Shown here: piece after piece, positions 1 through 64,000 of the stretch
Layout: each line of letters begins with the position of its first letter
How positions within the stretch are numbered: the stretch's first letter is position 1
Source of the DNA: an uncultured Acidobacteriota bacterium
GTDB taxonomy: Bacteria > Acidobacteriota > Thermoanaerobaculia > Multivoradales > UBA5704
DNA: 64,000 nt
Direction: 5' to 3'
NCBI GenBank assembly: GCA_963770895.1
Contig: CAVYRF010000002.1
Location: 896,001-960,000 of the forward strand
Program-made: the position numbers and the translations under genes
The notes under the pieces: generated by a model
Database searches by the model: none
The model's input: the letters and a program-made list of their open reading frames with translations, nothing else
What the model was told of the DNA's origin: nothing

Positions 1-2091
1 CCCCTGGCGCTTGATCTCGATGACGCGGGCGCCCAGGGTCTGCGGCAGGCGCGCTTCGGCCAGGCTCCTGCCGACCAGGTCCGGCGGCACCGGCACCATG
101 CGCAGCGAAAAGTCGGGCGGCAGCTCGACGTATTGGCGGCTGGTGCCGGCTTCGTGGCTCGACACGAAGGTGGCGAGCAGCGACGGGCGCCCCAGCACCT
201 CCTGGGCGTAGACCGCCAGCAGGTCGCGCTTGGCCAGCACGCCCAGCAGGCGGCCGTCGTCGTCCACCACCGGCAGGCGTTCGAACTCGCTGCCCGCGAA
301 CAACCGCGTCGCCTGGTGCAGGCGTTCGTCCTTGCGCACCACGGTGCCAACCGGCACCATCAGGTCGTGGGCCAGGACGGCGGTCAGCATCTCGGGCTGG
401 TCCAGCCACTGCTTGATGTCGTGCAGCGAGATCGCCCCCAGCAGGCGGCCGTCCTCGGCCGCCACGAAGAGGCGCTGGCGGCGCCCGGAAAAGAACGTCT
501 CCACCACCTTGCGGTAGTCGTCGCCGGGACGCAGCAGCTCGGATTCGGGCCGCATCAGGTCCACCGCTTTGAGGCCCGCCAGCACCGCCTCTTCCATCCG
601 CCACGGCAGCTGGATGCCGCGCCCGCGCAGCGGCTCGGTGTAGATCGAATAGCGGTTCAGCCGCTTCGCCAGCATGCTGGAGACGATGGCGGCCAGCATC
701 ACCGGCAGGATCAGGTCGTAGTTGCCGGTGAACTCGAACAGGATGAGGATGGCGCTGATCGGGGCGTGGCTGGTCCCCGCCATCACCGCCGCCATCCCCA
801 CCGTCGCATAGGCGCCATAGGGAGAGGCGATGGCCGGCCACAGCGAGTGGATCCAGTAGCCGTAGGCCCCACCCACCAGGGCGCCGAAGCAGAGCGACGG
901 CGTGAACAGCCCGCCCGAGCCGCCGCTGCCCGAGGTGAGCGCGGTGGCCAGCAGCTTGGCCGCCGCCAGCCCGAGCAGCAGCAGGATGGTGAACTCGTGC
1001 GGCAGGTCGAGCCGCGGCGGCAGGCGCAGCTGCCCCGACAGGGCCAGGTTGATGGTGCCGTAGCCGCGGCCCAGCACGTAGGGCGCGTACAGTCCCAGCA
1101 CGCCGACCAGCGACATGCCGATCAGCGGCTGCAGCGGGCGCGGGATCACCGTCAGGCGATGAAAGACCTTCCGCCCGGCCTCGATACCCGCGACGAAGGC
1201 GATCGACGCCACGGCGCCGACCACCCCCAGGCCGACGTAGGGCAGCAGCTCCCAACCGCTCACCAGGGTGTAGCCGGGAGCGGCGTAGAACGGCACGTTG
1301 CCGACGACCGACCGGGCGATCACCGTGGCGATCACCGACGACGCGACGATCGGACCGAAAATCTCCAGCGCGAAGTTGCCAAGGATCACTTCCATGGCGA
1401 ACAGGGCGCCGCCGATCGGGATGTTGTAGGTGGCGGCCAGACCGGCCGCCGCGCCGCACCCGACCAGAATCTTGACCCGCTGCGCCGGCAGGCCGAAACG
1501 CAGCGCCGTCCACGAGGAGATCAGCGCCCCCAGGCGGATCATCGGCCCTTCGCGGCCGAGCGAGCCGCCGCTGCCGACCGTGAAGATCGACGTCACCGCG
1601 TTGATCAGCACCGGGCGAGGCGCGATCTTGCCGCCGGACAGCGCCACCGCCTCGATCAACATCGCCATGCCTTCGCCGCCGCCGACCGGCTGGCGGGCGA
1701 GCCAGATGACCAGCCCGACCAGCACGCCGCCGCAGGCCGGGGCGGCGACGACCAGCCAGCGCGGCGCCGTCCGCGCCACCGCCAGCAGATCGCCCTGCGA
1801 GCCCCACAGCAGCCGCTGCACGACGTGGATCAGGCCTTCGGTGGCAACACCGAGGAGCCCCCCCACCACCCCGACCACCACGATGAGCACGAAGAACGTG
1901 CGTTCCTCGCGCGTCGCCAGGCCGAAACGCCGGGCCAGGGTGAAATCCAGGGAGCTCAGCCACTGCCGCAGACGCCGCAGGCCAACCGCCCGCGCCGCCC
2001 GCCTCAGCGGACCGCTCAAGGGCGGCGGCCCAGCGCGATCCGAGGCAGTTTCGATACCCACGGAGCTCAATTTATCAGGGTCATCCAACAT
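1..2091 (-). CDS. CLC-family chloride channel/transporter with C-terminal CBS pair and TrkA-C-like domain (3' end runs off window)
   Basis: Manual minus-strand translation from ATG 2091: GSGGSLGREGP, GSGGSGGLFTP, ATYNIPIGGALFAMEV, ILILFEFTGNY, SIYTEPL; then a CBS-like segment and LVGRSLAEARLPQTLGARVIEIKR. Absent from the ORF track because it has no stop in the window. Confidence 0.93.
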   Translation of the reverse strand, partial: MLDDPDKLSSVGIETASDRAGPPPLSGPLRRAARAVGLRRLRQWLSSLDFTLARRFGLATREERTFFVLIVVVGVVGGLLGVATEGLIHVVQRLLWGSQGDLLAVARTAPRWLVVAAPACGGVLVGLVIWLARQPVGGGEGMAMLIEAVALSGGKIAPRPVLINAVTSIFTVGSGGSLGREGPMIRLGALISSWTALRFGLPAQRVKILVGCGAAAGLAATYNIPIGGALFAMEVILGNFALEIFGPIVASSVIATVIARSVVGNVPFYAAPGYTLVSGWELLPYVGLGVVGAVASIAFVAGIEAGRKVFHRLTVIPRPLQPLIGMSLVGVLGLYAPYVLGRGYGTINLALSGQLRLPPRLDLPHEFTILLLLGLAAAKLLATALTSGSGGSGGLFTPSLCFGALVGGAYGYWIHSLWPAIASPYGAYATVGMAAVMAGTSHAPISAILILFEFTGNYDLILPVMLAAIVSSMLAKRLNRYSIYTEPLRGRGIQLPWRMEEAVLAGLKAVDLMRPESELLRPGDDYRKVVETFFSGRRQRLFVAAEDGRLLGAISLHDIKQWLDQPEMLTAVLAHDLMVPVGTVVRKDERLHQATRLFAGSEFERLPVVDDDGRLLGVLAKRDLLAVYAQEVLGRPSLLATFVSSHEAGTSRQYVELPPDFSLRMVPVPPDLVGRSLAEARLPQTLGARVIEIKRQG

Positions 2092-2141
2092 GCGTGGTGA
2101 AATTGCTATTCCATAAACGTGCTCATTCGTGTATAACTACC

Positions 2142-2320
2142 CCGCGGACGCGCCGCCGCAAGGCGTCGCGACCTCCTACCGGGGATCCGCCGAGCAGCGT
2201 CCGCTCTCGGACTGGAACCCTAAGGCGGATGTCTCGCACTGCGGCACCACCCTCCTGCGACCGCGGCCCAGCCGCGGACCAACTTTCAAGGGGACCGGGA
2301 AACCGGTCCCCTTCGCCTTT
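2142..2320 (+). ncRNA. Candidate structured small RNA (family not recognised)
   Basis: Preceded by TTCCAT-N17-TATAAC (2109-2137). Contains a GCAA-tetraloop hairpin (2149-2170), ATCCGCC/GGCGGAT helix (2185-2230), CCGCGGC/GCCGCGG hairpin (2261-2277), then a perfect 11-bp terminator-like hairpin. Confidence 0.35.
2288..2320 (+). terminator. Intrinsic terminator-like hairpin
   Basis: AAGGGGACCGG-GAAA-CCGGTCCCCTT, a perfect 11-bp stem followed by CGCCTTT. Confidence 0.6.
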
Positions 2321-2402
2321 CTAGCCCACTCCATCATGTCCGCCTCGTTACCGCTAAACCCTGATCGGCGCGATCGGCTGCGATGAGGCGACCTAGCATC
2401 GA

Positions 2403-2548
2403 GGTTGCTGGGAACTGGGAGGCACCCCTCGGCGGCGCTCTGGGGCGAAGCACCCCATCTCATTGACCGGCGCCCCTTCCGCAGGCCCCTGCCGCCTATC
2501 GAGCCAGCAGCGCGACGACCGAGGGGTGCCCCCCAGTTCCCGGCAACC
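2403..2548. mobile_element. MITE/REP-like element family A, copy 1
   Basis: 30-bp terminal inverted repeats GGTTGCTGGGAACTGGGAGGCACCCCTCGG / CCGAGGGGTGCCCCCCAGTTCCCGGCAACC (2 mismatches); a similar second copy lies at 57028-57171. Confidence 0.75.
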
Positions 2549-2918
2549 GTCCACCGAGACCCGCCCTTCCAGTCCCCTGCCAACGCTTGACCTTGCGCAT
2601 CGGATGCGGGATTGGGCCATTTTTATACTCTAATGCCGTATTTGAACCACTTTGGGATCGCGATGGTTTGCGTTGGGCGTCCTCTCGGGGTGGTTGGCGA
2701 ACACATTGATGTTCTTGGACCGTCATGGCAACCGGTCCCCGGCGGTGGATCAGTTGTAACGAATCTGCCACGGATGTCACTTTTTTCGCACTTGAAGCAA
2801 CTATAGCTCTTAGAGGGCTGATGTTCCGACGCCCTTCGAGGGTACCAGGGCTGTCGGTTATGGGGTTGTCGCCGCGCGCTCCAGGAAGTCGGAGCGGGCG
2901 GTTGAAACGGAGGGTCTC

Positions 2919-4652
2919 GTGTTGCTGCATCAGCATCCTGATCGTGATGAATTGGAGAGGTATGCCCGCGGCGAAGCAGCCGTTGAGCGTGAGCTGTGGA
3001 TAGAGCGCCACTTGCGGTCCGGTTGTGCCGCGTGCCAGCGCTCTGTCGATAGTCTGTTGCCTGGAGCTCCCCTGGAGGCGCCGGCGCCGTCCGCCGCGTC
3101 CCCCGCCGCCTTGCGGTCGCGGCGGTTTCCTGTCGCCGCGCACGAAGCGGGCCGCCAGATGGGCGCGCTGGCAGCTGCCCGGCCACAGCGTGCGCAGGTG
3201 CCGGACTCGCCGTTCCCGGCGGAGGTGGAGCACCCCGCGGACCTGGCGGATGCACGGCAGACGGCCGACCCGGCCGGCTCGGCCAATCCGGCAAAGTTGG
3301 CGGACCACCGGCACGCGGCCACGACCCGGCCGGCCCACGGCGGCCATCCGGCAGCACACCAGGCACAGGCGGCCAATGACGCCTGGGACAGGATGTTCGC
3401 CAAGCTCGATCTGCGGCTCACCGCCATTACCACCGAGCGGGATGCGGCGCCCGGCCTGCTTGCCGAGCTGCTCGCCCATCCGCCGGCACGGCGGGCGGCG
3501 GTGATCGAGCAGGAGCGGCGGTTCTGCAACCTGTCGGTTTGCGACCTGCTGGTCGAAAAGATCTTCGACGCCGCCGCGCGCGCCGGCTTCGGCATGCCGC
3601 CGCCTCCCCCCGACCTGGCGGAGCTGGCTCTGCTGGCGTCCGAACGCCTCGACTCCGGCTATTACGGCACGGCGATGGTCAACGACATGCGGTCGCGCGC
3701 CTGGGCCGCGCTGGCCAGCGCCCGCCGGGCGGCCGGCGATTGGCATGCCGCCGAACAGGCCCTTGCCCTGGCCGAATCGCTGGCCGAAGACGGCTCCGCG
3801 GACCCGCTGGAAGAAGCGCGGCTGCTGGAGCTGCGGGCAGCCTTGCTCAGCGACCAGGGGTGGTTCGAAGAAGCCGTCCACCTCATCGATGCCGTGGTCG
3901 ACATCTACGACGACGTCAAGGACGCGCACCGCCTGGGCAGGGCCCTGATCAAAAAGGGCCTGTATCTGGGGCATTCCAGCCAACCGCAGCAGGGGATCGA
4001 GCTGATCCCGCAGGGCCTGGCGCTGCTGGATCGCAATCAGGAACCCGAGCTGGCCCTGCACGCCCGGCATCACCTGGCATGGTTCCTCAACGACTGCGGC
4101 GACTGGCGGCGCGCCCAGGCCCAGCTGGCAGAGTTCCGGCGCCTGCAGGCCCCCGGTGCCGACCTCGCCGGCGGCGCCGGACCCGCCGCCGACGGCGCCG
4201 GCGGCGCCAGCGGCAGCGACGGTTTCGCCGAGTCCGGCCCGCCGGCCCTGCCCGTCGACGCCCACACCGCCCTGCGGCTCGATTGGCTGGAGGCGCGCAT
4301 CGCCCACCGCTCGGGACACCTCGACGAAGCCGAATGGCGCCTGCGGCGTGTGCGCCAGGCATTCGTCGAGCGCGCCGCCGGCCTGGACGCGGCGATGGTG
4401 ATCCTCGACCTGGCCGGCCTCTATCTGGACCAGGGAAAACCGGCCAAAGTTCGCCGCCTTGCGGACGAGCTGCTGCCCATCTTCCTGTCGCGGGACCTCC
4501 ACCGGGAGGCCGCCGCAGCGCTCGTCGTCTTCCAGCAGGCCGTCGCCGGCGACCGCGTCACACCCTCGCTGTTGCGCCAGATCGCCGCCTACCTGCGGCG
4601 TGGCCGGCGCGAATCGGCGCCGGAGCTCCCCGCCCGCGGCCGCATCGCCTAG
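2919..4652 (+). CDS. Zinc-finger (zf-HC2-like) N-terminal + TPR-repeat protein
   Basis: HPDRDELERY...HLRSGCAAC at the N-terminus, a low-complexity linker, then TPR-like helical repeats ending in the LSRDLHREAAAALVVF motif. Confidence 0.8.
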   Translation: MLLHQHPDRDELERYARGEAAVERELWIERHLRSGCAACQRSVDSLLPGAPLEAPAPSAASPAALRSRRFPVAAHEAGRQMGALAAARPQRAQVPDSPFPAEVEHPADLADARQTADPAGSANPAKLADHRHAATTRPAHGGHPAAHQAQAANDAWDRMFAKLDLRLTAITTERDAAPGLLAELLAHPPARRAAVIEQERRFCNLSVCDLLVEKIFDAAARAGFGMPPPPPDLAELALLASERLDSGYYGTAMVNDMRSRAWAALASARRAAGDWHAAEQALALAESLAEDGSADPLEEARLLELRAALLSDQGWFEEAVHLIDAVVDIYDDVKDAHRLGRALIKKGLYLGHSSQPQQGIELIPQGLALLDRNQEPELALHARHHLAWFLNDCGDWRRAQAQLAEFRRLQAPGADLAGGAGPAADGAGGASGSDGFAESGPPALPVDAHTALRLDWLEARIAHRSGHLDEAEWRLRRVRQAFVERAAGLDAAMVILDLAGLYLDQGKPAKVRRLADELLPIFLSRDLHREAAAALVVFQQAVAGDRVTPSLLRQIAAYLRRGRRESAPELPARGRIA

Positions 4653-4718
4653 TGCCTCCGATACTTCGCTGCCGAGTTGGAGCGGCACGGAGGGGGGATC
4701 GAATATGCTTGCGCCCTC

Positions 4719-5948
4719 ATGGCGCGGGCGGCGGTGCAGGTGGCTCGGATGTCGACCGGCGAGGCGCGGCGACTGCTGCTGGGCGCCCAGGGGCTGTTGG
4801 CGCGGCCGCCGCGGGCCACGGCGGAAAGCGTGTACCAGCTGGTCCTGCAGCTGGGATACGTGCAGATCGACTCGATCAATGTCGTCGAGCGCGCTCACCA
4901 CCTGATCCTGGGATCCCGGCTGCTCGGCTATCGGCCGAGCCTGCTGCAGGGACTGCTGGAACGGCAGCGGCGCCTGTTCGAGCACTGGACCCATGACGCC
5001 GCGGCGATCCCGACCATTCGGTTTCCCCATTGGCACGAGCGCTTCGAGCGTTTCCGCCGCTCGACCCGCCTCTGGTGGCGGGAGCGGATGGGGGAAGACT
5101 CCCTCGCAGTCGTCGCGCGGGTGCGGGAGCGCCTGCGGCTCGACGGGCCGCTCGCGGTGCGCGAGCTGGCCGCGGCGGAAGGCCATGCCGGCGGCGGCGG
5201 ATCCTGGTGGGGATGGTCGCCAGCCAAGGCGGCGCTGGAATACCTGTGGCGGACGGGCGAAGTCGCCATTGCCGGCCGGCGCAGCTTCCACAAGGTCTAC
5301 GACCTGGTGGAGCGGGTGCTGCCGGAGGCCGCCGCCCTGCCGCCCCCCGGCCCCGCCGTACACGTCGACTGGGCATGCAGAACGGCGATCGAACGCCTGG
5401 GGGTGGCGACACCCGAAGAGGTGGCGGCATTCTGGCACTCGATCCCCGCCGCCACGGCACGGCGATGGTGCACCGATGCCGCCTCCCGCGGCGAGCTGAT
5501 GGCCGTCTCCGTGCAGGCGGCGCCCAAGACGGTCGACGCGCGGCCAGGGCGCCTGGCCTTCGCCGTTCCCGACTGGCAGGAGCGGACGCACATCGAGCCC
5601 GCCAGCGGCGCCATGCGCCTGCTCTGCCCCTTCGATCCCATCCTGCGCGACCGGCGCCGGGCGCTGCGGCTGTTCGGGTTCGACTTTCGTTTCGAGGGCT
5701 TCGTGCCGGCGGGACAGCGGCAGCACGGCTACTACGTGATGCCCATCCTGGAGGGAGAGCACCTGGTCGGCAGGATCGACCCCAAGCTGCACCGTCAGTC
5801 GCAGCGGCTGGAGGTGCGATCCGTCCGCTGGGAACCAGGCATCCGCGCTTCCCGCCGCCGCCTCGCCGCGCTCGACGCCGCCGTCGGCCGTCTCGCCACC
5901 CGCCTGGGCGCAACCGCCTGGGACCTACCACCCGCGGCCAAGCACTAG
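4719..5948 (+). CDS. ycaQ: YcaQ/AlkZ-family crosslink-repair DNA glycosylase (winged-helix HTH_42)
   Basis: QIDSINVVERAHH (QxD catalytic motif), FEHWTHDA, LLCPFDP, RQHGYYVMPIL, LVGRIDPK; start uncertain (4677/4719/4749). Confidence 0.88.
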   Translation: MARAAVQVARMSTGEARRLLLGAQGLLARPPRATAESVYQLVLQLGYVQIDSINVVERAHHLILGSRLLGYRPSLLQGLLERQRRLFEHWTHDAAAIPTIRFPHWHERFERFRRSTRLWWRERMGEDSLAVVARVRERLRLDGPLAVRELAAAEGHAGGGGSWWGWSPAKAALEYLWRTGEVAIAGRRSFHKVYDLVERVLPEAAALPPPGPAVHVDWACRTAIERLGVATPEEVAAFWHSIPAATARRWCTDAASRGELMAVSVQAAPKTVDARPGRLAFAVPDWQERTHIEPASGAMRLLCPFDPILRDRRRALRLFGFDFRFEGFVPAGQRQHGYYVMPILEGEHLVGRIDPKLHRQSQRLEVRSVRWEPGIRASRRRLAALDAAVGRLATRLGATAWDLPPAAKH

Positions 5949-6147
5949 TGGCCTGTCCTGTTCGAATCGAAAGCGCCTGGCTTGCCCTCGACGGGGGGGG
6001 CTGCGTTCCGACCTGCCGGGATGCCAGGACAGGCGACAGCCCTGGCCGCCTCCTCGGCATAGTTCCGACTATGCCTGCGTCGGCGCGCCTGGCCCGCGCC
6101 GCCGAATGGCGGCGCCAGCCGCTTTCGATTTCTCCAGGACAGGCCAC
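5948..6147. mobile_element. MITE family B, 200 bp
   Basis: 34-bp imperfect TIRs GTGGCCTGTCCTGTTCGAATCGAAAGCGCCTGGC / GCCAGCCGCTTTCGATTTCTCCAGGACAGGCCAC; internal hairpin GGCATAGT-TCCG-ACTATGCC; flanks CTAG/CAAG; no transposase. Confidence 0.7.
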
Positions 6148-6164
6148 AAGCCCCCTGCAAATGC

Positions 6165-6200
6165 GAAGGGGAGAGGGCCGGTCGGCGCCTCTCCCCGTTC
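6165..6200 (-). terminator. Terminator-like hairpin downstream of the small secreted protein gene
   Basis: GGGGAGAGG...CCTCTCCCC stem between convergent genes. Confidence 0.45.
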
Positions 6201-6264
6201 GTTGTATCTACGGTGACGCTCGCCTGAACCGGGCGGGCGTACCGAGCTGTTGCTTACAAGCTGG

Positions 6265-6696
6265 TTACTTGCCGGTCGACTTGGCAGCGCCGGTCGTGGC
6301 CGACTTGTCAGCCATGATGCGGACCTTGAGCGCCCAGTTGTCGGTGCCGTCGTTGTGGTAGGAGACGGAAACCATGCCGCCCGTCTTCACGTCGTCCCAG
6401 CTGCCCTTGGCCTTGCCGTTCCAGTAGGTGGTCTTGTCGTTGGCCTTGACGGTCACGTCAGCGCCGGTCTTCGGGTGGACGGTGATGCTCTTGGACGTGG
6501 CGTCAACCGCGGCGACGGTGCCGTGGACGGACTTGGCGGAGGCCGTGTGGTGCTTGGTGGTGGTGGTCGTGGTGGTGGTGGTGCCGGTGCTGGTCGCGGT
6601 GGTCGCGCTGGTGCCGGTCGTGGTGGTGCCGGTCTGCGCATACGCGAAGGCGGCCACAACCAGGAGGACCAGGGTAAGAATGAACGTCTTGCGCAT
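6265..6696 (-). CDS. Small secreted Thr-rich protein with a DUF5666/OB-fold-like beta domain
   Basis: AAGGAG RBS; signal peptide MRKTFILTLVLLVVAAFAYA; poly-Thr linker; GTVAAVD...SITV...DVKTGGMVSVSY. Confidence 0.85.
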   Translation of the reverse strand: MRKTFILTLVLLVVAAFAYAQTGTTTTGTSATTATSTGTTTTTTTTTKHHTASAKSVHGTVAAVDATSKSITVHPKTGADVTVKANDKTTYWNGKAKGSWDDVKTGGMVSVSYHNDGTDNWALKVRIMADKSATTGAAKSTGK

Positions 6697-6754
6697 CGAG
6701 CGCTCCTTTATCGGAAACGATCGGAGATGATTCTCCGTCCCGACGTCACACACA

Positions 6755-6770
6755 TGCATTGGGAATGCCA
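6755..6770 (-). promoter_or_regulatory. Sigma-54 (-24/-12) promoter
   Basis: Minus strand TGGCAT-TCCCA-ATGCA with correct GG-N10-GC spacing, ~60 nt upstream of ATG 6696. Confidence 0.55.
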
Positions 6771-6982
6771 GCGTTGGAGACCAGCCGCAGCGCGACCGCT
6801 CCGAGGGAAAACCGCGGCGACAACCCTCGCCGGCCGAGGGGAACCTACACCAATGGCGTGCCACTCCGACGCTATCGCCAAAACGGCACACACTCCCCCA
6901 CCCCAACTACCGCCCCTTCCAAACCTCCTGCACCACCTTCCACCACCGGCCGCTGCCGGCCTGCCCCCCTTGCCTGCCCCCC

Positions 6983-8143
6983 CTAGAGGAGGACCGCGGC
7001 GCGGGCGACCGGCAGCCGGTCTGCCGCGCAACGCGCGGCGCCCAGCAACGCGGTGCGGTCGTTCAGGATGACCCGCACCGGGATGCGCTCGAGCAGCCCG
7101 GCGAATCGCCCCTTGTCCCGGAACGACTGCAAAAAGGAACCGCTCTGTAATTTCGCCAGGTTCTTGGGAGCGATCCCTCCACCTACATAGATGCCGCCGG
7201 TTGCCATGGCGGTGAGCGCCAGGTTGCCGGCGGCCGCACCGTAGGCGGCGATGAACATGTCCAGGGCGTGCGATGCCAGCCGGTCGTTGCCCGCGGCGCC
7301 GGCAGCCGCGATGGCCGCCGACGGGTCGCCGGCCTGCATGGCCTGGCCCAGATCGGCCGCTTCGGGCGCATAGCCGTCGTCGCGCAAGTGCTCGTAGATC
7401 GCCTGGAGCCCATGTCCCGACACCACCCGCTCGACGCTGACGTGCTCGCCGAAGCGGCGGCGCAGGCCCAGCATCAGCGCCGCCTCCTCGTCGTTGCGCG
7501 GGGCGTAGTCGGCGTGCCCGCCTTCGGACGGGACGATCAGCCTCTCCTCCCCCGCCAGCGGCATCAGCGCCATGCCCAGACCGGTGCCCGCGGCAATCAG
7601 CGCCTGGTTGCCGCGCTCGATCGCGGCATGTCCCGGCTCGCCGGCGCCGCCGCCGCCGGCCGCCGCGCCAGGTCCAGCCGGCGGCGCAACCGGTTGCAGC
7701 GTCACCAGCTCGGCCTCCGCGAGCAGCGGAATGCCTGCCGCCGTGGCATACAGGTCGTTGATCAGGCGCACCGCGGGCAGCCCCACCGCCGCGGCCACGG
7801 CTTCGCCGTCGATCTCCCAGGCAAGATTTGGCGTGCTGGCGCGATTGCCGGCCACCGGACCCGCCACGCCAAAACAGGCGGCGGCGATGGGGCGCGAATC
7901 CTGCTGGCGAAGAAAGGCGGTCACCACCGCCGCCAGGTCGGCAAAGTCGGCGCTGCGAAAGGTCGCGGCGGCCAGCGGGCGCAGCGAGCGCGGCGATTGC
8001 GGCGCGCGCGCCGGCGCCGCGTCGTTGCGGCCGGCGCCACCCTGCTCGAACAGGCCAAGATTGCTCTTGGTGCCGCCGATATCGCCGGCCAGGAGGATCA
8101 TCGGCCCCCTCGCCGCGTTCGCCCCGTTCCGCTCATCCGTCAC
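6983..8143 (-). CDS. glk: Glucokinase
   Basis: LAGDIGGTKS, CFGVAGPV, LINDL, AAGTGLG, PSEGGHADYAP, VSVERVVSGHGL, GGIYVGGGIAPK, FRDKGRF. Confidence 0.95.
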   Translation of the reverse strand: MTDERNGANAARGPMILLAGDIGGTKSNLGLFEQGGAGRNDAAPARAPQSPRSLRPLAAATFRSADFADLAAVVTAFLRQQDSRPIAAACFGVAGPVAGNRASTPNLAWEIDGEAVAAAVGLPAVRLINDLYATAAGIPLLAEAELVTLQPVAPPAGPGAAAGGGGAGEPGHAAIERGNQALIAAGTGLGMALMPLAGEERLIVPSEGGHADYAPRNDEEAALMLGLRRRFGEHVSVERVVSGHGLQAIYEHLRDDGYAPEAADLGQAMQAGDPSAAIAAAGAAGNDRLASHALDMFIAAYGAAAGNLALTAMATGGIYVGGGIAPKNLAKLQSGSFLQSFRDKGRFAGLLERIPVRVILNDRTALLGAARCAADRLPVARAAVLL

Positions 8144-8508
8144 ACCTCTTCCCCGTCGTCGTCATCACCCCGCGTCGTCCCTCGGTGTCCTGGAGAGCAC
8201 GGTTGGCGCCGGCCGGCTGCGGATCGCGACGTCGCATCGAGGCCCGCGGCGCGGCGGCAGGTGAGAGGACGGAGAGCACGGACCATCCCGAAACCCGGCC
8301 GCCGGCGCGCCCCGGCCGCGGAGACCGCATGGTACGATCCGGCCGCGATGCCGAGTCCGGGAACGGCCCGGCTCTCCAAGTTGCGAAACGCGGTCGACCC
8401 CCAAAAGTTCCAAACGGGAAGCGATCGACTCGGCGCCGAGTTGGCGCGGAGCCGCGCCGACCGGCGCAACTCGGCGCCCACAGGCGCAATGCACAAGGGA
8501 GACACACC

Positions 8509-8937
8509 ATGCCGGTTCGGAAAGCAGATGCAGTTTGGGAGGGCGGCCTCAAGACGGGGCAAGGTCGCCTGGAGCTGGGCAGCGGCGCCTTCAAGGGCGC
8601 CTATTCATTTGGCTCGCGCTTCGCCGACGAACACGGCACCAACCCCGAAGAGCTGATCGCCGCGGCACACTCAGGCTGCTTCTCGATGGCCCTGGCAGCT
8701 GCCCTGGAACGCGCCGGCCATCCGGCCACGCGGGTGGCGACCACCGCCTCGGTGCACCTGGAGATGGCCAGCGACGGTCCGCGCATCAGCCGCATCGACC
8801 TGCAGACGGAAGCCGAAGTGCCGGGCCTGGACGAAGAGGCGTTCCGTCGCCAGGCCGAAGACGCCAAGACAGGGTGCCCGGTTTCGAAGGCCCTGGCCGG
8901 CACCACCATCACGCTGTCGGCACGCCTGGTCGGTTGA
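8509..8937 (+). CDS. osmC: OsmC-family peroxiredoxin
   Basis: RKADAVWEG, YSFGSRF, GTNPEELIAAAHSGCFSMAL, AKTGCPVSKAL; AAGGGAG RBS. Confidence 0.95.
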   Translation: MPVRKADAVWEGGLKTGQGRLELGSGAFKGAYSFGSRFADEHGTNPEELIAAAHSGCFSMALAAALERAGHPATRVATTASVHLEMASDGPRISRIDLQTEAEVPGLDEEAFRRQAEDAKTGCPVSKALAGTTITLSARLVG

Positions 8938-8992
8938 TCCGCGGGCGCCCGCTCCGCCGCCGCGCCGGCGCGCCTCGCCGACTTTCAGTCCT

Positions 8993-9052
8993 GGGTGTCA
9001 TAGTAAAGTCGCTATGGCACCCTTGACTTCCCACCGCCGCCCTCCATAACCT
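8993..9052 (+). promoter_or_regulatory. Palindromic operator/terminator abutting a sigma70-like promoter of the bactofilin operon
   Basis: GGGTGTCATAG-N8-CTATGGCACCC (1 mismatch) directly followed by TTGACT-N18-TAACCT. Confidence 0.45.
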
Positions 9053-9084
9053 GCCGACGAGTCCATCCTGATAAGGAGACCGCA

Positions 9085-9693
9085 GTGGCGTGGAAGAAGA
9101 ACGATGACAACCCCATCCTCCCGGAACCGGCGCCCCTCGCGACGCGCCCCGCCACCCCACCCCCCGCATCCCTGACCGACTCGCGGCGCGCCGACCGCGG
9201 CACCGCCACCATCGGCCCATCCATCTTTATCAAAGGCGACCTGAGCGGCGACGAAGACCTGGTGATCGAAGGCCGCGTCGAAGGCCGCATCGACCTCAAG
9301 CAGCACAACGTCACGATCGGCAAGAACGGCAGGGTGCATGCCGACGTCTACGGCAACACGGTGGTCGTCGAGGGCGAAGTGGACGGCAACCTCTTCGCCC
9401 AGCAGCAGGCGATCCTGCGCCAGTCCGGCGCGGTGCGCGGCAACATCACCGCGCCGCGCGTGATGCTCGAAGACGGCTCGCGCTTCCGTGGCAGCATCGA
9501 CATGGATTCCAAGCAGGAGGCAAAGGCCGGGGCACCGAACGCTGGCGGCGGCGGCGCCACCGCGCCGGCGCCCGCGTCGGGTGCCAACGTGGCCGCGGGC
9601 ACTCCGGCGCCAGCTTCGACGGGGGCGGCGGGAGCAGGTTCGCCGGCGGCGCTGGCCGGCGCCGGCGTCCGCGGCGGCAGCAGTGGCAGCTGA
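9085..9693 (+). CDS. Bactofilin (polymer-forming cytoskeletal protein)
   Basis: ATIGPSIFIKGDLSGDEDLVIEGRVEGRI...IGKNGRVHADV...GEVDGNL...VRGNITAPRVMLEDGSRFRGSIDM; TAAGGAG RBS, GTG start. Confidence 0.93.
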   Translation: MAWKKNDDNPILPEPAPLATRPATPPPASLTDSRRADRGTATIGPSIFIKGDLSGDEDLVIEGRVEGRIDLKQHNVTIGKNGRVHADVYGNTVVVEGEVDGNLFAQQQAILRQSGAVRGNITAPRVMLEDGSRFRGSIDMDSKQEAKAGAPNAGGGGATAPAPASGANVAAGTPAPASTGAAGAGSPAALAGAGVRGGSSGS

Positions 9694-9714
9694 TCGTCCG
9701 GCGAGACGCAACGG

Positions 9715-10491
9715 ATGAGCTGGTTCTCGCGCCGCGCCGGGACGCCCCCTCGTCCCGGCGCGGATCAACCCGGCGCCGCCGCCACGGCGGCGGCACCGCC
9801 ACCGCCCGGCGGTCCGCAGAGCCATCGTTCCCTGGGCCTGGCGGCGCTGCTCGCCAGCTTTGCAGGCCACGAGCGGCTGCACGTGCTGGACCTGGGCCCG
9901 GCGGTGGGGGGCAACGTGGAATTCCTCTCCCGCTACGGTTGCAAGTTGTACATCCAGGACCTCTACCCGGCGCTGGTGACGCTGCAGCCGCGCTCCGCGC
10001 AGCCCGGCGCCAACGAGAACGCCGCCCCCTGGGACCGCGCCGTGGTGCGCGAAGCGCGTGAAACCTGGGAGGCGCGCGACGAACGCGAGCGCCAGCAGAC
10101 CGAAGGCGGCAGCCGCTCCGGCGCGCTCGGCGCCCTGGTCAGCTATCCGGACGACACACGGTTCGACGCCGTGCTGGTCTGGGACCTTTTCAACTACCTC
10201 GACCGCCGCGAAGTGGCGGAGCTGGCCCGGCAGCTGGCGCGGTACTGCCGCCCGGGGGCGCTGGTGTTCGGGCTCATCTCGATCCTCAAGCAGATCCCGG
10301 CCGACCCGATGCGCTTCCGCATCGTCGACGCCGACCACCTGAGCTACGAGGCGCGGACGCCGGCGCTGCGCCCCTGCCCACGCTACGCCCCTGCCGAGCT
10401 CAACGAGCTGCTGCGCGGCTTCCAGCTGGACCGCTCGTTCCTGATGCGGCACGGCGTGCAGGAATACCTGTTCGCCCGCATGCCCGGCTGA
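9715..10491 (+). CDS. Class I SAM-methyltransferase-like protein
   Basis: VLDLGPAVGGN motif I-like, RFDAVLVWDLFNYLD, CRPGALV. Confidence 0.75.
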   Translation: MSWFSRRAGTPPRPGADQPGAAATAAAPPPPGGPQSHRSLGLAALLASFAGHERLHVLDLGPAVGGNVEFLSRYGCKLYIQDLYPALVTLQPRSAQPGANENAAPWDRAVVREARETWEARDERERQQTEGGSRSGALGALVSYPDDTRFDAVLVWDLFNYLDRREVAELARQLARYCRPGALVFGLISILKQIPADPMRFRIVDADHLSYEARTPALRPCPRYAPAELNELLRGFQLDRSFLMRHGVQEYLFARMPG

Positions 10492-10507
10492 GCTACGGGC
10501 GCGGGGT

Positions 10508-11119
10508 TCAGCCCAGGTGGCCCAGACGGGCGCCGGCGCGCAACAAGGCGACCGACGACTTGCCGTCGACGATTTCCCCGCCCGCCGCCATGGCCAGCGC
10601 CCGCGCCAGCGCCACCCGCTCCAGCGTCAGCAGCTCGTCGCCCTCCAGCGCCTGCCGCCCCGCGGTGAGGTCCGTCGCCAGGTAGAGCCAGATCCGTTCG
10701 TCGGTGAAGCCGGGCGTCGTCCAGATCCAGCCCAGCGATTGCAGGGCACCCGCCACCAGACCGGTCTCTTCTTCCAGCTCGCGCGCCGCGCACACCTCGG
10801 GCGCTTCGCCGGGATCGCGGGTGCCGGCGGGCACTTCCAGCAGCCAGCCGCCGGTGGCGTGGCGGTACTGGCGCACCAGCAGCACCTCGCCCGAGCCGAG
10901 CAGCGGCACGATCGCGGCTGCCCCCGGATGGTGAATGATCTCCAGGTCCCGCTCCGAGCCGTCCGGCATGCGCAGGCGATCGACCGCCACCTGGATGCGG
11001 CGGCCGGTGAAGCCGACACGGCTGCCGATCACCGCGACCGGCCGGTCGCCCGCCGGGTCGCCGGCCGCGGATGCGGCAGCCGGCGCCGGGTGCTGGTTGC
11101 CCTCGTCGTCGCTAGCCAT
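10508..11119 (-). CDS. NUDIX hydrolase (ADP-ribose pyrophosphatase-like)
   Basis: HPGAAAIVP, LVRQYRH, LEVPAG...GEAPEVCAARELEEETG, TPGFTDE, IVDGKS. Confidence 0.93.
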   Translation of the reverse strand: MASDDEGNQHPAPAAASAAGDPAGDRPVAVIGSRVGFTGRRIQVAVDRLRMPDGSERDLEIIHHPGAAAIVPLLGSGEVLLVRQYRHATGGWLLEVPAGTRDPGEAPEVCAARELEEETGLVAGALQSLGWIWTTPGFTDERIWLYLATDLTAGRQALEGDELLTLERVALARALAMAAGGEIVDGKSSVALLRAGARLGHLG

Positions 11120-11987
11120 GACTCTTGACTCCTTCGGTGCCGGGCGGCAGGTGCTTTTCCTGGTAGCCCTGCGGCAGCACGAACCATGCCTCGGGCGGCG
11201 TCGCGGCTTCGAGCCGGGTGACTTCCATGCTGGTGCGGGTCACCGCCGGGCGGCCGTCGTGCTGGCGGCTGGTCGACACGGTGACGGCGCGCAGGGGATA
11301 GCCGGGCACGGCGCCGGCCTGCGCCGCGATGCGGGCGTCCAGGCCGGCGTCGCCGGTCGGCGGCGGCTCGTGGCGCAACCAGACGCCGGCTCCCTGGTCG
11401 TGCAACTTGTCGGTGATCCACAGGTCCTGCTCGACCACCGTACCGCCCGAGGTGGACATCCCCAGCACGTTGACGACGGTCTTGTAGCTGATCCGGAAGC
11501 GGAAGATCCGCGTCGGCAGACCGGCCACGACGCCGCCGTCCGCTTCGGGCAGGCGCGCCACCCTGAGGTCCGAGACGTTCACCTTGAGCAGCGGCCCCAT
11601 GCCGTGCAGCACGCCGCCAACCCGCTCCAGCATCGCCCGCAGGTCCCAGGGGGTGTAGGAGCGCTGGGCGGGGTCGATCAGGTAGAGGGTGCGTCCGGCG
11701 TCACGGCTGACCAGCCAGGTCCCGGCGCGTGCCGCCGGGTTGTCGCTCTTGTGCAGCTCGATGCGCGCCCGCTGCCCCAGCGCCCAGCCCTCGACCTGCA
11801 CCTCGGAGCTGTGCGGCGCGGTGTCTTCGGCGCCGGCGATCGAGGTGCGCGTCACCGCCGTATAGTGAATCCCCGCCTGGGCCGGCAGCGCCACCGCGGC
11901 CAGGCCGAGCAGGACCAGCACCCCCGCCCCGGCGAGCGCCCGCGCCACCTGGCGGCAAGGGCTGTGCAAGAGGCAGCTACCGGACAT
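11112..11987 (-). CDS. Secreted DUF4412-like protein
   Basis: Signal peptide ending LPAQA; beta-rich domain, TLYLIDPAQRSY, VPGYPLR, WFVLPQGYQE; start uncertain. Confidence 0.7.
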   Translation of the reverse strand: MSGSCLLHSPCRQVARALAGAGVLVLLGLAAVALPAQAGIHYTAVTRTSIAGAEDTAPHSSEVQVEGWALGQRARIELHKSDNPAARAGTWLVSRDAGRTLYLIDPAQRSYTPWDLRAMLERVGGVLHGMGPLLKVNVSDLRVARLPEADGGVVAGLPTRIFRFRISYKTVVNVLGMSTSGGTVVEQDLWITDKLHDQGAGVWLRHEPPPTGDAGLDARIAAQAGAVPGYPLRAVTVSTSRQHDGRPAVTRTSMEVTRLEAATPPEAWFVLPQGYQEKHLPPGTEGVKSHG

Positions 11988-12777
11988 GACGACCGATCAT
12001 CTCGTTCCCGCCGGCGCACCGCAACCCCCGCACCCTTCGCACTCGCCGCACTCGTCGCAGGCGGGGGCCGCCCCGCCGCTGCGGCGGATGACCTTGCCCG
12101 TGCTGGCCGCTGCCGCGCTGCTGCTGGCGCCGGCGCTGCCTGCCGCTGCCCCGCCTGAACCGGCGCCGGCCACGGCCGCCGCCGGCGCCGCCGCCGGTCC
12201 GGAGGCGCCGCCACCCATCCCGCCGCCGGCGGACGCCGCCGATGCGGCGCGCCTGGCAACCGGCGAGGTGCTGCTGTCGTCGCGCCCCTACGGCACCCGC
12301 CAGCTCACCGAGGAGATCGGGCGCGGCCTGATCGACGCCGCTCCGCGGCGCGTCTTCGCCGCGGTGGCCGACTTCGCTCACTATGACGAATGGGTGCCGT
12401 TCGTGAAGAAGTCGGACGCCCACCCCCAGGCCGACGGCTCGGTGCTCTCCTTCCAGTCCCTGGACCTGCCGTTCCCGCTCGGCACGCGCTACTACCGGTT
12501 CCGCGCCAGGACGGCGGTCGAGGAGCGGGCCGGCAGCGAGGCGTGGCGCGTATGGTGGAGCTACGTGCCGGGCAGCGGCAACGTCGCGGACCACCACGGC
12601 TGGTGGGTCCTGGTGCCGGCGCCGGGCGGCAAGACACTGGGCACCTGCCTGCTGTTCACCGACCCCGGCGGCAGCACCCCGGCCTGGGCCCTGCACCGCG
12701 GCACCGCCGAGACCATGCCTTACGTCTTCAGCGCCCTGCGCCAGCAGATCCACCGCTCGCGCTACGACCGGCAGTGA
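11986..12777 (+). CDS. Secreted SRPBCC/START (polyketide cyclase-like) protein
   Basis: IDAAPRRVFAAVADFAHYDEWVPFV, DLPFPLGTRYY, DPGGSTPAW; probable start at 12088 (signal peptide). Confidence 0.8.
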   Translation: MTTDHLVPAGAPQPPHPSHSPHSSQAGAAPPLRRMTLPVLAAAALLLAPALPAAAPPEPAPATAAAGAAAGPEAPPPIPPPADAADAARLATGEVLLSSRPYGTRQLTEEIGRGLIDAAPRRVFAAVADFAHYDEWVPFVKKSDAHPQADGSVLSFQSLDLPFPLGTRYYRFRARTAVEERAGSEAWRVWWSYVPGSGNVADHHGWWVLVPAPGGKTLGTCLLFTDPGGSTPAWALHRGTAETMPYVFSALRQQIHRSRYDRQ

Positions 12778-12859
12778 GGGTGGTACACTTCTCCCGGTCC
12801 TCCCTAAGCATCTGTAGAGTCGATACGTCGAGCGTACGGCAGGACTGAGGAAAGCGTGT

Positions 12860-14053
12860 ATGGAAAATGAAGCCCTGGCTCTCGACGCCCATCTCGGCGC
12901 CGAGCTGCACCGCCGCTCGTCGGAGCTCACCCGGCTGTGGCTGGACTGCCTGCAAAAGCGGCTCGACGTCAAGCCGCGCCGGATCTTCCCGTCCGAGACG
13001 CTGCTCAATCACATCCCCGAGGTACTGAAGGCCATCTCCGACTATCTCGGGGCCAGCGGCAACGCCGGCGCCGAAGAGCTGGTGCGCACCGAGCTTGCCA
13101 AGCTGGCGCACCTGCGGCGCGAGCAGGGCTACGACGTCGACGAGCTGCTTGCCGAGTTCGAGATCCTGGGCGACATCCTGTACGGCGCCTTGCGCGAAGA
13201 GGCGCTGGCCTTCGACCGCAAGGTGCCCGCCGAATATGCGATCGCGGTGGCCGAAAGGCTCTACCGGGCGCTCATGGCGATCACCAAGATCACCACCAAC
13301 ACCTTCAAGCAGGAGAGCGTGCGCGATCTGCGCGAGCGAGCGCGGCTGCTGGGCGGGTTCGGGCGCGACCTGGCGCACGAGCTGCGCAACCGGCTGGCCG
13401 CCGCCGAAGCGTCCCTCCACATCCTGGCGCACGACGCCGCACCGGTCGGCGAGCGCGCCCAGCGCGCGCTCGCCTCGCTCGGCAATGCCCTGCGCCGCAT
13501 CAACGGCGTCGCCGACGACGTGCACGCGCTGGCGATCGCCCAGGGCAGCGAAGAGTCGGCGCAGGGACGGCGCCTGGCGCTGCGCACGCTGGTGGAGGAC
13601 ACCGTGGCCGAGCTGGCCGGCCTGGCGCGCGAAAAGGACGTGACGCTCGAAGTGGTGGAGCCGCTGCCCGACGTGCAGGTGGACGCCACCCGCGTGGAGC
13701 TGATCCTGATCAACCTGCTCGGCAACGCGATCAAGTACTCCGATGAAACCAAGAGCCGGCGCTGGACGCGCATCTTCGTCACCCCCGAAGCGCCGACGGA
13801 CAACGGCAGCGGCCAATGGCGCGTCGGCGTCGCCGACAACGGCGTCGGCATCGCCGAGGACATGAAGGGGCTGGTCTTCGAACAGTTCGTGCGCGCCCAT
13901 CCCGACATCGCCGACGGCACCGGCCTGGGGCTGGCCATCGCCCGCTCCGCCGTCGAGCAGCTGCGCGGCCGCATCTGGGTAGAGACGGAACCCGGCACGG
14001 GCAGCACCTTCTACTTCACCGTCCTCGATCCGCCGTCCGCGGCGACGACGTAG
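12860..14053 (+). CDS. Cytoplasmic orphan histidine kinase with an RsbRD_N-like N-terminal domain
   Basis: LRREQGYDVDELLAEFEIL (RsbRD_N-like), LAHELRNRL H-box, NLLGNAIKYS, VADNGVGI, GTGLGLAI, PGTGSTFYF. Confidence 0.9.
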   Translation: MENEALALDAHLGAELHRRSSELTRLWLDCLQKRLDVKPRRIFPSETLLNHIPEVLKAISDYLGASGNAGAEELVRTELAKLAHLRREQGYDVDELLAEFEILGDILYGALREEALAFDRKVPAEYAIAVAERLYRALMAITKITTNTFKQESVRDLRERARLLGGFGRDLAHELRNRLAAAEASLHILAHDAAPVGERAQRALASLGNALRRINGVADDVHALAIAQGSEESAQGRRLALRTLVEDTVAELAGLAREKDVTLEVVEPLPDVQVDATRVELILINLLGNAIKYSDETKSRRWTRIFVTPEAPTDNGSGQWRVGVADNGVGIAEDMKGLVFEQFVRAHPDIADGTGLGLAIARSAVEQLRGRIWVETEPGTGSTFYFTVLDPPSAATT

Positions 14054-14082
14054 GCGTCGTCGCCGGGCGGCCGGCGGCCGGT

Positions 14083-15972
<1,890 letters not shown>

Positions 15973-16262
15973 CGACTGCTCCTCCTTGGGGAACCTCCTG
16001 CCATCCTGCGGGGGCCGCCGCCAATCTCAGGGGTCTCAGGGAGCCTCCACTCTTCGCCGGCCGTCGTGCAGGCCGGAGCAGCGGGCATGCGACCCTACGG
16101 TATCTCAGGTGCCGCGGGGAGGCCGGGCTGGGACGCCGGCTCCCACGACCCCCGATCTGGATCGCCTGCCCGGCCGTCGCGCCGCAGCCCAGGGGAGCCG
16201 GCAGGAGCCCGCGGCGCCGGCTTGATAAGATACCGGGCCGCGCCCGCCTGCGCACCCAAACC

Positions 16263-16922
16263 ATGTTCGAGGACCTGACGCGACCGCGAGACACGGCGCG
16301 GCGCCGGTTGCTGCTGGCCGGTTCCGCCCTGCTGCACGCGGCAGCCGTCGCCCTGCTGCTGCGCTCCGGCGCCGGAGGGTCCGCCGCGACCGAGCGCCAG
16401 ATCGACGTCCTGCTGTTCCCGCCGGCACCACGCCCGCACGCCACCGGCAGCGCGCCCGCCGACGCCGCCGCGGACCCGGCGCGGACGGCGCCCGCCGAGC
16501 AGCAGGTGGTGCAGCCCACCGTGGCGCCCGATCCGCAGCCGGCCGCGCCGTCGCCGCCCGCCGATGCCGCAACCGGCGCGCCGGCATCGCCCAATCCCGC
16601 CGGCGCGGAGCCGACGAGCGGCGCCGATCTGCCCGCCGACGCGGGCGGCGACGTGGCACGCCCCCAGCTCATCGCCGCCAGCCGCACCCTGCCCGACTAC
16701 CCCGTCGCGGCGCAGCAGGCCGGCCTTGAAGGGGTCGTCATCCTGAAGACCATCATCGACGAGCGCGGCAAGGTCGGCGACATCCAGGTGCTGCACGGCC
16801 TCGGCATGGGCCTCGACGAAGCCGCCGTCGCCGCCGTCCGCCGCTGGCGCTTCCAGCCTGCCACCCGCAACGGCAAGCCGGTCAAAGTCTTCTACGTCCT
16901 GTCCGTGTACTTCCACCTGTGA
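16263..16922 (+). CDS. TonB-family energy transducer
   Basis: TM SALLH motif, Pro/Ala linker, PDYPVAAQQAGLEGVV, GLDEAAVAAVRRWRFQPA. Confidence 0.9.
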   Translation: MFEDLTRPRDTARRRLLLAGSALLHAAAVALLLRSGAGGSAATERQIDVLLFPPAPRPHATGSAPADAAADPARTAPAEQQVVQPTVAPDPQPAAPSPPADAATGAPASPNPAGAEPTSGADLPADAGGDVARPQLIAASRTLPDYPVAAQQAGLEGVVILKTIIDERGKVGDIQVLHGLGMGLDEAAVAAVRRWRFQPATRNGKPVKVFYVLSVYFHL

Positions 16923-16924
16923 CT

Positions 16925-16961
16925 CCTGGGCGGTGGTGTTCTCACTCGTCGTTGGCGGTGC
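16925..16961. repeat. Left inverted repeat of the DUF262-HipA cassette
   Basis: CCTGGGCGGTGGTGTTCTCACTCGTCGTTGGCGGTGC; its reverse complement matches 19979-20015 at 33/37 positions. Confidence 0.8.
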
Positions 16962-17033
16962 GGGAATGCGGTGCGGGAATGACGATCCGTACCGGGCCTT
17001 GTCTCAATGGCAAGAGGAGGACACCTGGCGCCC

Positions 17034-18224
17034 TTAGAGCTGCAGACCGCTCAGGTGGTGACGCAGGTGTTCCTTCGCTTCACGGTGCATGGGTAGATCC
17101 GCTTCGAGGCGAGCCCAAGCAGCCCTGATCCTTGCTGCCATTTCACCGATTTCGCTGGCCATACGCTGCTCATCAAAGTCACATTTGCGGGCCAGCCGCC
17201 TGAACGCTTCCCTGTCAACCCGCCGAAAATCCTTGTTGCCGTCGAGGTTCAACGCCAATGTATCCTCAGGATAGTAGGCCCGCGTGAACACAAGGTCATA
17301 TGCAGGCGAAAGCGCGGCGGTCCGGTCATCGGGATAGGTCAAGGACCAATTCTTGTGATGAGCGTCGCCGTTTCCCGACAACACCATGAACGCCAAGCGC
17401 CGCGCATACTCCAGAAAAGCATTGTCACCCGCCACCGCCCTGACGACCCTGCCGATCGTCTCGTAGTTGTACTTGATGTACTTTTGGCCTGGGTAGAGCT
17501 TGAGCACCTGTGCGAAATCTTCCTGATGGATCCGTCGCCGATCCTGACGATCGTACCGGCGCACCAGGAGGGCCTGCTGTTCTTCCAGCTGCCCGACTTC
17601 GCGTGGCAGCCCCTCCACGCCGGCGATCGGGATGAGCTCGACATCCGGAACTTCAATCCCCGATTCCTGAGCCCAGGTTAAGATCGAAAACTCGTTCGCT
17701 GGTACCAGAGAATGACGGCTGTCGGGAAGCTTCAAGATCCAATCGCCGCCTCGGCCGGAAACGGGTAGGACCACGCCCTTTCCTTTGCGCAACGCGGAGA
17801 ACTTCAACTGCACCCCGGCAAGAGAGAACTTAAGCGGTGAATCGCCGTTCAGATAGGAGGCGGAAGGGGGCTCATCGCCGGTCTCCGGCATCTCGCCCGG
17901 AGCGGCTTCGACAACCACGGCGCCAGGAAGGTCGCCCCCAAGGTAGGCCAGCAAGGAGAGGTCGTCAGGTTCCTGGATCTCGGCATGACGGACGATCAGG
18001 TCGTGCAGGGCGCCTTCGGGCAGCAGGTTGGCGAAGAAGGGCGGCAGGCGGCCTGCCGTCTTGTACGGCCGGCGTGGATCGTCCAGGAAGCTCTGGCCCA
18101 GCACGGGCCTGCGGCTCATGTCCAGGTAGCTGCTGGCAAAACGGAACTCGAAGACATTGCCGGCCAGGCGGCCGAGGCTGCCAACCGTCCGGTCACCCAG
18201 TTTCACCGCAAGATGGTCCATCAT
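17034..18224 (-). CDS. HipA-family Ser/Thr kinase toxin with N-terminal subdomain
   Basis: LPPFFANLLPEG, FSLAGVQLKF, WILKLP, RRYDR, HQEDFAQ, GNGDAHHKNWS, LSPAYDLV; ATGA overlap with the upstream gene. Confidence 0.92.
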   Translation of the reverse strand: MMDHLAVKLGDRTVGSLGRLAGNVFEFRFASSYLDMSRRPVLGQSFLDDPRRPYKTAGRLPPFFANLLPEGALHDLIVRHAEIQEPDDLSLLAYLGGDLPGAVVVEAAPGEMPETGDEPPSASYLNGDSPLKFSLAGVQLKFSALRKGKGVVLPVSGRGGDWILKLPDSRHSLVPANEFSILTWAQESGIEVPDVELIPIAGVEGLPREVGQLEEQQALLVRRYDRQDRRRIHQEDFAQVLKLYPGQKYIKYNYETIGRVVRAVAGDNAFLEYARRLAFMVLSGNGDAHHKNWSLTYPDDRTAALSPAYDLVFTRAYYPEDTLALNLDGNKDFRRVDREAFRRLARKCDFDEQRMASEIGEMAARIRAAWARLEADLPMHREAKEHLRHHLSGLQL

Positions 18225-19816
18225 TCGGCAACCACCAATGTGTCGATCGCGGGCCGATCGCGATCGCTCGGATCCCATTCGGCGCGGTCGTCCAGGAAAC
18301 GCTGGACATGCACTCTCAGGTCCAGCTCGCGGTGCCGCAGGAACCTGGCAAGGTCGCCCTGATGCAGCGCCCGCGCCGCGGCGGATGAGATCAGATGCGA
18401 CCGCAGAATGTCCTCATCCTCGCACTGCACGAGCTGCCGGCGAAGCGACGTCTTACCGTGTCTCGCCTGCAGAATGCGGTTGGCCAGACCCTCCGCTTCC
18501 GGGATGCTGTTAGTCGACGACAGGCGCCGCGCCGGACCTTCCGGCTGTTCGCAGAGCCGAGCGACGTCGAGGCTATCTCCCGTCTGGATGTCGCGAGGGC
18601 GCAGCGATCCGAGTGCGATCAGCTGCAGCTTGGTGCGGGCGAACCGGAAGCGATAGGGCCGCAGCGCCGGATCCTCGGTAGGGCGCTGGCCTACCTCCGC
18701 CAGAAGGCTGCGCACCGACGCGACCTCGTCGCCCCCCTTGACAGCATCAAGGGTCCGCCGGAGCGACACCGTGTCACCGCGGTGGGTGCCGCTTACGGCT
18801 CCCCGCCAGAGCCACCGAGTGAGCAGCTGGCGGGTTCGATACGCCGGTTCGGGATGCTCGTGGAAGAAGAGCGCCAGGGTGACCAGCGGCAGCCGATAGG
18901 GCATCAAGGAGATGTGCGGAAATTGTGCCTCTTTGACGAAGACAATCGCATTGCGCAGCGCCGCAGCCGTATCGGCCAGCGCTGCCGGTACGTCGACCTC
19001 CGGAATCTGCCGGAAGCTGCGCGCCTGGTCTTTGCGCCGCACGGCGAGCAGGGCGCGCAGAATAAGCTTGCTTTCGATGCGGCCGAATTGCAGCTGCAGG
19101 AGCAGATCGGCAATGCCATGCAAGCTCGACGGCTCCTGCGAGCTTTGGGCGCCAAACAGCGCGTCGAAGACTTCCTCCCCCTTCAGCTGTTTGCCGCTTG
19201 TGTTCATGCGATCGAAAATGTTGCGTAGCACCTTCTCGCCGGCCTCGACCACATAGGACGTCGTTTGATACTCGCGCAGGCGTTTACCCAGTTCGAAAGC
19301 GGTCAACTGATTGGGCCCCGTCAGCTGATTGGCGCTGGCCCAGGCCATCAGGCGGACTGCATCGTGCACCTCGCTCAAGGGGATCCAGAGCGGAGCCGGT
19401 TTTTGCGTCGCCGTTCCGTACGCGAATGCCTTGTCGGCCAGATTGAATCGGATCGTGCGGCCGGCCGGATTGGATCCCGCACCGGCGAGCAGGACCGAAG
19501 CGAGGGTGGTGACCCGCTGCTGTCCGTCGACGATCCACAGAGCATCCGTGCGCCCCTCGGCATCGACGGCAAAGTCGCCAAAGTAACTTCGTGCAGCTTC
19601 TGCCGGATGCTTCCAGAAGAGCAGGGTGCCGATCGGGAAGCCGCGATAGATACTGTCGAAGAGCGCGATGCGATCCTGATCGCCCCAGTTTAGAGCTCTT
19701 TGAAATTCAGGGATGCGAATCCGCCCCGCTCCGATTTCGCTTAGCAGATCCTCGACCGAGATCGCACGGGCTTCCGGACGCCGGTCCAGGCGAGCGGTGC
19801 TTTCGAATACGGACAT
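18221..19816 (-). CDS. DUF262 (GmrS/ParB-like) domain protein with a degenerate HNH-like C-terminus
   Basis: IPEFQRALNW, FDSIYRGFPIGTLLFW, IVDGQQRVTTL, IFDRMNTSGKQL; C-terminal LANRIL...SHLI...FLRHR. Confidence 0.88.
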   Translation of the reverse strand: MSVFESTARLDRRPEARAISVEDLLSEIGAGRIRIPEFQRALNWGDQDRIALFDSIYRGFPIGTLLFWKHPAEAARSYFGDFAVDAEGRTDALWIVDGQQRVTTLASVLLAGAGSNPAGRTIRFNLADKAFAYGTATQKPAPLWIPLSEVHDAVRLMAWASANQLTGPNQLTAFELGKRLREYQTTSYVVEAGEKVLRNIFDRMNTSGKQLKGEEVFDALFGAQSSQEPSSLHGIADLLLQLQFGRIESKLILRALLAVRRKDQARSFRQIPEVDVPAALADTAAALRNAIVFVKEAQFPHISLMPYRLPLVTLALFFHEHPEPAYRTRQLLTRWLWRGAVSGTHRGDTVSLRRTLDAVKGGDEVASVRSLLAEVGQRPTEDPALRPYRFRFARTKLQLIALGSLRPRDIQTGDSLDVARLCEQPEGPARRLSSTNSIPEAEGLANRILQARHGKTSLRRQLVQCEDEDILRSHLISSAAARALHQGDLARFLRHRELDLRVHVQRFLDDRAEWDPSDRDRPAIDTLVVAE

Positions 19817-19978
19817 AAGCAAGAGTGGGCGACCACAGCAGGACGCCCCCCATAGGGCATGCCGGCCTCGGCCTGGAGTGGCGAAGGGTCGGCCTGCCTG
19901 CGGCGAGCCTATCATTGACGGCGGTAACCTGGCGGCAGACCGCGTGCCGCGCGCGGATCCGCCTACGGCGCCCAGCCA

Positions 19979-20015
19979 GCACCACCAACGACCAGTGAGG
20001 ACACCACCGCCCGGG
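19979..20015. repeat. Right inverted repeat of the DUF262-HipA cassette
   Basis: GCACCACCAACGACCAGTGAGGACACCACCGCCCGGG, inverse of 16925-16961. Confidence 0.8.
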
Positions 20016-20079
20016 CAGGCGGTTTGACGGCCGGAGCGGCACTCCGTAAGCTGCAAAGCGGCTGGGGACGGGCCGCGGC

Positions 20080-21528
20080 GTGGCACGAAGTCCGCAGGCA
20101 GGGGAGCAGCGGCAAGGGGCGGCAAGGGAAGGAGGGTCGGCATTGGCGGCAGAGCAGACCAGGTATGACGCGTTGGTGGCGGGGGGCGGACCGGCCGGGT
20201 CGACGGCGGCGCTGGTGATGGCGCGGGCGGGGATGCGGGTGCGGCTGTGCGAGCGGGCGCGGTTCCCGCGCTTTCACATCGGCGAATCGTTCCTGCCGGC
20301 CAACCTCAACCTGATCCGCGAGCTGGGCCTGGCGGACCGCTTGAGCCGCGTGCCGCAGACGGACAAGCAGGGCGCGGAATTCGTGTTCGCGGACGGCAGG
20401 CAGGGGCAGCTGTTCTCGTTCTCCATCAGCCTGGTGGAAAACCTGGTGCAGGCGTTCAACCTGGAGCGCGCGCCCTTCGACGCGATGCTGCTCGCGGCGG
20501 CGCGCGACGCCGGGGCCGAGGTGAGCGAAGACTGCGGCATCCGCCGCATCCTGCGCCTCGAAGAGGGCGACGTCGAGGTGGAGACGGATGCGGGACAGCG
20601 GCTGAGCGCCGGCGTCCTGGTGGACGCCAGCGGCCAGGGGACGCTGGTCGGCCGCCATCTGGGGCTGCGGCGGGTGATGGCGGACCACCGCAAGGTCGCC
20701 TTCTTCGGTCACTTCACCGGGGTCGAGCGGCGCGGCGGCGTCGAGGGCGGCTACCCGACCATCGTGATGTGCGACGAAGGGTGGTTCTGGATCATCCCGA
20801 TCGACGATCGGCGCGACAGCATCGGCCTGGTGATGGACGTCGACGCGGCGCGCCGGGCGGGTGTGCCCCACGACCAGATGCTGGCCTGGGGGATCGCCCG
20901 CTGTCCCCTGGTGCGCCGCCGTACGGCCACCGCAAGCGGGGCCGACGGCAACCTGGTGTGCGCCGATTTCAGCTATCGCTGCGAGCCGTTCGCCGGGCCG
21001 GGTTACTTTCTGGCGGGCGACGCGGCGACGTTCCTGGACCCGATCTTTTCGACCGGCGTCTGCATGGCGATGATGAGCGCCGCCGAGGCGGCGCGGGGCG
21101 CCATCGCCCTCGACCGGCGGACGGCGCCCGCGGCGCGGGTGCGGCGGCGGTACCACCGCTTTGTCGACCGCAGCACGGCGCCCTTCTTCGGCATCGTGCG
21201 CGGCTACTACGACCATTCGTTCCGCGAGCTGTTCGTCAACGGCACCGGGCCGCTGCAGATCCATCGGGCGGTGATCGCCGTCCTGGCCGGCGGCGTCTTC
21301 CCGCGCCCGGTATGGCGCCTGCGCTGGCGCCTCGCCCTGTTCCACTTCCTGCGCCGCGTCAACCGCCATCTGCCGCTGGTGCCGCGCCGCCAACGCTTCT
21401 CGCTGTTCGGCGCCGACGCCGAAAGCGACGCCGCGGCGCTGCGGCCGGAAGCCTTCGGCCCCGCGGTAGAGCAGCCCCAGGCGTCGCCGGTCGCGTTGGC
21501 GGCGGAAGCGGTCGCGCCGCCGCGATGA
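20080..21528 (+). CDS. Flavin-dependent halogenase-like oxidoreductase
   Basis: GGGPAG, RFHIGESFLP, candidate catalytic Lys in DKQGAEF, WFWIIP (WxWxIP), GDAATFLDPIFSTGV; start uncertain. Confidence 0.85.
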   Translation: MARSPQAGEQRQGAAREGGSALAAEQTRYDALVAGGGPAGSTAALVMARAGMRVRLCERARFPRFHIGESFLPANLNLIRELGLADRLSRVPQTDKQGAEFVFADGRQGQLFSFSISLVENLVQAFNLERAPFDAMLLAAARDAGAEVSEDCGIRRILRLEEGDVEVETDAGQRLSAGVLVDASGQGTLVGRHLGLRRVMADHRKVAFFGHFTGVERRGGVEGGYPTIVMCDEGWFWIIPIDDRRDSIGLVMDVDAARRAGVPHDQMLAWGIARCPLVRRRTATASGADGNLVCADFSYRCEPFAGPGYFLAGDAATFLDPIFSTGVCMAMMSAAEAARGAIALDRRTAPAARVRRRYHRFVDRSTAPFFGIVRGYYDHSFRELFVNGTGPLQIHRAVIAVLAGGVFPRPVWRLRWRLALFHFLRRVNRHLPLVPRRQRFSLFGADAESDAAALRPEAFGPAVEQPQASPVALAAEAVAPPR

Positions 21529-22562
21529 GCGCCCACCCGGGCGCCGGCTTCCGCCTGCTGGGCCAGCTCCGCCCATCACGCCCTCCAGCTGCGCCGTCGG
21601 CGCCGGCGGGTGCCCCCCCTGCCGGCACGCCGCCGGTGGCGGAGGTGGAAGTCCAGTCCGACAGCCCTCTGTTTGCCGGCCACTTTCCTCTCCAGCCGGT
21701 GCTTCCCGGCATCGCTCACCTGGCGCTCCTGGAATGGGTGCTGGCGCAGCTGGCCGCAGCTGGCGACCCCGCGGCCGGCGGCGCAGCGGCCGCGCCCGGA
21801 AACCGCACGGCGATCCGCCAGGTGCGCCAGGTCCGCTGGCGCCGCCCGGTGGCGCCGGGCGACCGGTTACAGGTCTGGGTGGAATCCGCCGGCGAGGACG
21901 CGGCCTGGCGCTTCGAGCTGCGGCGGGATACCCAGGTCGTGAGTCACGGGCTGATCTCCTGTGCGGACGCCCCATCCTCGGGGCCGCCGGCAGCCGGCCT
22001 GCTCGATGGAGCGCCGGAGCCGGCGGGCGGCGGGTTTCCGCACCCTGCCCTCCTGCTGCCGCACGGCCCCGCGGCGCAGCTGCTGGCGCGGGTGGTCCGC
22101 GTCAGCCCGGCGGCGGCAGTCGGAGAGGGAGGAGCGGGCGTGGGGGTCGAGGCGGCAGGAATCGTCTGCCACGCCGTCATCCCCGACGACCACCCGCTGG
22201 CCGCCGGCGGCACGGCGCCCGGCGTTCTGGCGCTTGAGATCGCCGCCCAGGCGGCCGCGGCCTGGATGTCGCTGCGGCAGCGGCGCGCTGATGGCGGCAG
22301 TGGCGGCGATGGCGGGAGTGGCGCCATGGGCGCCATGGGCGGCAACGGTGGTGAGCCGCGCGTCGGTTACCTGGTCGCCGCCCGCGACGTGCTGCTGGCG
22401 CCGCGGCTGGCGGCGGGCACGCCGCTGCGGATCGCCGTCACCGCTGCCGGCGGCACGGCGCAGCTGGGAATCTACCGGCTGGCGCTGGACGTCGCCGGCG
22501 CGGCGGCACCGTCCGGCGGGCTCGCCACGGGCGCGATCAGCATCTTCGTCGACGGGCGCTGA
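21525..22562 (+). CDS. Fused double hotdog-fold dehydratase (ApeI-like + ApeP-like)
   Basis: N domain LFAGHFPLQPVLPGI; C domain LLPHGP...LEIAAQAAAA...PRVGYLV; ATGA overlap with the halogenase gene. Confidence 0.8.
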   Translation: MSAHPGAGFRLLGQLRPSRPPAAPSAPAGAPPAGTPPVAEVEVQSDSPLFAGHFPLQPVLPGIAHLALLEWVLAQLAAAGDPAAGGAAAAPGNRTAIRQVRQVRWRRPVAPGDRLQVWVESAGEDAAWRFELRRDTQVVSHGLISCADAPSSGPPAAGLLDGAPEPAGGGFPHPALLLPHGPAAQLLARVVRVSPAAAVGEGGAGVGVEAAGIVCHAVIPDDHPLAAGGTAPGVLALEIAAQAAAAWMSLRQRRADGGSGGDGGSGAMGAMGGNGGEPRVGYLVAARDVLLAPRLAAGTPLRIAVTAAGGTAQLGIYRLALDVAGAAAPSGGLATGAISIFVDGR

Positions 22563-22570
22563 CGCTCAGC

Positions 22571-23674
22571 TCAGGGCCACAGGCGGCGGAAGCAGAACCA
22601 TTGATGGGGCTGGCGGGCGATGGCGCGCTCCAACTCGGCGGCGAAGCGGCGCAGGGCTTGGTCGAGGTCGGCCCGGCGGTCGGCCGACGGCGGCACCGCG
22701 ATGGGCGGGCGCAGCTCGCAGCGGTAGCGGCGGCGGCCCTCGCGAAAGACGAACACCGGCACCATCGGCACGCCGGCGGCGCGGGCCAGCGCTGCCGGCC
22801 CGACCGGCAGCGGAAAGGGGCGCCCGAACAGACTGAGGGTGGCGGATTGGCCGCCGGCGCGCGGGCGGTCGCCCTGCAGCGCCACGATCTCGCCGCGACG
22901 CAGGGCGTCGAGCAGCGTCAGGCCCAGCTGCGGGTCCTCGGCGAAATGGGTGACGTAGAGGCCGCCGCCGGTCTGTTTCTTCATCAGGCCGGAGATGTAT
23001 TCCTGCGCTTTCGGATCGGTCTCCGCTTCGCGCACCACGTGGACCAGCCGCGATTCGGCGGTCGCCGGCAGCATCGAACCCACCTCCCAGCTGCCGATGT
23101 GGGCGGTCACCATCAGGCACCCCTGGCCGCTGCGCGCCAGCTCGTTCCAGCGCTCCAGGCCTTCGGCGTACAGGTGAAACGGGCGGCGCGTGACCAGCCG
23201 TTCGTAGCGCTCGGTCAGGCACCAGGCGAAGCTCCACAGGGTCTTCCAGATCCGCGCCTGCCGGCGCGGCCAGCCGCAGGGCCCCAGCACGGCTTCCAGG
23301 TTGTCGCCCACCGCGGTGCGGATGTTGAGCAGCGTGACGAAGAAAAAACTGGTGAAGGTGGCGATGAACGCCCCCATCAGCGCCCCTGGGAAGAACGCCA
23401 CGCCCCAGCCGTGGAACCGGTACCAGAACACCCCGGTGACGTGGAACGGCCCGAGCAGCCGGCGCACCCACCCGGTTTCGGGAGCGTGCGGCGGCGGCGC
23501 GGCGGGCATCGCCGGAGCGGGCGCCACCGGCGCCGCCCCTCCCGGCATCGCCACGCCCGACGCCGCTGCCGGCGACGCCATCGCCGGTGACACCAGGCCG
23601 GCGGTGGCGCCGACGGCGACCCTGGCCGGCGGTTTGGGCGGCGACAGGGGACGCGACAGGCGGTTGCGCATCAT
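22571..23674 (-). CDS. LpxL/HtrB-like (lipid A lauroyl family) acyltransferase
   Basis: LMVTAHIGSWE, GEIVALQGDR, LFGRPFPLPVGP, PHQWFCF. Confidence 0.88.
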   Translation of the reverse strand: MMRNRLSRPLSPPKPPARVAVGATAGLVSPAMASPAAASGVAMPGGAAPVAPAPAMPAAPPPHAPETGWVRRLLGPFHVTGVFWYRFHGWGVAFFPGALMGAFIATFTSFFFVTLLNIRTAVGDNLEAVLGPCGWPRRQARIWKTLWSFAWCLTERYERLVTRRPFHLYAEGLERWNELARSGQGCLMVTAHIGSWEVGSMLPATAESRLVHVVREAETDPKAQEYISGLMKKQTGGGLYVTHFAEDPQLGLTLLDALRRGEIVALQGDRPRAGGQSATLSLFGRPFPLPVGPAALARAAGVPMVPVFVFREGRRRYRCELRPPIAVPPSADRRADLDQALRRFAAELERAIARQPHQWFCFRRLWP

Positions 23675-26214
23675 GGCTGCCCCGCCGCCGCCGCACCGGG
23701 CGGCGGCCCCTTGACCAGCCCCAGCGCCTCGATGGCCGGCAGCACCAGGAAGGTGGCCGCCAGGCAGGCGGTGATGCCGGCGGAAACCAGGATGCCGGCG
23801 GCGGCCAGGCTGGGCACGCGCGAAGTGCACAGGCTGCCGAAGCCGACGGCGGTGGTGAAGGTGGCCATCAGCATCGCCAGGCCGACGTCCTCCACCGTGC
23901 CGGCCAGGCCGCGGTGCGGATGCAGCCGCCGCCAGTGCACGGCGTGGGCGCCCAGGTCGATGCCGGTGCCCAGCAGCAGCGGCACGGTGAAGATGGCCAG
24001 CAGGTCGAGCGGCCGGCCGCAGGCGCTCCAGATGCCGAACGTCCACAGGCACCCCAGGGTGAGCGGCAAGAAGGCCAGCAGCGCCGAGGCGACGCGGCCG
24101 CGAAACGACACCAGCACGACGATCGCCACCAGCGCCAGCGCCAGGCCGCTCGACCGCAGCAGATCGGCCAGCGCCAGCTGCTTGAGCTCGGCGCCCACCC
24201 GCGGCGCGGAGGCCAGCGCGGCGCCCGGCGCCACCCGCCCCAGCTCGGCCGCGAGCGTCGCGGGCACCCCGGCCCCCGGCGTCGCGCCCTGCGGCAGGCG
24301 CACGTGCACCGCCACCGCCGCCCCGCCCGGCGGCACGCCGTAGACGCCGGGTCCGCTGCGCACCAGCTCGCGCATCCAGCTCGGCCAGGCGTCCGGCGCC
24401 GGCGCCCCGCTGTCCTCGCCGCGCGCGAAGCCGCGCAGGGTGGCGAGCGCCGGCGCGAACGGCGCGGCGCTGAAGCCGGCGGCAAGCAGCTCGCGCTGCA
24501 GGTCGTCCGCGGCACGTCCCAGCGGCAGCGCCCGCAGCGCCGCCAGGCGCTCCGCGCGCCGCCGCCCCACCACCAGCCAGTCCGCCGGCGTGGTGATCTC
24601 CGCCCGCGGCCCCAGGCGCCGGCGCAGCAGCGCGGTCGCCGCCGCGGCGCGGTCCAGCGCCTGGTCCAGGTCGCGCCCCGTCACCACCACCGACAGGGTG
24701 TCCAGGCCCAAGCCGAAGCTGTTCACCAGCAGCTCCTCCGCCGCGGCCGACGGCGGATCGGCCGGCCGCAGCACGCGCAGGTCGGTGGACAGGCTGGCGC
24801 GCGACAGGCCCCAGGCGCCGAACGCCGACAGGCCCAGCGCCACCGCCACCACCACCCGCGGCCAGCGGGTTGCCAACCCCACCAGCGCGCGCAGCCCCGG
24901 CTGCCCCCAGCGGGCCCAGGCGCGCGGCCGCGCCGGCGGCCGCACCGCCGCGCCGGGGGCGCTCGCCGCCAGCGCGGCGCTCAGGGTGACGGTGGCGAGC
25001 AGCGTCGCCAGCACCCCCAAGGCCAGCACCAGGCCGATCTCGCGCAGCGGCCGGAAGTGGGCGGTTGCCAGCGCCCCCAGGCCGGCGGCGGTCGCCAGCG
25101 CCGCGGTCAGCACGCCGGGGCCGGTGGCGCGGTAGGCGCCCGCCAGCGCCTGCTCGACGCCGGCGCCGGCCAGACGCAGGTCGCGGTAATGGACGCCGCC
25201 GTGAATCCCGTAGTCGACCCCCATGCCGACCAGGGCGGCGGCGAAGCCGATGCCGACCACGGTCAGCAGCGGCATCGTCAATCCCACCGCGCCGGCCGCC
25301 CACAGCAGGCCGGCGAGGACCGCGACCAGGATGGCGGCCGGCAGCAGCAGCCCTTCGAAGCCGGCCAGCAGCACCAGCGCCACGCCGCCCACCGTCGACG
25401 TCGCGGTGCGCGTCAGGTCGCTGCGCAGGATCCCTTCGTCCTGCGCCGCGTACAGCGGTCCACCCACCGCCTTGAAGTCGAGCGGCACCGCCACCTTGGC
25501 GCGCACCCGCGCGTAGGCCTGGTCGAGGGCGGCCTGCAGGGCGCGGCCGCCGGCGGGGTCGATCTCGGCGCGCGCCGGCGTCAGGATCACCATCGCCACG
25601 TCGCCGCGGCGCGACAGGAAGGCGCCCGAAATGGGGTCCATCGGCACGGCGTTGGCCAGCTGGCCCAGCAACCCTTCGGACATGCCGAGCGGATCGCTGG
25701 CAAAGAGCTCCGCCAGGGCGCCGCCGCCGGGGCTGGCCAGCGTCTGGCGCATCAGCGCCACGCGCCGCTTGAGCGCCGCCGGGTCCAGGCGCGCGGCCAG
25801 GTCGCCGCTGCCCGCCGCGGCCAGCAGCGGCATGCGCGGCGCGATGTAGCGGTAGAAGAAGCGCTCGTCCTCGTCGGTGCGGCCGCTCCTGGCGTCCGCC
25901 ACCTCGCGGTTGGCGCGCATCTCGTCGGCCAGCGCCGCCGCGGCGTCCTCGAGCGGCCCCGGATCGTCCAGCGGCAAGCCCCGCGAGCGCACCAGCACGA
26001 AGACCTTTTCGAAGCCGCCGAAGGTGCGCAGGAACACCCGGTAGTCGTCGGCGGCCGGCGCCCCGCTGGGCAGCAGCGTCGCCAGATCGGCGTTGATGCG
26101 GATGCGCGCCGCCGGGGCCAGCGCCGCCAGGCAGGCCGCCAGGCAGACCGCCAGCACCGTGCGCGGCCGCCGCGCCACGAGCGACGCCAGCGCGGCGCCC
26201 GCGCCGCCGCTCAC
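23671..26214 (-). CDS. MMPL/RND-family exporter
   Basis: Two TM repeats with GMGVDYGIH and GTGIDLGAH, TAVGFGSL; GTG start overlapping the fabG stop. Confidence 0.9.
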   Translation of the reverse strand: MSGGAGAALASLVARRPRTVLAVCLAACLAALAPAARIRINADLATLLPSGAPAADDYRVFLRTFGGFEKVFVLVRSRGLPLDDPGPLEDAAAALADEMRANREVADARSGRTDEDERFFYRYIAPRMPLLAAAGSGDLAARLDPAALKRRVALMRQTLASPGGGALAELFASDPLGMSEGLLGQLANAVPMDPISGAFLSRRGDVAMVILTPARAEIDPAGGRALQAALDQAYARVRAKVAVPLDFKAVGGPLYAAQDEGILRSDLTRTATSTVGGVALVLLAGFEGLLLPAAILVAVLAGLLWAAGAVGLTMPLLTVVGIGFAAALVGMGVDYGIHGGVHYRDLRLAGAGVEQALAGAYRATGPGVLTAALATAAGLGALATAHFRPLREIGLVLALGVLATLLATVTLSAALAASAPGAAVRPPARPRAWARWGQPGLRALVGLATRWPRVVVAVALGLSAFGAWGLSRASLSTDLRVLRPADPPSAAAEELLVNSFGLGLDTLSVVVTGRDLDQALDRAAAATALLRRRLGPRAEITTPADWLVVGRRRAERLAALRALPLGRAADDLQRELLAAGFSAAPFAPALATLRGFARGEDSGAPAPDAWPSWMRELVRSGPGVYGVPPGGAAVAVHVRLPQGATPGAGVPATLAAELGRVAPGAALASAPRVGAELKQLALADLLRSSGLALALVAIVVLVSFRGRVASALLAFLPLTLGCLWTFGIWSACGRPLDLLAIFTVPLLLGTGIDLGAHAVHWRRLHPHRGLAGTVEDVGLAMLMATFTTAVGFGSLCTSRVPSLAAAGILVSAGITACLAATFLVLPAIEALGLVKGPPPGAAAAGQP

Positions 26215-26948
26215 GCCGAGGCTCCGGCGTCCACCACCAGCGTCTGGCCGGTGATGGCGGCTGCCCGGTCCGACAGCAGGAACAGCACCGCCTGCGCCAC
26301 CGCGCCGGTCGAGGTGCCGCCGGCCAGCGACTCGCCGGCGCGCAGCGCGGTCACCGCGGCGGCCGGCACGCCGGCGGTCAGGTCGGTCGCCACAAAACCC
26401 GGCACCACGGCGTTGACGCGCACCTGGCGCTTGCCCACCTCCCGCGCCAGGGCGCGGGTCAGGCCCAGCATGCCGGCCTTGGCCGCGGCATAGGCGGCCT
26501 GCCCGGCGACGCCGTGCAGCGCCGACAGCGACGCCACGTTGACCACCGCACCGCGCCGGCGCACCAGCATGCCGCGCAGCACCGCGCGGCAGCAGCGGAA
26601 GGTGCCGCCCAGGTTGGCGTCCACCACGGCATCCCAATCTTCGTCGCTCATCATCGCCAGCAGCGCTTCGCGCCGCTCGCCGGCGTTGTTGACCAGCCCT
26701 TCGATCGGGCCCAGCGCCGCCTCCACCTCGGCCACCAGCTCGTCGGGCCGGTCGCGGTCGCGCAGGTCGAGCTGGAAGGCGCGGGCGTGGCCGCCGCTCG
26801 CCTGCTCGAGATGCTCCGCCGCCTGCCGCTGCGTGCGCCAGGTGAACGCCACCGCCGGCGCGGCGCCGGCGGGCGCCGCCGCCACCAGCGCTTCCACCAC
26901 CGCGCGGCCGATACCGCGGCTGCCGCCGGTTACCAGGATCGTGCCCAT
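26211..26948 (-). CDS. fabG: 3-oxoacyl-ACP reductase (SDR)
   Basis: TGGSRGIG, LVNNAG, YAAAKAG, VNAVVPGFVATD. Confidence 0.9.
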   Translation of the reverse strand: MGTILVTGGSRGIGRAVVEALVAAAPAGAAPAVAFTWRTQRQAAEHLEQASGGHARAFQLDLRDRDRPDELVAEVEAALGPIEGLVNNAGERREALLAMMSDEDWDAVVDANLGGTFRCCRAVLRGMLVRRRGAVVNVASLSALHGVAGQAAYAAAKAGMLGLTRALAREVGKRQVRVNAVVPGFVATDLTAGVPAAAVTALRAGESLAGGTSTGAVAQAVLFLLSDRAAAITGQTLVVDAGASA

Positions 26949-27721
26949 CAGCGCACCTGCCAGCGGGCGCGCAGCACCGCGCCGGCGATCCGCAGGCTGT
27001 CCACCATCGGCCGGTAGTGGCTGGTGGTGCGCCCGTCGGCGAAACCGAGATGGATGGGTACCGAGGCGATACGGAACCCGCGCCGCGCCGCCCGCACCAC
27101 GACGGCGCTTTCGGCCTCGAAGCGCGCCTCGGAGAAGCCGACGGCAGCGATGAGCTCGCGCCGATACAGGCGGAAACCGGTCTGCACGTCGGACAGCCGC
27201 CGCCCGGCGGCAAAGGAGATCGCCGACGACGAGATGCGGTTGGCAGCCCGCCGCACGCTGCTCATGCCGGCAAACAGGTGATCGCGGATGCCCAGGACCA
27301 GGTCGGCTTCGCCGGCCAGCGCCAGCAGCTTGGGCACCTCTTCCGGCAGGTGCTGGCCGTCCGCGTCCAGGGTCACGACCGCGGTACAGCCGCGCCCGAA
27401 CAGGTCGTCGAAGGCGGCCGCCAGCGCCCTGCCCTTGCCCTGGTTGCACGGCAGCGAGATGACGCGCGCACCGGCCTGGCGCGCCGCATCGGCGGTGCCG
27501 TCGCTCGACCCGTCGTCGATCACCAGCACGTCGGGCAGCAGGCGCAGCATCCCCGCGACCACCGCCCCCACCGAAGGCGCGGCCTGGTACGCCGGGATCA
27601 CTGCGGCGATGCGCTCTGGCAGCGGACCGTCCATGGCAGGCGAGGGAGTCGCAACTCGAGGCATCATCGTATCGGCTTCGGCGGGCCCGCGGCCAGCGTC
27701 GCTGCGGCGATCGTCGCTCAC
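26948..27721 (-). CDS. GT2-family glycosyltransferase
   Basis: VIPAYQ, VIDDGSSDGT, NQGKG, TLDADGQH, DVQTGFRLY, RFEAE, SHYRP. Confidence 0.92.
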   Translation of the reverse strand: MSDDRRSDAGRGPAEADTMMPRVATPSPAMDGPLPERIAAVIPAYQAAPSVGAVVAGMLRLLPDVLVIDDGSSDGTADAARQAGARVISLPCNQGKGRALAAAFDDLFGRGCTAVVTLDADGQHLPEEVPKLLALAGEADLVLGIRDHLFAGMSSVRRAANRISSSAISFAAGRRLSDVQTGFRLYRRELIAAVGFSEARFEAESAVVVRAARRGFRIASVPIHLGFADGRTTSHYRPMVDSLRIAGAVLRARWQVR

Positions 27722-28923
27722 GGCCGCCCCAACACCAGCCAGGCGGCGGCACCGCCGACCGCCAGGCTGGTGGCAAGCAGCGCCGCCGGCGGCGGCAGCG
27801 CCCCGCCGGCGTGAGGCGCCACGCCGAGCTCGGGATCGACCTCGAAACCGCCGGCGGCAGGCGCCACGGGAGCGCCGCCCGCCGCCGCCACCACCGCGGC
27901 CAAAAATCCGCCGCCGTATTCGCCGGTGACCGCCTTGGGCGCCAGCGTCGGCGGCACCGCGCCGCCGTCCCACAGGGCGCGCAGCATCCGCGCCTCCAAC
28001 AGGTCGCCGCCGCGCGAGCCCGAGGCGCCGCTGGCGACGCGGTCGACGGCCACCGGCACCCGCGCCAGCAGGCGGCGCACCGCACGCACCAGGCCGCCGG
28101 CGCCGCTGCCCCACCCCACCGCGCCTGCCGACGGGTCGAAGGCGCTGCCCCAGGCCAGGACCCGCGCCAGCGGTGCCTGGCCGCGCCGCGCCGCCGCCTC
28201 TTCGCTCTCCACCACCAGCACCGTGGCGCCATCGGCGGCCACGATGCCGCACCGGCGGCGATCGAACGGACGGCCGGTTTCGGCCGGGTGGGCCAGGGCG
28301 CCGTAGCGGTCGAGCAGGGCGTGCACCAGCGGCGAGATCTCGTCCACGGTGCCCACCAGGGCGCGGTCGGCGCGTCCCCCGGCGACCTCGGCGGCGCCGC
28401 GCGCCAGCGCCAGCAGCGCGCCGGCCTCGCGCTGGCACAGCGTGATGCTGGCGCCCTGGGCGTGGCAGGCCAGGGCGATCTGCGCCGCCGGGGCGTTGGC
28501 GACGCTCTCGGTGAACAGGTAAGGCGACGCGGCATCCGGCCCCTCCAGCAGGATCTGGCGCAGCAACGCTTCCGAAAAGGAGCTGGGCCCGAAGGCGGTG
28601 GCCATCACCACCGCGGTGCGCGGGCCGGCCAGGTCCGCCGCCGCCAGGCCGGCGCCCGCGATCGCCATGCGCATCGCCGCGACCGCCATGCGCGACGGCG
28701 GGCTCATCCGCCGCGCCTCGATCGGCGGCACCCAGGGGTGCAGCGACGCGAGCGGCGTGAGCAGCGCCCGGTGCGCCCCGGCACGGCGGTGGTAGCCGGC
28801 GGCGCGGTCGACCTCGACGGTGGCCGGCGCCGCCCCGGACGCCAGCGCCGCGGCCAGCGCCGCGGCGCCGCAGCCGTAGGCGCCGGCGGTGCCCAGCCCC
28901 GAGACGACGACCGGGCGGGTCAA
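27718..28923 (-). CDS. Non-catalytic ketosynthase / chain-length-factor-like protein
   Basis: KS N-terminal fold (RRMSPPSR, ASPYLFTESVANAPA); the active-site SSAC is replaced by CQRE; TTG start overlapping the KS stop. Confidence 0.8.
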   Translation of the reverse strand: MTRPVVVSGLGTAGAYGCGAAALAAALASGAAPATVEVDRAAGYHRRAGAHRALLTPLASLHPWVPPIEARRMSPPSRMAVAAMRMAIAGAGLAAADLAGPRTAVVMATAFGPSSFSEALLRQILLEGPDAASPYLFTESVANAPAAQIALACHAQGASITLCQREAGALLALARGAAEVAGGRADRALVGTVDEISPLVHALLDRYGALAHPAETGRPFDRRRCGIVAADGATVLVVESEEAAARRGQAPLARVLAWGSAFDPSAGAVGWGSGAGGLVRAVRRLLARVPVAVDRVASGASGSRGGDLLEARMLRALWDGGAVPPTLAPKAVTGEYGGGFLAAVVAAAGGAPVAPAAGGFEVDPELGVAPHAGGALPPPAALLATSLAVGGAAAWLVLGRP

Positions 28924-30239
28924 GCGGCGGCGCCTGCCCAGCGCGCGAAGACCAGCGCCGCGTTGGAGCCGCCGAAGGCCAGGCTGGTGGAGAGCGCCGC
29001 GCGCGCCGCCACCAGCCGCAGCGGCTTGCCGATCACCAGCGCCACCGGGCAGGCGTCGTCGAGCGGCGCCGCCGCCGGCGGCACCGGGTGCAGCTCGCCG
29101 TGCAGCAGCGACAGCACGGTGATCACCGCTTCGATCGCCCCCGAGGCGCCGAGCAGGTGGCCGATCCCGGCCTTGGAGGCGCACACCGGCAGGCTCCCGG
29201 CGCGCTCGCCGAAGACGCGCGCCAGCGCCCGCCATTCCGCGGTGTCGTTGAGCGTCGTGCCGGTGGCGTGGGCGTTCACGAAATCGATGTCGCCGGGGCC
29301 CAGCCCGGCGTCGGCAAGCGCCGCCGCGATCGCCAGCGCCGCGCCCGTCCCCTCGGGGTCCGGCGCGGTCATGTGGTAGGCGTCGCAGGCGGCGCCGGCG
29401 CCGGCAACCAGGGCCAGCGGCACGCAGCCTCGCGCCAGCGCGCGTTCGAGCGGCTCCAGGACCAGCACCGCCGCGCCTTCGCCGAACGACATGCCGCCGC
29501 GCCCGGCGCGAAACGGCCGGCAGGCATCCTCGTCGATCGCGCGCAGCGAGTTGAAGCCGGCATAGGTCAGCTGGCACAGCGAGTCGGCGCCGCCGGTGAG
29601 CGCCAGGTCGACCTCGCCCGAGCGCACCGCCTCCAGGGCCGCGCCGATCGCCAAGCCGCCCGAGGCGCAGGCCGACGAGACCGTCTGCACAGGGCCTGTC
29701 ACCTGGAAGTGACGCGCCACGGCGTCCCCCGGCCCGCTCACCTGCTGCGAAGCCAGCGCATGGAGCGAATCGAGGCGCCGCCCGGCGCGCGGGCCGAGCA
29801 GGCCGGCAAGAAAATCCTCGCTCTCCCACATGCCGCCGGTGCTGCTGGCAAAAAACACCCCGCAGGTCGCCTCCGCGTCGTGCGCCAGGGGACCCGCGCC
29901 CAGGCCGGCCTGCGCCAGCGCCTCGGCGGCAGCGGCCAGCGCGAAGCGGTCCGTCACGGAGAGCTCGCGGGCGTCGCGCGCCGCCGCGTCCGCGGCCTGC
30001 CGCCGCCGGGGCGGCGACGGGGGGGCCAGGCCGGGCAGCGCCGGCACCTCCGCGGCGAGGTGCGTGCGATGGGCAGCGGAATCGAAGCGGGACAGCGGAC
30101 GGATCGCGGTCGAGCCGGCGCGCAGCCCCTCCCAGAGGACCTTGGCGCCCAGGCCGAAGCCGCTGACCGCGCCCACCCCGGTGACCGCGACGCGACGGCC
30201 GCCAGCCTGCGCGGCGGAGGCAGGCCTGGCGGTGGACAT
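28920..30239 (-). CDS. Beta-ketoacyl-ACP synthase (FabF/ApeO-like)
   Basis: VSSACASG, NAHATGT, GHLLGASG (C-H-H triad), SLAFGGSN. Confidence 0.93.
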   Translation of the reverse strand: MSTARPASAAQAGGRRVAVTGVGAVSGFGLGAKVLWEGLRAGSTAIRPLSRFDSAAHRTHLAAEVPALPGLAPPSPPRRRQAADAAARDARELSVTDRFALAAAAEALAQAGLGAGPLAHDAEATCGVFFASSTGGMWESEDFLAGLLGPRAGRRLDSLHALASQQVSGPGDAVARHFQVTGPVQTVSSACASGGLAIGAALEAVRSGEVDLALTGGADSLCQLTYAGFNSLRAIDEDACRPFRAGRGGMSFGEGAAVLVLEPLERALARGCVPLALVAGAGAACDAYHMTAPDPEGTGAALAIAAALADAGLGPGDIDFVNAHATGTTLNDTAEWRALARVFGERAGSLPVCASKAGIGHLLGASGAIEAVITVLSLLHGELHPVPPAAAPLDDACPVALVIGKPLRLVAARAALSTSLAFGGSNAALVFARWAGAAA

Positions 30240-30246
30240 GGCGAGC

Positions 30247-30594
30247 TCAGATCCGGCCGGCGATGAAGCGCGCCAGACTGGCCACGCAGGTGAACACCTC
30301 GCGCCCGATCTCGTTGCTCTTGATCTTGATGCCGTACTCTTTTTCGATCGCGACGACCAGCTCCAGCGCGTCCACCGAATCGAGCCCGAGGCCGTCGCCG
30401 AACAGCGGCGCCTCGTCGTCGATCATCGCCGGCGTCAGACCGTCCAGATGGAGGTTCTCGACGATCAGCTGTTTGACCCGGCCGGTGATCGCGGCCAGGT
30501 CCTGCTCCGGCGCTGCTGCCATCGCGGCCGGCTCGCCGGCGGGCGCTGCCGGCTGCGGTGTAGGCGGTACGAATTCGGGCTCAAGAGTGCTCAT
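30247..30594 (-). CDS. Acyl carrier protein
   Basis: PLFGDGLGLDSVDALELVVAIEKEYGI (aryl-polyene-type ACP signature). Confidence 0.93.
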   Translation of the reverse strand: MSTLEPEFVPPTPQPAAPAGEPAAMAAAPEQDLAAITGRVKQLIVENLHLDGLTPAMIDDEAPLFGDGLGLDSVDALELVVAIEKEYGIKIKSNEIGREVFTCVASLARFIAGRI

Positions 30595-30870
30595 GCGGGG
30601 GTCTCGTCAGGGGAGAGGGTGCGGACATTCGCATTGGCGCTTGTATCGGCGTCATCAGGATCGCGCATACGGCTCGACCTACCGACCTCATGCACTCTTT
30701 GTGCCGGATTCGCCTGCCCGCGGTACGAGAGGTCATGCTACCGTGACCGTCCGGTGCTGGCAACCCGCCCGGATGCAGTCCGGCCAGGCGGCGCGCCCAC
30801 CACCCGGACGTGCGGGCGCGGCGATGCATGCCGATGCTAGGATGAGCCACACAACAGGAGACGACGGACC

Positions 30871-32502
30871 TTGATCCAGGCCCCAACGCCTACCGCACGG
30901 GGGCGGGAGACGCCGCCTCGCGCGCGCGCCCGCCGGCGGTCGCAGGACCCGTTGCTCGGCGCCTTCGAGCGCCTGTGCAAGCGTGGGCCGCTCGCGCCCC
31001 TGGTGGTGTCGCTGGCGCGGCGGGCGACGGTCGGCGACGTCGACAGCCAGGCGCTCGCGGCGCGGCGCGCCCTGGCCGCGGCGCTCGCCCTGCCGCCCGG
31101 GGCGCTGGTGGCGGTGGCCGCCGCCAACGGTCCCGGCCTGCTCGCGGCGCTCATCGCGCTGCGCCGCGCCGACGCCGCCGCCCTGCTGCTCGACGGCCAG
31201 ACGCCGGCCGCGGAAGCGCTGCGGGTGGCGAGGGCGCTGGGCGCCAGGGCCCTGTTGCGATGCCGCGGCGTCTGGCCCGCGGCGATGGCCGACTGGGACG
31301 TCACCCTGCTGCAGGGCGGCCAGGACGGCACCGGCAGCCCCTGGCAGGGCGCCGCCGCCGTCGAGCCGCTGGAGCTGCCCGGTATCGCGGTGGTCAAGCT
31401 GACGTCGGGCTCGACCGGCGCGCCGCGCGGCATCGCCACCCCCAGCGACGCCCTGCTGGCGGACGACGCGGCGCTCGTCCGCGCCATGGGCCTGCGCGCC
31501 GACGACCGCCTGGTGGCGGCGATCCCCATGGCCCACTCCTACGGCCTGTCCAGCCTGGCCCTGCCGGCGCTGGCGCGCGGCGCGCCGCTCATCCTGCCCG
31601 AGGACGGCGACCTGTGCGGCCCCTTCGCCGCCGCCGCCCAGCTGGGCGCCACCGTGCTGCCCACCGTGCCAGCCTGGCTCGACGCGCTGTTGCGGCTTTC
31701 CCAGGCGCCGGCGCGGCCTGCCGCCCTGCGGTTGGTGCTCGCCGCCGGCGCGCCGCTCGGCGGCCACACCGCGGCGGCGTTCCGCGAGGTCTTCGGGCTG
31801 CCGGTCCACGTCTTCTACGGCGCCAGCGAGTGCGGCGGCATCTGCTACGACCGCGAAGGCGGGGCCGCCGAGCGCGGCACGGTCGGCACCCCGGTCGATG
31901 GGGTGACGATTCAGCTGGCGCCGGTGCCCGGCGGCGCCGATGCCGATGGCGCCGAAGACGGTGACGGCGACGGCCGCGGCATCGTCTGCGTGCGCTCGCC
32001 GGCGGTGGCGGCGGGCTACGTTCCCGACCCCGACCCGCCGCGCCTGGGCGGCGGCCGCTTCGTCGCCGGCGACCTGGCCACCTGGCGCCACGGCGAGCTG
32101 GCGCTGCTGGGGCGGCAGGACGGCCTGGTCAACATCAAGGGCAGGAAGGTGAATCCGCGCGAGGTGGAAGCGGTGTTGGCGGAGCTCGCCGGCGTCGACG
32201 AAGCGGTGGTGCTGGGGATGGAGGTTCCCGGCCGCCAGGGCGAGGTGCTGCGCGCCGTCATCGCCTGCCGGCCGGGGCGGCTGACCTCGGACCAGGTGCT
32301 CAACTGGTGCCGCGACCGGCTGGCGGCGCACAAAGTGCCGCGCAGCCTGATCCTGGTGCCGCAGATCCCGCGCACCGCGCGCGGCAAGCTCGATCGCCAG
32401 GCGCTGTGTGCGCTGCGCCCCGCGGCGGCGCAAACCGCCGCCGGCCAGCCGCCGGCCACGCCGCCATCAGCGGCCCCACCGAGGGACCGCGGGCGGCGTT
32501 AG
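30871..32502 (+). CDS. Class I adenylate-forming (acyl-CoA/acyl-ACP ligase) enzyme
   Basis: LTSGSTGAPRG, HSYGL, FYGASECGG, GDL, GRKVNPREVE, PRTARGK. Confidence 0.88.
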   Translation: MIQAPTPTARGRETPPRARARRRSQDPLLGAFERLCKRGPLAPLVVSLARRATVGDVDSQALAARRALAAALALPPGALVAVAAANGPGLLAALIALRRADAAALLLDGQTPAAEALRVARALGARALLRCRGVWPAAMADWDVTLLQGGQDGTGSPWQGAAAVEPLELPGIAVVKLTSGSTGAPRGIATPSDALLADDAALVRAMGLRADDRLVAAIPMAHSYGLSSLALPALARGAPLILPEDGDLCGPFAAAAQLGATVLPTVPAWLDALLRLSQAPARPAALRLVLAAGAPLGGHTAAAFREVFGLPVHVFYGASECGGICYDREGGAAERGTVGTPVDGVTIQLAPVPGGADADGAEDGDGDGRGIVCVRSPAVAAGYVPDPDPPRLGGGRFVAGDLATWRHGELALLGRQDGLVNIKGRKVNPREVEAVLAELAGVDEAVVLGMEVPGRQGEVLRAVIACRPGRLTSDQVLNWCRDRLAAHKVPRSLILVPQIPRTARGKLDRQALCALRPAAAQTAAGQPPATPPSAAPPRDRGRR

Positions 32503-32527
32503 CCCGCGCGCGGCACGGTCCACCGCC

Positions 32528-33484
32528 ATGTCCCTGGTCGAAACGCGGCGTCCTTCGGCAGCTTCGCCAGCTCCGGCCCCGTCCGCATCGGCCCCGCCGG
32601 CGCCGGCCGCCGTCCACGGCGAGCGGGCGGACGTGCCGCCCGCGGCGGCGCCGCGGCCCTGGCGCCTGTCGCCGCTGTTGCGCGCTTCGGCGGGACTGCA
32701 CGCCGCTGCCGCCGCCGCTGTCGTCGCGGCGCCGGATCGCTGGCCGCTGGCCGCCGCCGCCCTGCTCGGCAACCACGCCGTCATCGCCGGCGCCGGGCTG
32801 TGGCCGGCCGGCAGCCTGCTCGGCCCCAACCTGTCGCGCCTCGGCGCCGCCGCGGTGCGCCGCGGCGAGGTGGCACTGACCTTTGACGACGGGCCCGATC
32901 CGCAGGTGACCCCGGCGGTGCTGGAGCGGCTTGCCGCCTGGGGAGTCACGGCCTCCTTTTTCGCCATCGGGCGCCGCGCCGAGCGGCACCCGGACCTGGT
33001 CGCCGAGCTGGTGCGCCGCGGCCACCGGGTGGAAAACCACTCCTGGTCGCATTCGCACGCCTTCGCCTTCTTTGTCTCGCCGGTCCTGCGGCGGGAGATC
33101 GCCCGCGCCCAGGACACCTTGCTGCGCCTGGCGGGGCGCCTGCCGCGCTACTTCCGCGCCCCGGCCGGCTTCCGCAGCGTGCTGCTGGAGCGCGAGCTGG
33201 CCGCCGCCGGCCTGCACCTGGTCTCGTGGACCCGGCGCGGCTTCGACACCGTGTCGCGCGACCCGCGCCGGGTTGCCGGGCGGCTGGTCCGCGGGCTGGC
33301 GGCAGGAGATGTGCTGCTGCTTCACGACGGCTCGGCGGCGCGCGACCGCGCCGGCGTGCCGGTGGTGGTCGAAGCGTTGCCGCGGCTGCTCGACCAGCTG
33401 GCGGCGCGCGGATTGCGCGCCGTGCCCCTGGGCGGGGCGACAGAAGGCCAGGCCGGCGACGACCCTGAGGAGGTGGCAGGCTGA
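32528..33484 (+). CDS. Polysaccharide deacetylase (NodB/CE4)
   Basis: ALTFDDGP, ENHSWSH, YFRAPAG, RGFDT, VLLLHD. Confidence 0.92.
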   Translation: MSLVETRRPSAASPAPAPSASAPPAPAAVHGERADVPPAAAPRPWRLSPLLRASAGLHAAAAAAVVAAPDRWPLAAAALLGNHAVIAGAGLWPAGSLLGPNLSRLGAAAVRRGEVALTFDDGPDPQVTPAVLERLAAWGVTASFFAIGRRAERHPDLVAELVRRGHRVENHSWSHSHAFAFFVSPVLRREIARAQDTLLRLAGRLPRYFRAPAGFRSVLLERELAAAGLHLVSWTRRGFDTVSRDPRRVAGRLVRGLAAGDVLLLHDGSAARDRAGVPVVVEALPRLLDQLAARGLRAVPLGGATEGQAGDDPEEVAG

Positions 33485-33486
33485 GC

Positions 33487-34716
33487 GTGATGGCCGAGTC
33501 GGCCGGCCGGCCCGGCGCCAAGCGCAAGCGCCAGCACCGGCTGCGCGAGCTGGTCTATCGCCTGCGCATCGAAGGCGACACGCCCGAGCGCCAGGCGGCC
33601 GCCGTGGCGCTCGGCATCTTCATCGGCTGCACGCCGCTCTACGGGCTGCACCTGGCGCTGTGCATCCTGTGCGCCCGCTGGCTGGGCCTCAACCGGGTGA
33701 AGACCTACCTGGCCGCCCACATCAGCACGCCGGTGTTGATGCCCTTCCTGCTCTTTTTCGAAGTGCAGACCGGGCGTCTCGTGCTCGGCCACCCGCTGCT
33801 GCAGCTCCGCCCTTCGCAGGTACCGCAGCACTGGCACTGGGACGTCGCGCACCTCACCTTCTGGCGCTGGCAGTCCTGGATCGACCTGCTGGTGGGAAGC
33901 GCCGTGCTCGGCGCCGTGCTGGCGGCGCTGCTGGGGCTGCTGACGCTGTGGGTGCTGCACCGCGCGCGCCGGGCTCCCGACGTCGAATCGCTGATCGAAG
34001 CCACCGCGCACCGCTACCTGGACGCCGGCCTGCTGCAATGTGAAACGGTGCGCGGCAAGCTCCGCCACGATCCGATCTACTTCGCGCTGCTGCGCGACGG
34101 CAGGCTGCCGTGCGCGGGGCGGCTGGTGGACCTGGGCTGTGGCCGCGGTACCGCGATGGCGGTGCTCGCCGCGGCGCGCGACCGGCACGAGCGCGGCGTG
34201 GCCCCCGACGGCTGGCCGGCGCCACCGGCCCTGCACCTGCTCGGTCTGGAGGGTTCGCCGGCCAAGGTCGAGGTGGCGCGGACCGGCCTGGGGGGGCGCG
34301 CCGAGGTGCAGCTGGCCGACCTGTGCACGGCGGCGATCCCCGAGGCCGACGTCATCCTGCTGATCGACGTGCTGCACTACCTGCCGCCGGCCGCGCAGGA
34401 GCGCCTGCTGGCGCGAGCCGCGGCGGCCCTGGCACCGGGCGGCAGCCTCTTCCTGCGCGAGGCCGACGCGGCGGGCGGCTGGCGCTTCCAGGGCATCCGC
34501 GCCGCCGAAGCCGTCATGGCCTGCCTGCGCCGCAACTGGCCGCAATGCCGGCGCGGCTTCCACTACCGTTCGCAGGCCGCCTGGACGGCGCTGCTGACCG
34601 CCCACGGCCTGACCGCCGGCCCCATGCCCATGGCGCCGATGTCGGGCCACGCCCCCTACGCCAACGTCCTGCTGCAAGCCACCCGCGCCGCCGCCAGCCC
34701 GATGCAGGAAGCCTAG
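33487..34716 (+). CDS. DUF2062 membrane domain fused to a class I SAM methyltransferase
   Basis: TPERQAAAVALGIFIGCTPLYGLH (DUF2062); GKLRHDPIY, LVDLGCGRG, DVLHYL, PYANVLL. Confidence 0.85.
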   Translation: MMAESAGRPGAKRKRQHRLRELVYRLRIEGDTPERQAAAVALGIFIGCTPLYGLHLALCILCARWLGLNRVKTYLAAHISTPVLMPFLLFFEVQTGRLVLGHPLLQLRPSQVPQHWHWDVAHLTFWRWQSWIDLLVGSAVLGAVLAALLGLLTLWVLHRARRAPDVESLIEATAHRYLDAGLLQCETVRGKLRHDPIYFALLRDGRLPCAGRLVDLGCGRGTAMAVLAAARDRHERGVAPDGWPAPPALHLLGLEGSPAKVEVARTGLGGRAEVQLADLCTAAIPEADVILLIDVLHYLPPAAQERLLARAAAALAPGGSLFLREADAAGGWRFQGIRAAEAVMACLRRNWPQCRRGFHYRSQAAWTALLTAHGLTAGPMPMAPMSGHAPYANVLLQATRAAASPMQEA

Positions 34717-34729
34717 TGTCCCGCTCGGG

Positions 34730-35974
34730 TCAGCCGGGCAGGCCGACGGTGACGCGCAGGTCGTCCGGCCGCAGGTGGCGGCGGGCGGCCGCGGCCAGGG
34801 TCGGCTGATCCAGGGCCCGCAGATCGGCGGCGCGGCGGGCGGGGTCGTCCAGAGGCAAGCCGTACTGCTCGGCCTCCAGCAGGATGTCCGCCCACTGGCG
34901 GGCGGTCTCCTGGCGGAACGGCTCGCGCCCCAGCAGGTAGGAGCGGGCGTCTTCCAGCTCGCGGTCGGTGATGCCGTCTTCGGCCAGGCGGGCGATCTCC
35001 TCGATGACGCCGCGCTCCGCCTTCTCGACGGTATCGAGCGAGGTGCCGACGTAGGCCAGCAAGCGGCCGGGGTCCTCTCCCGCCCCCGCCACGGTCTGGG
35101 CGTAGGCGGTATAGGCCAGGCCTTCGCGCTCGCGGATACGCTCGGGGATGCGGCCGGTCAGGCCGGCGCCCGAGCCCAGCACCACCGCCAGCAGCTCCAG
35201 CGCCGTGTAGTCCGGGTGGCGGCGCGGCACCGTCAGATGGCCGATGTAGAGGTGCGCCTGGTCCGCCGACTCGACCGTCACCTGGTGGCGGCGCTGCGGC
35301 AGACCGCGCGGCGCGACGGGCGGCGCAAAGGGCTCCGCCGCGGGGATGCGGCCGGCGAACAGCTCCTGCAGGCGCCGCTCGACGGCGTCTTCGTCGATCA
35401 CTCCGGCTACCGCGGCGATGACGCCGCCGGCCAGGGCGCGGCCGTGCAGCGCCGTGCAGTCCGCCGCCGTCACCCGCAGCAGGCTCGCGGTATCGCCGTG
35501 GATCGGGCGGCTGCGGGGGTGCGGCGCGTACAGGTGCTCCAGGAAGGCCCACGCGGTCTTCACGTCCGGCTGGTCGGCCAGCCCTTCCAGCTCCGCCGCC
35601 GCCTGGCGGCCCAGCCAGTCGCAGCGGTCCGCCGGGAACGACGGCGCCAGCATCAGCTCCGCCCCCCACGCCAGCGCCAGCTCCCAATCGGGCGCCAGGG
35701 CGTCGATGTTGACGCCGTGCCCCTCGAACGAGCCGAAGCTGGACAGCTCCATGCCGCGGTCCTCGGCGTCCGTGGCGATGCGCTGCCAGTCGCGCTGCAG
35801 GGTGCCCTCTTCGAGCATGCGCCCGGTCAGCAGACCCTGGCCGGGAATGGTTTCGACGCGGGTGCCGGCGTCCAGCCACAGGCGCACCGCGACGATCGGC
35901 GCGCCCTCGACGCGGCGCACGCGCGTGGCAAAACCCGTACGGGGTCGCGGCGGTTGCGGAGCGGGAGGCGTCAT
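34730..35974 (-). CDS. M16 peptidase family, non-catalytic subunit
   Basis: MLEEGT (no HXXEH), LYAPHP, RIREREGLAY; ATGA overlap with the catalytic subunit. Confidence 0.88.
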   Translation of the reverse strand: MTPPAPQPPRPRTGFATRVRRVEGAPIVAVRLWLDAGTRVETIPGQGLLTGRMLEEGTLQRDWQRIATDAEDRGMELSSFGSFEGHGVNIDALAPDWELALAWGAELMLAPSFPADRCDWLGRQAAAELEGLADQPDVKTAWAFLEHLYAPHPRSRPIHGDTASLLRVTAADCTALHGRALAGGVIAAVAGVIDEDAVERRLQELFAGRIPAAEPFAPPVAPRGLPQRRHQVTVESADQAHLYIGHLTVPRRHPDYTALELLAVVLGSGAGLTGRIPERIREREGLAYTAYAQTVAGAGEDPGRLLAYVGTSLDTVEKAERGVIEEIARLAEDGITDRELEDARSYLLGREPFRQETARQWADILLEAEQYGLPLDDPARRAADLRALDQPTLAAAARRHLRPDDLRVTVGLPG

Positions 35975-37413
35975 TGCTGGCGCGGCAGCGACCAGCCGAG
36001 GACGCTCCCCAGCTCGGGACGCAGGTAGCGGCGCGCCGCCTCGTGCAGGTCCGCGGGGCCGGTGGCGAGCAGGCGCCGCAGCTGGCGGTCCAGATGGTCG
36101 GCGTCGAACAGCGCCAGGGCGACGGCCAGGGAGAGCGCCTGCTGCTCGATCTTTTCGTGGTGGATCACCCAGTCGGCAAGCGCCACCTGGCGCGCGCGCT
36201 CCACCTCCTCGGCGGGCGGCGGCGCCGCGGTCAGCTCGGCCAGCAGGCGCAGCACTTCGGATTCGACGCGCGCCGGAGCGATGCCCGGCACCAGCTCGGC
36301 GGCGATCGTCAGGTGACCGACGTCCAGGGCTTCGACCACTTCGGCCTGCACCCAGCTGCACAGCTGCCCTTCGTCCACCAGCGTGCGGTAGAGCCGGCTG
36401 GTGCGGCCGCTGCCCAGAAGCGTCGCCAGCAGGCGCACCACCGGAAAGTCGGCGGCGTCGCCCGCCGGCACCGGCAGCGACAGCATCATGCGCGGCACCT
36501 CGCCCTTGTGCCGGCGCAGCCGCGCCATCCCGGCCAGGCGCACGACCGGCGGCGTGGCGGCGGCGCGGTGCGGCTGGCCAGGGCCCGCGTCGTCGTCGTA
36601 GGCAGCGTCGGCGCCGGCGGAGGGGTGCGAAGCATCGGCGGCACGCCCAGGCAACCAGCCAAGGTGGCGCTCGACCTCGGCCATGGCGTCGGCGGCCAGG
36701 TCGCCGGCCACCACCAACACGGCGTTGTCGGGGCGATAGAGGCGGCGCTGGAACGCGGCCAGGTGCTTGCGGCCGCTGGCGCGCAGCTCGCCGCGTGCGC
36801 CCAGCACCGGCCGGCCGTAGGGGTGGCCGCGGAACAGACGCTTCTGCACCGCTACTTCCAGCGCATCCCACGGCTCGCTGTCGTACATGGCGATCTCTTC
36901 GAGGATCACCTGGCGCTCGCTCGCCACCTGGGTGGGATCGAGCGCCAGCGCCGACATGCGGTCGGCTTCGATCGCCAGGGCTTCGGTCCAGCGGTCGGCG
37001 GCGAAGCTGAAGTAGTAGGTCGTGGCGTCGTGGCTGGTGAAGGCGTTGTTGGAACCGCCCAGCGCCTGGGTGCGGCGGTCGATCTCGCCGGCGCCGTACA
37101 CCTTGGCGCCCTTGAACATCATGTGCTCCAGGAAATGCGCTACGCCGCCGTGCCCCGCGACCTCGTCGCGGGTGCCGGCGCGGAAGGTGAGCGCGGTGGT
37201 GACCACCGGCGCCTGGCGATTCTCCACCAGGCACACCGTCAGGCCGTTGGCCAGCCGCGTCAGCCGCCGCCGGCCCGGAATGCACGACTCGCCCAGCAGC
37301 GCCGGCAGCGCCGCGGCGGCGCCCGCCAGGGGAGCGCCGAGGGGCGCCACGGCGGCCGCGGGCGATTCGCGCCGCCGGCCGCGACGGCGCTCCGGGAAGG
37401 AAACCGGCTTCAT
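35971..37413 (-). CDS. M16 zinc peptidase, catalytic subunit
   Basis: GVAHFLEHMMFKG, NAFTSHD, ERQVILEE, HPYGRPVLG, YRPDNAVLVVAGD. Confidence 0.92.
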   Translation of the reverse strand: MKPVSFPERRRGRRRESPAAAVAPLGAPLAGAAAALPALLGESCIPGRRRLTRLANGLTVCLVENRQAPVVTTALTFRAGTRDEVAGHGGVAHFLEHMMFKGAKVYGAGEIDRRTQALGGSNNAFTSHDATTYYFSFAADRWTEALAIEADRMSALALDPTQVASERQVILEEIAMYDSEPWDALEVAVQKRLFRGHPYGRPVLGARGELRASGRKHLAAFQRRLYRPDNAVLVVAGDLAADAMAEVERHLGWLPGRAADASHPSAGADAAYDDDAGPGQPHRAAATPPVVRLAGMARLRRHKGEVPRMMLSLPVPAGDAADFPVVRLLATLLGSGRTSRLYRTLVDEGQLCSWVQAEVVEALDVGHLTIAAELVPGIAPARVESEVLRLLAELTAAPPPAEEVERARQVALADWVIHHEKIEQQALSLAVALALFDADHLDRQLRRLLATGPADLHEAARRYLRPELGSVLGWSLPRQQ

Positions 37414-37418
37414 CACTA

Positions 37419-40286
37419 CTAGCCGCCGTTCTCGCGCACCAGGTTGACGTCGATCTTCTGCCGCGCCTTGTCGGCCCCCGGATTCACCTCGACGGCCAGG
37501 TCCCGGCGGCTGTAGCCGGGCGACACCACCGTCACCCGGTGCGTCCCCGGCGGCAGGCTCAGCCATTCGTCCGGATGACCGAAGCGGCCGGCATAGCGCT
37601 TTGCAGGCCCGACCGTGGCGCCGTCCACCAGGATCACGGCATTGACGTCGGGCTGCACGTGCAGGGCGATCGAATCGCGCACCTGGATGGTCTGCAGATC
37701 GGGCATCTCGATCTGGGCGGCGGGCAGCGGTTGCAGGTTGACCACCACCGGCGTGGTGCCGCGGGTGGCGGTCGCCTCGACGCTGATGCGGTAATCCTTC
37801 ATCCCCGCCTTCTTGATTTTGACCAGGTGCGAGCCCGCCTCGGGCAGCATGAAGGAGCGCTCCCCCTTCTGCCCGCTCCACTCCTCGGCCTTGCCGATGA
37901 CCGCGCCGTCGAGCAGCACGAAGGCGTCGGGAGGGTTGACCCGGAACGCCAGCTCCAGGCCGCTATGCAGCACCTTGTCGACGGCGGGAGTCGGCGGCGC
38001 CGGCGCACCACCGCGGGTGTCGCCGCCCGTGGCCGTCGTCGCCGTCCGGTCGGCGTCCGCCGCCGGCTGCCGCGAGGGCGGCGGCGCCGCCTGCTCGGAG
38101 GGGGGGACGTAGGGCGGCGGCGAGGCGGCGGCCGAGCGCGAGGCGCGCGTGCCGGGCGTGCCGTCCGCGGCGCGCGGGGCGGCGGCGCCAGCGCCGGAGC
38201 GCGACGCCGGCGGCGGCGGCGGGGGGGGCGAAGCGGCGGTCCCGCCGCTCGAGGTTCCGGCCGCGGCGGTCGCGCCGGCCGGGCCGGAGGTGCCGGTGCC
38301 GTTGGCCCCGGAGCCCGCGACGGTCGGGCTGCCAGCCAGCCGCGGCGGCGCGCCGCCGGCGCGCGAACCGGGCGACACTCCCCCGGCGCCGGTGCCGCCG
38401 CCCACGCTCGCCGGGCCGCCGGCGCCCGACGGCGCCGCCGGCCCGCGCGATCCGCCTGCCGAGCCGACCGGGCCGGGGGCGATCGCATCACCCACCCCGG
38501 CGGCGGCGCTCGGCGTGCCGTTGGCGGTCCCGCCCGCGCCGACGGCCCCGCCGGTCGACGCCGCGCCCGAAGCGGAGCCGGCGTCAGCCGCCGTGCTCCC
38601 GGCCGTCGGCGTCGCGGCCGTCACCGTGGCATCGGCCCCCCCTGGACGCAGGTAGCGCTGCCAGAACCAGTACCCGCCGACGGCGACCGCCGAAAAGAAC
38701 AGCAGCAGCAGCGCCGCCACCAGCAGCAACACCTTGGCCCCCGTCCCGCGCCGCGCCGCCACGGCGGCACCGCCGGGCGGGGGTGCCCCGGGGATCGCGG
38801 GCGCCGGCAGGGGCGATCCGGCCGCCGGTGCCGTGGCCGTGGCGGCCGCCGGCGAGCTGCCGCTCACCCCGGCCGGCCCGGCGGCGGCGGCGCCGGGAAA
38901 TGCCCGTAAGGGAGTGCCGGCCGGCGCAGGCGGCGCGCCCGCTCCAGCGGCCTGTTGGGCAGCCGCTGCGGCAACACCGCCGCTGGCCGCTGCGGCCGGC
39001 AGCCCGCCGGACCCCGCCAGGCCGCCGCCCGGCAGCGACCGCGACGGCATGACGCGCGTGGCATCGAGCACGTCGGCGGGCGGCGCCGCCGGCGCGGCCA
39101 GCACGGCGTCTGGCAGCTCGCGCTCGATCGCCGCCAGCTCCTGGGCGACGCCGGCGGCGGTCGAGATCCGCTCATCCCGCTCCTTGGCCATCATCTGGTG
39201 CAGCAGCTGCTCGATCTGCAGCGGCACCGATCGCAGCTCGGCGATCGACGGCTCCTTGTGCAGGATCTGGTAGACCAGGGTGGTGATCGTTTCGCCGTCG
39301 AACGGGCGCCGTCCCGACAGCATCTCGTAGAGCACCACGCCGAGCGAAAAGATGTCGCTGCGGCCGTCCAGCTCGTCGCCGCGGATCTGCTCGGGCGAAA
39401 GGTACTGCGGGCTTCCCATCACCGACCCGGCGACGGTCAGCTCGGTGTTCTGGCCCGCCACCTTGGCGATGCCGAAGTCCGCCACCTTCACGTGTCCCTG
39501 CAGATCGATCAGGATGTTGCTCGGCTTGATGTCGCGGTGCACGATGCCCTGGCGATGGGCGTAGTCGAGCGCCTCGGCGACCGAGCGCACGATGCGCAGC
39601 ACCTCGCGCAGCGCCAGCGGCGGCGCGGCATCCAGCCGGCTGGCCAGGTCGCAGCCTTCGACAAACTCGAAGGCAAGGTACAGCAGCCCCTCCGCTTCGC
39701 CGGTGTCGAACAGCGTCACCACGTTCGGGTGCAGCAGGCGGCCCGCGGCGCGCGCTTCGCGCAGCAGCCGCCGCTTGCGGTCCTCGATGTCCTGCGGCCG
39801 CCCACCCGCCAGGCGCACCGTCTTGATCGCCAGCTGGCGTTCGATGTGGGGGTCCTCGGCCAGGTACACCTCGCCCATCGCACCGGCGCCGAGGAAGCGC
39901 ACGATGCGGTAGCGACCTACAAGCTGGCCGCTGGCGAGCGTGCTCATCGCTTGCCGAACGTCTCCGGGTTCCGCGGTATTTTCCGCGCCGTCCGTGCCGG
40001 CCATGGGATCGCCCGCGTCGTCTTCATCGGGCTCATCCGGCAGGGACGCGGCCTTTTCCTGCAGGTCGAGCGCCGCCAGGGCCTCTTCGAGGCGGTCCTT
40101 CGGGACCCGCACCCGCACCTCCCCCAGCGCGCCCACATCCACCGGCAGCTCGGAAGCGTGCAGCGACTCCACCTCGGCCGGAATGCCGCTGTTCTGCAGG
40201 AAGCCGACGATCAGGACCGCCTCTTCGTTGGTCTCGACGACCTTGGCGGTCCCCCACTCTTGTGTGTTCCCCGGTTGTTCAGACAT
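37419..40286 (-). CDS. Membrane Ser/Thr kinase with PEGA-like C-terminal domains and an in-frame N-terminal DUF2007-like domain
   Basis: AGGAGG RBS before ATG 40286; LGAGAMGEVY, AIK, HRDIKPSN, DFG, GSPQYLSPEQ; TM helix; PEGA-like repeats. A kinase-only start at 39947 is possible. Confidence 0.88.
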   Translation of the reverse strand: MSEQPGNTQEWGTAKVVETNEEAVLIVGFLQNSGIPAEVESLHASELPVDVGALGEVRVRVPKDRLEEALAALDLQEKAASLPDEPDEDDAGDPMAGTDGAENTAEPGDVRQAMSTLASGQLVGRYRIVRFLGAGAMGEVYLAEDPHIERQLAIKTVRLAGGRPQDIEDRKRRLLREARAAGRLLHPNVVTLFDTGEAEGLLYLAFEFVEGCDLASRLDAAPPLALREVLRIVRSVAEALDYAHRQGIVHRDIKPSNILIDLQGHVKVADFGIAKVAGQNTELTVAGSVMGSPQYLSPEQIRGDELDGRSDIFSLGVVLYEMLSGRRPFDGETITTLVYQILHKEPSIAELRSVPLQIEQLLHQMMAKERDERISTAAGVAQELAAIERELPDAVLAAPAAPPADVLDATRVMPSRSLPGGGLAGSGGLPAAAASGGVAAAAAQQAAGAGAPPAPAGTPLRAFPGAAAAGPAGVSGSSPAAATATAPAAGSPLPAPAIPGAPPPGGAAVAARRGTGAKVLLLVAALLLLFFSAVAVGGYWFWQRYLRPGGADATVTAATPTAGSTAADAGSASGAASTGGAVGAGGTANGTPSAAAGVGDAIAPGPVGSAGGSRGPAAPSGAGGPASVGGGTGAGGVSPGSRAGGAPPRLAGSPTVAGSGANGTGTSGPAGATAAAGTSSGGTAASPPPPPPPASRSGAGAAAPRAADGTPGTRASRSAAASPPPYVPPSEQAAPPPSRQPAADADRTATTATGGDTRGGAPAPPTPAVDKVLHSGLELAFRVNPPDAFVLLDGAVIGKAEEWSGQKGERSFMLPEAGSHLVKIKKAGMKDYRISVEATATRGTTPVVVNLQPLPAAQIEMPDLQTIQVRDSIALHVQPDVNAVILVDGATVGPAKRYAGRFGHPDEWLSLPPGTHRVTVVSPGYSRRDLAVEVNPGADKARQKIDVNLVRENGG

Positions 40287-40328
40287 CGGCACCTCCTGAA
40301 ATCCTGGCTGCAGAGCTGGCTGGGGCGA

Positions 40329-41180
40329 TCATACAGCAGCCGTTCCGACCGCCTCCTCAAGGGTGTAGGGTGAAACCTGCTGCCGCGGATACAAGTGGCG
40401 ACTGAGCTCGGCAAAACGTTCCAACTGCGGCTGCCAGCGGTGGTGCGACACCACCACGGCGCGGCTGCCGACTTCGATCCAGTTGCAGGTATTCAGGTCG
40501 CGCTCGCAGCCGCGGCCGCGGCTGGACGTCGAAGTGCCCGAATGCAGGATCAGCACCGGCGGCCGGCCGCTGGGATAGAACTCCTCCGAGCTGCCCAGGT
40601 AGGCGCGATGCAGGTGGCCGGACAGCACCAGGTCGACGCCGGCGGCGGAGAACGCCTCCATCGCGCGGCGCGCATTGACCAGCACCTTTTGCGGACCGAA
40701 GGCCGGCGGCGGGATCAACTGGTGATGCGCCACCACCACCTTGAACAGGGCAGCCGGCGCCGCCGCCAGCAGCGCGCTCACCTCGCGCAGCCGCCGCACG
40801 GTGATGCGGCCGCCCTGCACCGTCCAGCCAAAGGCGGTGTTGACGCCAACCACCAGCATCTCATCGTCGCGGTAGACCGGCTCCAGCTCGGGGCTGAAAT
40901 CGCGGCGGTAGGCGCCGAACGGCGAAAACACCCGTTCCCAGACGCGATACATCGGCACGTCGTGATTGCCGGGCACCACCAGGGTCGGCGCCGGGATCTG
41001 GTCGACGAAGCGACGCGCGGCGCGGAACTGCTCGGGCTTGGCGCGTTGCGTCAGGTCGCCCGAAACCACCACCAGGTCGGGCCGGCGGCTGGCGATCAGC
41101 TCCAGCAAGCCCGCGGCGACGCGCGGCCGGTGCGGCGGCCCAAAATGGACGTCCGAGCAGTGCAGAAGGGTGCGGGTCAC
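40329..41180 (-). CDS. Calcineurin-like metallophosphoesterase
   Basis: SDVHFG, SGDLT, PGNHD, AHH, LSGHLH. Confidence 0.92.
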   Translation of the reverse strand: MTRTLLHCSDVHFGPPHRPRVAAGLLELIASRRPDLVVVSGDLTQRAKPEQFRAARRFVDQIPAPTLVVPGNHDVPMYRVWERVFSPFGAYRRDFSPELEPVYRDDEMLVVGVNTAFGWTVQGGRITVRRLREVSALLAAAPAALFKVVVAHHQLIPPPAFGPQKVLVNARRAMEAFSAAGVDLVLSGHLHRAYLGSSEEFYPSGRPPVLILHSGTSTSSRGRGCERDLNTCNWIEVGSRAVVVSHHRWQPQLERFAELSRHLYPRQQVSPYTLEEAVGTAAV

Positions 41181-41201
41181 CGTTTCAGCGGCCCGAACCC
41201 A

Positions 41202-41453
41202 TCAGAGCTCGACCTCCTGGCCCAGCATCGAGCTGACGTTCTTGGCCACTTCGGCCGAGGCAAAGCTGCCGATCGCGCTCAGGATCGCCGGGCCCTGGCT
41301 GCGAGCGAGCAGGAAGCCCCCCAACGCCGCCACCGCCAGCGCCGGCAGCGGCCACGCACGCACCACCTCCTGCCAATCCAGCTCCTCGGGCAGCAGCTCG
41401 TCGAGCAGGTCGCTGACGATCGCTTCGGCTTTGGTCGAGATCTTTTCGGGCAT
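41202..41453 (-). CDS. Small hypothetical membrane protein
   Basis: CAGGAG RBS; VRAWPLPALAVAALGGFLLAR resembles DUF883-type tails. Confidence 0.65.
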   Translation of the reverse strand: MPEKISTKAEAIVSDLLDELLPEELDWQEVVRAWPLPALAVAALGGFLLARSQGPAILSAIGSFASAEVAKNVSSMLGQEVEL

Positions 41454-41651
41454 CCTGGCGCTCCTGGAAAACGGCGGCGCGATCACGCGGCACCCGCAAC
41501 GCGGGCCGCCGCCGGAAGGCCCGAGACCGGCCTGTTGCCGATCCCGGAGCGGAGCGCAGTATAGCGAACGGCCCGTGCCCCGCCGGTCGCGTCGCAGGCG
41601 CGATCACCTGCAAGTTGACCGCCCAGGCACGGGCGCGCAAGCTACTACTAC

Positions 41652-42038
41652 CTAGTCGTCGTCCTCGGTGTCGCGCCGGCGCAGTACCAAGCCCACCAGA
41701 AAGCCGATCCCGGCGGCGATCAGCACCGACTTGCCGGGGTTTTCGCGCACGTATTCGCCCACGTCGCGGCCCACCCGCTCCACGTCGCGGCGGGCGCGGC
41801 GATAGCCCTTCTGCACCTTGTCCGCCGCATCGTTGTAGGCCGCGCGCGCCACCTTCGCGTTCTTGCGCAGCTCCTTGCGGGCGCGCTCGGCGCTGCGGCG
41901 CACCTCTTTGGAGGCGCTCCGGTACCGGCCCTGCATATCGTCACCCAGACGCTGGAACTTTTCCCGCGCCGCTGCAACTCCATCGGTTACCGCTCCTACC
42001 GCCTTTTCGGCACTTTCGCCGAAGACTGTATCGGCCAT
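41652..42038 (-). CDS. DUF883/ElaB/YqjD-family tail-anchored protein
   Basis: EYVRENPGKSVLIAAGIGFLVGLVLRRR; AGGAGG RBS. Confidence 0.9.
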   Translation of the reverse strand: MADTVFGESAEKAVGAVTDGVAAAREKFQRLGDDMQGRYRSASKEVRRSAERARKELRKNAKVARAAYNDAADKVQKGYRRARRDVERVGRDVGEYVRENPGKSVLIAAGIGFLVGLVLRRRDTEDDD

Positions 42039-42226
42039 GTCTGCCTCCTGCCTCTAGAGCTCAACTGTTTGACACCATGAGCTTCCCGACGGCCCAGCCG
42101 CGATCCGCCCTGGTCTTGGTTCAATACGTAGCACTTTTCATGCCGGCCCCGTCGAAGGCCGGCGGCACCCGGCGAGCACCGCACGCACTCCTGGTAGACT
42201 GCACCTACCGCCGCACGGATTTGCCG

Positions 42227-43468
42227 ATGGGACGCGCGACCTTTCCCCGCCAGCTTGCCCGCTTCTTCGCCCTCACCTTCCGCCAGGGCTACGAAGATTC
42301 GATCTACCTGACCGCTTCGGCGCTCGCCTTTGTCACCATCCTGTCGCTCGTGCCGCTGCTCGCGGCGCTCTCCTTTGTCGGTGCCAGGGTGTTCAGCCAG
42401 TACCCCGAAAAGAGCCTGGAGGTCTTCATCCAGGTGCTGCCCTACGCCGAAAAGGGGCTGACCGACAAGCTGCGCGAATTCCTCGACCAGGCCGAAGCCA
42501 TGCACGGCGTCGGCCTGGCGGCGCTGTTCGGCACCTCGCTCTTTGCCTTCGCCACCATCGAGGAGACGTTCAACAAGATCTGGCACGTCTCTCGCCGCCG
42601 CCTGTTCCGCCACCGCCTGCTGACCTTCAGCCTGCTGCTCTTCTGGGGTCCGCTGGTCGTCGGCGTCACCTTTTCGAGCCTCATCCTGGTGCGCCAGAGC
42701 CCGGCGCTGCGCGAGCTGGTGCGCGATTCGCTGCTGCTGCACATCGCCCCCTTTCTCGCCACCGTCGTCGGCCTGACCCTGCTCTACTGGCTGGTCCCCT
42801 CGACCACCGTGCGCTTCCGCAACGCCCTCGCCGGCGGCTTGCTGGGCGCCATCCTCCTGGAAGCGTTGCGCCAGACCTTCGGCTATTACGTCGAGTTCTT
42901 CCGCGGCGTCAGCACCGTCTACGGCAGCTCCGCGTTCGTCCTGCTCTTCATGATCTCGATCGAGATCACCTGGACCATCGTGCTCCTGGGCACCGAGGCC
43001 GCCTACACCGCCCAGCACTTCGCCCTCCTGACCCGCGACCGCCACACCCACCCCCCGGTCGAAGCCAGCTGGGTGGGCCTTGCCGCCCTCGCCTACCTGG
43101 CCGCCCTGGCCGGCGACAGCGCCCCCCAGCCCTCGACCGAGGAGCTTGCCCGCCATCTCAGCCTGCCCGCCCGCGACCTGGAACGCGCCCTCCACCCCCT
43201 CCTGGTCCGCGGCCTGCTCGCGGAAACCGCCGAGCGGGGCTATCTCCTGGGCCGCAGCCCCGCCGATCTCCCCGTCGAAGCGGTCTTCGACGCCTACGAG
43301 CACCGCGCGCGCCGCAGCGTCGAGCACACCGGAGACCACCTCCGCCCCCGCCTGGAATCCTGGATCGCCCACCTCGCCACCACCCGCGCCCAAAGCCTGG
43401 GCCCCATGACGCTGGCCGATCTGCTTGCCGCTCCTGAAGCCGGCGCCCCTCCAGTTTCCGAGTCGTAG
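42227..43468 (+). CDS. YihY/BrkB inner-membrane protein with a C-terminal wHTH (Rrf2-like) domain
   Basis: ASALAFVTILSLVPLL, IEETFNKIW, VYGSSAFV, WTIVLLGTE. Confidence 0.9.
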   Translation: MGRATFPRQLARFFALTFRQGYEDSIYLTASALAFVTILSLVPLLAALSFVGARVFSQYPEKSLEVFIQVLPYAEKGLTDKLREFLDQAEAMHGVGLAALFGTSLFAFATIEETFNKIWHVSRRRLFRHRLLTFSLLLFWGPLVVGVTFSSLILVRQSPALRELVRDSLLLHIAPFLATVVGLTLLYWLVPSTTVRFRNALAGGLLGAILLEALRQTFGYYVEFFRGVSTVYGSSAFVLLFMISIEITWTIVLLGTEAAYTAQHFALLTRDRHTHPPVEASWVGLAALAYLAALAGDSAPQPSTEELARHLSLPARDLERALHPLLVRGLLAETAERGYLLGRSPADLPVEAVFDAYEHRARRSVEHTGDHLRPRLESWIAHLATTRAQSLGPMTLADLLAAPEAGAPPVSES

Positions 43469-43482
43469 CTGGAGCGCCAGGC

Positions 43483-43549
43483 CCCCCAGCCACCGGCTCG
43501 GTACCCATGGGCAGAAAGCTCGGTACCCATGGGCAGAGGGCTCGGTACC
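43483..43549. repeat. Short tandem repeat with 22-bp period, linked to the family A element end
   Basis: GCTCGGTACCCATGGGCAGA at 43496 and 43518, partial copy at 43540; inverse of the CCATGGGYACCGAGCC units at 56970-57027. Confidence 0.75.
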
Positions 43550-43712
43550 TGACGTAGGCCAACTAAATCCTCGATCGCCTACAGTTGCAGGCTCCCTATC
43601 CTAAATCCGCGGCTGGATTCGTCCTTCTTGGTGACGTTGCCTCATCAAGGGGCGAACAGCTTTGGGTCAGGATGCTCTCGACTTGGGGGCAGAAAATCGC
43701 AAGGGGAATCAA

Positions 43713-44372
43713 GTGCCTACCAGGCTGCACCTGTTTGCCGATGAGTCCGGCAACTTCGATTTCAGCAGGAAGAAGGATGCCTCCCGTTATTTCATTCTGA
43801 CTGCCGCGACTTTACCGGAGTGCGCCGAGGTCAGCGCGCGTATCAGCGAGCTCCGGCACCAGCTGGCATGGGAAGGACACGATCATCCTGGGCCATTTCA
43901 CGCCGCGCGTGATCCTGCCCCGGTTCGCCACAGGGTATTCGGCTTGATAGCAGGCTGCGATGTCCGGGTTGACGCGCTGCTGCTGGAAAAGGCCAAGGCG
44001 ATGCCACATATCCGCACTACGGAAGAGCTGTTCTATCAGCATGCGTGGTTCTATCTGATGAAATACGTAGCTCCTCGGCTCTCGTGCGATGAACTGCTGG
44101 TCGTAACCGCGTCTCTCGGCAACAAGAAGAAAAGACGCGCCGCGTTCTATCGAGCGGTACAGGATGTTATGAGCTAGGTAGCCCGGCACATGAGGTACAG
44201 AACCGCCTGTTGGGAATCGAGCTCAGACGGCTGCCTGCAAGTCGCGGATTACTGCGGGTGGGCGATCCAGCGCAAATGGGAGGCAGGCGATGCGGCGGCC
44301 CATAGCCAGATCGCCGACAAGATCAGATCCGAGTACAACCTGTTTGGCAGGGGTTCAACGGTTTACTACTAG
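43713..44372 (+). pseudogene. DUF3800 (RNase H-like) protein interrupted by an in-frame TAG at 44175-44177
   Basis: LFADESGNFDF, FHAARD, then after the stop in the same frame LQVADYCGWAIQRKWE; AAGGGG RBS, GTG start. Confidence 0.85.
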
Positions 44373-44374
44373 CG

Positions 44375-44449
44375 GGGGGAACTGCGGCTAGCTATCTGCC
44401 CTGGAGCAGAAGAGCATTGTGGTACTCGTGTCACTAGCCTCCTTCATCA
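44375..44449 (-). ncRNA. Candidate DUF3800-associated three-way-junction RNA
   Basis: Minus strand GGCUAG..GAGU-loop-GCUC..UCUGC-loop-GCAGA..CUAGCC (44439-44386), immediately downstream of a convergent promoter. Confidence 0.6.
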
Positions 44450-44455
44450 AAGCGG

Positions 44456-44485
44456 ACTCTATGGCGTAAATGAGGCGTCTGTCAA
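44456..44485 (-). promoter_or_regulatory. Sigma70-type promoter driving the convergent RNA
   Basis: TTGACA-N18-TAGAGT on the minus strand, with no ORF downstream before the DUF3800 stop. Confidence 0.65.
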
Positions 44486-44494
44486 GGAGGCCGG

Positions 44495-44773
44495 TTGGTG
44501 AGCGGCGGCCAGGCGGCGGCGGGAGTGGAGATCTCCGACCAGTCCGGCTATTTCTGGTTCTTCGGCAGCTCCAACATGGAGGTTACCGTCAAGGTTCTGG
44601 ACGGCCGGCCGGTGAACGGCCACTTCTGGCTGTTCGCCGCCAGCATGACCACCGAGCCGTTCGTCCTGGCGCTGACCGACACGCAGGGCACCTGCGCCTC
44701 ACCCCCCTGCGTCAAGTACTACGCCAATCCGGCCGGCATCAACCAGAACTTCATCGACCTGGCGGCCGACTGA
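44495..44773 (+). pseudogene. 5'-truncated duplicate of the C-terminal FWFF domain of the next gene
   Basis: Near-identical DNA and protein to 45273-45555; no signal peptide. Confidence 0.7.
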
Positions 44774-44823
44774 GCCGCGGGCTGCAAAACCTTTCAACGG
44801 GACGATCGGGTAAGGAGGCGGAG

Positions 44824-45555
44824 ATGCGCAACGTTCTTTCGGCCGCCGGGCGCGGGGCCTTGTTGCTGCTGCTGGGCGCGGCGCCGCTCGGAGCGACCGG
44901 TGTCAATCCTCAGCTGAGCGTCACCCCTGCCAACCCTTCGACGGCCGACGACGTGACGGTGCAGGCGCAGGTCGACTACGACCCCGATGCGGGGGGCGTC
45001 GTCGAGTTCTACCTCACCCGGACGGAGAACGTCTTCACCGTCAACACCGCCGGAATACCGCTCTGCCCGGTGCCGCCCGGCCCCGATTACGGCCAGCTCG
45101 ATCTGGGTAAGCTGCCATCCGGGCTCTACCAGGTGGTGATGACCGTTGCCGGCACCACCACGGCCAGGCTGTTCAGCGTCTCGGCCCTAGCGACCGCCGC
45201 TCAGGGGTTGGCCTTCGACAGCGGGCGCTTCCAGCTGGCGCTGCTGCACGGCGCGACGGTCGCTGGCGGCACGGTGCGCGGCGGTCAGGCGGCGGCGGGG
45301 GTGCAGATCTCCGACCAGTCCGGTTACTTCTGGTTCTTCGACAGCTCCAACATGGAGGTCACGGTCAAGGTCCTGGACGGCGGGCCGGTGAACGGCCACT
45401 TCTGGCTGTTCGCCGCCAGCATGACCACCGAGCCGTTCGTTCTGGCGCTGACCGACACGCAGGGCACCTGCGCCACGCCCCCCTGCGTCAAGTACTACGC
45501 CAACCCGGCCGGCATCAACCAGAACTTCATCGACCTGGCCGCCGCCGCCGACTGA
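44824..45555 (+). CDS. Secreted protein with an Ig-like domain and a C-terminal FWFF domain
   Basis: TAAGGAGG RBS; signal peptide; SGYFWFFDSSNMEVTVKVLDG...NGHFWLFAASMT. Confidence 0.85.
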   Translation: MRNVLSAAGRGALLLLLGAAPLGATGVNPQLSVTPANPSTADDVTVQAQVDYDPDAGGVVEFYLTRTENVFTVNTAGIPLCPVPPGPDYGQLDLGKLPSGLYQVVMTVAGTTTARLFSVSALATAAQGLAFDSGRFQLALLHGATVAGGTVRGGQAAAGVQISDQSGYFWFFDSSNMEVTVKVLDGGPVNGHFWLFAASMTTEPFVLALTDTQGTCATPPCVKYYANPAGINQNFIDLAAAAD

Positions 45556-45616
45556 TCGGCAGCGCCATCGAGGGCCCCGGGCACCCAGCCACCGCGGGTT
45601 TCACAGCTATGGGCTG

Positions 45617-45633
45617 CTAGTGCCCCGCACTAG
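45617..45633. repeat. Hairpin direct repeat at the dGTPase stop
   Basis: CTAGTGCCCCGCACTAG; the 16-mer TAGTGCCCCGCACTAG is identical to 47042-47057. Confidence 0.85.
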
Positions 45634-47054
45634 AGCGGCTTGAACATGGTGGTGAAGACGTCCGAGCTGAGGCGCGCGTAGAACTCGGTGGCATAGCGGT
45701 CTGTCATGCCGGCGATGAAGTCACAAATCACGCGCGGGCGCTGCATCTTGGAAGCTTGCTGGTACCGCTGATAGAAGTCAGCGGGCAGGAGCGCTTCGCC
45801 CCCTTCTGCCGAGAGCGCCCTGAAGATCGATCGCACTACCTGTTCGCCTCGATGCGCCACCATCCGGAGCCTCGGCGAGGTGATCAACAAGACATAGCTC
45901 ATCTGCTTGAGCACCGACACCTGGATGCGCTCGTCCCGGCGCATGGTCACGCGCGAAAACGCCGGCCGGCGGCGATCGAGGTCAAGTTCGACGGCATGGA
46001 TGAACTGATTGACCAGGGTGCTGGTCAGAAAGGTCCGATAGAAACCGATCGACGCCAGCTGCCTGGCGTTGTTAAACGTTTTGCCGGCCTCCCTGAGATA
46101 CCAATCCTGCCAGTCCGCGGTCGGCGCATCGGGGGGAGCGGCATAAAACAGCAGCTTGAGGACGTCACGGACATCGCCGACCGTCACGCCTTGGTCGAGC
46201 TCCGCCGAAACTCGTCGCGCCACATCCGAGGCCACCGTGTCATTGGGATAGAGCATGTCCAGCGGCAGGAGCAACCCTCCCTTGAAGGCATCTTCCAGGT
46301 CGTAGGTGGAATAGGCGATGTCATCCGCCAGGTCCATGATCTGACACTCGACCGCCCAAAACTGGAAAGATCCGTCAAAGGCGAGGTCTTGCTTGACGCG
46401 CTCCACCACCGGCAGCTCCGAAAGGTAGTACCCCTTGACCAGCTTGTCGTCAGGGCCGCGCTGGAAAGGGATCGCAGTGTCGTACTTGAGAATCGATGCC
46501 AGGGTACGAGAGCAGAGATTGAGACCGACGGCCACGTCCTCATCGTGGCGGTACCAGACCGGGCTGCCCGCCGCAATCTGAGCGTTTGGGTCATCCAACT
46601 TTTTTTCCAACCGGCACAGGATGCGCAGAGTCTGGGCGTTCCCCTCGAACCCGCCGAAACGGTGCATCTCCTGGTCGAGCACAGCTTCACCGGTATGGCC
46701 AAACGGTGGATGACCCAGGTCGTGAGCGAGGCCCGCGAACTCGATCAGGTCCTCGTCGAGTTGCAGATGCGAGGCTTCCAACTCGACGTTCAACTTGCGG
46801 GCAATGGTCGCCGCGATCTGCGCGACTTCAAGGGAATGGGTGAGCCGATTGCGAAAGAAATCCGATTCCAGGCCGGCGAACAGCTGGGTCTTGCCCTGGA
46901 GGCGCCGAAAGGCAGCGCAATGAATGAGCCGCGCTCGGTCCCGCCAGAAAGGCGAGCGCCAGGGCGGCTCATGGCCGGTACCCTTGCCCAGCTCAATGGC
47001 GAGGGCGCGGCGGTAATCGGACTTGCGGTACAGCGGTGCTGTAGTGCCCCGCAC
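45630..47054 (-). CDS. dgt: dGTP triphosphohydrolase (HD family)
   Basis: RDRARLIH..AFRRLQGKTQ, RLTHSLEVAQ, AHDLGHPPFGHTGE, FEGNAQ, ADDIAYS, DFIAGMTDRYA. Confidence 0.93.
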   Translation of the reverse strand: MRGTTAPLYRKSDYRRALAIELGKGTGHEPPWRSPFWRDRARLIHCAAFRRLQGKTQLFAGLESDFFRNRLTHSLEVAQIAATIARKLNVELEASHLQLDEDLIEFAGLAHDLGHPPFGHTGEAVLDQEMHRFGGFEGNAQTLRILCRLEKKLDDPNAQIAAGSPVWYRHDEDVAVGLNLCSRTLASILKYDTAIPFQRGPDDKLVKGYYLSELPVVERVKQDLAFDGSFQFWAVECQIMDLADDIAYSTYDLEDAFKGGLLLPLDMLYPNDTVASDVARRVSAELDQGVTVGDVRDVLKLLFYAAPPDAPTADWQDWYLREAGKTFNNARQLASIGFYRTFLTSTLVNQFIHAVELDLDRRRPAFSRVTMRRDERIQVSVLKQMSYVLLITSPRLRMVAHRGEQVVRSIFRALSAEGGEALLPADFYQRYQQASKMQRPRVICDFIAGMTDRYATEFYARLSSDVFTTMFKPL

Positions 47055-47057
47055 TAG
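47042..47057. repeat. Hairpin direct repeat at the dGTPase start
   Basis: TAGTGCCCCGCACTAG, containing the overlapping TAG stop and GTG start on the minus strand. Confidence 0.85.
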
Positions 47058-47221
47058 CCACGCTTGGCGGAGGGGCGTTTCCGCGTTGCCGCTGGCTTCG
47101 TTGCGTCGGATTTGGCGGGGGCGCGCTCGTCAGGAGAATGCCTGGTCAGCACGATCGAATGCGTGCTCTCGGTGAGCTTCCGAAGACTCGCGTACATGGT
47201 TTCAAGCTCGTCCTTGATCAT
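47054..47221 (-). CDS. 55-aa hypothetical leader protein coupled to dGTPase
   Basis: CAGGGAGG RBS; MIKDELETMYASLRKL...KRPSAKRG; its stop overlaps the dGTPase GTG. Confidence 0.55.
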   Translation of the reverse strand: MIKDELETMYASLRKLTESTHSIVLTRHSPDERAPAKSDATKPAATRKRPSAKRG

Positions 47222-47331
47222 TCGCGGCCTCCCTGAAGAAATAGTAGCATACCGCTCTACTTTCGCCTTTGACCCTCGCGTTTGCGACTGTGGCGGCTCG
47301 ATCCTGCCGAGGCAACACCGAGTTGACGTGC

Positions 47332-47360
47332 TTGTGGGGTCGGGGTGGGGCGGGTACAAT
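47332..47360 (+). promoter_or_regulatory. tRNA promoter
   Basis: TTGTGG-N17-TACAAT, 14 nt upstream of the tRNA. Confidence 0.55.
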
Positions 47361-47374
47361 ACGCGGTCTCTCGT

Positions 47375-47450
47375 GGGGCAGTAGCTCAGCTGGGAGAGCA
47401 CCACGTTCGCAACGTGGGGGTCGAGGGTTCGAATCCCTTCTGCTCCACCA
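47375..47450 (+). tRNA. tRNA-Ala(CGC)
   Basis: 76 nt; GGGGCAG/CTGCTCC acceptor stem with G3:U70; anticodon loop TTCGCAA; GGTTCGAATC; encoded CCA. Confidence 0.98.
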
Positions 47451-47491
47451 ATCTTCTTTTTTGATCTGCGGCGGATCGCTGGACCGCACCG

Positions 47492-48430
47492 ATGGACTCT
47501 CAGCAGCTGGCTGACGGTGGCGGCGCGCTTCCCCAGGAGGTGCGCTGGGAGCGCATGCTTCCACACCAGCTGGAGGCGGCTTTCGCGGCCTGCCCCGGCG
47601 TGTATTTCGGCTACGGCCTGTGCGAACCCCATGGGCCGCACAACGCCCTTGGCCTGGACGCCCTCAAGGCGCACGGTCTGCTGGTGCGCACCGCCCGCGA
47701 GCATGGCGGCATCGTCGCGCCCCCCGACTACTGGCACGTTCACGAGATGGGCGGCTACGCCCTGTGGGCCGAGCGTGAGATTGGCGAGGCGCGGCCCTGG
47801 CTGACCGCGGTGCCGCCCTGGGTCCACTTCAAGAACATCTGCTACCACGTCCGCGCCGCGGAGGTCCTGGGCTTCCATGCCGCCATCCTCCTGACCGGCC
47901 ACTACGGCCCCAACTATCAGGACCTGGAGTCGCTGGTCGGCTGGCTGCAACCCTGGACCCGCATGCGCCTGCGCGGCCTGGCCGACTTTGCGGTGAATCG
48001 ACCCGGCTTTCCGGGAGACGGCGCCGACGGCGATCACGCCGGCAAGGTCGAAACCTCGCAGCTCTGGGCCCTGGAGCCCGACTGCGTCGACATGAGCCGC
48101 ATCCCCCCCAACCCCGCCTTCCCCCAATTCGCCATGGGCCGCAACGCCGCCCAAGCCACCCGCGAAGCCGGCGAGCAGATGGTCGCCGCCCAGGTCGCCG
48201 GCCTGGGCACCCTCCTGCGCCAGCTCCTGTCCGACTACGACCCCGCCCGCTCCTCCCGCCTGCGCACCTTCGCCGACGTCGAACGCTTCTGGCACGAAGA
48301 GGTCCGCCCCGCCCTCCCCCACCTCAAGACCATGCGCCCCACCTGGTACGCCAAACCATCCCCCGACCCCACCTCCCGCTGGCACGAAAACTGGCCCATC
48401 CCCGATCTGCCCCGAGGGGAAGATCCCTAG
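47492..48430 (+). CDS. Creatininase (creatinine amidohydrolase) family protein
   Basis: CEPHGPHNALGLD, TGHYGPN, DHAGKVETS. Confidence 0.88.
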   Translation: MDSQQLADGGGALPQEVRWERMLPHQLEAAFAACPGVYFGYGLCEPHGPHNALGLDALKAHGLLVRTAREHGGIVAPPDYWHVHEMGGYALWAEREIGEARPWLTAVPPWVHFKNICYHVRAAEVLGFHAAILLTGHYGPNYQDLESLVGWLQPWTRMRLRGLADFAVNRPGFPGDGADGDHAGKVETSQLWALEPDCVDMSRIPPNPAFPQFAMGRNAAQATREAGEQMVAAQVAGLGTLLRQLLSDYDPARSSRLRTFADVERFWHEEVRPALPHLKTMRPTWYAKPSPDPTSRWHENWPIPDLPRGEDP

Positions 48431-48434
48431 TCAG

Positions 48435-51400
48435 TTAGTTGCAGGGCAATGCGTTGGTGTCCTGGACGGGGAGCGCGGCGGTCAGGTCGGGGTTGGTGTA
48501 GGTCTTCACTTCGTTGGTCTGGGTGTCGGTGACGGTGACGGTGAAGCCGACGTTGGTGCCGGCGGCGTAGAAGATCCAGTAGCGGTTGTTGACGCCGCAG
48601 GCATTCAGGACCTTGACCAGCATCTCGGGGTTGGTGGGGTTGAAGAACCAGAAGAGGCCGCCCTGGGACACTCCCAGCTCGGCCAGGGCGATCGCCTGGC
48701 CGTCGCCGTTGCTGCCGCCGCCTTGCGCGGTGTGGTAGTGGGCTTTGACGGCGAAACGGTCGCCGATGCATAGCTGGGTGGACGTGGTGGCGCAGCCGGC
48801 CTGCGCTGCGGGCGGCGGCACGACCGAATCGGCGGCGGTGGTGGGCGGTGCGGGCGCGTTGTTCGCGCTGGCCGCTGTTGTCGCCGCATCACCCGCTTCG
48901 CTCGCGACAAGCGCTGCGGTCGTGTGGCTCGCGGCGGCCGCGCCGAGCGCGGCGGGCGTCCCGCCGGAAACGATTACGTCGCTCGGGGAGCTGTCGGCCA
49001 CGGCGGACGGTGGCGGGGCTGGGGCGGCGAGGCCGGCGGTGGTGCAGGAGAAGGCGGCGGTGTCCTGGACAGGCAGCGCGGCCGTGCCGTCCTGGTTGGT
49101 GTAGACCTTGGTGCTGCCGGTGACCGAGTCGGTGACGGTGACGGTGAAGCCGACGTTGGTGGTGGCAGACGAGAAGACCCAGTAGTGCTGATTGACGCCG
49201 CAGGCGTTCAGCACCTTGAGCAGCATTTCGGGGTTGGAGGGGTCGAAGAACCAGAAGAGGCCGCCATGGGAGACGCCGATGTTGGCCAGGGCGATCGCCT
49301 GACCGAAACCGGAGTGGCCGCCGCCCTCGCTGGTGTGGAAGCTGGTGGTCACCTGCCACCGCCCGTCGCCGGGCTGGTCGTCCAGGCAGATGGTGGTGGC
49401 GCTTGCGGCGCAGCGGCTGCTGAACACGTAGATGGCGCCCTGCGCGCTGTGCAATCCAAGGGTGGCGAAGGTCGCTCCGACGGCCGCCGTCTTGCCGTCG
49501 CCGGAGAGCGCCACGATGCCCATTTCTTCGCTGGCCTGGCCGTCGCCCGCGACGAGCTTGGACACTTCGGTTGCGTCGGCCCAGGCGGCGCCGGGGCGGG
49601 CGAAGGCGTAAGCGGCGCCCTGGTTGGCGTTGCCGTCGACGGTTGCGGCTCGGGTGCCGCCCAGGATCGTGCTGCCGTCGTCGCTGATCGCCACCGAGGT
49701 GCCGAAGCTGTCGTTGCGGGCGCCGTCGGATGCGGTCAGCTTGGCGATCTGGGTGCCGTTGGCCCACCCGGAGGTAGGACGGGCGAAGACGTAGACGGCG
49801 CCCTGCGAGGCCTTGCTGTCGATGGCGGCGCCGCTGGCGCCGGCGGCGATGGTCGCGCCGTTGCTGCTGACCGCCACACCGAATCCCAGCTGGTCGCCGG
49901 CGGCGCCATCGGACGCGGTCAGCTTGGCGGTCTGGGTGGCGTTCACCCAGGTGTGGCTGGGCGACCAGGTGTACACATAGACCGCGCCCTGCGTCGCCTT
50001 GTTGTCGACAGTCGCCGCCGCACCGGCGGCGATGGTCGCGCCGTCGCCGCTGATCGCGTTCATCAGGCCCAGGCCGTCCTGGGCGGCCCCGTCCGAAGCG
50101 GTGAGCTTGGCGGTCTGCGTGCCGCTGATCCAACCGTTGGTGGGGCGGGCAAAGACGTAGAGCGCCCCCTGCGCGGCGTGGCTGCCGATCATGGCATGGT
50201 CGGTCGATGCGACCACGGTGGTGGCGTTGGCGTCGATCGCGACGGCACGCAGCTCGTCGCCCGCGGCGCCGTCTCCGGCGGTGAGCTTGGCCTGCTGCGT
50301 CTGGTTGGTCCAGGCGGTGCCGCCGCGCAGGAAGACGTAGACCGCCCCCTGCCCGCCATGCCCGCCCACCGTGGCGAAGGGTGCCACCGCCAGGATCGTC
50401 GAGCCGTCGGCGCTGATCGCGACGCCCTGGGGGAAATCGCCCAGCTGGTCGCTGGCGGCGCCGTCGGAGGCGGTCAGCTTGGCGGTCTGCACGCCGTTCG
50501 CCCAGCCGCTCACCGGGCGCGAAAACACGTACACCGCGCCGGCGGCGGCATGCCCCCCCACCTCGGCTTCGGGCGCCCCGGCCACCACCGTCTGACCGTC
50601 GTCGCTGATCGCCACGGCGGCTCCCAGGTTGTCGCCCGCGGCGCCGTCCGCTGCCACCAGCTTGGCCACCTGCATGAAGGGGTCGACCGTCACCGGATAG
50701 ACCGCCCCGGCGTCCTGCACCTCGACCAGCAGCCGGTCGCGGCGCAACGCAAAGCGTGCCGCAAGCTGCCGACCGCGCGCGTCGTAGGCCGTCAAGCCGC
50801 CGTAGCGCAGCACCGGACCGCCACCTGCCAACGTCGTCGCTGCCGGCGGAGGCAGCAGCGTCAGGTCGCGTCCGTCCACCGAAACCGCGGCGCGCAGATC
50901 CCCTGCCAGCGCCAGCTCGAGGCGCAGCGCCCCCGCACCGGCCGGCGCGCGGCCGATCGTCCACCCCTCTTCGAGGCCCGCCGGGCCGTTGACGAACCAG
51001 GTGTCGACAGCCCCGCCACCGCCGGCGATATCGCTCGCGAAGTCGACCCGGTTGCGCGCCGTCCTGCGCGCCCTGAGCCGAGCGGCGTCGGGCGCCGCCT
51101 GCCGTTCGCCATCGCGCCCGACCACCGCCGCCGACAGCTGCCAGCGGTGGCCGCCGGCGGCAACCTGGACGCCGCCATTGCGGACCAGCGCCGAGGCGCC
51201 GCCACCGGCCAGCGTCGCGGCATAGCCGCCGCCCTGTGCGGTCAACGCGTACCCAACGTCATCGCGCCCCAGGGTCGACGACACGACCGCGCGCAGCGCC
51301 GGCGAGTCGGGAAGAGCCGCTGGCGCCGCGGCCGCACTGGCGACCGAAGCACCGCTCAGCACCCCCAGGGCCAGCCCGCCCCAGGCCGCCGCCACGTGGG

Positions 51401-51461
51401 TCAGGCACCGGCGGGTCCGGGCGCGATGAGGATCGGCCTGCGGGGGCTGGGCATGCAGCAT
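48435..51461 (-). CDS. Secreted 7-bladed FG-GAP (integrin-alpha-like) propeller protein with two C-terminal FWFF domains
   Basis: Seven AKLTASDG..GD..G..VAIS.DG....GA.......GAVYVF repeats; two GGLFWFF.P.NPEML.KVLNACGVN domains; GAAAGGA RBS. Confidence 0.9.
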   Translation of the reverse strand: MLHAQPPQADPHRARTRRCLTHVAAAWGGLALGVLSGASVASAAAAPAALPDSPALRAVVSSTLGRDDVGYALTAQGGGYAATLAGGGASALVRNGGVQVAAGGHRWQLSAAVVGRDGERQAAPDAARLRARRTARNRVDFASDIAGGGGAVDTWFVNGPAGLEEGWTIGRAPAGAGALRLELALAGDLRAAVSVDGRDLTLLPPPAATTLAGGGPVLRYGGLTAYDARGRQLAARFALRRDRLLVEVQDAGAVYPVTVDPFMQVAKLVAADGAAGDNLGAAVAISDDGQTVVAGAPEAEVGGHAAAGAVYVFSRPVSGWANGVQTAKLTASDGAASDQLGDFPQGVAISADGSTILAVAPFATVGGHGGQGAVYVFLRGGTAWTNQTQQAKLTAGDGAAGDELRAVAIDANATTVVASTDHAMIGSHAAQGALYVFARPTNGWISGTQTAKLTASDGAAQDGLGLMNAISGDGATIAAGAAATVDNKATQGAVYVYTWSPSHTWVNATQTAKLTASDGAAGDQLGFGVAVSSNGATIAAGASGAAIDSKASQGAVYVFARPTSGWANGTQIAKLTASDGARNDSFGTSVAISDDGSTILGGTRAATVDGNANQGAAYAFARPGAAWADATEVSKLVAGDGQASEEMGIVALSGDGKTAAVGATFATLGLHSAQGAIYVFSSRCAASATTICLDDQPGDGRWQVTTSFHTSEGGGHSGFGQAIALANIGVSHGGLFWFFDPSNPEMLLKVLNACGVNQHYWVFSSATTNVGFTVTVTDSVTGSTKVYTNQDGTAALPVQDTAAFSCTTAGLAAPAPPPSAVADSSPSDVIVSGGTPAALGAAAASHTTAALVASEAGDAATTAASANNAPAPPTTAADSVVPPPAAQAGCATTSTQLCIGDRFAVKAHYHTAQGGGSNGDGQAIALAELGVSQGGLFWFFNPTNPEMLVKVLNACGVNNRYWIFYAAGTNVGFTVTVTDTQTNEVKTYTNPDLTAALPVQDTNALPCN

Positions 51462-51711
51462 GGCGAGCGTCCTTTCTGACCGGGTCCGCAGCAACTTAGA
51501 GCGTGTACTGCCAATCTAGACCATCGTATTGGCAGTTGGCTATAGCACGCGGCTGCAATTCCCCTGCCGGGTACCCGCAAGCCCCGCGGTCGCTTTGGCC
51601 GTCCAGGCACCCCGATGGCCGTTCCCAGCGCCGAAACTCGCCTGAGAACGCGCTCGCCCACAGCGCGCTGCGGCTGCGAGCTCCCTGACGGTAGGCTGGG
51701 TCCACGCAACC

Positions 51712-51740
51712 TTGCACCTATCGCGCCCCGGGAGTACATC
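51712..51740 (+). promoter_or_regulatory. Promoter for a leaderless DUF433 transcript
   Basis: TTGCAC-N17-TACATC ending 6 nt before GTG 51747. Confidence 0.5.
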
Positions 51741-51746
51741 CGAAGC

Positions 51747-51959
51747 GTGAACGTCGCCGTTCTCTCCCGCGACCCCGAGGTAATGGGGGGCACTGCCGTA
51801 TTCCCGGCGACTCGCGTACCAGTCCAAACGCTGATCGAGTACCTGGAAGCAGGGGAAACCATCGATGACTTTCTCGAAGGCTTCCCCTCCGTCAAACGAG
51901 AGCAGGTCATCGCCTTTCTGGAGGCAGCGACCGAGCGCCTGGTGGCCGCGACCCCGTGA
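51747..51959 (+). CDS. DUF433 antitoxin
   Basis: RDPEVMGGTAVFPATRVPVQTLIEYLEAGETIDDFLEGFPSVKREQV. Confidence 0.9.
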   Translation: MNVAVLSRDPEVMGGTAVFPATRVPVQTLIEYLEAGETIDDFLEGFPSVKREQVIAFLEAATERLVAATP

Positions 51960-52123
51960 GGGTCCTCCTTGACGAATGCATCGCGCCCTCAAGTCGGCCC
52001 AACCTGGTACGGCAACCCACGTGGAGCTCTGATCCGCAAACCCTCGTCTGCTGTGACAAGGTCGGTCAGGCGCAGCGTCGTACTGCTGGAGGCCAAGGAC
52101 GAAGCCGCGGGCGCCGGGGCTGA
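51956..52123 (+). pseudogene. Truncated DUF5615/PIN toxin
   Basis: GTGA-coupled start MRVLLDECI, after which similarity to the family is lost. Confidence 0.7.
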
Positions 52124-52197
52124 GCCGACCAGGGTCTCCGTGCTGCTGAAAGACGGCGTGGGGAAGATCGATTTCAAGCGGGACAAGCCAGGAGAGG

Positions 52198-52350
52198 TCA
52201 CGCAGCGCCCCAAAATCTCGTGGACCCTCGTCGGTTGGTGGCCGCTCGCCCAGGGCGTCCTGGAGCTCTAGCGCTCACCAAGCCATTTGAACCGGCCGCT
52301 CGCGTCAAGACGATGAGTGGTGAAGCGTTGACCGCGGGCCTCTCAGCCAC
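52198..52350 (-). pseudogene. Truncated DUF3368/PIN toxin
   Basis: MAERPAVNASPLIVL N-terminus only, overlapping the UPF0175 stop. Confidence 0.65.
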
Positions 52351-52460
52351 GCTCCAGCTCGTGCTGCAAGTCGTCGAAGTCCACGACGAAGGCATCGACG
52401 CCTTCCCGCGCCAGCGCCATCAAGAAGTCGGTTCGATCCGAGCCCGCAACCTGGTTTCTC
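52343..52460 (-). pseudogene. C-terminal remnant of a UPF0175 antitoxin
   Basis: QVAGSDRTDFLMALAREGVDAFVVDFDDLQHELERG; the 5' part is missing where the upstream cassette ends. Confidence 0.65.
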
Positions 52461-52491
52461 AGTGGCTCTCCTGGCCGGAGCGGAACTCGGA

Positions 52492-53631
52492 CTATCCGAC
52501 TGCTGCCCTGGCGATTTCCTCGATTCTCTCGCTCCGAGCCTGAACCTCGAGTTGGCGACAGTTGCATGCGAGCAGATTGTCAAGGTGAAGCGCGTATCGC
52601 AGAGTCGCCTTTGCCACGGTACGAGCCTTGCGCAGTCGCGACTGAAACTCTTCACAATGAGCAGGTATCAGTGAAGCTGGGACACGTTGAGGGCTGCGGT
52701 AGAAGCAGTCGTCAACGGGGGGTACGCCGGCAGCGAACCGCAGACATGCCAAGCGATAGTCCAGGTAGCGTAAGTGCCGAGAAAAGAGATTATGGACATC
52801 CTGCCGCATCTTTGGCAGCCGGAGGAACTCGGCTCGGCTCGGATGGGATTCGCCAGCGGGATCGCCAGCGTCGAGATCTAAAAGATGGACCCGAACGATC
52901 GACTCACTGAGAATGTCGGCTGTATCGTCTCGCTGAACTTCGCTCGCCCGATCCATGTAAATCCGTAGCAGCTCTCGAAGCATCACAGGTGATTGCCCCT
53001 CGGCCAAGGCGAGGTCCAACCCTGCATCTGCAATGTAGCGCTCGACCGTCGCCGACCCCTTCCACCGTTTCAGGGCAGCGAGCCACTCCCTGCTATCTGA
53101 AAATCTACCGAGCTCCGTGCAAATGCCAGCTGCCAGATATGCCAGGTACTGCCGAGAGGACTCGGCAAGTTCCGGGAGCTGATACGTGGCCTCACAAAGA
53201 CCCAGGGCCTTTCCGCAATCGCCACATCTCATGGCCCATTGGACCTCAAATTCGGAGACGTCATTCGCCAACTGACGATCGTTGCCGGCGTATACTCTGA
53301 GGTCGGCGACCAAGCGCTCCAGCCGCGACCGTTCCGGCCTCGCACTGAGAGTGATGTGAGCTAAATACAGCCGCGACAGCCATGCATCCCGCCGAGGGGC
53401 TTCCTCCGGCTCCGATTGACGCGCCTCGAGGAGCAGTTTAAGGCCGCCGCGACAGTCGCCTGAGATTGCGGTTGAGATGCCGGCCTGCACCATCGCCTTG
53501 AACCAGACCGCGCGATTGCCAACCGCAAGTGCAGCCGACGCCGTGCTCCGAAATAGCAGGGCTGCTTCTGCAGAACGGCTGGCGCGGCTCGCCCGCCAGG
53601 CTTCGTCGAGAAGTTCGTCATGGTGTGCCAT
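52492..53631 (-). CDS. Hypothetical all-helical/TPR-like partner of the Hsp90-NDT fusion
   Basis: 379-aa ORF from ATG 53631 (a TTG at 53661 overlapping the upstream stop is possible), co-oriented with the Hsp90 gene and similarly lower in GC; Ala/Leu-rich helical repeats. Confidence 0.75.
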   Translation of the reverse strand: MAHHDELLDEAWRASRASRSAEAALLFRSTASAALAVGNRAVWFKAMVQAGISTAISGDCRGGLKLLLEARQSEPEEAPRRDAWLSRLYLAHITLSARPERSRLERLVADLRVYAGNDRQLANDVSEFEVQWAMRCGDCGKALGLCEATYQLPELAESSRQYLAYLAAGICTELGRFSDSREWLAALKRWKGSATVERYIADAGLDLALAEGQSPVMLRELLRIYMDRASEVQRDDTADILSESIVRVHLLDLDAGDPAGESHPSRAEFLRLPKMRQDVHNLFSRHLRYLDYRLACLRFAAGVPPVDDCFYRSPQRVPASLIPAHCEEFQSRLRKARTVAKATLRYALHLDNLLACNCRQLEVQARSERIEEIARAAVG

Positions 53632-53650
53632 GGTAATGACAGTCGGCGGC

Positions 53651-56353
53651 TCACATGGCAAGGTTGTCTCTGATGCGCCTCAGTACGACTGCGGCAAGGT
53701 CTGCCTCTCCGCCAAGCAAGCTTTCGAGCTGCTTCTCATCTGCCTTTCTCCACACCGTTCCAGTTGGATACGCCTCGCTAAGGCGATCGTAAAGAACTTT
53801 CGACGGGAGGATCTCCTTGGTCCAGGCGCGTAGCGCTCGCGGCGAGATATACTCCTCGCGTCCTTCCCGCTTGAGCAAGACGCTCAGCCGCTCGTTTCTG
53901 CGAAAGCCCTCCTCAAGCTGAGTGGCGATCTCTGTTGCGGTCTGGTCTGACTGATAGAGCCCCCCCGTGATGTGGCCGGCGAGGTCAGAGGGAAGCGTAG
54001 GGGTGTCGCCGGCGCTCGCAACGCGGGCAATGAGCAGACTCGGCAGATGACCGCGGCCGTACAGCGCGGCCCCCAGCTCCATCATAACGTTGGGGTTCGC
54101 GCCACTCACGTCGGCAACGAAAAAGTCCGCATCGTTGAGATGCGCCTCGACATTGCCACGAATTATATCCTCAAAGGTTCGCTGATCGGCGGTCCGGAGC
54201 TCACAGCCGAGGCGGTCTTCCACCGTCATGCGCACGGCCTCCCGTGAGACGTCGAATTCCTTTGAAAAGGGAGTCATCAGAAAGGCGGTGAGATGCGTTC
54301 GTTCGCGTCGCCGCGGCAGAGTAATTTGTCTGCGCTGCTTGTCCAGCTCCGCCCGCTCATGAGCCATGGTCACCTTCTCCACCAGGAACTGAAGCGATTT
54401 GCTCATCAGGCGTTGAAACTGAGCATGAAAGATTTGCGCATTGCTGGGAGTCATGAGCTCTTGATTGTAGAGAATTGCATCGTTATAGACGCAGAGCATG
54501 AGGTCGACCAGGTCTTCGTCATCGGGATTGACCTCGACCAAGCTAGCGAGAGACCGGATCAAGGGATTGGCGGCGTTGATGCTCATCCGCATATCGGCGT
54601 TGCGGCTCAGAATCAGCATCTCCTCTGCCATGACGCGCAGATCGGAAGGACTGTTCGGATCGTTGAGGATGCTTCGGGCCTTCATGCTTCCCTGCGCGAC
54701 CTCGTTGCTTTTCAGCACGGCAGGCAGGGAATCCGGCTGGAAGCGACGCGGCTCCACTCGCAAGCGGCCGGTGCCGCCGGGCCGCAAGCGGTGCGACATC
54801 TGTTGAGCCAGGATCCGGACGGCGCGATCTTGCGTTGGATCTACCTCGCGAAAAACGGTAGGGTCGTCCTCGCGATCCACATAGACGAGACACAGCGCTC
54901 CCTTTCGGCGTTCGACCCAGGTCTTGATCAGCTCGGCCTCAAAAAAGTAGCTAGCGTCTACGACGGTTGTGCCGGCGGCATCCGCCATTTCGAAGAACTG
55001 GTTCGCAGAGCTGCGCGTCGTGAAGCAGGGTAGGCGTTTACTGCCATCCCCCTCCCGGGCGGGGAGGGCGGCTTCGATCTCCGACAGGGTCGCCCAGGTG
55101 TAGTTCGCCCCAGCATCTTCGCTGACAAAGCGGCGTCCTCCGTGCCATGTGCGGGCGCTTGACGCCGCCGATTTGGCGTTGATTCTCCATTCCAGGAGGT
55201 GGGCGAACTTGTCAAAGAATGGATCGTAGTGAAAGCAGGCAGCCTTGATGCCAAGGTCGTGGAAGGCCAGGATCTCCGAGAGGCGCTGGGGCTCCTTCTC
55301 CCGCAGGTGCTCGAAATGCCTGACGATGATGTCGCCGAGACGGTCGCGGAGCGCCGTAAAGCTGGAATCCCGTGTGAAGTTGTCGCGCGCCGCGTTCGGC
55401 GAAAGACTGCTGGTATTGATGATCCCGTTGACAAAGCGAGCCCAAGGCGGCAGGATCTCCTTGGCCTCCTCGCACAGGAACATGCGCTTGAGGAACACTC
55501 TCACCGTCCGGGGCGCATCGGTGGCGATGAGGCGAGTGCGGGTGATGTAGAGCAGGCCCTCTGCATGAAGCGCCGGAACGCCGCCCACGGCCGGGTCAGT
55601 AATATCTATTGGGATTACTTCGAGGACACTGTCTGGGACGGTGCGCTCCAGGTAGATCATGCTGTCAAAGCGCATCTCGGATTCGGAGATGCCATTGCGC
55701 TCCCATGGCATCACCATGGTGTTGATCTGTGCGCCATGATGCCCTGGATCGTTCAGGTAGATAGGGATGCGGAGCATGTCCGCATAGGTGCGGACGACCT
55801 TCTTGATGAAGTCCTCGTGCAAGAGGCCGCGGTCTTCAGCAGACCTGAGGTGAACCGTAACCTCTGTGCCGATGGTTGGGAGCGTGCAGGGCGAAATCGT
55901 GTAGTCCTTGTTGCCCGAGTTCTCCCAGAGACAACCGTTGTCCGGAAGTGCGTCCCAAGCGCGCGTGCGGACCTCCACACGGGCACCCACCACGAACCCG
56001 GATAGAAAGCCGATACCGAACTGGCCGATCGCATCCGGCACCTCGTCCTTGGCAGCTTTCGTCCCAGACTTACCTATGGTCGAGAGGAAATCCTCCAAAT
56101 CCTGCACACTCATGCCGATGCCGTTGTCGCGAAAAACGATGCGGGCCGGAGAGGCCGTCAGGTCGGTCAAGATCCCGATATGCCCCTGCTCGCGGCTGAA
56201 CAACGGATCTTTGGTGGCTCGGCGCAGGATGGCATCGTGGGCGTTCTGTATGAGCTCTCGGATGAACACCTTCTTTTCCGAATAGAGATGCCCGGCGAGG
56301 AGCTGGATCAGGCCGTCAAAGTCGAAGGTCATCTCATTGTGGATAGTGGGCAT
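53651..56353 (-). CDS. Hsp90/HtpG-family ATPase fused to a nucleoside-2-deoxyribosyltransferase/TIR-like domain and an HhH-like tail
   Basis: LYSEKKVFIRELIQNAHDA, DNGIGM, IGQFGIGF, GTEV, PNAARDNF, INAANPLI; then AFLMTPF...ADFFVADVSGANPNVMMELG...LPSDL; tail RLSEAYPT...KADEKQLESLLGG. Confidence 0.9.
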   Translation of the reverse strand: MPTIHNEMTFDFDGLIQLLAGHLYSEKKVFIRELIQNAHDAILRRATKDPLFSREQGHIGILTDLTASPARIVFRDNGIGMSVQDLEDFLSTIGKSGTKAAKDEVPDAIGQFGIGFLSGFVVGARVEVRTRAWDALPDNGCLWENSGNKDYTISPCTLPTIGTEVTVHLRSAEDRGLLHEDFIKKVVRTYADMLRIPIYLNDPGHHGAQINTMVMPWERNGISESEMRFDSMIYLERTVPDSVLEVIPIDITDPAVGGVPALHAEGLLYITRTRLIATDAPRTVRVFLKRMFLCEEAKEILPPWARFVNGIINTSSLSPNAARDNFTRDSSFTALRDRLGDIIVRHFEHLREKEPQRLSEILAFHDLGIKAACFHYDPFFDKFAHLLEWRINAKSAASSARTWHGGRRFVSEDAGANYTWATLSEIEAALPAREGDGSKRLPCFTTRSSANQFFEMADAAGTTVVDASYFFEAELIKTWVERRKGALCLVYVDREDDPTVFREVDPTQDRAVRILAQQMSHRLRPGGTGRLRVEPRRFQPDSLPAVLKSNEVAQGSMKARSILNDPNSPSDLRVMAEEMLILSRNADMRMSINAANPLIRSLASLVEVNPDDEDLVDLMLCVYNDAILYNQELMTPSNAQIFHAQFQRLMSKSLQFLVEKVTMAHERAELDKQRRQITLPRRRERTHLTAFLMTPFSKEFDVSREAVRMTVEDRLGCELRTADQRTFEDIIRGNVEAHLNDADFFVADVSGANPNVMMELGAALYGRGHLPSLLIARVASAGDTPTLPSDLAGHITGGLYQSDQTATEIATQLEEGFRRNERLSVLLKREGREEYISPRALRAWTKEILPSKVLYDRLSEAYPTGTVWRKADEKQLESLLGGEADLAAVVLRRIRDNLAM

Positions 56354-56370
56354 AAGCAGATTTTACCGCA
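56354..56370 (-). promoter_or_regulatory. -10 element giving a leaderless transcript of the Hsp90-NDT gene
   Basis: TAAAAT (56365-56360) exactly 6 nt before ATG 56353; no SD sequence. Confidence 0.55.
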
Positions 56371-56525
56371 GCTGGACCGGGATATTGGGTGAAGGCCGTT
56401 GAAATTGGCAGCTGCCGAGGACGCTCGTATCGCTCATTAGCCATAGGCGGATCAATGAGGCGCCGATGGTCAGCTGGCTGGCGCTTGTCTATACGACGGC
56501 GCTAGTGCCGCCAGCACCCGCTCGC

Positions 56526-56567
56526 ATGGCCGGCCGATTCCCGTTGCTTATGGATGAACACGTCCCG
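56526..56567 (+). pseudogene. Possible DUF5615/PIN toxin N-terminal remnant
   Basis: MAGRFPLLMDEHVP ends exactly at the stop codon of the oppositely oriented DUF433 gene. Confidence 0.45.
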
Positions 56568-56879
56568 TTATGGGCCGACTCCGTGGCTGACCTGAATGGG
56601 ATTCGGTTCGGCCAGCCTTCCAAGCTCCGCGTCTTCGGCGAGCGCTGCGTCAATCTCGGCTTGGTGGTCGTAGTAGTAGGCGAGAGCGGCATGAAGCTCG
56701 CCGCGCGTCAAGGTACGGGACGAGAAGTACTGCAGCAACTCGTCGTCCGGCACTCCGGCCCGCCGCGCGGCAACGATGTCCATGACACGCACGCGGGTGC
56801 CGGCGACGCACGGACGGCCGCTCATCACCTGAGGCTGCGTTGAGATGTGCGGGTACGAGAGGCAGGGGACCGCGACCAT
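56568..56879 (-). CDS. DUF433 antitoxin (second copy)
   Basis: YPHISTQPQVMSGRPCVAGTRVRVMDIV...LHAALAYYYDHQAEID. Confidence 0.88.
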   Translation of the reverse strand: MVAVPCLSYPHISTQPQVMSGRPCVAGTRVRVMDIVAARRAGVPDDELLQYFSSRTLTRGELHAALAYYYDHQAEIDAALAEDAELGRLAEPNPIQVSHGVGP

Positions 56880-56969
56880 AAGGCATCTCACAATAGCACC
56901 CCGCGGCACTGCCGCTTCGAACTCGCACGCTAATCTGGTCCGAGGCCCGAAGGAAACCGGCTCCCGCCG

Positions 56970-57258
56970 GGGCACCGAGCCGACCAAGCCATGGGCACCG
57001 AGCCACCCAGGCCATGGGTACCGAGCCGGTTGCCGGGGGCTGGGGGGACCCCTCGGCGGCGCTCTGGGGCGAAGCAAACCTGCTCATCGGCCGGCGCCCC
57101 TCCCGCAGGCCCCCACCGCCAATCGAGCCCCAGCGCGACGACCGAGGGGTCCCCCCCAGTCCCCGGCCATCAAGGCCTGGCGCGCTGTCGAGAGGTGCCC
57201 TCCAGTTCCCGGCAACCGGCCATCAAGGCCTGGCGCGCTGTCGAGAGGTGCCCTCCAG
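56970..57258. mobile_element. Family A element copy 2 with flanking tandem repeats
   Basis: Three 23-bp-period GGYACCGAGCC units (56970-57027), TIR-bounded core 57028-57171 similar to 2403-2548, and two 42-bp direct repeats at 57164-57205 and 57217-57258. Confidence 0.75.
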
Positions 57259-57279
57259 CGGCCGCCGCCCCCCCAGCGT

Positions 57280-59571
57280 CTACCGCCGGGGGAGCAGGCT
57301 CTTGCCGTCGAGGCGCTCGGGGGGGGCGACTTTGTAGAGGTCGAGGATGGTGGGCATGACGTCGCCCATTTTGGCGTCGGCGGCGTCGAGCTTGAAGTTG
57401 CTGAAGAGGATGCCCTTGACCAGGGGCGGATAGACGGAGCAGTGGTCCCCGGACCAGATCTGGTCGTTGGGTTCGACGATGGTCTTGCCGATGCCGCCCA
57501 GGCTGTCCTGCCAGCCGACGCGGTAGCCCTCGCTGTTGGAGGGGATGAGGTCGGGGATCAGCTCGGGATCGTAGGTGCCGTAGGCCTCGTCGCGGGTGAA
57601 GACGTGGGCCACGGGGTGCTCACCGGTGTCGGGATCGACGTAGGACTGCAGGCCGGCGATGATGGCGGCGGTCACCTGCTTGTAGTCCTCGCCCGGCTTG
57701 ACGATGCCCTTGGCTTCGCGTCCGGCGAGGTTGATGTAGATCTGGCCCAGGCCCAGGGCGTAGGCCTTGGTCTTGGACCAGTCCACGTTGACGAAGAAGT
57801 CGCCCTGGCCGAACAGATCTTCCAGGTTTTTGCGCTTGGTGTCTTCGCCGGTCAGGCTCATGAAGCCGTTGGTCGCCAACCAGGTGTTGTAGTTCATGCC
57901 GCGGCGGAAGGAAGCGAAGCCGTGGTCCGACACCACCATCAGCGCGGTGCCGGCGGGCATTTTCTGCATCGTCTCGCCGACGATGTCGTCCATCTGCTGA
58001 TAGGCGGCCAGCACCGACGGGCCCCAGCGCTTGGCGCCTTCGGCGGTGTAGAGCGGGTGCTTCGGATCGAGGAAGCGGAACATCATGTGCTGCACCCGAT
58101 CGGTGAATTCGAAGTAGTGCACCATCACGTCCCAATCGTCGTCCGCCAGCTGCGTGCGCAGGATCTGCCGATCCTTGTCGACGGTCTGGCGAACGTCTTC
58201 CAGGAACACCTGCTCGTCCGAGGTGCCGTCGGTGAGCGACCAGGTATCGATCATCCAGCCGATGGTCTTGAACAAGCCGAAGCGATGGGTCAGGTCGCCG
58301 ACAAAGGAGCTGGGCGCGGTGATGGCGAAACCGGGGGGCAGGCGCTCGGGATCGAATTGAATGGGCGACAGGTAGATGCGCAGCTCGGGCGCCACCGACA
58401 GGACGCGGAACTTGCCGATGCCATGCACCTGGATGAGCCGGTTGAAGGGGAAGGTGAAGCGCGCCCAGTCGCTCCATTGGCCGGGCTTCAAGGTGATGTC
58501 GTTGCCCGAGACCTGGATGCGCACGCTGGCGCGGTCGGGGGGCACGGTCAGGCGCATCGGGATCGAAATGAAGTCGCCGTGCTGCGGGAAGAGGTCGTTG
58601 GGGACCTCCTTGATCTCGGTGTCGATCACCCCTTTGTTGTCGGGCAGCTCGACCACTTCCACCTTGAAGTCGCCGCCGCCCTTGGGGGTGAAGAACAGCT
58701 CCGAGGTGAAGTAGAACGGCTTGCCGATGCGCGCCGACAGGTCGGGCGTGCCCAGGCCGCTGAGCAGCCGGCCGTGCTCGAACTCCTTGGGCGGGAAGGT
58801 GACCGGCACCCGCATCACCCGCACGTGCTTGCCGGCGTTGCCCAGGATGGACCAGAAGGTGGCGCCGCGCTGGCGGTTGAACGGCACCGGGTGCTGCTTG
58901 GGCAGCATGCGGTTGGCGGCGTAGCCGAAAAACAGACCCGCGGCCACGGCGACGACCAGCGCGGCCGGCACGCCGAACACCAGCCGCCACCGCGGCGAAA
59001 CGAGCCGCCGCCGCACCAGCACCGCCACCAGCGCCCCCAGCAGGAAGACCGCCGCGCCGGCAATGCCGCCGACGACCCAGCCGTTGTTGGCGCCCCACAG
59101 GAAGGGCTCCTTCTTGACGTCGAAGGCGGCAAAGCTGGGGTGGTAGGTCTGCGGGTCGCGCTTGAGGAAGTCGAAGATGCCGTGACGGCCAGGATTGAGG
59201 CCGGTGGCAAAGGTGGACCACGACACCGGCGTCTGCGACGGGATGGTCGACAGCAGCGGCGCGAAGGTCCCCTGCCGCGCCAGCGCCGCCAGGTGGGGGA
59301 GCTTCCCCTCGTCCATCCACTTCTGCGTCAGCTTGGCGTCGGCGCCGTCGAAGCCCAAAATCAACAGCCGCCGCGGCGGCTGGCCGTCCGCGCCCACGGC
59401 CGCCGCGGCGCCGGCTGCCGGAGCGGCGTCGGCGGCGCGCATCGCCCGCACGTGGACGGCAAGCGCCGCCAAGGCCAGGACCATCACCAGGGCGGCACCC
59501 AGGAGCCGGCGGAACAGGCGCCGGCGGCCCGACCGGAGCAGAGTTTGGGACGGGGGCAGGGTCTTGCGCAT
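57280..59571 (-). CDS. Alkaline phosphatase superfamily (type I phosphodiesterase/nucleotide pyrophosphatase) membrane protein
   Basis: LGFDGAD, STIPSQTPVSWSTFATG, DRVQH, VVSDHGF, WSGDH. Confidence 0.9.
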   Translation of the reverse strand: MRKTLPPSQTLLRSGRRRLFRRLLGAALVMVLALAALAVHVRAMRAADAAPAAGAAAAVGADGQPPRRLLILGFDGADAKLTQKWMDEGKLPHLAALARQGTFAPLLSTIPSQTPVSWSTFATGLNPGRHGIFDFLKRDPQTYHPSFAAFDVKKEPFLWGANNGWVVGGIAGAAVFLLGALVAVLVRRRLVSPRWRLVFGVPAALVVAVAAGLFFGYAANRMLPKQHPVPFNRQRGATFWSILGNAGKHVRVMRVPVTFPPKEFEHGRLLSGLGTPDLSARIGKPFYFTSELFFTPKGGGDFKVEVVELPDNKGVIDTEIKEVPNDLFPQHGDFISIPMRLTVPPDRASVRIQVSGNDITLKPGQWSDWARFTFPFNRLIQVHGIGKFRVLSVAPELRIYLSPIQFDPERLPPGFAITAPSSFVGDLTHRFGLFKTIGWMIDTWSLTDGTSDEQVFLEDVRQTVDKDRQILRTQLADDDWDVMVHYFEFTDRVQHMMFRFLDPKHPLYTAEGAKRWGPSVLAAYQQMDDIVGETMQKMPAGTALMVVSDHGFASFRRGMNYNTWLATNGFMSLTGEDTKRKNLEDLFGQGDFFVNVDWSKTKAYALGLGQIYINLAGREAKGIVKPGEDYKQVTAAIIAGLQSYVDPDTGEHPVAHVFTRDEAYGTYDPELIPDLIPSNSEGYRVGWQDSLGGIGKTIVEPNDQIWSGDHCSVYPPLVKGILFSNFKLDAADAKMGDVMPTILDLYKVAPPERLDGKSLLPRR

Positions 59572-59684
59572 GGGGAACCGAACCTCGTGGCGGATGGCGG
59601 CGTTGCGGGGCGAAGGTTTCACGGCGGCGAAGGGGTAGCACTATACCAGACCGGCCCCCACCGCCAGCACCCCGCGCCACTCCT

Positions 59685-59693
59685 TGCTATAAT
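59685..59693 (+). promoter_or_regulatory. Extended -10 promoter
   Basis: TGCTATAAT, 25 nt upstream of the GGDEF start. Confidence 0.55.
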
Positions 59694-59718
59694 CCGCGAC
59701 GTTCGATCGGAAAACCCT

Positions 59719-60852
59719 ATGGCTGGCGCAGAGACCGAGCTCCGTACCGTGGAGGGCTCCAGCGCGCTGGTGGCGATCGAGCGCGAGCGTTTCCATTCCT
59801 ATTCGCAGCTGGTCCGCAATCTCCACTGGCTGGCGGCAGCCCTGGTGGTGCTGTATGGGCTGCTGTCGCGCGGGGCCAGGATCCCGGCGCTGCTGACCCA
59901 GGGCGTCGCCCTGGGCTCCGACCTGGGGACGCTGCTGGTGCTGGCCGGCACCATGGTGGCCTACACGCTGGCGTTGCACTCGCGTCTGTTCGCGCGCTTC
60001 TCGCTCGAAGAGCGGATGTGGGCGGAAAACGTCGTCGACCTGTCCTGGATCACCGCCGTGGTGCTGTTCACCGACGCCACGCGCAGCCCGTTCTTCTTTC
60101 TGTACTACATCGTGCTGTACGCCTCGACGCCGTCCACCAGCCGCCGCCAGACCTACGGCAAGGCGATCGCGATCAGCGTGCTGATGCTGTTCGTCATCCT
60201 GCCGCTGGGCGCCGGCACGATCAACCGGTCCAAGCTCGCCGCGCAATGGGCGACGCTGGCGGGCAACCTGCTGTGGCCGCTCGCCGGCGTGTGGCTGGTG
60301 GCCTACTTCTCCGCCGAAGCGGGGACCCTGGGCGCCAACCTTCACCAATCGCTGTTCCTGGCCGCTCACACCGACGCCCTGACCGACCTGCCGAACCTGC
60401 GCTACTTCACCACCGCCGCAGACGCGCGCGGCAAGCTGGGCGGCTTCTACACCATCGTCATGGTCGACGCCGACAACCTGAAGAAGGTGAACGACACCCA
60501 TGGGCATGCGGTCGGCTCCGAGCTGATCCGCACCGTCGCGGACGCCATCCGCAGCGCCGCCCGCAGCGGCGACGACCTGTGCTCCCGCATCGGCGGCGAC
60601 GAGTTCATCGTCCGCCTGGCGAGCGCCTCCGAAGCCGGCGCGCTCGCCTACTGCCGGCGGGTGCGCACCTACCTTGGCGAGCACCCCCTGCGGATCGGCA
60701 CCGACACCCTGCTGCCCATCTCGGTTTCGATGGGCATCGCCGCGTTTCCCAAACACGGCCGCACCCTGTCGGAGGTCACCCGCCACGCCGACGAGGCCCT
60801 GTACCGCAGCAAGCAGGAAGGCCGCGCCCGCGACAACGTGTGGGCCGCCTGA
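59719..60852 (+). CDS. Membrane diguanylate cyclase (GGDEF)
   Basis: Multiple TM helices, TDALTDLPN, DADNLKKVNDTHGH, RIGGDEF, ADEALYRSK. Confidence 0.93.
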   Translation: MAGAETELRTVEGSSALVAIERERFHSYSQLVRNLHWLAAALVVLYGLLSRGARIPALLTQGVALGSDLGTLLVLAGTMVAYTLALHSRLFARFSLEERMWAENVVDLSWITAVVLFTDATRSPFFFLYYIVLYASTPSTSRRQTYGKAIAISVLMLFVILPLGAGTINRSKLAAQWATLAGNLLWPLAGVWLVAYFSAEAGTLGANLHQSLFLAAHTDALTDLPNLRYFTTAADARGKLGGFYTIVMVDADNLKKVNDTHGHAVGSELIRTVADAIRSAARSGDDLCSRIGGDEFIVRLASASEAGALAYCRRVRTYLGEHPLRIGTDTLLPISVSMGIAAFPKHGRTLSEVTRHADEALYRSKQEGRARDNVWAA

Positions 60853-60952
60853 ACCATCCCATCCCCCCAGCCCTCCTTGCCAACCTGGTGTCCCGAGTCA
60901 GAGCGCGGATGGCTCGCCGACCGACGCCGCGCTTTCTGACTCGGGACGGTAC

Positions 60953-62362
60953 CTACTTGGCGTAGCCGAGCGACCGCAGGCGAGCCAGGTCCTCCGGCGA
61001 GGGCTGCACCAGGGGATCGGGGCGCAGGCCGGCGAGCAGGCGATGCTCCTCCTGGTCGTGGGCGCGGGCCTGCATGTAGCGCGCAAGGAGGGCCGCAGCC
61101 AGTTGGGGACGGTCGCGCAATCGATTCTGCGTTTCGCCGGGATCGCGCGATACGTTGTACAGCTCGGTCGCATGGTCGTCCGCCACCAGCAGCGACCATA
61201 GCGGCGTGCGCAACTTCTCCCGCGAGCCGGCCATGTAGACCCAGCAGCGGCCCTCGCGGCCGGCGGTCAGCAGCGGCAGCAGGCTGCGCCCTTCGGCTTC
61301 GGGGTTGCACGGGATGCCCAGAGCATCCAGCACGGTCGGCATGATCTCCAGGGTCGAGACCAGCTCGGAGATCCGCCGGCCGCCGAAGACGCCGTGCGGG
61401 AAGCGGATCATCAGCGGCACGTGCGCGATCTCTTCGTAATTCTGCTCGTGCAGGAAGCGGCCGTGCTCGGCGAACTCCTCGCCATGGTCGGCGGTCAGCA
61501 CGATCAGCGTCGTGTCCCACAGGCCGAGCACCCGCAGGTGGTGGAAGAGCTGCTCCAGCTGGGCGTCGACGTAGGCGATGCCGCCATCGTACAGGCCCTT
61601 CATGTATTCGACGTCGGCGGCGCTGAACACGTCCTTGCGGACCGCCTTCGGCATCTTGTCGACCGCCAGCAGCAGCTCGCTGGCGCACAGGCCGTTGCGG
61701 CAGCCGTCGAAGGTGCCGTGATATCCGGCGGTGAACATCCGGTTGTACGCCGGGCCGTGATCGTAGGGCAGGCGCTTGAAGGTGGAATGGACGTCGTAGG
61801 TGTGCAGGAACAGGAAGAACTTGCCGCCGTGATAGGAATCGATCCATTGGTAGAGCATCGGCAGCTCGACCGCAAAGTCGCCGCCCCAGTCGTAGAAGAA
61901 ATCGAAACCTTTTCCGAGCCCGTACATGGCGCGCACGAAACCGCCGCCGGTGTAGCCGCGGGTGTGGTAGCCCGCGGCACGCAGCTGCTCGGCCAGGGTG
62001 ATGCGTTGCGGCGACAGCGCGTGGGGGCTGTCCGCCCACTCTCCATGCACGGTGGGCGGCAGCGAGGTGAACATCGAGGCGTGCACCGGCAGCGTGCCGC
62101 CGCCGGTGTTGATATTGCGATCGAACACCACGGCCTCGCGCGCGAATCGATCGATATTGGGGCTGACCGGCCGGGGGTATCCGTACACCCCAAGATGGTC
62201 CGCCCGCAACGTGTCGATCGAGATCAGCAGCACGTTGCAGCCGCGGCACCGGTACCCGGCGTCGACCAGGCCGGGACCGGCGGGTTTGTGCGTCCAATTG
62301 CAGCCCAACGCCAGCGTTACAGCAAGCAGACCGGGCAATGCCCGCAACGGATATGCCTTCAT
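60953..62362 (-). CDS. Sulfatase-like hydrolase/transferase (probable lipoprotein)
   Basis: ISIDTLRADHLG, TLPVHASMFT (Thr in place of Cys/Ser), HTYDVH, TADHGEEF, LRSLGY; LALGC lipobox. Confidence 0.9.
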   Translation of the reverse strand: MKAYPLRALPGLLAVTLALGCNWTHKPAGPGLVDAGYRCRGCNVLLISIDTLRADHLGVYGYPRPVSPNIDRFAREAVVFDRNINTGGGTLPVHASMFTSLPPTVHGEWADSPHALSPQRITLAEQLRAAGYHTRGYTGGGFVRAMYGLGKGFDFFYDWGGDFAVELPMLYQWIDSYHGGKFFLFLHTYDVHSTFKRLPYDHGPAYNRMFTAGYHGTFDGCRNGLCASELLLAVDKMPKAVRKDVFSAADVEYMKGLYDGGIAYVDAQLEQLFHHLRVLGLWDTTLIVLTADHGEEFAEHGRFLHEQNYEEIAHVPLMIRFPHGVFGGRRISELVSTLEIMPTVLDALGIPCNPEAEGRSLLPLLTAGREGRCWVYMAGSREKLRTPLWSLLVADDHATELYNVSRDPGETQNRLRDRPQLAAALLARYMQARAHDQEEHRLLAGLRPDPLVQPSPEDLARLRSLGYAK

Positions 62363-62432
62363 TTTGCCATCCCCCGTCAGATGCATGACGATCATGCGGG
62401 CAATCCGCCGCTTCGGCAAGAGGGACCGCGGC

Positions 62433-63680
62433 TCACTGGCAGCTGGCGGGGAAGGCGTAGCTGTCGGTGACCGCGGGCGCCGGCAGCCCCAGGTAGTTGA
62501 AGTAGACCTTGCCGATGCCGGTGCGCACGTCGGTGACCTCCAGCCTATAGAAGACGTCGGTGGTGGCCGCCGAGAACACCCAAAAACTGCTGTCGAGCGC
62601 ACAACCGTCGATCACCTTGACCATCAGCTCCCAGTTGCTGGGATCGAAGAACCAGAAGAGGCCCGAGCCGCTGCCGGCGGCCGGACTGGCGCCGGGCGGT
62701 GTTACCGCCGGCGCGACGGGGACGACGGAGCCCACGCCGGTGGCGCCGTAGGCGGTGCGCCAGCTGACGTCGATGAGAAAGGACCCTTCCAGGCAGAGCG
62801 CCGTCGCCGTCGAATCGCCGCACGACGGAGCGACCGCCGGCCGCGTCACGCTCCAGGTACCGCCGAACGAGCCGTTGTAGACGCCCAAGGCGTCGCTGCC
62901 GTCCGCCTGCAGGCTCCACACCGCCACCAGTCCGGGCTGTGGCACGGTCAGGGCGATACTGATCGTGGCGCGGATCTGGTCCACCGTGCGCGCCACGCTC
63001 CACAGCCGCATCTCGGTCATCGTACCGGCGGGACTGTAGGGCCACGACACGTCGCCGCCGATGCGCAACGCCGCCGTGCTCACCGCCGGCGGACCCGGCA
63101 CCGCGAACGATCCGACCAGCTCGCCGTCGACGTAGTGGCTCTGCGTCGTCCCATCGAAGGTCACCGCCAGGTGGGTCCACTGCCCGGCGGGCACCGTGCC
63201 GGCGGCGAACGCCGAGCCGCTGCCGCGGAACGACGCCTGCAAGGTATTGCCGCAGACCCCGAACCAGTAGGCTTGCGTCTCATCCTTGCCGGCCAGGCTG
63301 CGGCAGGCCTGGCCGCCGAACGGCGTCGCCAGATTGACCCAGGCCTCCAGCGTGATCGCCGAGGCAGGATTGAGCGCCGGGCTGTCCGCCACCTCAAGGT
63401 AGCCGTTGCCCGTCGCCGGATCGCCCGTACCGCTCCACAGGATCGCACCGCCAAAGGGCTGCGCCGCGGCCGGCGGCGCCAACCCCGCCAACCCCGCCAA
63501 CATTGCGCTGCCGGCGGCAGCGCTCAGCAAGGCTCTGGCGACCGCGCGGCAGAGAGCCGCCGCCCCCCTGGTCGCCGCCCCGACCGCCATCGTCATGGGT
63601 GCCACCGCGGTCGCCACGACAGCCGCCGCCGGCCGGCGGCAGGAAGACACGTTGCCCAGCATGGAAATTGTGGGGATCAT
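62433..63680 (-). CDS. Secreted LamG/concanavalin-like protein with a C-terminal FWFF domain
   Basis: AAGGAGG RBS; ITLEAWV, WTHLAVTFDG, YVDG, EMRLWSVART; SGLFWFFDPSNWELMVKVIDGC. Confidence 0.88.
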   Translation of the reverse strand: MIPTISMLGNVSSCRRPAAAVVATAVAPMTMAVGAATRGAAALCRAVARALLSAAAGSAMLAGLAGLAPPAAAQPFGGAILWSGTGDPATGNGYLEVADSPALNPASAITLEAWVNLATPFGGQACRSLAGKDETQAYWFGVCGNTLQASFRGSGSAFAAGTVPAGQWTHLAVTFDGTTQSHYVDGELVGSFAVPGPPAVSTAALRIGGDVSWPYSPAGTMTEMRLWSVARTVDQIRATISIALTVPQPGLVAVWSLQADGSDALGVYNGSFGGTWSVTRPAVAPSCGDSTATALCLEGSFLIDVSWRTAYGATGVGSVVPVAPAVTPPGASPAAGSGSGLFWFFDPSNWELMVKVIDGCALDSSFWVFSAATTDVFYRLEVTDVRTGIGKVYFNYLGLPAPAVTDSYAFPASCQ

Positions 63681-63817
63681 GAAATCCCTCCTTTCTATGC
63701 TGTAAGGACGGAAACGCCCCGCCGCAACGCGCAACTCGCCGCAACTTTTTTCACGCCGCCCCCCCGTCCACGCGACCGTGGCAGCCGGCAGGTCGGAGCT
63801 GGAGGCTGGCAGTTAGG

Positions 63818-64000
63818 CTAGAAGGTCGCCGCGAGCGCCGGCGCGGTGCGGCCGCGGTAGATGGCCAGATAGCTTTCCAGGGCGGTCAGCGCCAGCCGGT
63901 CGGCCGAGCTGGTCACGACGCGAATGCCGCCCCGCCGCAGGTGGGCGGCAAGCCGCCGGTTGGCCAGACTGATCTCCAGGGCGGCCACCTGGGCGAAGGC
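63818..64000 (-). CDS. C-terminus of a probable DUF58 (vWA-like, MoxR-associated) protein; starts outside the window
   Basis: AFAQVAALEISLANRRLAAHLRRGGIRVVTSSADRLALTALESYL...F*. Confidence 0.6.
   Translation of the reverse strand, partial: AFAQVAALEISLANRRLAAHLRRGGIRVVTSSADRLALTALESYLAIYRGRTAPALAATF

Follow-up and report, generated by a model that had tools for sequence, protein, structure and literature searches.

HipA, the persistence kinase, and DUF262, a sensor of type IV restriction and Ssp/Dnd defence, are both well known, and it is their combination that is new to the literature we found. HipA kinases are toxins in their own right, and the available part of a published classification of Hip kinases lists ten gene organisations, none of which has a DUF262-type partner (PMC8262856). 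The string "DUF" is absent from the main text of that paper, and in the accessible text of its supplementary tables there is no mention of DUF262, Azospirillum, Accumulibacter, Sorangium, Haliangium, Streptomyces or Rhizobium. On the DUF262 side, BrxU and GmrSD work as single polypeptides, according to the accessible part of one report (PMC8565348). A different arrangement is represented by Menshen (NsnABC), for which a sensor-effector logic has been proposed and DUF262 has been argued to be the sensor (PMC12065111, as far as its text is available), and by ptuXYZ, for which the same logic was proposed (PMC11980606). The word "kinase" occurs nowhere in the available text of the Menshen paper. 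Our literature search returned no paper describing a DUF262-HipA pair, and none on PDC-M55, a candidate system in PADLOC that also holds a DUF262 protein.

The locus described here joins the two families in a cassette of two minus-strand genes, the DUF262 gene followed by hipA, which occupies positions 16925-20015 of the 64-kb stretch of DNA that we analysed as a whole (the window; Table 1). The first-pass annotation had described it as a lower-GC, two-gene operon with ATGA coupling and with neither an HTH antitoxin nor a transposase, and this description stood in every part. The GC content of the insert is 0.58-0.68 (about 16800-19999, from window composition) versus 0.70-0.79 in either flank, and at the junction GCC GAA TGA runs over ATG ATG GAC on the minus strand, an overlap that indicates translational coupling of the two genes. 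None of the ten other open reading frames in or at the edges of the cassette has a Pfam family (E<=0.01), be it an HTH or a transposase, and a tblastn search of the 64-kb window with E. coli HipB and two rhizobial HTH antitoxins gave no HipB-like gene (best E 0.17). The leader in front of the DUF262 gene is presumably its promoter region; a scan for sigma-70-like sites, which carries little weight in a genome of 73% GC, returned nothing promoter-like in the cassette, and the one terminator-like site found lies within the DUF262 gene and does not exceed the shuffle expectation. Between 16000 and 21000 Rfam gave no match (E<=1), and the only tRNA of the window, a tRNA-Ala at 47375, is not near the cassette. 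The genes around it encode an AMP-ligase, a TonB_C protein, a halogenase-like FAD enzyme, FabA, an acyltransferase, an MMPL protein and a ketoreductase, so that the context, judged by its gene content, is a lipid or aryl-polyene-like biosynthesis cluster and not a defence island.

Table 1. Features of the cassette and its borders, in window coordinates
Feature	Position	Strand	Remark
TonB_C gene	16263..16922		stop 3 nt before left repeat arm
Left repeat arm	16925..16964	.	40 nt; 70 nt downstream of hipA stop
13-nt tandem repeat	16955..16981	.	2.1 copies, 100% match; overlaps inner end of left arm
hipA	17034..18224	-	396 aa, HipA-family Ser/Thr kinase
ATGA stop/start overlap	18221..18224	-	DUF262 TGA 18223-18221, hipA ATG 18224-18222
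DUF262 gene	18221..19816	-	531 aa, BrxU/GmrSD-like protein
Leader, right repeat arm to DUF262 start	19817..19975	-	159 nt
Right repeat arm	19976..20015	.	40 nt
FAD-dependent halogenase-like gene	20080..21528		begins 64 nt past right repeat arm

Mobile insertion cassettes and MITE-like elements have terminal inverted repeats round their passenger genes and carry no transposase. It was among such non-autonomous units that the first-pass annotation placed the cassette, and the likeness is evident: the two genes, with no transposase beside them, are enclosed by repeat arms that have the form of terminal inverted repeats and are sited at the GC boundaries. The repeat itself is real. Its arms are 88% complementary (35/40), the 33/37 identities noted at first being the inner part from 16928-16964, and local alignment scores it at 55, where 30 shuffles reach 31 at most. 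What sets the cassette apart from these elements is that it has no target-site duplication; nor did the window, the other loci searched or plasmids yield a second copy or a cognate transposase. The absence of an obvious duplication had been noted already; none exists at any boundary from 16925/20015 to 16928/20012 (shifts of up to 3 nt), and the flanks ...CTGTGACT and CAGGCGGT... have no direct repeat in common.

These absences, with that of any other copy in the 64 kb, speak for a different origin of the arms, which we regard as possible, if somewhat less than an even bet. The arms would then not be transposon ends; they would be the halves of a palindrome already present in the host and interrupted when the cassette was inserted, or would have arisen as a side effect of the recombination by which it was acquired, and the cassette would not be mobile by itself. 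In the same direction, the repeat has no match among 83 loci searched and no significant blastn match in a plasmid collection (best E 0.2). As a feature of the family, flanking repeats had to be rejected too: in local alignments of 600-nt flanks, with the window as positive control (55 vs 31), none of 38 related loci rose above its shuffle controls, and the DUF262-HipA family therefore does not travel with such ends. Against this origin stand the coincidence of the GC boundaries with the arms and the fact that a palindrome with a 40-bp stem would be unusual in an intergenic spacer of 66 nt. A dispersed element of the REP type, for its part, would predict more copies in 64 kb; the window holds two, where none are expected, and both are the arms, which tells against that reading of the repeat. 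Of the claim of a mobile unit there remain a genuine repeat and a GC dip that argues for a foreign origin of the cassette; the mobile-unit reading as such is weak.

The DUF262 protein contains all the motifs first read in it, namely FQR (38-40), DGQQR (97-101) and F.R.N (as FDRMN, 201-205), together with LFDS (52-55), and DGQQR is invariant in 37 of 37 sequences. Pfam places GmrSD_N at residues 21-221 (E 1.4e-25) and does not find GmrSD_C/DUF1524. The predicted structure (pLDDT 92.5) matches BrxU over the full length, with a Z of 16.2 and an rmsd of 12.8 for 449 aligned residues (model 14..517 vs chain 1..583), and the C-terminal domain alone matches residues 445..583 of BrxU with a Z of 8.2 (rmsd 3.0, 109 aligned), the next match having a Z of 4.9. 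From its N- to its C-terminus the protein comprises a ParB-type NTPase, a helical middle part and a DUF1524-like domain that lacks DHIxP. In sequence comparisons, hhalign aligns the protein to BrxU with a probability of 98.5% over residues 20-396, the alignment ending at 396/455, before DHIYP; for the C-terminal domain alone the probability is 0.45%, and phmmer with the C-terminal 152 aa has no match among PDB sequences at E<=10. The DHIxP motif is missing from the sequence. The nuclease-like C-terminus had been called apparently degenerate from the outset, and these comparisons agree: the DUF1524 domain has kept its fold and lost its nuclease motif. Other DUF262 families were of no use as a guide to this motif, since Pfam GmrSD_C is found in none of 29 N-terminal-only relatives, of which 11 have SLFN_AlbA_2 and seven have RAMA. 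Of 1.84 billion cluster representatives, 836 match a profile of the C-terminal domain at E<=1e-10, and by this count the family is not rare.

The HipA protein has the two domains of its family, Couple_hipA at 5-105 (E 1.9e-20) and HipA_C at 133-370 (E 6.8e-49), and HipT and HipA chains of the PDB match it at E 3.7e-14 to 1e-12. Its GNGDAHHKN (283-292) aligns to GNNDMHLRN of HipT, and the region of D310 to YDFV. The catalytic loop, the Mg-binding Asp and the P-loop Lys of HipA kinases are all present, and Lys141 of the P-loop, N285-D287-H289-K291-N292 of the catalytic loop and D310 are invariant in 32 of 32 DUF262-linked HipAs. To judge from these residues, HipA is catalytically intact, as was first supposed.

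The pairing of the two genes is conserved well beyond this locus. Among the matches listed, 45 loci in other genomes have a full-length DUF262 relative (at least 75% of the query covered), and at 40 of them the next gene downstream, on the same strand, encodes a HipA homologue (31-49% identity); the gap between the two genes lies between -17 and +46 nt with a single exception, and the pairs span Myxococcota, Actinomycetota, Pseudomonadota, Planctomycetota and Acidobacteriota. Two of the five loci without HipA among these matches stop at a contig edge, and a DUF262 relative stands without HipA at the loci L016, L046 and L047. No HipA was found beside relatives that share the N-terminal DUF262 domain only (0 of 33 loci among the matches listed). 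Judged by a longest contig of identical length, 28 of the top DUF262 matches appear to share a contig with a top HipA match. Two matches are on Azospirillum plasmids, both with the pair, where PGAP names the genes "DUF262 domain-containing protein" and "type II toxin-antitoxin system HipA family toxin". The identities of the two proteins also co-vary across 32 pairs (Mantel r 0.85, with 0 of 2000 permutations as high). As a side observation, nothing among the matches listed is closer than 43% identity; a relative with 77% identity (P0003) lies outside them.

Two variants of this organisation were looked for and rejected. No third gene, for instance an overlooked HipB, proved to be conserved in an all-against-all blastp of 1472 flank ORFs (at least 70 aa, alignments of at least 60 residues, very small ORFs being outside its range), in which a flanking ORF family reached at most three loci. 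Fusions of DUF262 to HipA are likewise not seen: the 21 long HipA homologues at E<=1e-20, of 694-2000 aa, are all without PF03235. In the best 150 of the 836 profile matches the C-terminal domain lies no more than about 25 residues from the end of the protein, and no protein longer than 585 aa is found there, which is weak evidence. Taken by its conservation, DUF262-HipA is to be regarded as a real, conserved functional unit.

Prediction of the complex points to direct contact between the partners. The model scores 0.81, the best of three controls 0.00; 116 of 157 solved complexes come up to this mark, as do 2 of 215 mismatched pairs, counts that are rough since our own alignments were used. 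Contacts are at least 98% the same from run to run, and the pLDDT of the partner is at least 80. Residues 325-327, 506, 510 and 517-531 of the DUF262 protein face residues 37-52, 240-266, 299-303 and 326-348 of HipA, and the conserved tail (about 514-531) is docked on the kinase. The DUF262 protein is thus predicted to bind HipA, the score being a measure of model confidence only. Five residues of the tail, W514, D520, R521, P522 and L527, show a conservation of 90% or more in 119 sequences. It is worth adding that the tail was considered as a HipA-specific signature and rejected: its motif occurs also in the PDC-M55C relative at L046 and in the unpaired protein at L047, both without HipA, and is therefore not specific to the HipA partnership.

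We give a probability of roughly one half to the reading that the cassette was acquired horizontally and represents a widespread module of two genes, in which a nuclease-dead DUF262 protein is the sensor/antitoxin and the HipA kinase the effector. The first-pass annotation had proposed these roles, on a mobile unit; the conserved pair, the predicted binding of HipA and the degenerate nuclease make the roles plausible, and it is the mobile unit that fared poorly. DUF262-HipA looks like a toxin-antitoxin or phage-defence module that we have not found described. We infer the following scheme for how HipA would be neutralised, which signal would be sensed, what the kinase would target and how phage defence would come about. 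The DUF262 protein would bind HipA by its conserved C-terminal tail and hold the kinase inactive, and would so fill the antitoxin role of the HTH protein in related hip operons. Its NTPase/DNA-binding part would be the input, which by analogy with GmrSD, BrxU and SspE could be foreign or modified DNA, or a nucleotide state. The signal would release or activate HipA, which would then phosphorylate an aminoacyl-tRNA synthetase, as characterised HipA kinases do, and bring translation and growth to a stop, with abortive infection or addiction as the outcome. A more ambitious version, which we put forward tentatively, makes DUF262-HipA a widespread two-gene immune system, in which foreign or modified DNA sensed via the NTPase cycle frees HipA from the tail and stops translation.

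The pair could also be no more than an addiction or toxin-antitoxin module, with no sensing of phages. In that case the DUF262 protein would be a large antitoxin and autorepressor, with its DNA-binding middle domain in place of the HTH of HipB and its NTPase for regulation or turnover only, and the module would persist on mobile DNA by post-segregational killing. The gene order, the overlap and the HipA clade are as in HTH-HipA operons, and the pair is found on plasmids; at L018 the DUF262 gene is intact and HipA is a 100-aa remnant, and at L025 HipA is perhaps also degraded, which is the order of decay expected of a toxin-antitoxin pair. The neighbourhood can be read in both directions. PADLOC matches at E<=1e-10 were found for 14 of 127 nearest-flank proteins at 12 of 36 related loci, a raw count with no base-rate control, and several of them concern generic proteins (kinase, methyltransferase, cysteine desulfurase); such matches thus adjoin one locus in three, whereas 24 of the 36 have no defence neighbours and the context in the window is non-defensive. 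We nevertheless consider a plain module unlikely, as 531 residues with strictly conserved NTPase motifs far exceed the needs of neutralisation, and the closest characterised relatives of the protein are defence sensors.

There is a third possibility, in which the DUF262 protein is the effector, an active or HipA-activated type IV restriction-like nuclease, and HipA either regulates it, for instance through phosphorylation, or is a further effector of its own. For this one can cite the DUF1524 fold, the conserved ANRxxHP and SH motifs, two Myxococcaceae loci with a fusion of HipA and a methyltransferase, a hint of some connection with nucleic-acid modification, and a His in the PR[H/D] stretch of several members. 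About half of the family has His at the position that presumably corresponds to the catalytic His of BrxU, an equivalence drawn from ranges only, and some members may retain nuclease activity. It is nonetheless very improbable, given that DHIxP is absent and both Pfam and hhalign fail on the C-terminal domain, that the stretch matching the nuclease motif is variable (H/D/N/S/E/L at the candidate catalytic position, Asp in the copy of the window), and that the catalytic residues of HipA, a kinase of a kind toxic by itself, are invariant.

Set beside known systems, the sensor/antitoxin and kinase-effector pair shares with hipBA of E. coli K-12 (PMC8262856) the Couple_hipA and HipA_C kinase with intact catalytic residues, and the place of the kinase as second gene of a coupled two-gene operon, whose upstream protein is predicted to bind it. 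It differs in that this upstream partner is a 531-aa DUF262/BrxU-like NTPase and not the HTH protein HipB; no HTH antitoxin is adjacent. E. coli HipA is a distant outgroup in our tree (branch length 3.5). Much closer are rhizobial HTH-HipA operons (pTiB230_85, pNGR234a, pMspAR02c), whose HipAs are the nearest that we found outside the DUF262-linked set (about 41% identity) and fall among the DUF262-linked HipAs in the tree. These plasmid operons have the gene order of the cassette and likewise a start/stop overlap, which in them is 8 nt, but a 197-aa HTH regulator in the upstream slot. By this comparison the DUF262 protein occupies the slot of the HTH regulator in the nearest other HipA operons, which, if true, would be a natural antitoxin replacement inside one kinase clade; the tree, with a backbone support of 91/78, gives no direction for the swap.

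With BrxU, GmrSD and SspE the DUF262 protein has in common the N-terminal NTPase (LFDS, DGQQR), the helical middle and the DUF1524-fold C-terminus; it differs from them in having no DHIxP motif and no Pfam GmrSD_C. In contrast to the single polypeptides BrxU and GmrSD, it comes with a kinase partner. In PADLOC the protein matches PDC-M55C over its full length (E 1.9e-59, residues 14-510 vs profile 10-536 of 554). The ABC ATPase PDC-M55A and PDC-M55B, which would stand next to it, are absent from the cassette; HipA matches neither of them, only PDC-M03A, weakly. A true PDC-M55ABC operon, holding a DUF262 relative of 28% identity, is found at L046. The NsnA model of Menshen matches the protein in part (E 6.8e-14), and the cassette has neither the NsnB ATPase nor the NsnC effector. 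In PDC-M55, NsnABC and ptuXYZ, as in the cassette, the toxic effector is a protein of its own, encoded next to a DUF262 protein that has no functional DUF1524 nuclease; what distinguishes the cassette is that it has no ATPase "transducer" gene, and that its effector is a HipA kinase where theirs is an RNase or nuclease. If our reading is true, HipA-type growth arrest would be tied directly to a DNA- or nucleotide-sensing input. In the more ambitious version, DUF262-HipA would also form a branch of the DUF262 sensor systems with a kinase as effector, and would add an eleventh type to the hip operons.

The low-GC stretch of the window (GC 0.58-0.68 at roughly 16800-20000, against about 72-79% around the cassette) is filled by two minus-strand genes, one encoding a DUF262 protein and the other, downstream of it, the kinase HipA. 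The start of the DUF262 gene was chosen to agree with the N-termini of 23 homologues, and its stop codon shares an ATGA with the start of hipA (minus strand ...GCC GAA TGA over ATG ATG GAC...). Pfam places GmrSD_N (DUF262) at residues 21-221 of the upstream protein and finds no family in its C-terminal part; the downstream protein consists of Couple_hipA and HipA_C, and the remaining ten ORFs of the cassette match no Pfam family. No HipB-like or HTH-antitoxin-like sequence was detected in the whole 64-kb window (best E 0.17). The first-pass annotation had described an ATGA-coupled operon in a GC dip, bounded by inverted repeats and devoid of an HTH partner, and this description was borne out in every particular. 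The cassette interrupts a cluster that looks like a locus for the synthesis and export of an aryl polyene or lipid, whose members are an RsbRD_N/HATPase_c histidine-kinase-like protein, an AMP-ligase, TonB_C, a Trp-halogenase-like FAD enzyme, a FabA-like protein, a lipid-A-type acyltransferase, MMPL and a ketoreductase. The surroundings are, in other words, a lipid/aryl-polyene-like cluster and not a defence island.

Coordinates of the features discussed (window positions, or locus and position for L handles, which denote loci in other genomes or plasmids)
Feature	Position	Strand	Remarks
DUF262 gene (GmrSD_N)	18221..19816	minus	531 aa; upstream gene of the pair
hipA	17034..18224	minus	396 aa; downstream gene of the pair
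Inverted-repeat left arm	16925-16964		starts 3 nt past the stop of the TonB_C gene
Inverted-repeat right arm	19976-20015		ends 64 nt ahead of the halogenase-like FAD enzyme gene
Tandem repeat	16955-16981		perfect, 13 nt, 2.1 copies of the unit GCGGTGCGGGAAT; overlaps the left arm at its inner end
Interrupted cluster	12860-28535		
Degraded hipA, Dactylosporangium	L018:9576-9878		remnant of ~100 aa; DUF262 gene intact
Split hipA, S. venezuelae strain L12	L025:9722-10862		three frames, sequencing error possible; DUF262 gene intact
HipA-methyltransferase fusions, two Myxococcaceae genomes	L003:1844-3841; L004:1899-3896		666 aa
PDC-M55ABC operon, Ca. Contendobacter	L046:772-4779		complete
Actinobacterial pairs beside strong PADLOC matches	L032:15918-17108; L033:12510-13643; L029:2694-3806; L022:9437-10879		
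Rhizobial HTH-HipA loci	L084:1897-3718; L085:1900-3712; L086:1900-3763		

The inverted repeat is 40 nt long with 35 of 40 positions complementary; its score of 55 compares with a shuffle maximum of 31, and two copies were found where none was expected. The repeat is genuine and coincides with the shifts in composition, so a foreign origin of the cassette is very probable. The earlier reading of the cassette as a mobile unit is less secure: no target-site duplication is seen at its flanks, no further copy of the repeat occurs in the window or in the 83 loci compared, the plasmid collection gave no significant match, and flanking repeats were found at none of 38 related loci. With no second copy in the window, the repeat is not a dispersed element there, as the first-pass annotation had allowed that it might be. 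A split host palindrome or a by-product of recombination is a tentative account of the repeat, and a non-autonomous transposable unit is doubtful.

The pairing itself is widely conserved. Among the candidates scored, 681 homologues of the DUF262 protein were recovered at E<=0.001, and the best 119 of these are full-length (511-610 aa), bar one 295-aa fragment. Close relatives of the window proteins include a DUF262 protein with 77% identity (P0003) and a HipA fragment with 95% identity (P0122). A scan of one-genome-per-species contigs, seeded with a 24-sequence alignment of homologues, gave at least 80 loci, the closest among the matches listed being 43% identical. Among these listed matches, a HipA homologue lies directly downstream on the same strand in 40 of the 45 loci with at least 75% query coverage. 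The neighbourhood search thus answers in favour of the pairing, the conservation of which the first-pass annotation had treated as decisive, and the paired loci span Myxococcota, Actinomycetota, Pseudomonadota, Planctomycetota and Acidobacteriota. The same pair is present on two Azospirillum plasmids, and no other gene travels with it. By heuristic start calls, the gap between the two genes in related loci ranges from -17 to +46 nt with a single exception, and ten loci show a 4-nt overlap. Of the five loci that lack HipA, two (L008, L015) stop at a contig end and one (L046) is a PDC-M55ABC operon; the others are L016 and L047. None of the 33 listed loci that match the N-terminal DUF262 domain only has a HipA neighbour.

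A clean HipA ORF of 380-430 aa is present in 31 of the 40 paired loci, and hipA is degraded or split in four (L018, L025, L036, L043), some of which may be assembly errors. The loss of HipA while the DUF262 gene is intact, as in L018 and L025, is the order of decay expected if HipA is the toxin. The pairwise identities of the two proteins are closely correlated (Mantel r 0.85; 2000 permutations never gave a value as high), and in 19 of the 32 pairs both proteins point to the same nearest neighbour. This shows that the pair is inherited as a unit, while the correlation by itself does not show co-evolution. The family is also sizeable: a profile of the C-terminal domain finds 1340, 836 and 51 cluster representatives at E<=0.001, 1e-10 and 1e-30, respectively.

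The AlphaFold model of the DUF262 protein (pLDDT 92.5) has BrxU as by far its top structural match (Foldseek E 2e-12; in the VIA comparison, Z 16.2 and rmsd 12.8 over 449 aligned residues, model 14..517 against chain 1..583). BrxU is a type IV restriction enzyme of the GmrSD family; RLFDS and DGQQR are named as its NTPase motifs (PMC8565348). The corresponding motifs in the DUF262 protein are LFDS (52-55) and DGQQR (97-101), the latter kept in all 37 diverse family members, and the N-terminal domain also resembles the CTPase domains of ParB, Noc and KorB (Z ~8, rmsd ~3, 92-99 aligned). Modelled alone, the C-terminal 147 residues (pLDDT 92.2) have only one good match, the DUF1524 domain of BrxU (445..583; Z 8.2, rmsd 3.0, 109 aligned), followed by DndI (Z 4.9) and the C-terminal domain of SspE (Z 3.9). 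Pfam GmrSD_C is absent from the protein, its hhalign alignment with BrxU ends at 396/455, just short of the DHIYP motif (D474, H475), and the C-terminal profile matches the BrxU C-terminus with a probability of 0.45%. These results support the earlier impression of a degenerate nuclease-like C-terminus; judged at the sequence level, the nuclease is gone. The equivalent of DHIYP would fall at about 409-414, past the invariant P407, as placed by offset from the alignment ranges rather than by residue-level superposition, and at position 409 the window copy has D, where other members have H, D, N, S, E or L. The N-domain patterns also picked up other DUF262 families of 583-766 aa (29 loci, L048-L079), the C-terminal domains of which include SLFN_AlbA_2 in 11 and RAMA in 7; none of the 29 has Pfam GmrSD_C or a HipA neighbour.

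On the kinase side, K141, N285, D287, H289, K291, N292 and D310 are invariant in all 32 DUF262-linked HipAs, and the kinase residues align with the catalytic motifs in solved structures of HipT and HipA. Complex modelling, which the first-pass annotation had proposed, gave the DUF262-HipA pair a score of 0.81, compared with 0.00 for the best of three controls; at least 98% of the contacts recur from run to run, with a partner pLDDT of at least 80. Of 157 solved complexes, 116 reach the score mark, as do 2 of 215 mismatched pairs, counts that are only rough because our own alignments were used. A solved DUF262-HipA complex is not known to us, and a model that simply reproduces an existing structure is therefore unlikely. 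The model supports binding of HipA by the DUF262 protein, which we consider quite likely, but does not show it. On the DUF262 protein, the predicted interface consists of the 15 C-terminal residues (517-531) together with 325-327, 506 and 510; on HipA it takes in residues 37-52, 240-266, 299-303 and 326-348, and so would connect the kinase core with the N-terminal subdomain. The monomer model places the tail with low confidence (last blocks 74 and 48), yet its residues W514, D520, R521, P522 and L527 show conservation of 90% or more, a pattern that marks a docking peptide. The motif is not HipA-specific, since it is also found in the HipA-less relatives L046 and L047.

Some HipAs are longer than usual. 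In two Myxococcaceae genomes, a class I SAM methyltransferase is fused to the C-terminus of the paired HipA (Methyltransf_25, E 4e-13; PADLOC mad2, E 3.4e-16), a fusion which may link the module to nucleic-acid modification. Another 21 HipA homologues (P0243-P0263; 703-811 aa) have an extension of roughly 300-400 aa without a Pfam domain, one of them with TPR repeats.

On the observed anatomy, motifs, synteny, co-inheritance and folds, and on a complex model that supports binding, a composite reading can be built, to which we give a probability of roughly 0.5. The DUF262 protein would restrain HipA by its tail, its NTPase and DNA-binding part would sense foreign or modified DNA or a nucleotide state, and the released HipA would phosphorylate an aminoacyl-tRNA synthetase and arrest growth, which is the behaviour described for the HipA family in PMC8262856. 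Neutralisation of HipA by the DUF262 protein is somewhat favoured. A role in phage defence stands slightly below even odds, and its neighbourhood support is modest: of the 127 nearest-flank proteins, 14 match PADLOC at E<=1e-10, and these belong to 12 of the 36 loci covered (L003, L036, L042 and L043 being left out), a count without a background rate for comparison. Several actinobacterial pairs lie beside strong PADLOC matches, namely DarG (E 6.5e-126), HEC-01A (E 6e-133), JetA (E 1.2e-26) and a C5 DNA methylase (E 2.3e-113). A plain addiction module is a less likely description of the pair. The reverse assignment, the DUF262 protein as effector and HipA as its regulator, is improbable beside an apparently lost nuclease and an invariant set of kinase residues.

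HipA can also be found with a more conventional partner. It matches 218 plasmid records at E<=1e-30, and the closest relatives found outside the DUF262-linked set, at about 41% identity to the window HipA, are those of rhizobial plasmids; in all three rhizobial loci examined, a 197-aa HTH regulator lies upstream of hipA with an 8-nt overlap. The three rhizobial HipAs fall among the DUF262-linked ones in a maximum-likelihood tree of 38 HipAs, in which E. coli HipA forms a very long outgroup branch; at a backbone support of 91/78, neither monophyly nor direction can be claimed. The C-terminal ends of the rhizobial HTH proteins (Pro, hydrophobic residues, an acidic tail) resemble the DUF262 tail, a likeness of low complexity.

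A literature search, whose coverage did not extend to subscription-only papers, PADLOC-DB or TADB pages, found no description of the DUF262-HipA pair. The works surveyed on HipA-like anti-phage systems and DUF262 antitoxins, largely as abstracts and passages, do not describe it either. A classification of Hip kinases lists ten operon types, none with DUF262 in the accessible text (PMC8262856), and its supplementary tables, in a possibly incomplete text form, contain no match for DUF262 or the pair-bearing genera. The cassette can be read as a HipA toxin module whose partner is of a new class or, from the DUF262 side, as a sensor system in which a kinase would be the effector.

It is this second view that brings the pair close to known defence systems. 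In PADLOC, the DUF262 protein matches PDC-M55C, part of a candidate system, over its whole length (E 1.9e-59), and HEC-05, NsnA and SspE in the N-domain only. The PDC-M55ABC operon of Ca. Contendobacter encodes an AAA_15/DUF3696 ABC ATPase (A), a 323-aa protein without known function (B) and a 600-aa DUF262 protein (C) 28% identical to the window copy, which shows this DUF262 scaffold at work alongside another set of partners. Its logic is the same as that of Menshen (NsnABC; PMC12065111) and ptuXYZ (PMC11980606), in both of which DUF262 is the proposed sensor and the toxin is thought of as a protein of its own. Compared with these systems, DUF262-HipA would be a two-gene version, with a kinase as the effector and no ATPase.

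Follow-up and report, generated by a model that had tools for sequence, protein, structure and literature searches.

The 64,000-nucleotide stretch of DNA analysed here (the window), from an uncultured Acidobacteriota bacterium, carries on its reverse strand an Hsp90-TIR-like fusion gene followed by the gene of a partner protein, and this two-gene cassette looks like a candidate immune system centred on a chaperone. The architecture of the module, the conservation of its residues, the linkage of its genes, its patchy spread and its association with conflict domains were observed directly. As far as sequence can tell, it is most likely a two-gene, horizontally transferred biological-conflict system of the anti-phage, abortive-infection type.

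Both open reading frames were found where the original prediction had placed them. The fusion CDS occupies positions 53651..56353 (-) in the open reading frame listing, stop codon included, and encodes a 900-residue protein that is 100% identical to the database entry P0001 and has Hsp90 matches in Pfam and NCBIfam. Its residues 1-650 (54404..56353, -) constitute an Hsp90 core, with a GHKL ATPase N domain, a middle domain (R323) and a C-terminal dimerisation domain, an assignment based on the alignment to NF003555, the match to PDB entry 2iop and the retention of the catalytic residues in 115-120 of 120 homologues. The Pfam HSP90 model (PF00183) scored 56 bits (cut-off 24.4) and HATPase_c_3 scored 38.8 bits (cut-off 25). 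The NCBIfam HtpG model, NF003555, aligned residues 8-649 with its positions 5-613 of 614, which covers the C-terminal dimerisation domain, and the HtpG structure 2iop matched residues 14-358 with an E of 1.7e-43. The ATP site of the Bergerat fold is complete (E33, N37, D76/G78 and G110/G113/G115), and 115-119 of the 120 best homologues retain its residues, gaps accounting for the remainder: E33 and N37 in 115 (the other five are gaps), and D76 in 116. The catalytic Arg of the middle domain, R323, is present in all 120. The claim of a complete Hsp90, with its GHKL boxes and middle-domain Arg, was thus borne out, and the fusion protein is a full-length Hsp90 paralog, predicted from its residues to be ATPase-competent.

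This protein is distinct from the housekeeping chaperone of the genome. A canonical HtpG is encoded elsewhere, matching E. coli HtpG (2iop) over its full length with an E of 8.8e-161, and in the tree the fusion Hsp90 sits on a separate, long branch, far from it. The fusion protein did not reach the equivalog cut-off of NF003555 (223 bits, for a cut-off of 371) or that of NF010683, PRK14083 'HSP90 family protein' (322 bits, for 455). It is like HtpG and PRK14083 in its domain order, in the residues of its ATPase site and in how far the models align with it, but unlike them in lying under both cut-offs, in its long separate branch, in its 250-residue C-terminal extension and in its linked partner. 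In agreement with what had been proposed, the gene is, on the basis of these comparisons, not the vertically inherited htpG of the genome, nor its only one.

Beyond the core, a charged, poorly conserved linker (residues 651-686; 54296..54403, -), with a mean pairwise identity of 0.24 versus 0.50-0.56 in the core, leads into a TIR-like domain of the NDT/Rcl-CAP12 type (residues 687-815; 53909..54295, -), which was recognised with PADLOC, a PDB profile, Pfam, orthologues and the Atlas. The PADLOC 'Effector TIR' profile matched residues 706-810 (E 6.6e-6). When a domain profile built from 35 family sequences was compared with the PDB, the best match was Rcl/DNPH1 (E 1.3e-5), followed by PycTIR (8jsj, E 0.024), CAP12 (7un8, E 0.48) and NDT (E 0.61). 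The Glu of the ELG motif (E759, within ANPNVMMELG; codon at 54077..54079, -) was aligned on the Glu of the YELG motif, the catalytic nucleophile of Rcl, and is therefore predicted to be catalytic; among the 120 best homologues, position 759 is Glu in 110, with 5 gaps, 3 Q, 1 A and 1 D. At E <= 0.1, 24 of the 35 family members matched PF10137 and 16 matched PF05014. The window's own domain lies under every curated Pfam cut-off (for PF10137, 14.5 bits and E 0.037, with a cut-off of 24.7), and three of nine relatives scanned passed the PF10137 cut-off (P0061, 26.5 bits; P0055, 25.2; P0053, 27.0). In the Atlas model of P0020, a 64% identical homologue, the C-terminal part aligned with a TM of 0.53-0.57 to clusters with NDT or PF10137 annotations, 14-33% of whose members have PF05014 or PF10137, and to a Cap17-like_N cluster; the latter was the sole structural match strong enough to name a family. 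By these sequence and profile comparisons the C-terminal domain of the fusion is NDT/TIR-like, with a conserved Glu, as had been claimed. Since its best solved-structure match, DNPH1/Rcl, is a housekeeping nucleotide hydrolase, the substrate could be a nucleotide and not NAD+. The protein ends in a family-specific helical tail (residues 816-900; 53654..53908, -), described as HhH-like in the original prediction, for which no significant PDB or Pfam match was found (the top one being a SAM domain, E 0.1). A profile of this tail matched 32 of 49 fusion loci as well as a trypsin-fused copy at the locus L016.

The frame of the second gene, read from a TTG, covers 52492..53661 (-) and 389 residues. 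Because the homologues and the database entry start with MAHH..., translation probably begins with the ATG at 53631, which yields a CDS of 379 aa (52492..53631, -) located 19 nt beyond the Hsp90 stop and 100% identical to the database protein P0121. As both genes lie on one strand, are separated by a short gap and have no predicted terminator between them, their co-transcription may be inferred. The partner family comprises 308 clusters at 50% identity, and the protein consists of a TPR-like N-terminal half, a middle that is its most variable part, and a conserved, family-specific C-terminal region. Its supposed TPR-like character was recognised in relatives, namely P0135 (PF14559 and PF12895), P0159 (TPR_19, 1.7e-6) and the L052 protein (TPR_2, 6e-9), which hhalign links to the partner family; likewise, the Atlas feature neighbours of the homologue P0135 are TPR clusters, at 0.93. 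The window's own partner, in contrast, gave no Pfam TPR match and just a weak one in the PDB (best NprR, E about 0.3), and PADLOC did not match it. Tandem paralogs, 78% and 27% identical, also occur. These data suggest that the partner is helical and dedicated to this module, its N-terminal half being TPR-like.

The proposed companionship of the two genes held across loci: the fusion is followed directly by the partner in 6 of 7 genome loci and in 27 of the 35 loci that leave 1200 nt or more for it. Distant downstream genes turned out to be full-length partner homologues (hhalign 99.9%, E 3e-31), also beside Hsp90s that are devoid of the TIR-like domain. Of the two points suggested for checking, the retention of the partner by related Hsp90s was confirmed, but effector swapping found weak support, the C-terminal module within the clade being nearly always the TIR-like domain plus tail, sometimes Glu-less and sometimes missing. 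An N-terminal HTH is present in 5 of the 120 homologues listed.

Several variants bear on the role of the TIR-like domain. At L016, a Trypsin_2 protein carries a 42% identical copy of the linker, TIR-like domain and tail, encoded in the same operon and with the Glu changed to Val; L028 encodes a TIR-like-EAD8-Trypsin_2 protein, and in P0269 the partner is fused with TPR and CHAT. The Glu is also lost in L025/26, L049 and L081, and the whole TIR-like domain is missing in L050-53. From the loss of the Glu or of the domain in some lineages, it was deduced that the core made of Hsp90 and partner has a function for which this catalysis is not always required. The protease-borne copy, the two fusions and the Glu-less loci would also favor the notion that the TIR-like domain and tail are mainly an assembly or docking unit, homotypic and signalosome-like, rather than the enzyme that kills, and that the Hsp90 and partner form a platform recruiting other effectors, for instance trypsin-like or CHAT proteases; where the two genes stand alone, the output would then come from an unlinked protein or from the assembly as such. 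We consider this unlikely, as 110 of the 120 best homologues conserve Glu759 and the NPNV..ELG pattern, which points to catalysis in the usual form with two genes, and no third gene conserved across loci was found.

The distribution of the module is patchy. Of the phylum's 401 genomes, the partner profile matched solely the window's own (G000), and the closest relatives, 81-83% identical, are set in different flanks; the module was seen in Acidobacteriota, Abditibacteriota, Chromatiaceae, Planctomycetes, Cyanobacteria, Chloroflexi and Actinobacteria. The lower GC content noticed at the outset was verified (0.57-0.62 in the cassette versus 0.64-0.76 in the flanks). Judged by its patchy spread, low GC and changing flanks, the cassette of fusion and partner is a horizontal acquisition. 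It is flanked on both sides by a DUF433 gene (Pfam E 4e-16 and 8e-15), and DUF433 genes are often members of TA pairs. TA remnants had been claimed for the flanks; no toxin partner was recognised for the two DUF433 genes, which share just 33% identity. A GC-poor, patchily spread two-gene cassette between DUF433 genes might be pictured as a TA-like addiction module, in which the partner would silence a TIR-like toxin and the whole would be selfish DNA, with no sensing of phages. Such a picture appears highly improbable, given that the proteins, of 900 and 379 aa, greatly exceed the usual size of TA pairs, that simple neutralisation does not need a conserved ATPase machinery and that DUF433 genes were not found beside the relatives' loci.

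Evidence linking the family to defence came from its neighbours, in a scan that covered 114 of 117 flank ORFs. A specific defence family was located at <=5 kb from the module in 6 of 26 loci, as a raw count. At L006, Thoeris ThsA (4.4e-180) and ThsB (5.3e-58) are encoded about 1.3 kb downstream of the module, and at L030 DRT3a/b (1.3e-107 and 3.1e-202) lie beside it; other neighbours are a ThsB-type TIR (L014), PDC-M05A (L056), PDC-S66 (L044) and PDC-S11 (L018). The co-location with defence systems that had been suggested for checking applies to those loci but not to the window, which contains no clear defence island, just a dGTPase-type gene 5.4 kb off and a generic Ser/Thr kinase. PADLOC-DB 2.0 gave no full-length system match in the window, the partial ones being TmtA (residues 13-129) and the TIR effector already mentioned. 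The Trypsin_2, EAD8 and CHAT fusions, the N-terminal HTH, the tandem partner paralogs and the variable middle of the partner, together with the Thoeris and DRT3 neighbours, are hallmarks of conflict within the family and favor the idea of a defence system put forward in the original prediction.

The Thoeris genes of L006 and the kinship of the domain to TIR-type domains would also fit the production of a signalling nucleotide, as by ThsB and plant TIRs, for an effector located elsewhere, with Hsp90 and partner acting as the sensor. This is very unlikely, since no conserved receptor or effector gene adjoins the module and, in sequence, the domain is more distant from ThsB than from the hydrolytic domains of Rcl and of the CAP12/PycTIR type. 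A role outside immunity was also weighed, in which an accessory Hsp90 joined to an Rcl/DNPH1-like hydrolase, with a TPR-like co-chaperone, would take part in the stress-linked sanitation or regulation of nucleotide pools. The top PDB match of the domain, the complete chaperone architecture, the lack of adjoining defence genes in the window and the absence of the partner from 72,556 plasmid records and 50,697 phage records would suit this role. We nonetheless hold it to be quite unlikely, because the module is so rare in its phylum and yet extends across unrelated phyla with varying flanks, because its neighbours or fusion partners include CHAT, EAD8, trypsin and TIR_2 proteins, Thoeris and DRT3, and because the partner has undergone duplication and diverges rapidly.

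Among known systems, CBASS CAP12 and Pycsar PycTIR (PF10137) have a domain of the same TIR-like family, with orthologues of the window's protein above the cut-off. These effectors are switched on through cyclic-nucleotide-binding domains, whereas the module has no linked cyclase or such a sensor and its domain sits on a predicted Hsp90 dimer. The aligned Glu and the PF05014 matches relate it to Rcl/DNPH1 and the NDTs (PF05014), and retron Eco1 uses an NDT-like effector; unlike these free-standing small enzymes or retron partners, the module is accompanied by no reverse transcriptase or msDNA. The Hsp90-like ATPase of the fusion matches TmtA of the Tiamat system in PADLOC (E 1.9e-12), although only along residues 13-129, and Tiamat has DUF3684 and a PD-(D/E)xK nuclease, while lacking the Hsp90 middle and C domains, the TIR-like domain and the partner. 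The Tiamat preprint proposes an ATP-driven clamp logic, with TPR-like folds as the sensor.

Immune systems with HSP90 modules were predicted by Nicastro, Burroughs, Iyer and Aravind (Nucleic Acids Res 2023; 51:11479, PMC10681802) who are reported to propose an Hsp90-related ATPase as an immune switch coupled to a nucleotide-targeting effector, much as here. The window's module departs from the systems so described in its C-terminal, NDT/TIR-like effector, its full-length Hsp90 (N, M and C) and its dedicated TPR-like partner; an HD-CE+GHKL protein at L097 has the GHKL N domain alone (residues 31-134) in common with the window's protein. That article may already list the architecture of Hsp90-TIR-like plus partner. 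The eukaryotic HSP90-SGT1(TPR)-NLR axis likewise unites a chaperone and a TPR protein with an immune output of the TIR type, the resemblance of the partner to SGT1 being one of putative TPR-like character. In bacteria, DnaJ was shown to take part in the NLR-like sensing by bNACHT25 (PMC12169576). In both cases a housekeeping chaperone helps a separate receptor, whereas the window's Hsp90 itself bears the effector domain.

We give about an even chance to a model in which an ATP-driven Hsp90 switch would work with an N-glycosidase effector, and the partner as sensor or adaptor, in an abortive-infection-type defence. Against it weigh the surroundings of the window's module, which are no clear defence island, the absence of the partner from the plasmid and phage records, the housekeeping nature of the best solved-structure match, the score of the window's own domain below the Pfam cut-offs, the lineages that have lost the Glu or the domain, and the weak TPR signal of the window's own partner. 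Within this model, we infer what would set off the system, that its two proteins bind each other, what would be cleaved and what the cell would undergo, as follows. The Hsp90 dimer would be an NTP-dependent switch, like the STAND or GTPase modules of other immune systems, and the partner would be the specificity or adaptor subunit, handing a foreign protein to the clamp or restraining it. ATP-dependent closure, or a higher-order assembly of dimers, would set the C-terminal TIR-like domains in an active arrangement; these would then split NAD+ or a (deoxy)nucleotide at its glycosidic bond, and the growth of the infected cell would stop. A more specific version makes the Hsp90 clamp itself the pathogen sensor, with the fast-evolving TPR-like partner delivering as client a phage protein, or a host protein that misfolds upon infection, and ATP-dependent closure assembling the active NADase or nucleotidase, and it strikes us as rather unlikely. 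If true, no earlier immune system would have recognised its target through a bona fide chaperone cycle, and the module would represent a prokaryotic counterpart of the plant and animal HSP90-SGT1(TPR)-TIR-NLR connection.

Both genes of the cassette were recovered on the minus strand at the positions claimed for them in the original prediction, that of the fusion protein at 53651..56353 (900 aa) and that of its helical partner at 52492..53661 (389 aa when started at a TTG). The homologues of the partner and its stored database copy, P0121 (379 aa), begin with MAHH..., which corresponds to an ATG at 53631, 19 nt past the stop codon of the Hsp90 gene. The fusion protein was recognised by the Pfam models HSP90 (56 bits) and HATPase_c_3 (38.8 bits), both above their cut-offs, and positions 5-613 of the 614 in the NCBIfam HtpG model align with its residues 8-649, so that all three Hsp90 domains are present. 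Its scores lie below the equivalog cut-offs of both HtpG (223 vs 371) and PRK14083, 'HSP90 family protein' (322 vs 455). When the 120 best homologues are aligned, all of them have the transducer Arg, R323; the glycine-rich lid is kept in 119, D76 in 116 and the ATPase residues E33 and N37 in 115, with gaps in the remaining five. This conservation argues that the family is under selection for ATP turnover.

An Hsp90 of this kind might simply be the housekeeping HtpG of its genome. A Pfam HSP90 search of the genome revealed a second and far stronger Hsp90 locus (E 1.3e-137), whose ORF matches E. coli HtpG (2iop) over its full length at E 8.8e-161, vs E 1.7e-43, restricted to the N and middle domains, for the fusion. 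A quick maximum-likelihood analysis of 68 Hsp90 cores, supported by SH-aLRT values alone, separates this canonical HtpG from the fusion by long branches and places the fusion within a 46-row clade (97) of Hsp90s accompanied by the TIR-like domain and/or the partner, its closest neighbour coming from a Holophagales MAG (87% core identity). The gene is thus not the housekeeping htpG of the genome.

The C-terminal domain (53909-54295, residues 687-815) had been described as NDT/TIR-like with an ELG glutamate, an assignment that several sequence profiles bear out. Residues 706-810 match the PADLOC 'TIR effector' model (E 6.6e-6). The copy in the window has no significant Pfam match, PF10137 (CAP12/Pycsar TIR) reaching 14.5 bits against a cut-off of 24.7, which was passed, among nine relatives scanned, by the cyanobacterial-type orthologues P0061, P0055 and P0053; of the other six, P0105 fell under it and five gave no match at all. 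When the domain was excised by coordinates from 35 loci, matches at E <= 0.1 were obtained with PF10137 in 24/35 and with PF05014 (nucleoside 2-deoxyribosyltransferase) in 16/35, and comparison of the 35-domain profile with the PDB yielded Rcl/DNPH1 (E 1.3e-5), PycTIR (0.024), CAP12 (0.48) and an NDT (0.61), the ELG Glu aligning onto the Glu of the Rcl YELG motif. This residue, E759, is kept in 110 of the 120 homologues (five gaps, three Q, one A and one D in the others). The ESM Atlas model of P0020, a 64% identical homologue, provides leads only: its C-terminal part resembles, at TM 0.53-0.57, clusters with PF05014 or PF10137 in a minority of their members (14-33%) and a Cap17-like_N cluster, the sole match reaching the bar for naming a family. 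Rcl/DNPH1, the closest solved relative of the domain, is a housekeeping nucleotide hydrolase, which limits a reading in terms of defence.

The domain is joined to the chaperone by a charged and poorly conserved linker (residues 651-686, mean pairwise identity 0.24), and it is followed by a helical, family-specific tail that comprises the last 85 residues (identity 0.28). Searches of the PDB and Pfam with the tail gave nothing significant, a SAM domain at E 0.1 ranking first, and a comparison with EAD8 showed no relation. It was also considered that the TIR-like domain and tail might constitute a free-standing effector, widely shuffled among proteins, and the original prediction had envisaged the swapping of effectors. 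A search for shorter proteins with this module returned just 15, many of them from short contigs, so that the widely shuffled effector was rejected and effector swapping in that sense is weak.

The partner gene lies directly 3' of the fusion in six of seven genome loci, the seventh (L009) being a broken copy. Among the collected loci, 49 encode Hsp90 and the TIR-like domain in a single ORF, and 35 of these extend at least 1200 nt downstream; a match to the partner profile begins within 400 nt of the end of the fusion in 27/35 (in 22 of the 27 at E < 1e-20), the partner is found elsewhere in the locus in two, and six give no match with the profile, counts that are not independent because several loci are near-duplicates. 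Profile comparison with hhalign identified the downstream genes at distant loci as full-length partner homologues (99.9%, E 3e-31, 359 columns), including that of L035, one of the six profile-negative loci, and those of L050, L052 and L053, where the Hsp90 has no TIR-like domain. As the partner is kept even beside these Hsp90s, the conserved core is the Hsp90 paralog together with the partner. Hsp90s devoid of the TIR-like domain nest in the tree within the clade that bears it, which suggests that they lost it secondarily. Frameshifts or stops break the fusion into at least two ORFs at L009, L019, L021, L058 and L059, which represent pseudogenes or else errors of assembly; L009 has a truncated TIR-like domain and yielded no partner.

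The partner itself belongs to no Pfam, PADLOC or NCBIfam family. An exhaustive profile search gathered 308 clusters at 50% identity, almost all of ~380 aa. Indirect evidence points to a TPR-like N-terminal half: Pfam TPR matches occur in a few relatives (P0135, P0159 and those at L052, L031 and L035), the source name of P0134 is 'tetratricopeptide (TPR) repeat protein', and the Atlas feature neighbours of P0135 are TPR clusters (0.93). Comparison with the PDB gave nothing significant, NprR appearing at E ~0.3. Variation is greatest at residues 121-250, in the middle of the protein, and conservation peaks in the C-terminal third, with invariant DYRLACLR-type motifs.

The related loci display a range of architectures, and these variants are suggestive of a conflict system. 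At L016, a Trypsin_2 protease (1055-2338) bears a 42% identical copy of the linker, TIR-like and tail regions that is catalytically dead (Glu replaced by Val); the partner (2317-3480) and the Hsp90 fusion (3484-6117) come next, and L028 encodes an extra TIR-like-EAD8-Trypsin_2 protein. Because copies of the module occur on proteases, the sequences suggest that it may also mediate homotypic co-assembly. In P0269 (1562 aa), a partner domain (residues 15-389) is joined to TPR repeats, and a CHAT protease forms the C-terminus; an XRE-type HTH is present at the N-terminus in five of the 120 homologues listed. The Hsp90 and the NDT/TIR-like domain are two separate genes at L062, and two partner paralogs are encoded at L024/L042 (78% identical) and at L025/L026 (27% identical). 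Tandem Hsp90 paralogs are found at L046, L047, L048 and L081, the first of ~600 aa and the second with a C-terminus that is TIR-like or degenerate; a canonical TPR gene lies nearby. L049 and L081 retain a TIR-like domain that is degenerate and has lost the Glu. Catalysis appears to have been lost in several branches, which again limits the defence reading.

A more distant clade of ~600-aa Hsp90s (L063, L067, L069, L071, L082, L083, L086-L088 and L090), closest to PRK14083 though under its cut-off, is accompanied downstream by one or two members of another helical family of ~365 aa. These companions were ruled out as homologues of the partner (hhalign probability 2.9%), and the pair may represent a second system made of an Hsp90 and a companion. 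Separately, on the viral (IMG/VR) contig of L091, a distant Hsp90 (5956-8064) runs into the beginning of a TIR-like domain, which is cut by the contig end.

The base composition of the cassette agrees with the claim that it is less GC-rich than the backbone (0.57-0.62 vs 0.64-0.76 in the flanks), and GC3 is 0.63 for the partner, 0.74 for the fusion and 0.90 for the adjoining FG-GAP gene. The partner profile was found in one of 401 genomes sampled from the phylum, that of the window itself, and in neither of two genomes of the same family. The closest copies, in which the fusion is 81-83% and the partner 50-52% identical, are in Acidobacteriota MAGs, with further ones in Abditibacteriota and Chromatiaceae and named matches including Planctomycetes, Cyanobacteria, Chloroflexi and Actinobacteria. 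In the window, the cassette lies between two DUF433 genes that oppose each other (51615-51959, plus strand; 56568-57077, minus strand) and share only 33% identity; neither has a recognisable partner of the PIN or DUF5615 type next to it, and they were not found adjoining the cassettes of relatives. Taken together, the patchy distribution, the differing flanks and the low GC indicate that the cassette was acquired horizontally. Comparison of the two same-family genomes with 40-64 kb of the window identified the adjacent 780-aa phosphodiesterase as the only common gene within +-10 kb, and an empty insertion site is not definable from them. No direct or inverted att-like flanking repeats were found; as there is also no repeat of the 3' end of the tRNA-Ala (CGC) gene located ~5 kb from the cassette (47375-47450, plus strand) and no integrase, no island boundary can be drawn. 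Rfam families are absent from 51000-57500.

The neighbourhood in the window is otherwise ordinary, with dGTPase-type, Ser/Thr kinase, FG-GAP, creatininase-type and GGDEF genes. A PADLOC dGTPase match at E 3.4e-116 was obtained for the HD + HD_assoc protein at 45630-47054 (minus strand), which could be either a housekeeping Dgt or a defence dGTPase. The FG-GAP gene (48435-51494, minus strand), coding for a secreted-type repeat protein of 1019 aa, contains a periodic repeat of 183 nt as well as a C-terminal unit of 603 nt that is internally duplicated; a related stretch of 111 nt recurs at 62553-62663. Tandem repeats of 23 nt (two copies, 56970-57015) and 53 nt (two copies, 89% identical, 57163-57268) are intergenic, between the upstream DUF433 and phosphodiesterase genes.

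At related loci, the neighbours include TPR-CHAT, kinase-TIR_2, TIR_2 and cyclase-AAA-TPR proteins. The flanks of 26 loci contain, within 5 kb, 117 ORFs of 150 aa or more, and a PADLOC scan of 114 of these matched a complete Thoeris pair (L006), DRT3a/b (L030), a ThsB-type TIR (L014), PDC-M05A (L056), PDC-S66 (L044) and PDC-S11 (L018), as well as generic kinases, methyltransferases and reverse transcriptases; as raw counts, these are suggestive only. The partner has no match in plasmid or phage collections, a further limit on the defence reading.

Full-text literature searches returned no description of an Hsp90-TIR/NDT fusion with the partner. In the abstract of Nicastro et al. 2023, modules related to HSP90 and HSP70 are reportedly likened to STAND and GTPase switches, as analogues of them, and the fusion with its partner may already be catalogued in that paper or its supplements. 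The Tiamat preprint (2026, 10.64898/2026.09.30.754977) credits these authors with 'prokaryotic Hsp90-like defense proteins', and those cited there carry N-terminal HD or calcineurin-like effectors. The protein at L097 (viral contig, 4825-7401), in which HD-CE (E 2.3e-50) is fused to a GHKL ATPase, is probably of the type cited in that preprint. Such a system goes unmentioned in the examined passages of the papers on BcTir/Tpr, the DUF4062 NADase (two), bNACHT25-DnaJ and CoCoNuTs, and of the HEPN survey and the protease-effector and PUA-Cal-HAD preprints. Hsp90-switch immune systems as a kind are already predicted in print, and the combination of Hsp90-NDT/TIR-like fusion and partner is a putative variant of that kind.

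The C domain of Hsp90 is a constitutive dimer, and in enzymes of the TIR and NDT types the formation of the active site generally depends on a particular oligomeric arrangement. The dimer would consequently hold two TIR-like domains side by side behind a flexible linker. In the simplest mechanism proposed, a trigger would be sensed or delivered by the partner, ATP-driven N-terminal closure or the assembly of several dimers would be relayed to the C-terminal end, and NAD+ or a nucleotide would then be hydrolysed at the Glu759 site. What the original prediction had observed is confirmed and its interpretation is partly supported: the cassette is a real, conserved and horizontally moving two-gene module, and it is best read, as far as its sequence goes, as a putative Hsp90-switch conflict system with an NDT/TIR-like effector.

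Hsp90 is among the best-studied chaperones, and its bacterial clients and its roles other than those of HtpG are poorly known. Here, a full Hsp90 cycle appears to be wired to a TIR/NDT-type enzyme and accompanied by a TPR-like companion in only two genes, a compactness that makes the system tractable, and the cassette could show how the Hsp90 clamp gates an enzymatic output and what the clamp recognises. It also bears on the question of a bacterial counterpart to the chaperone-TPR-TIR theme known from innate immunity in eukaryotes. Should the cassette prove protective against phages, it would represent a new type of switch for nucleotide-depleting defence, with a GHL clamp instead of a STAND, GTPase or ABC module.
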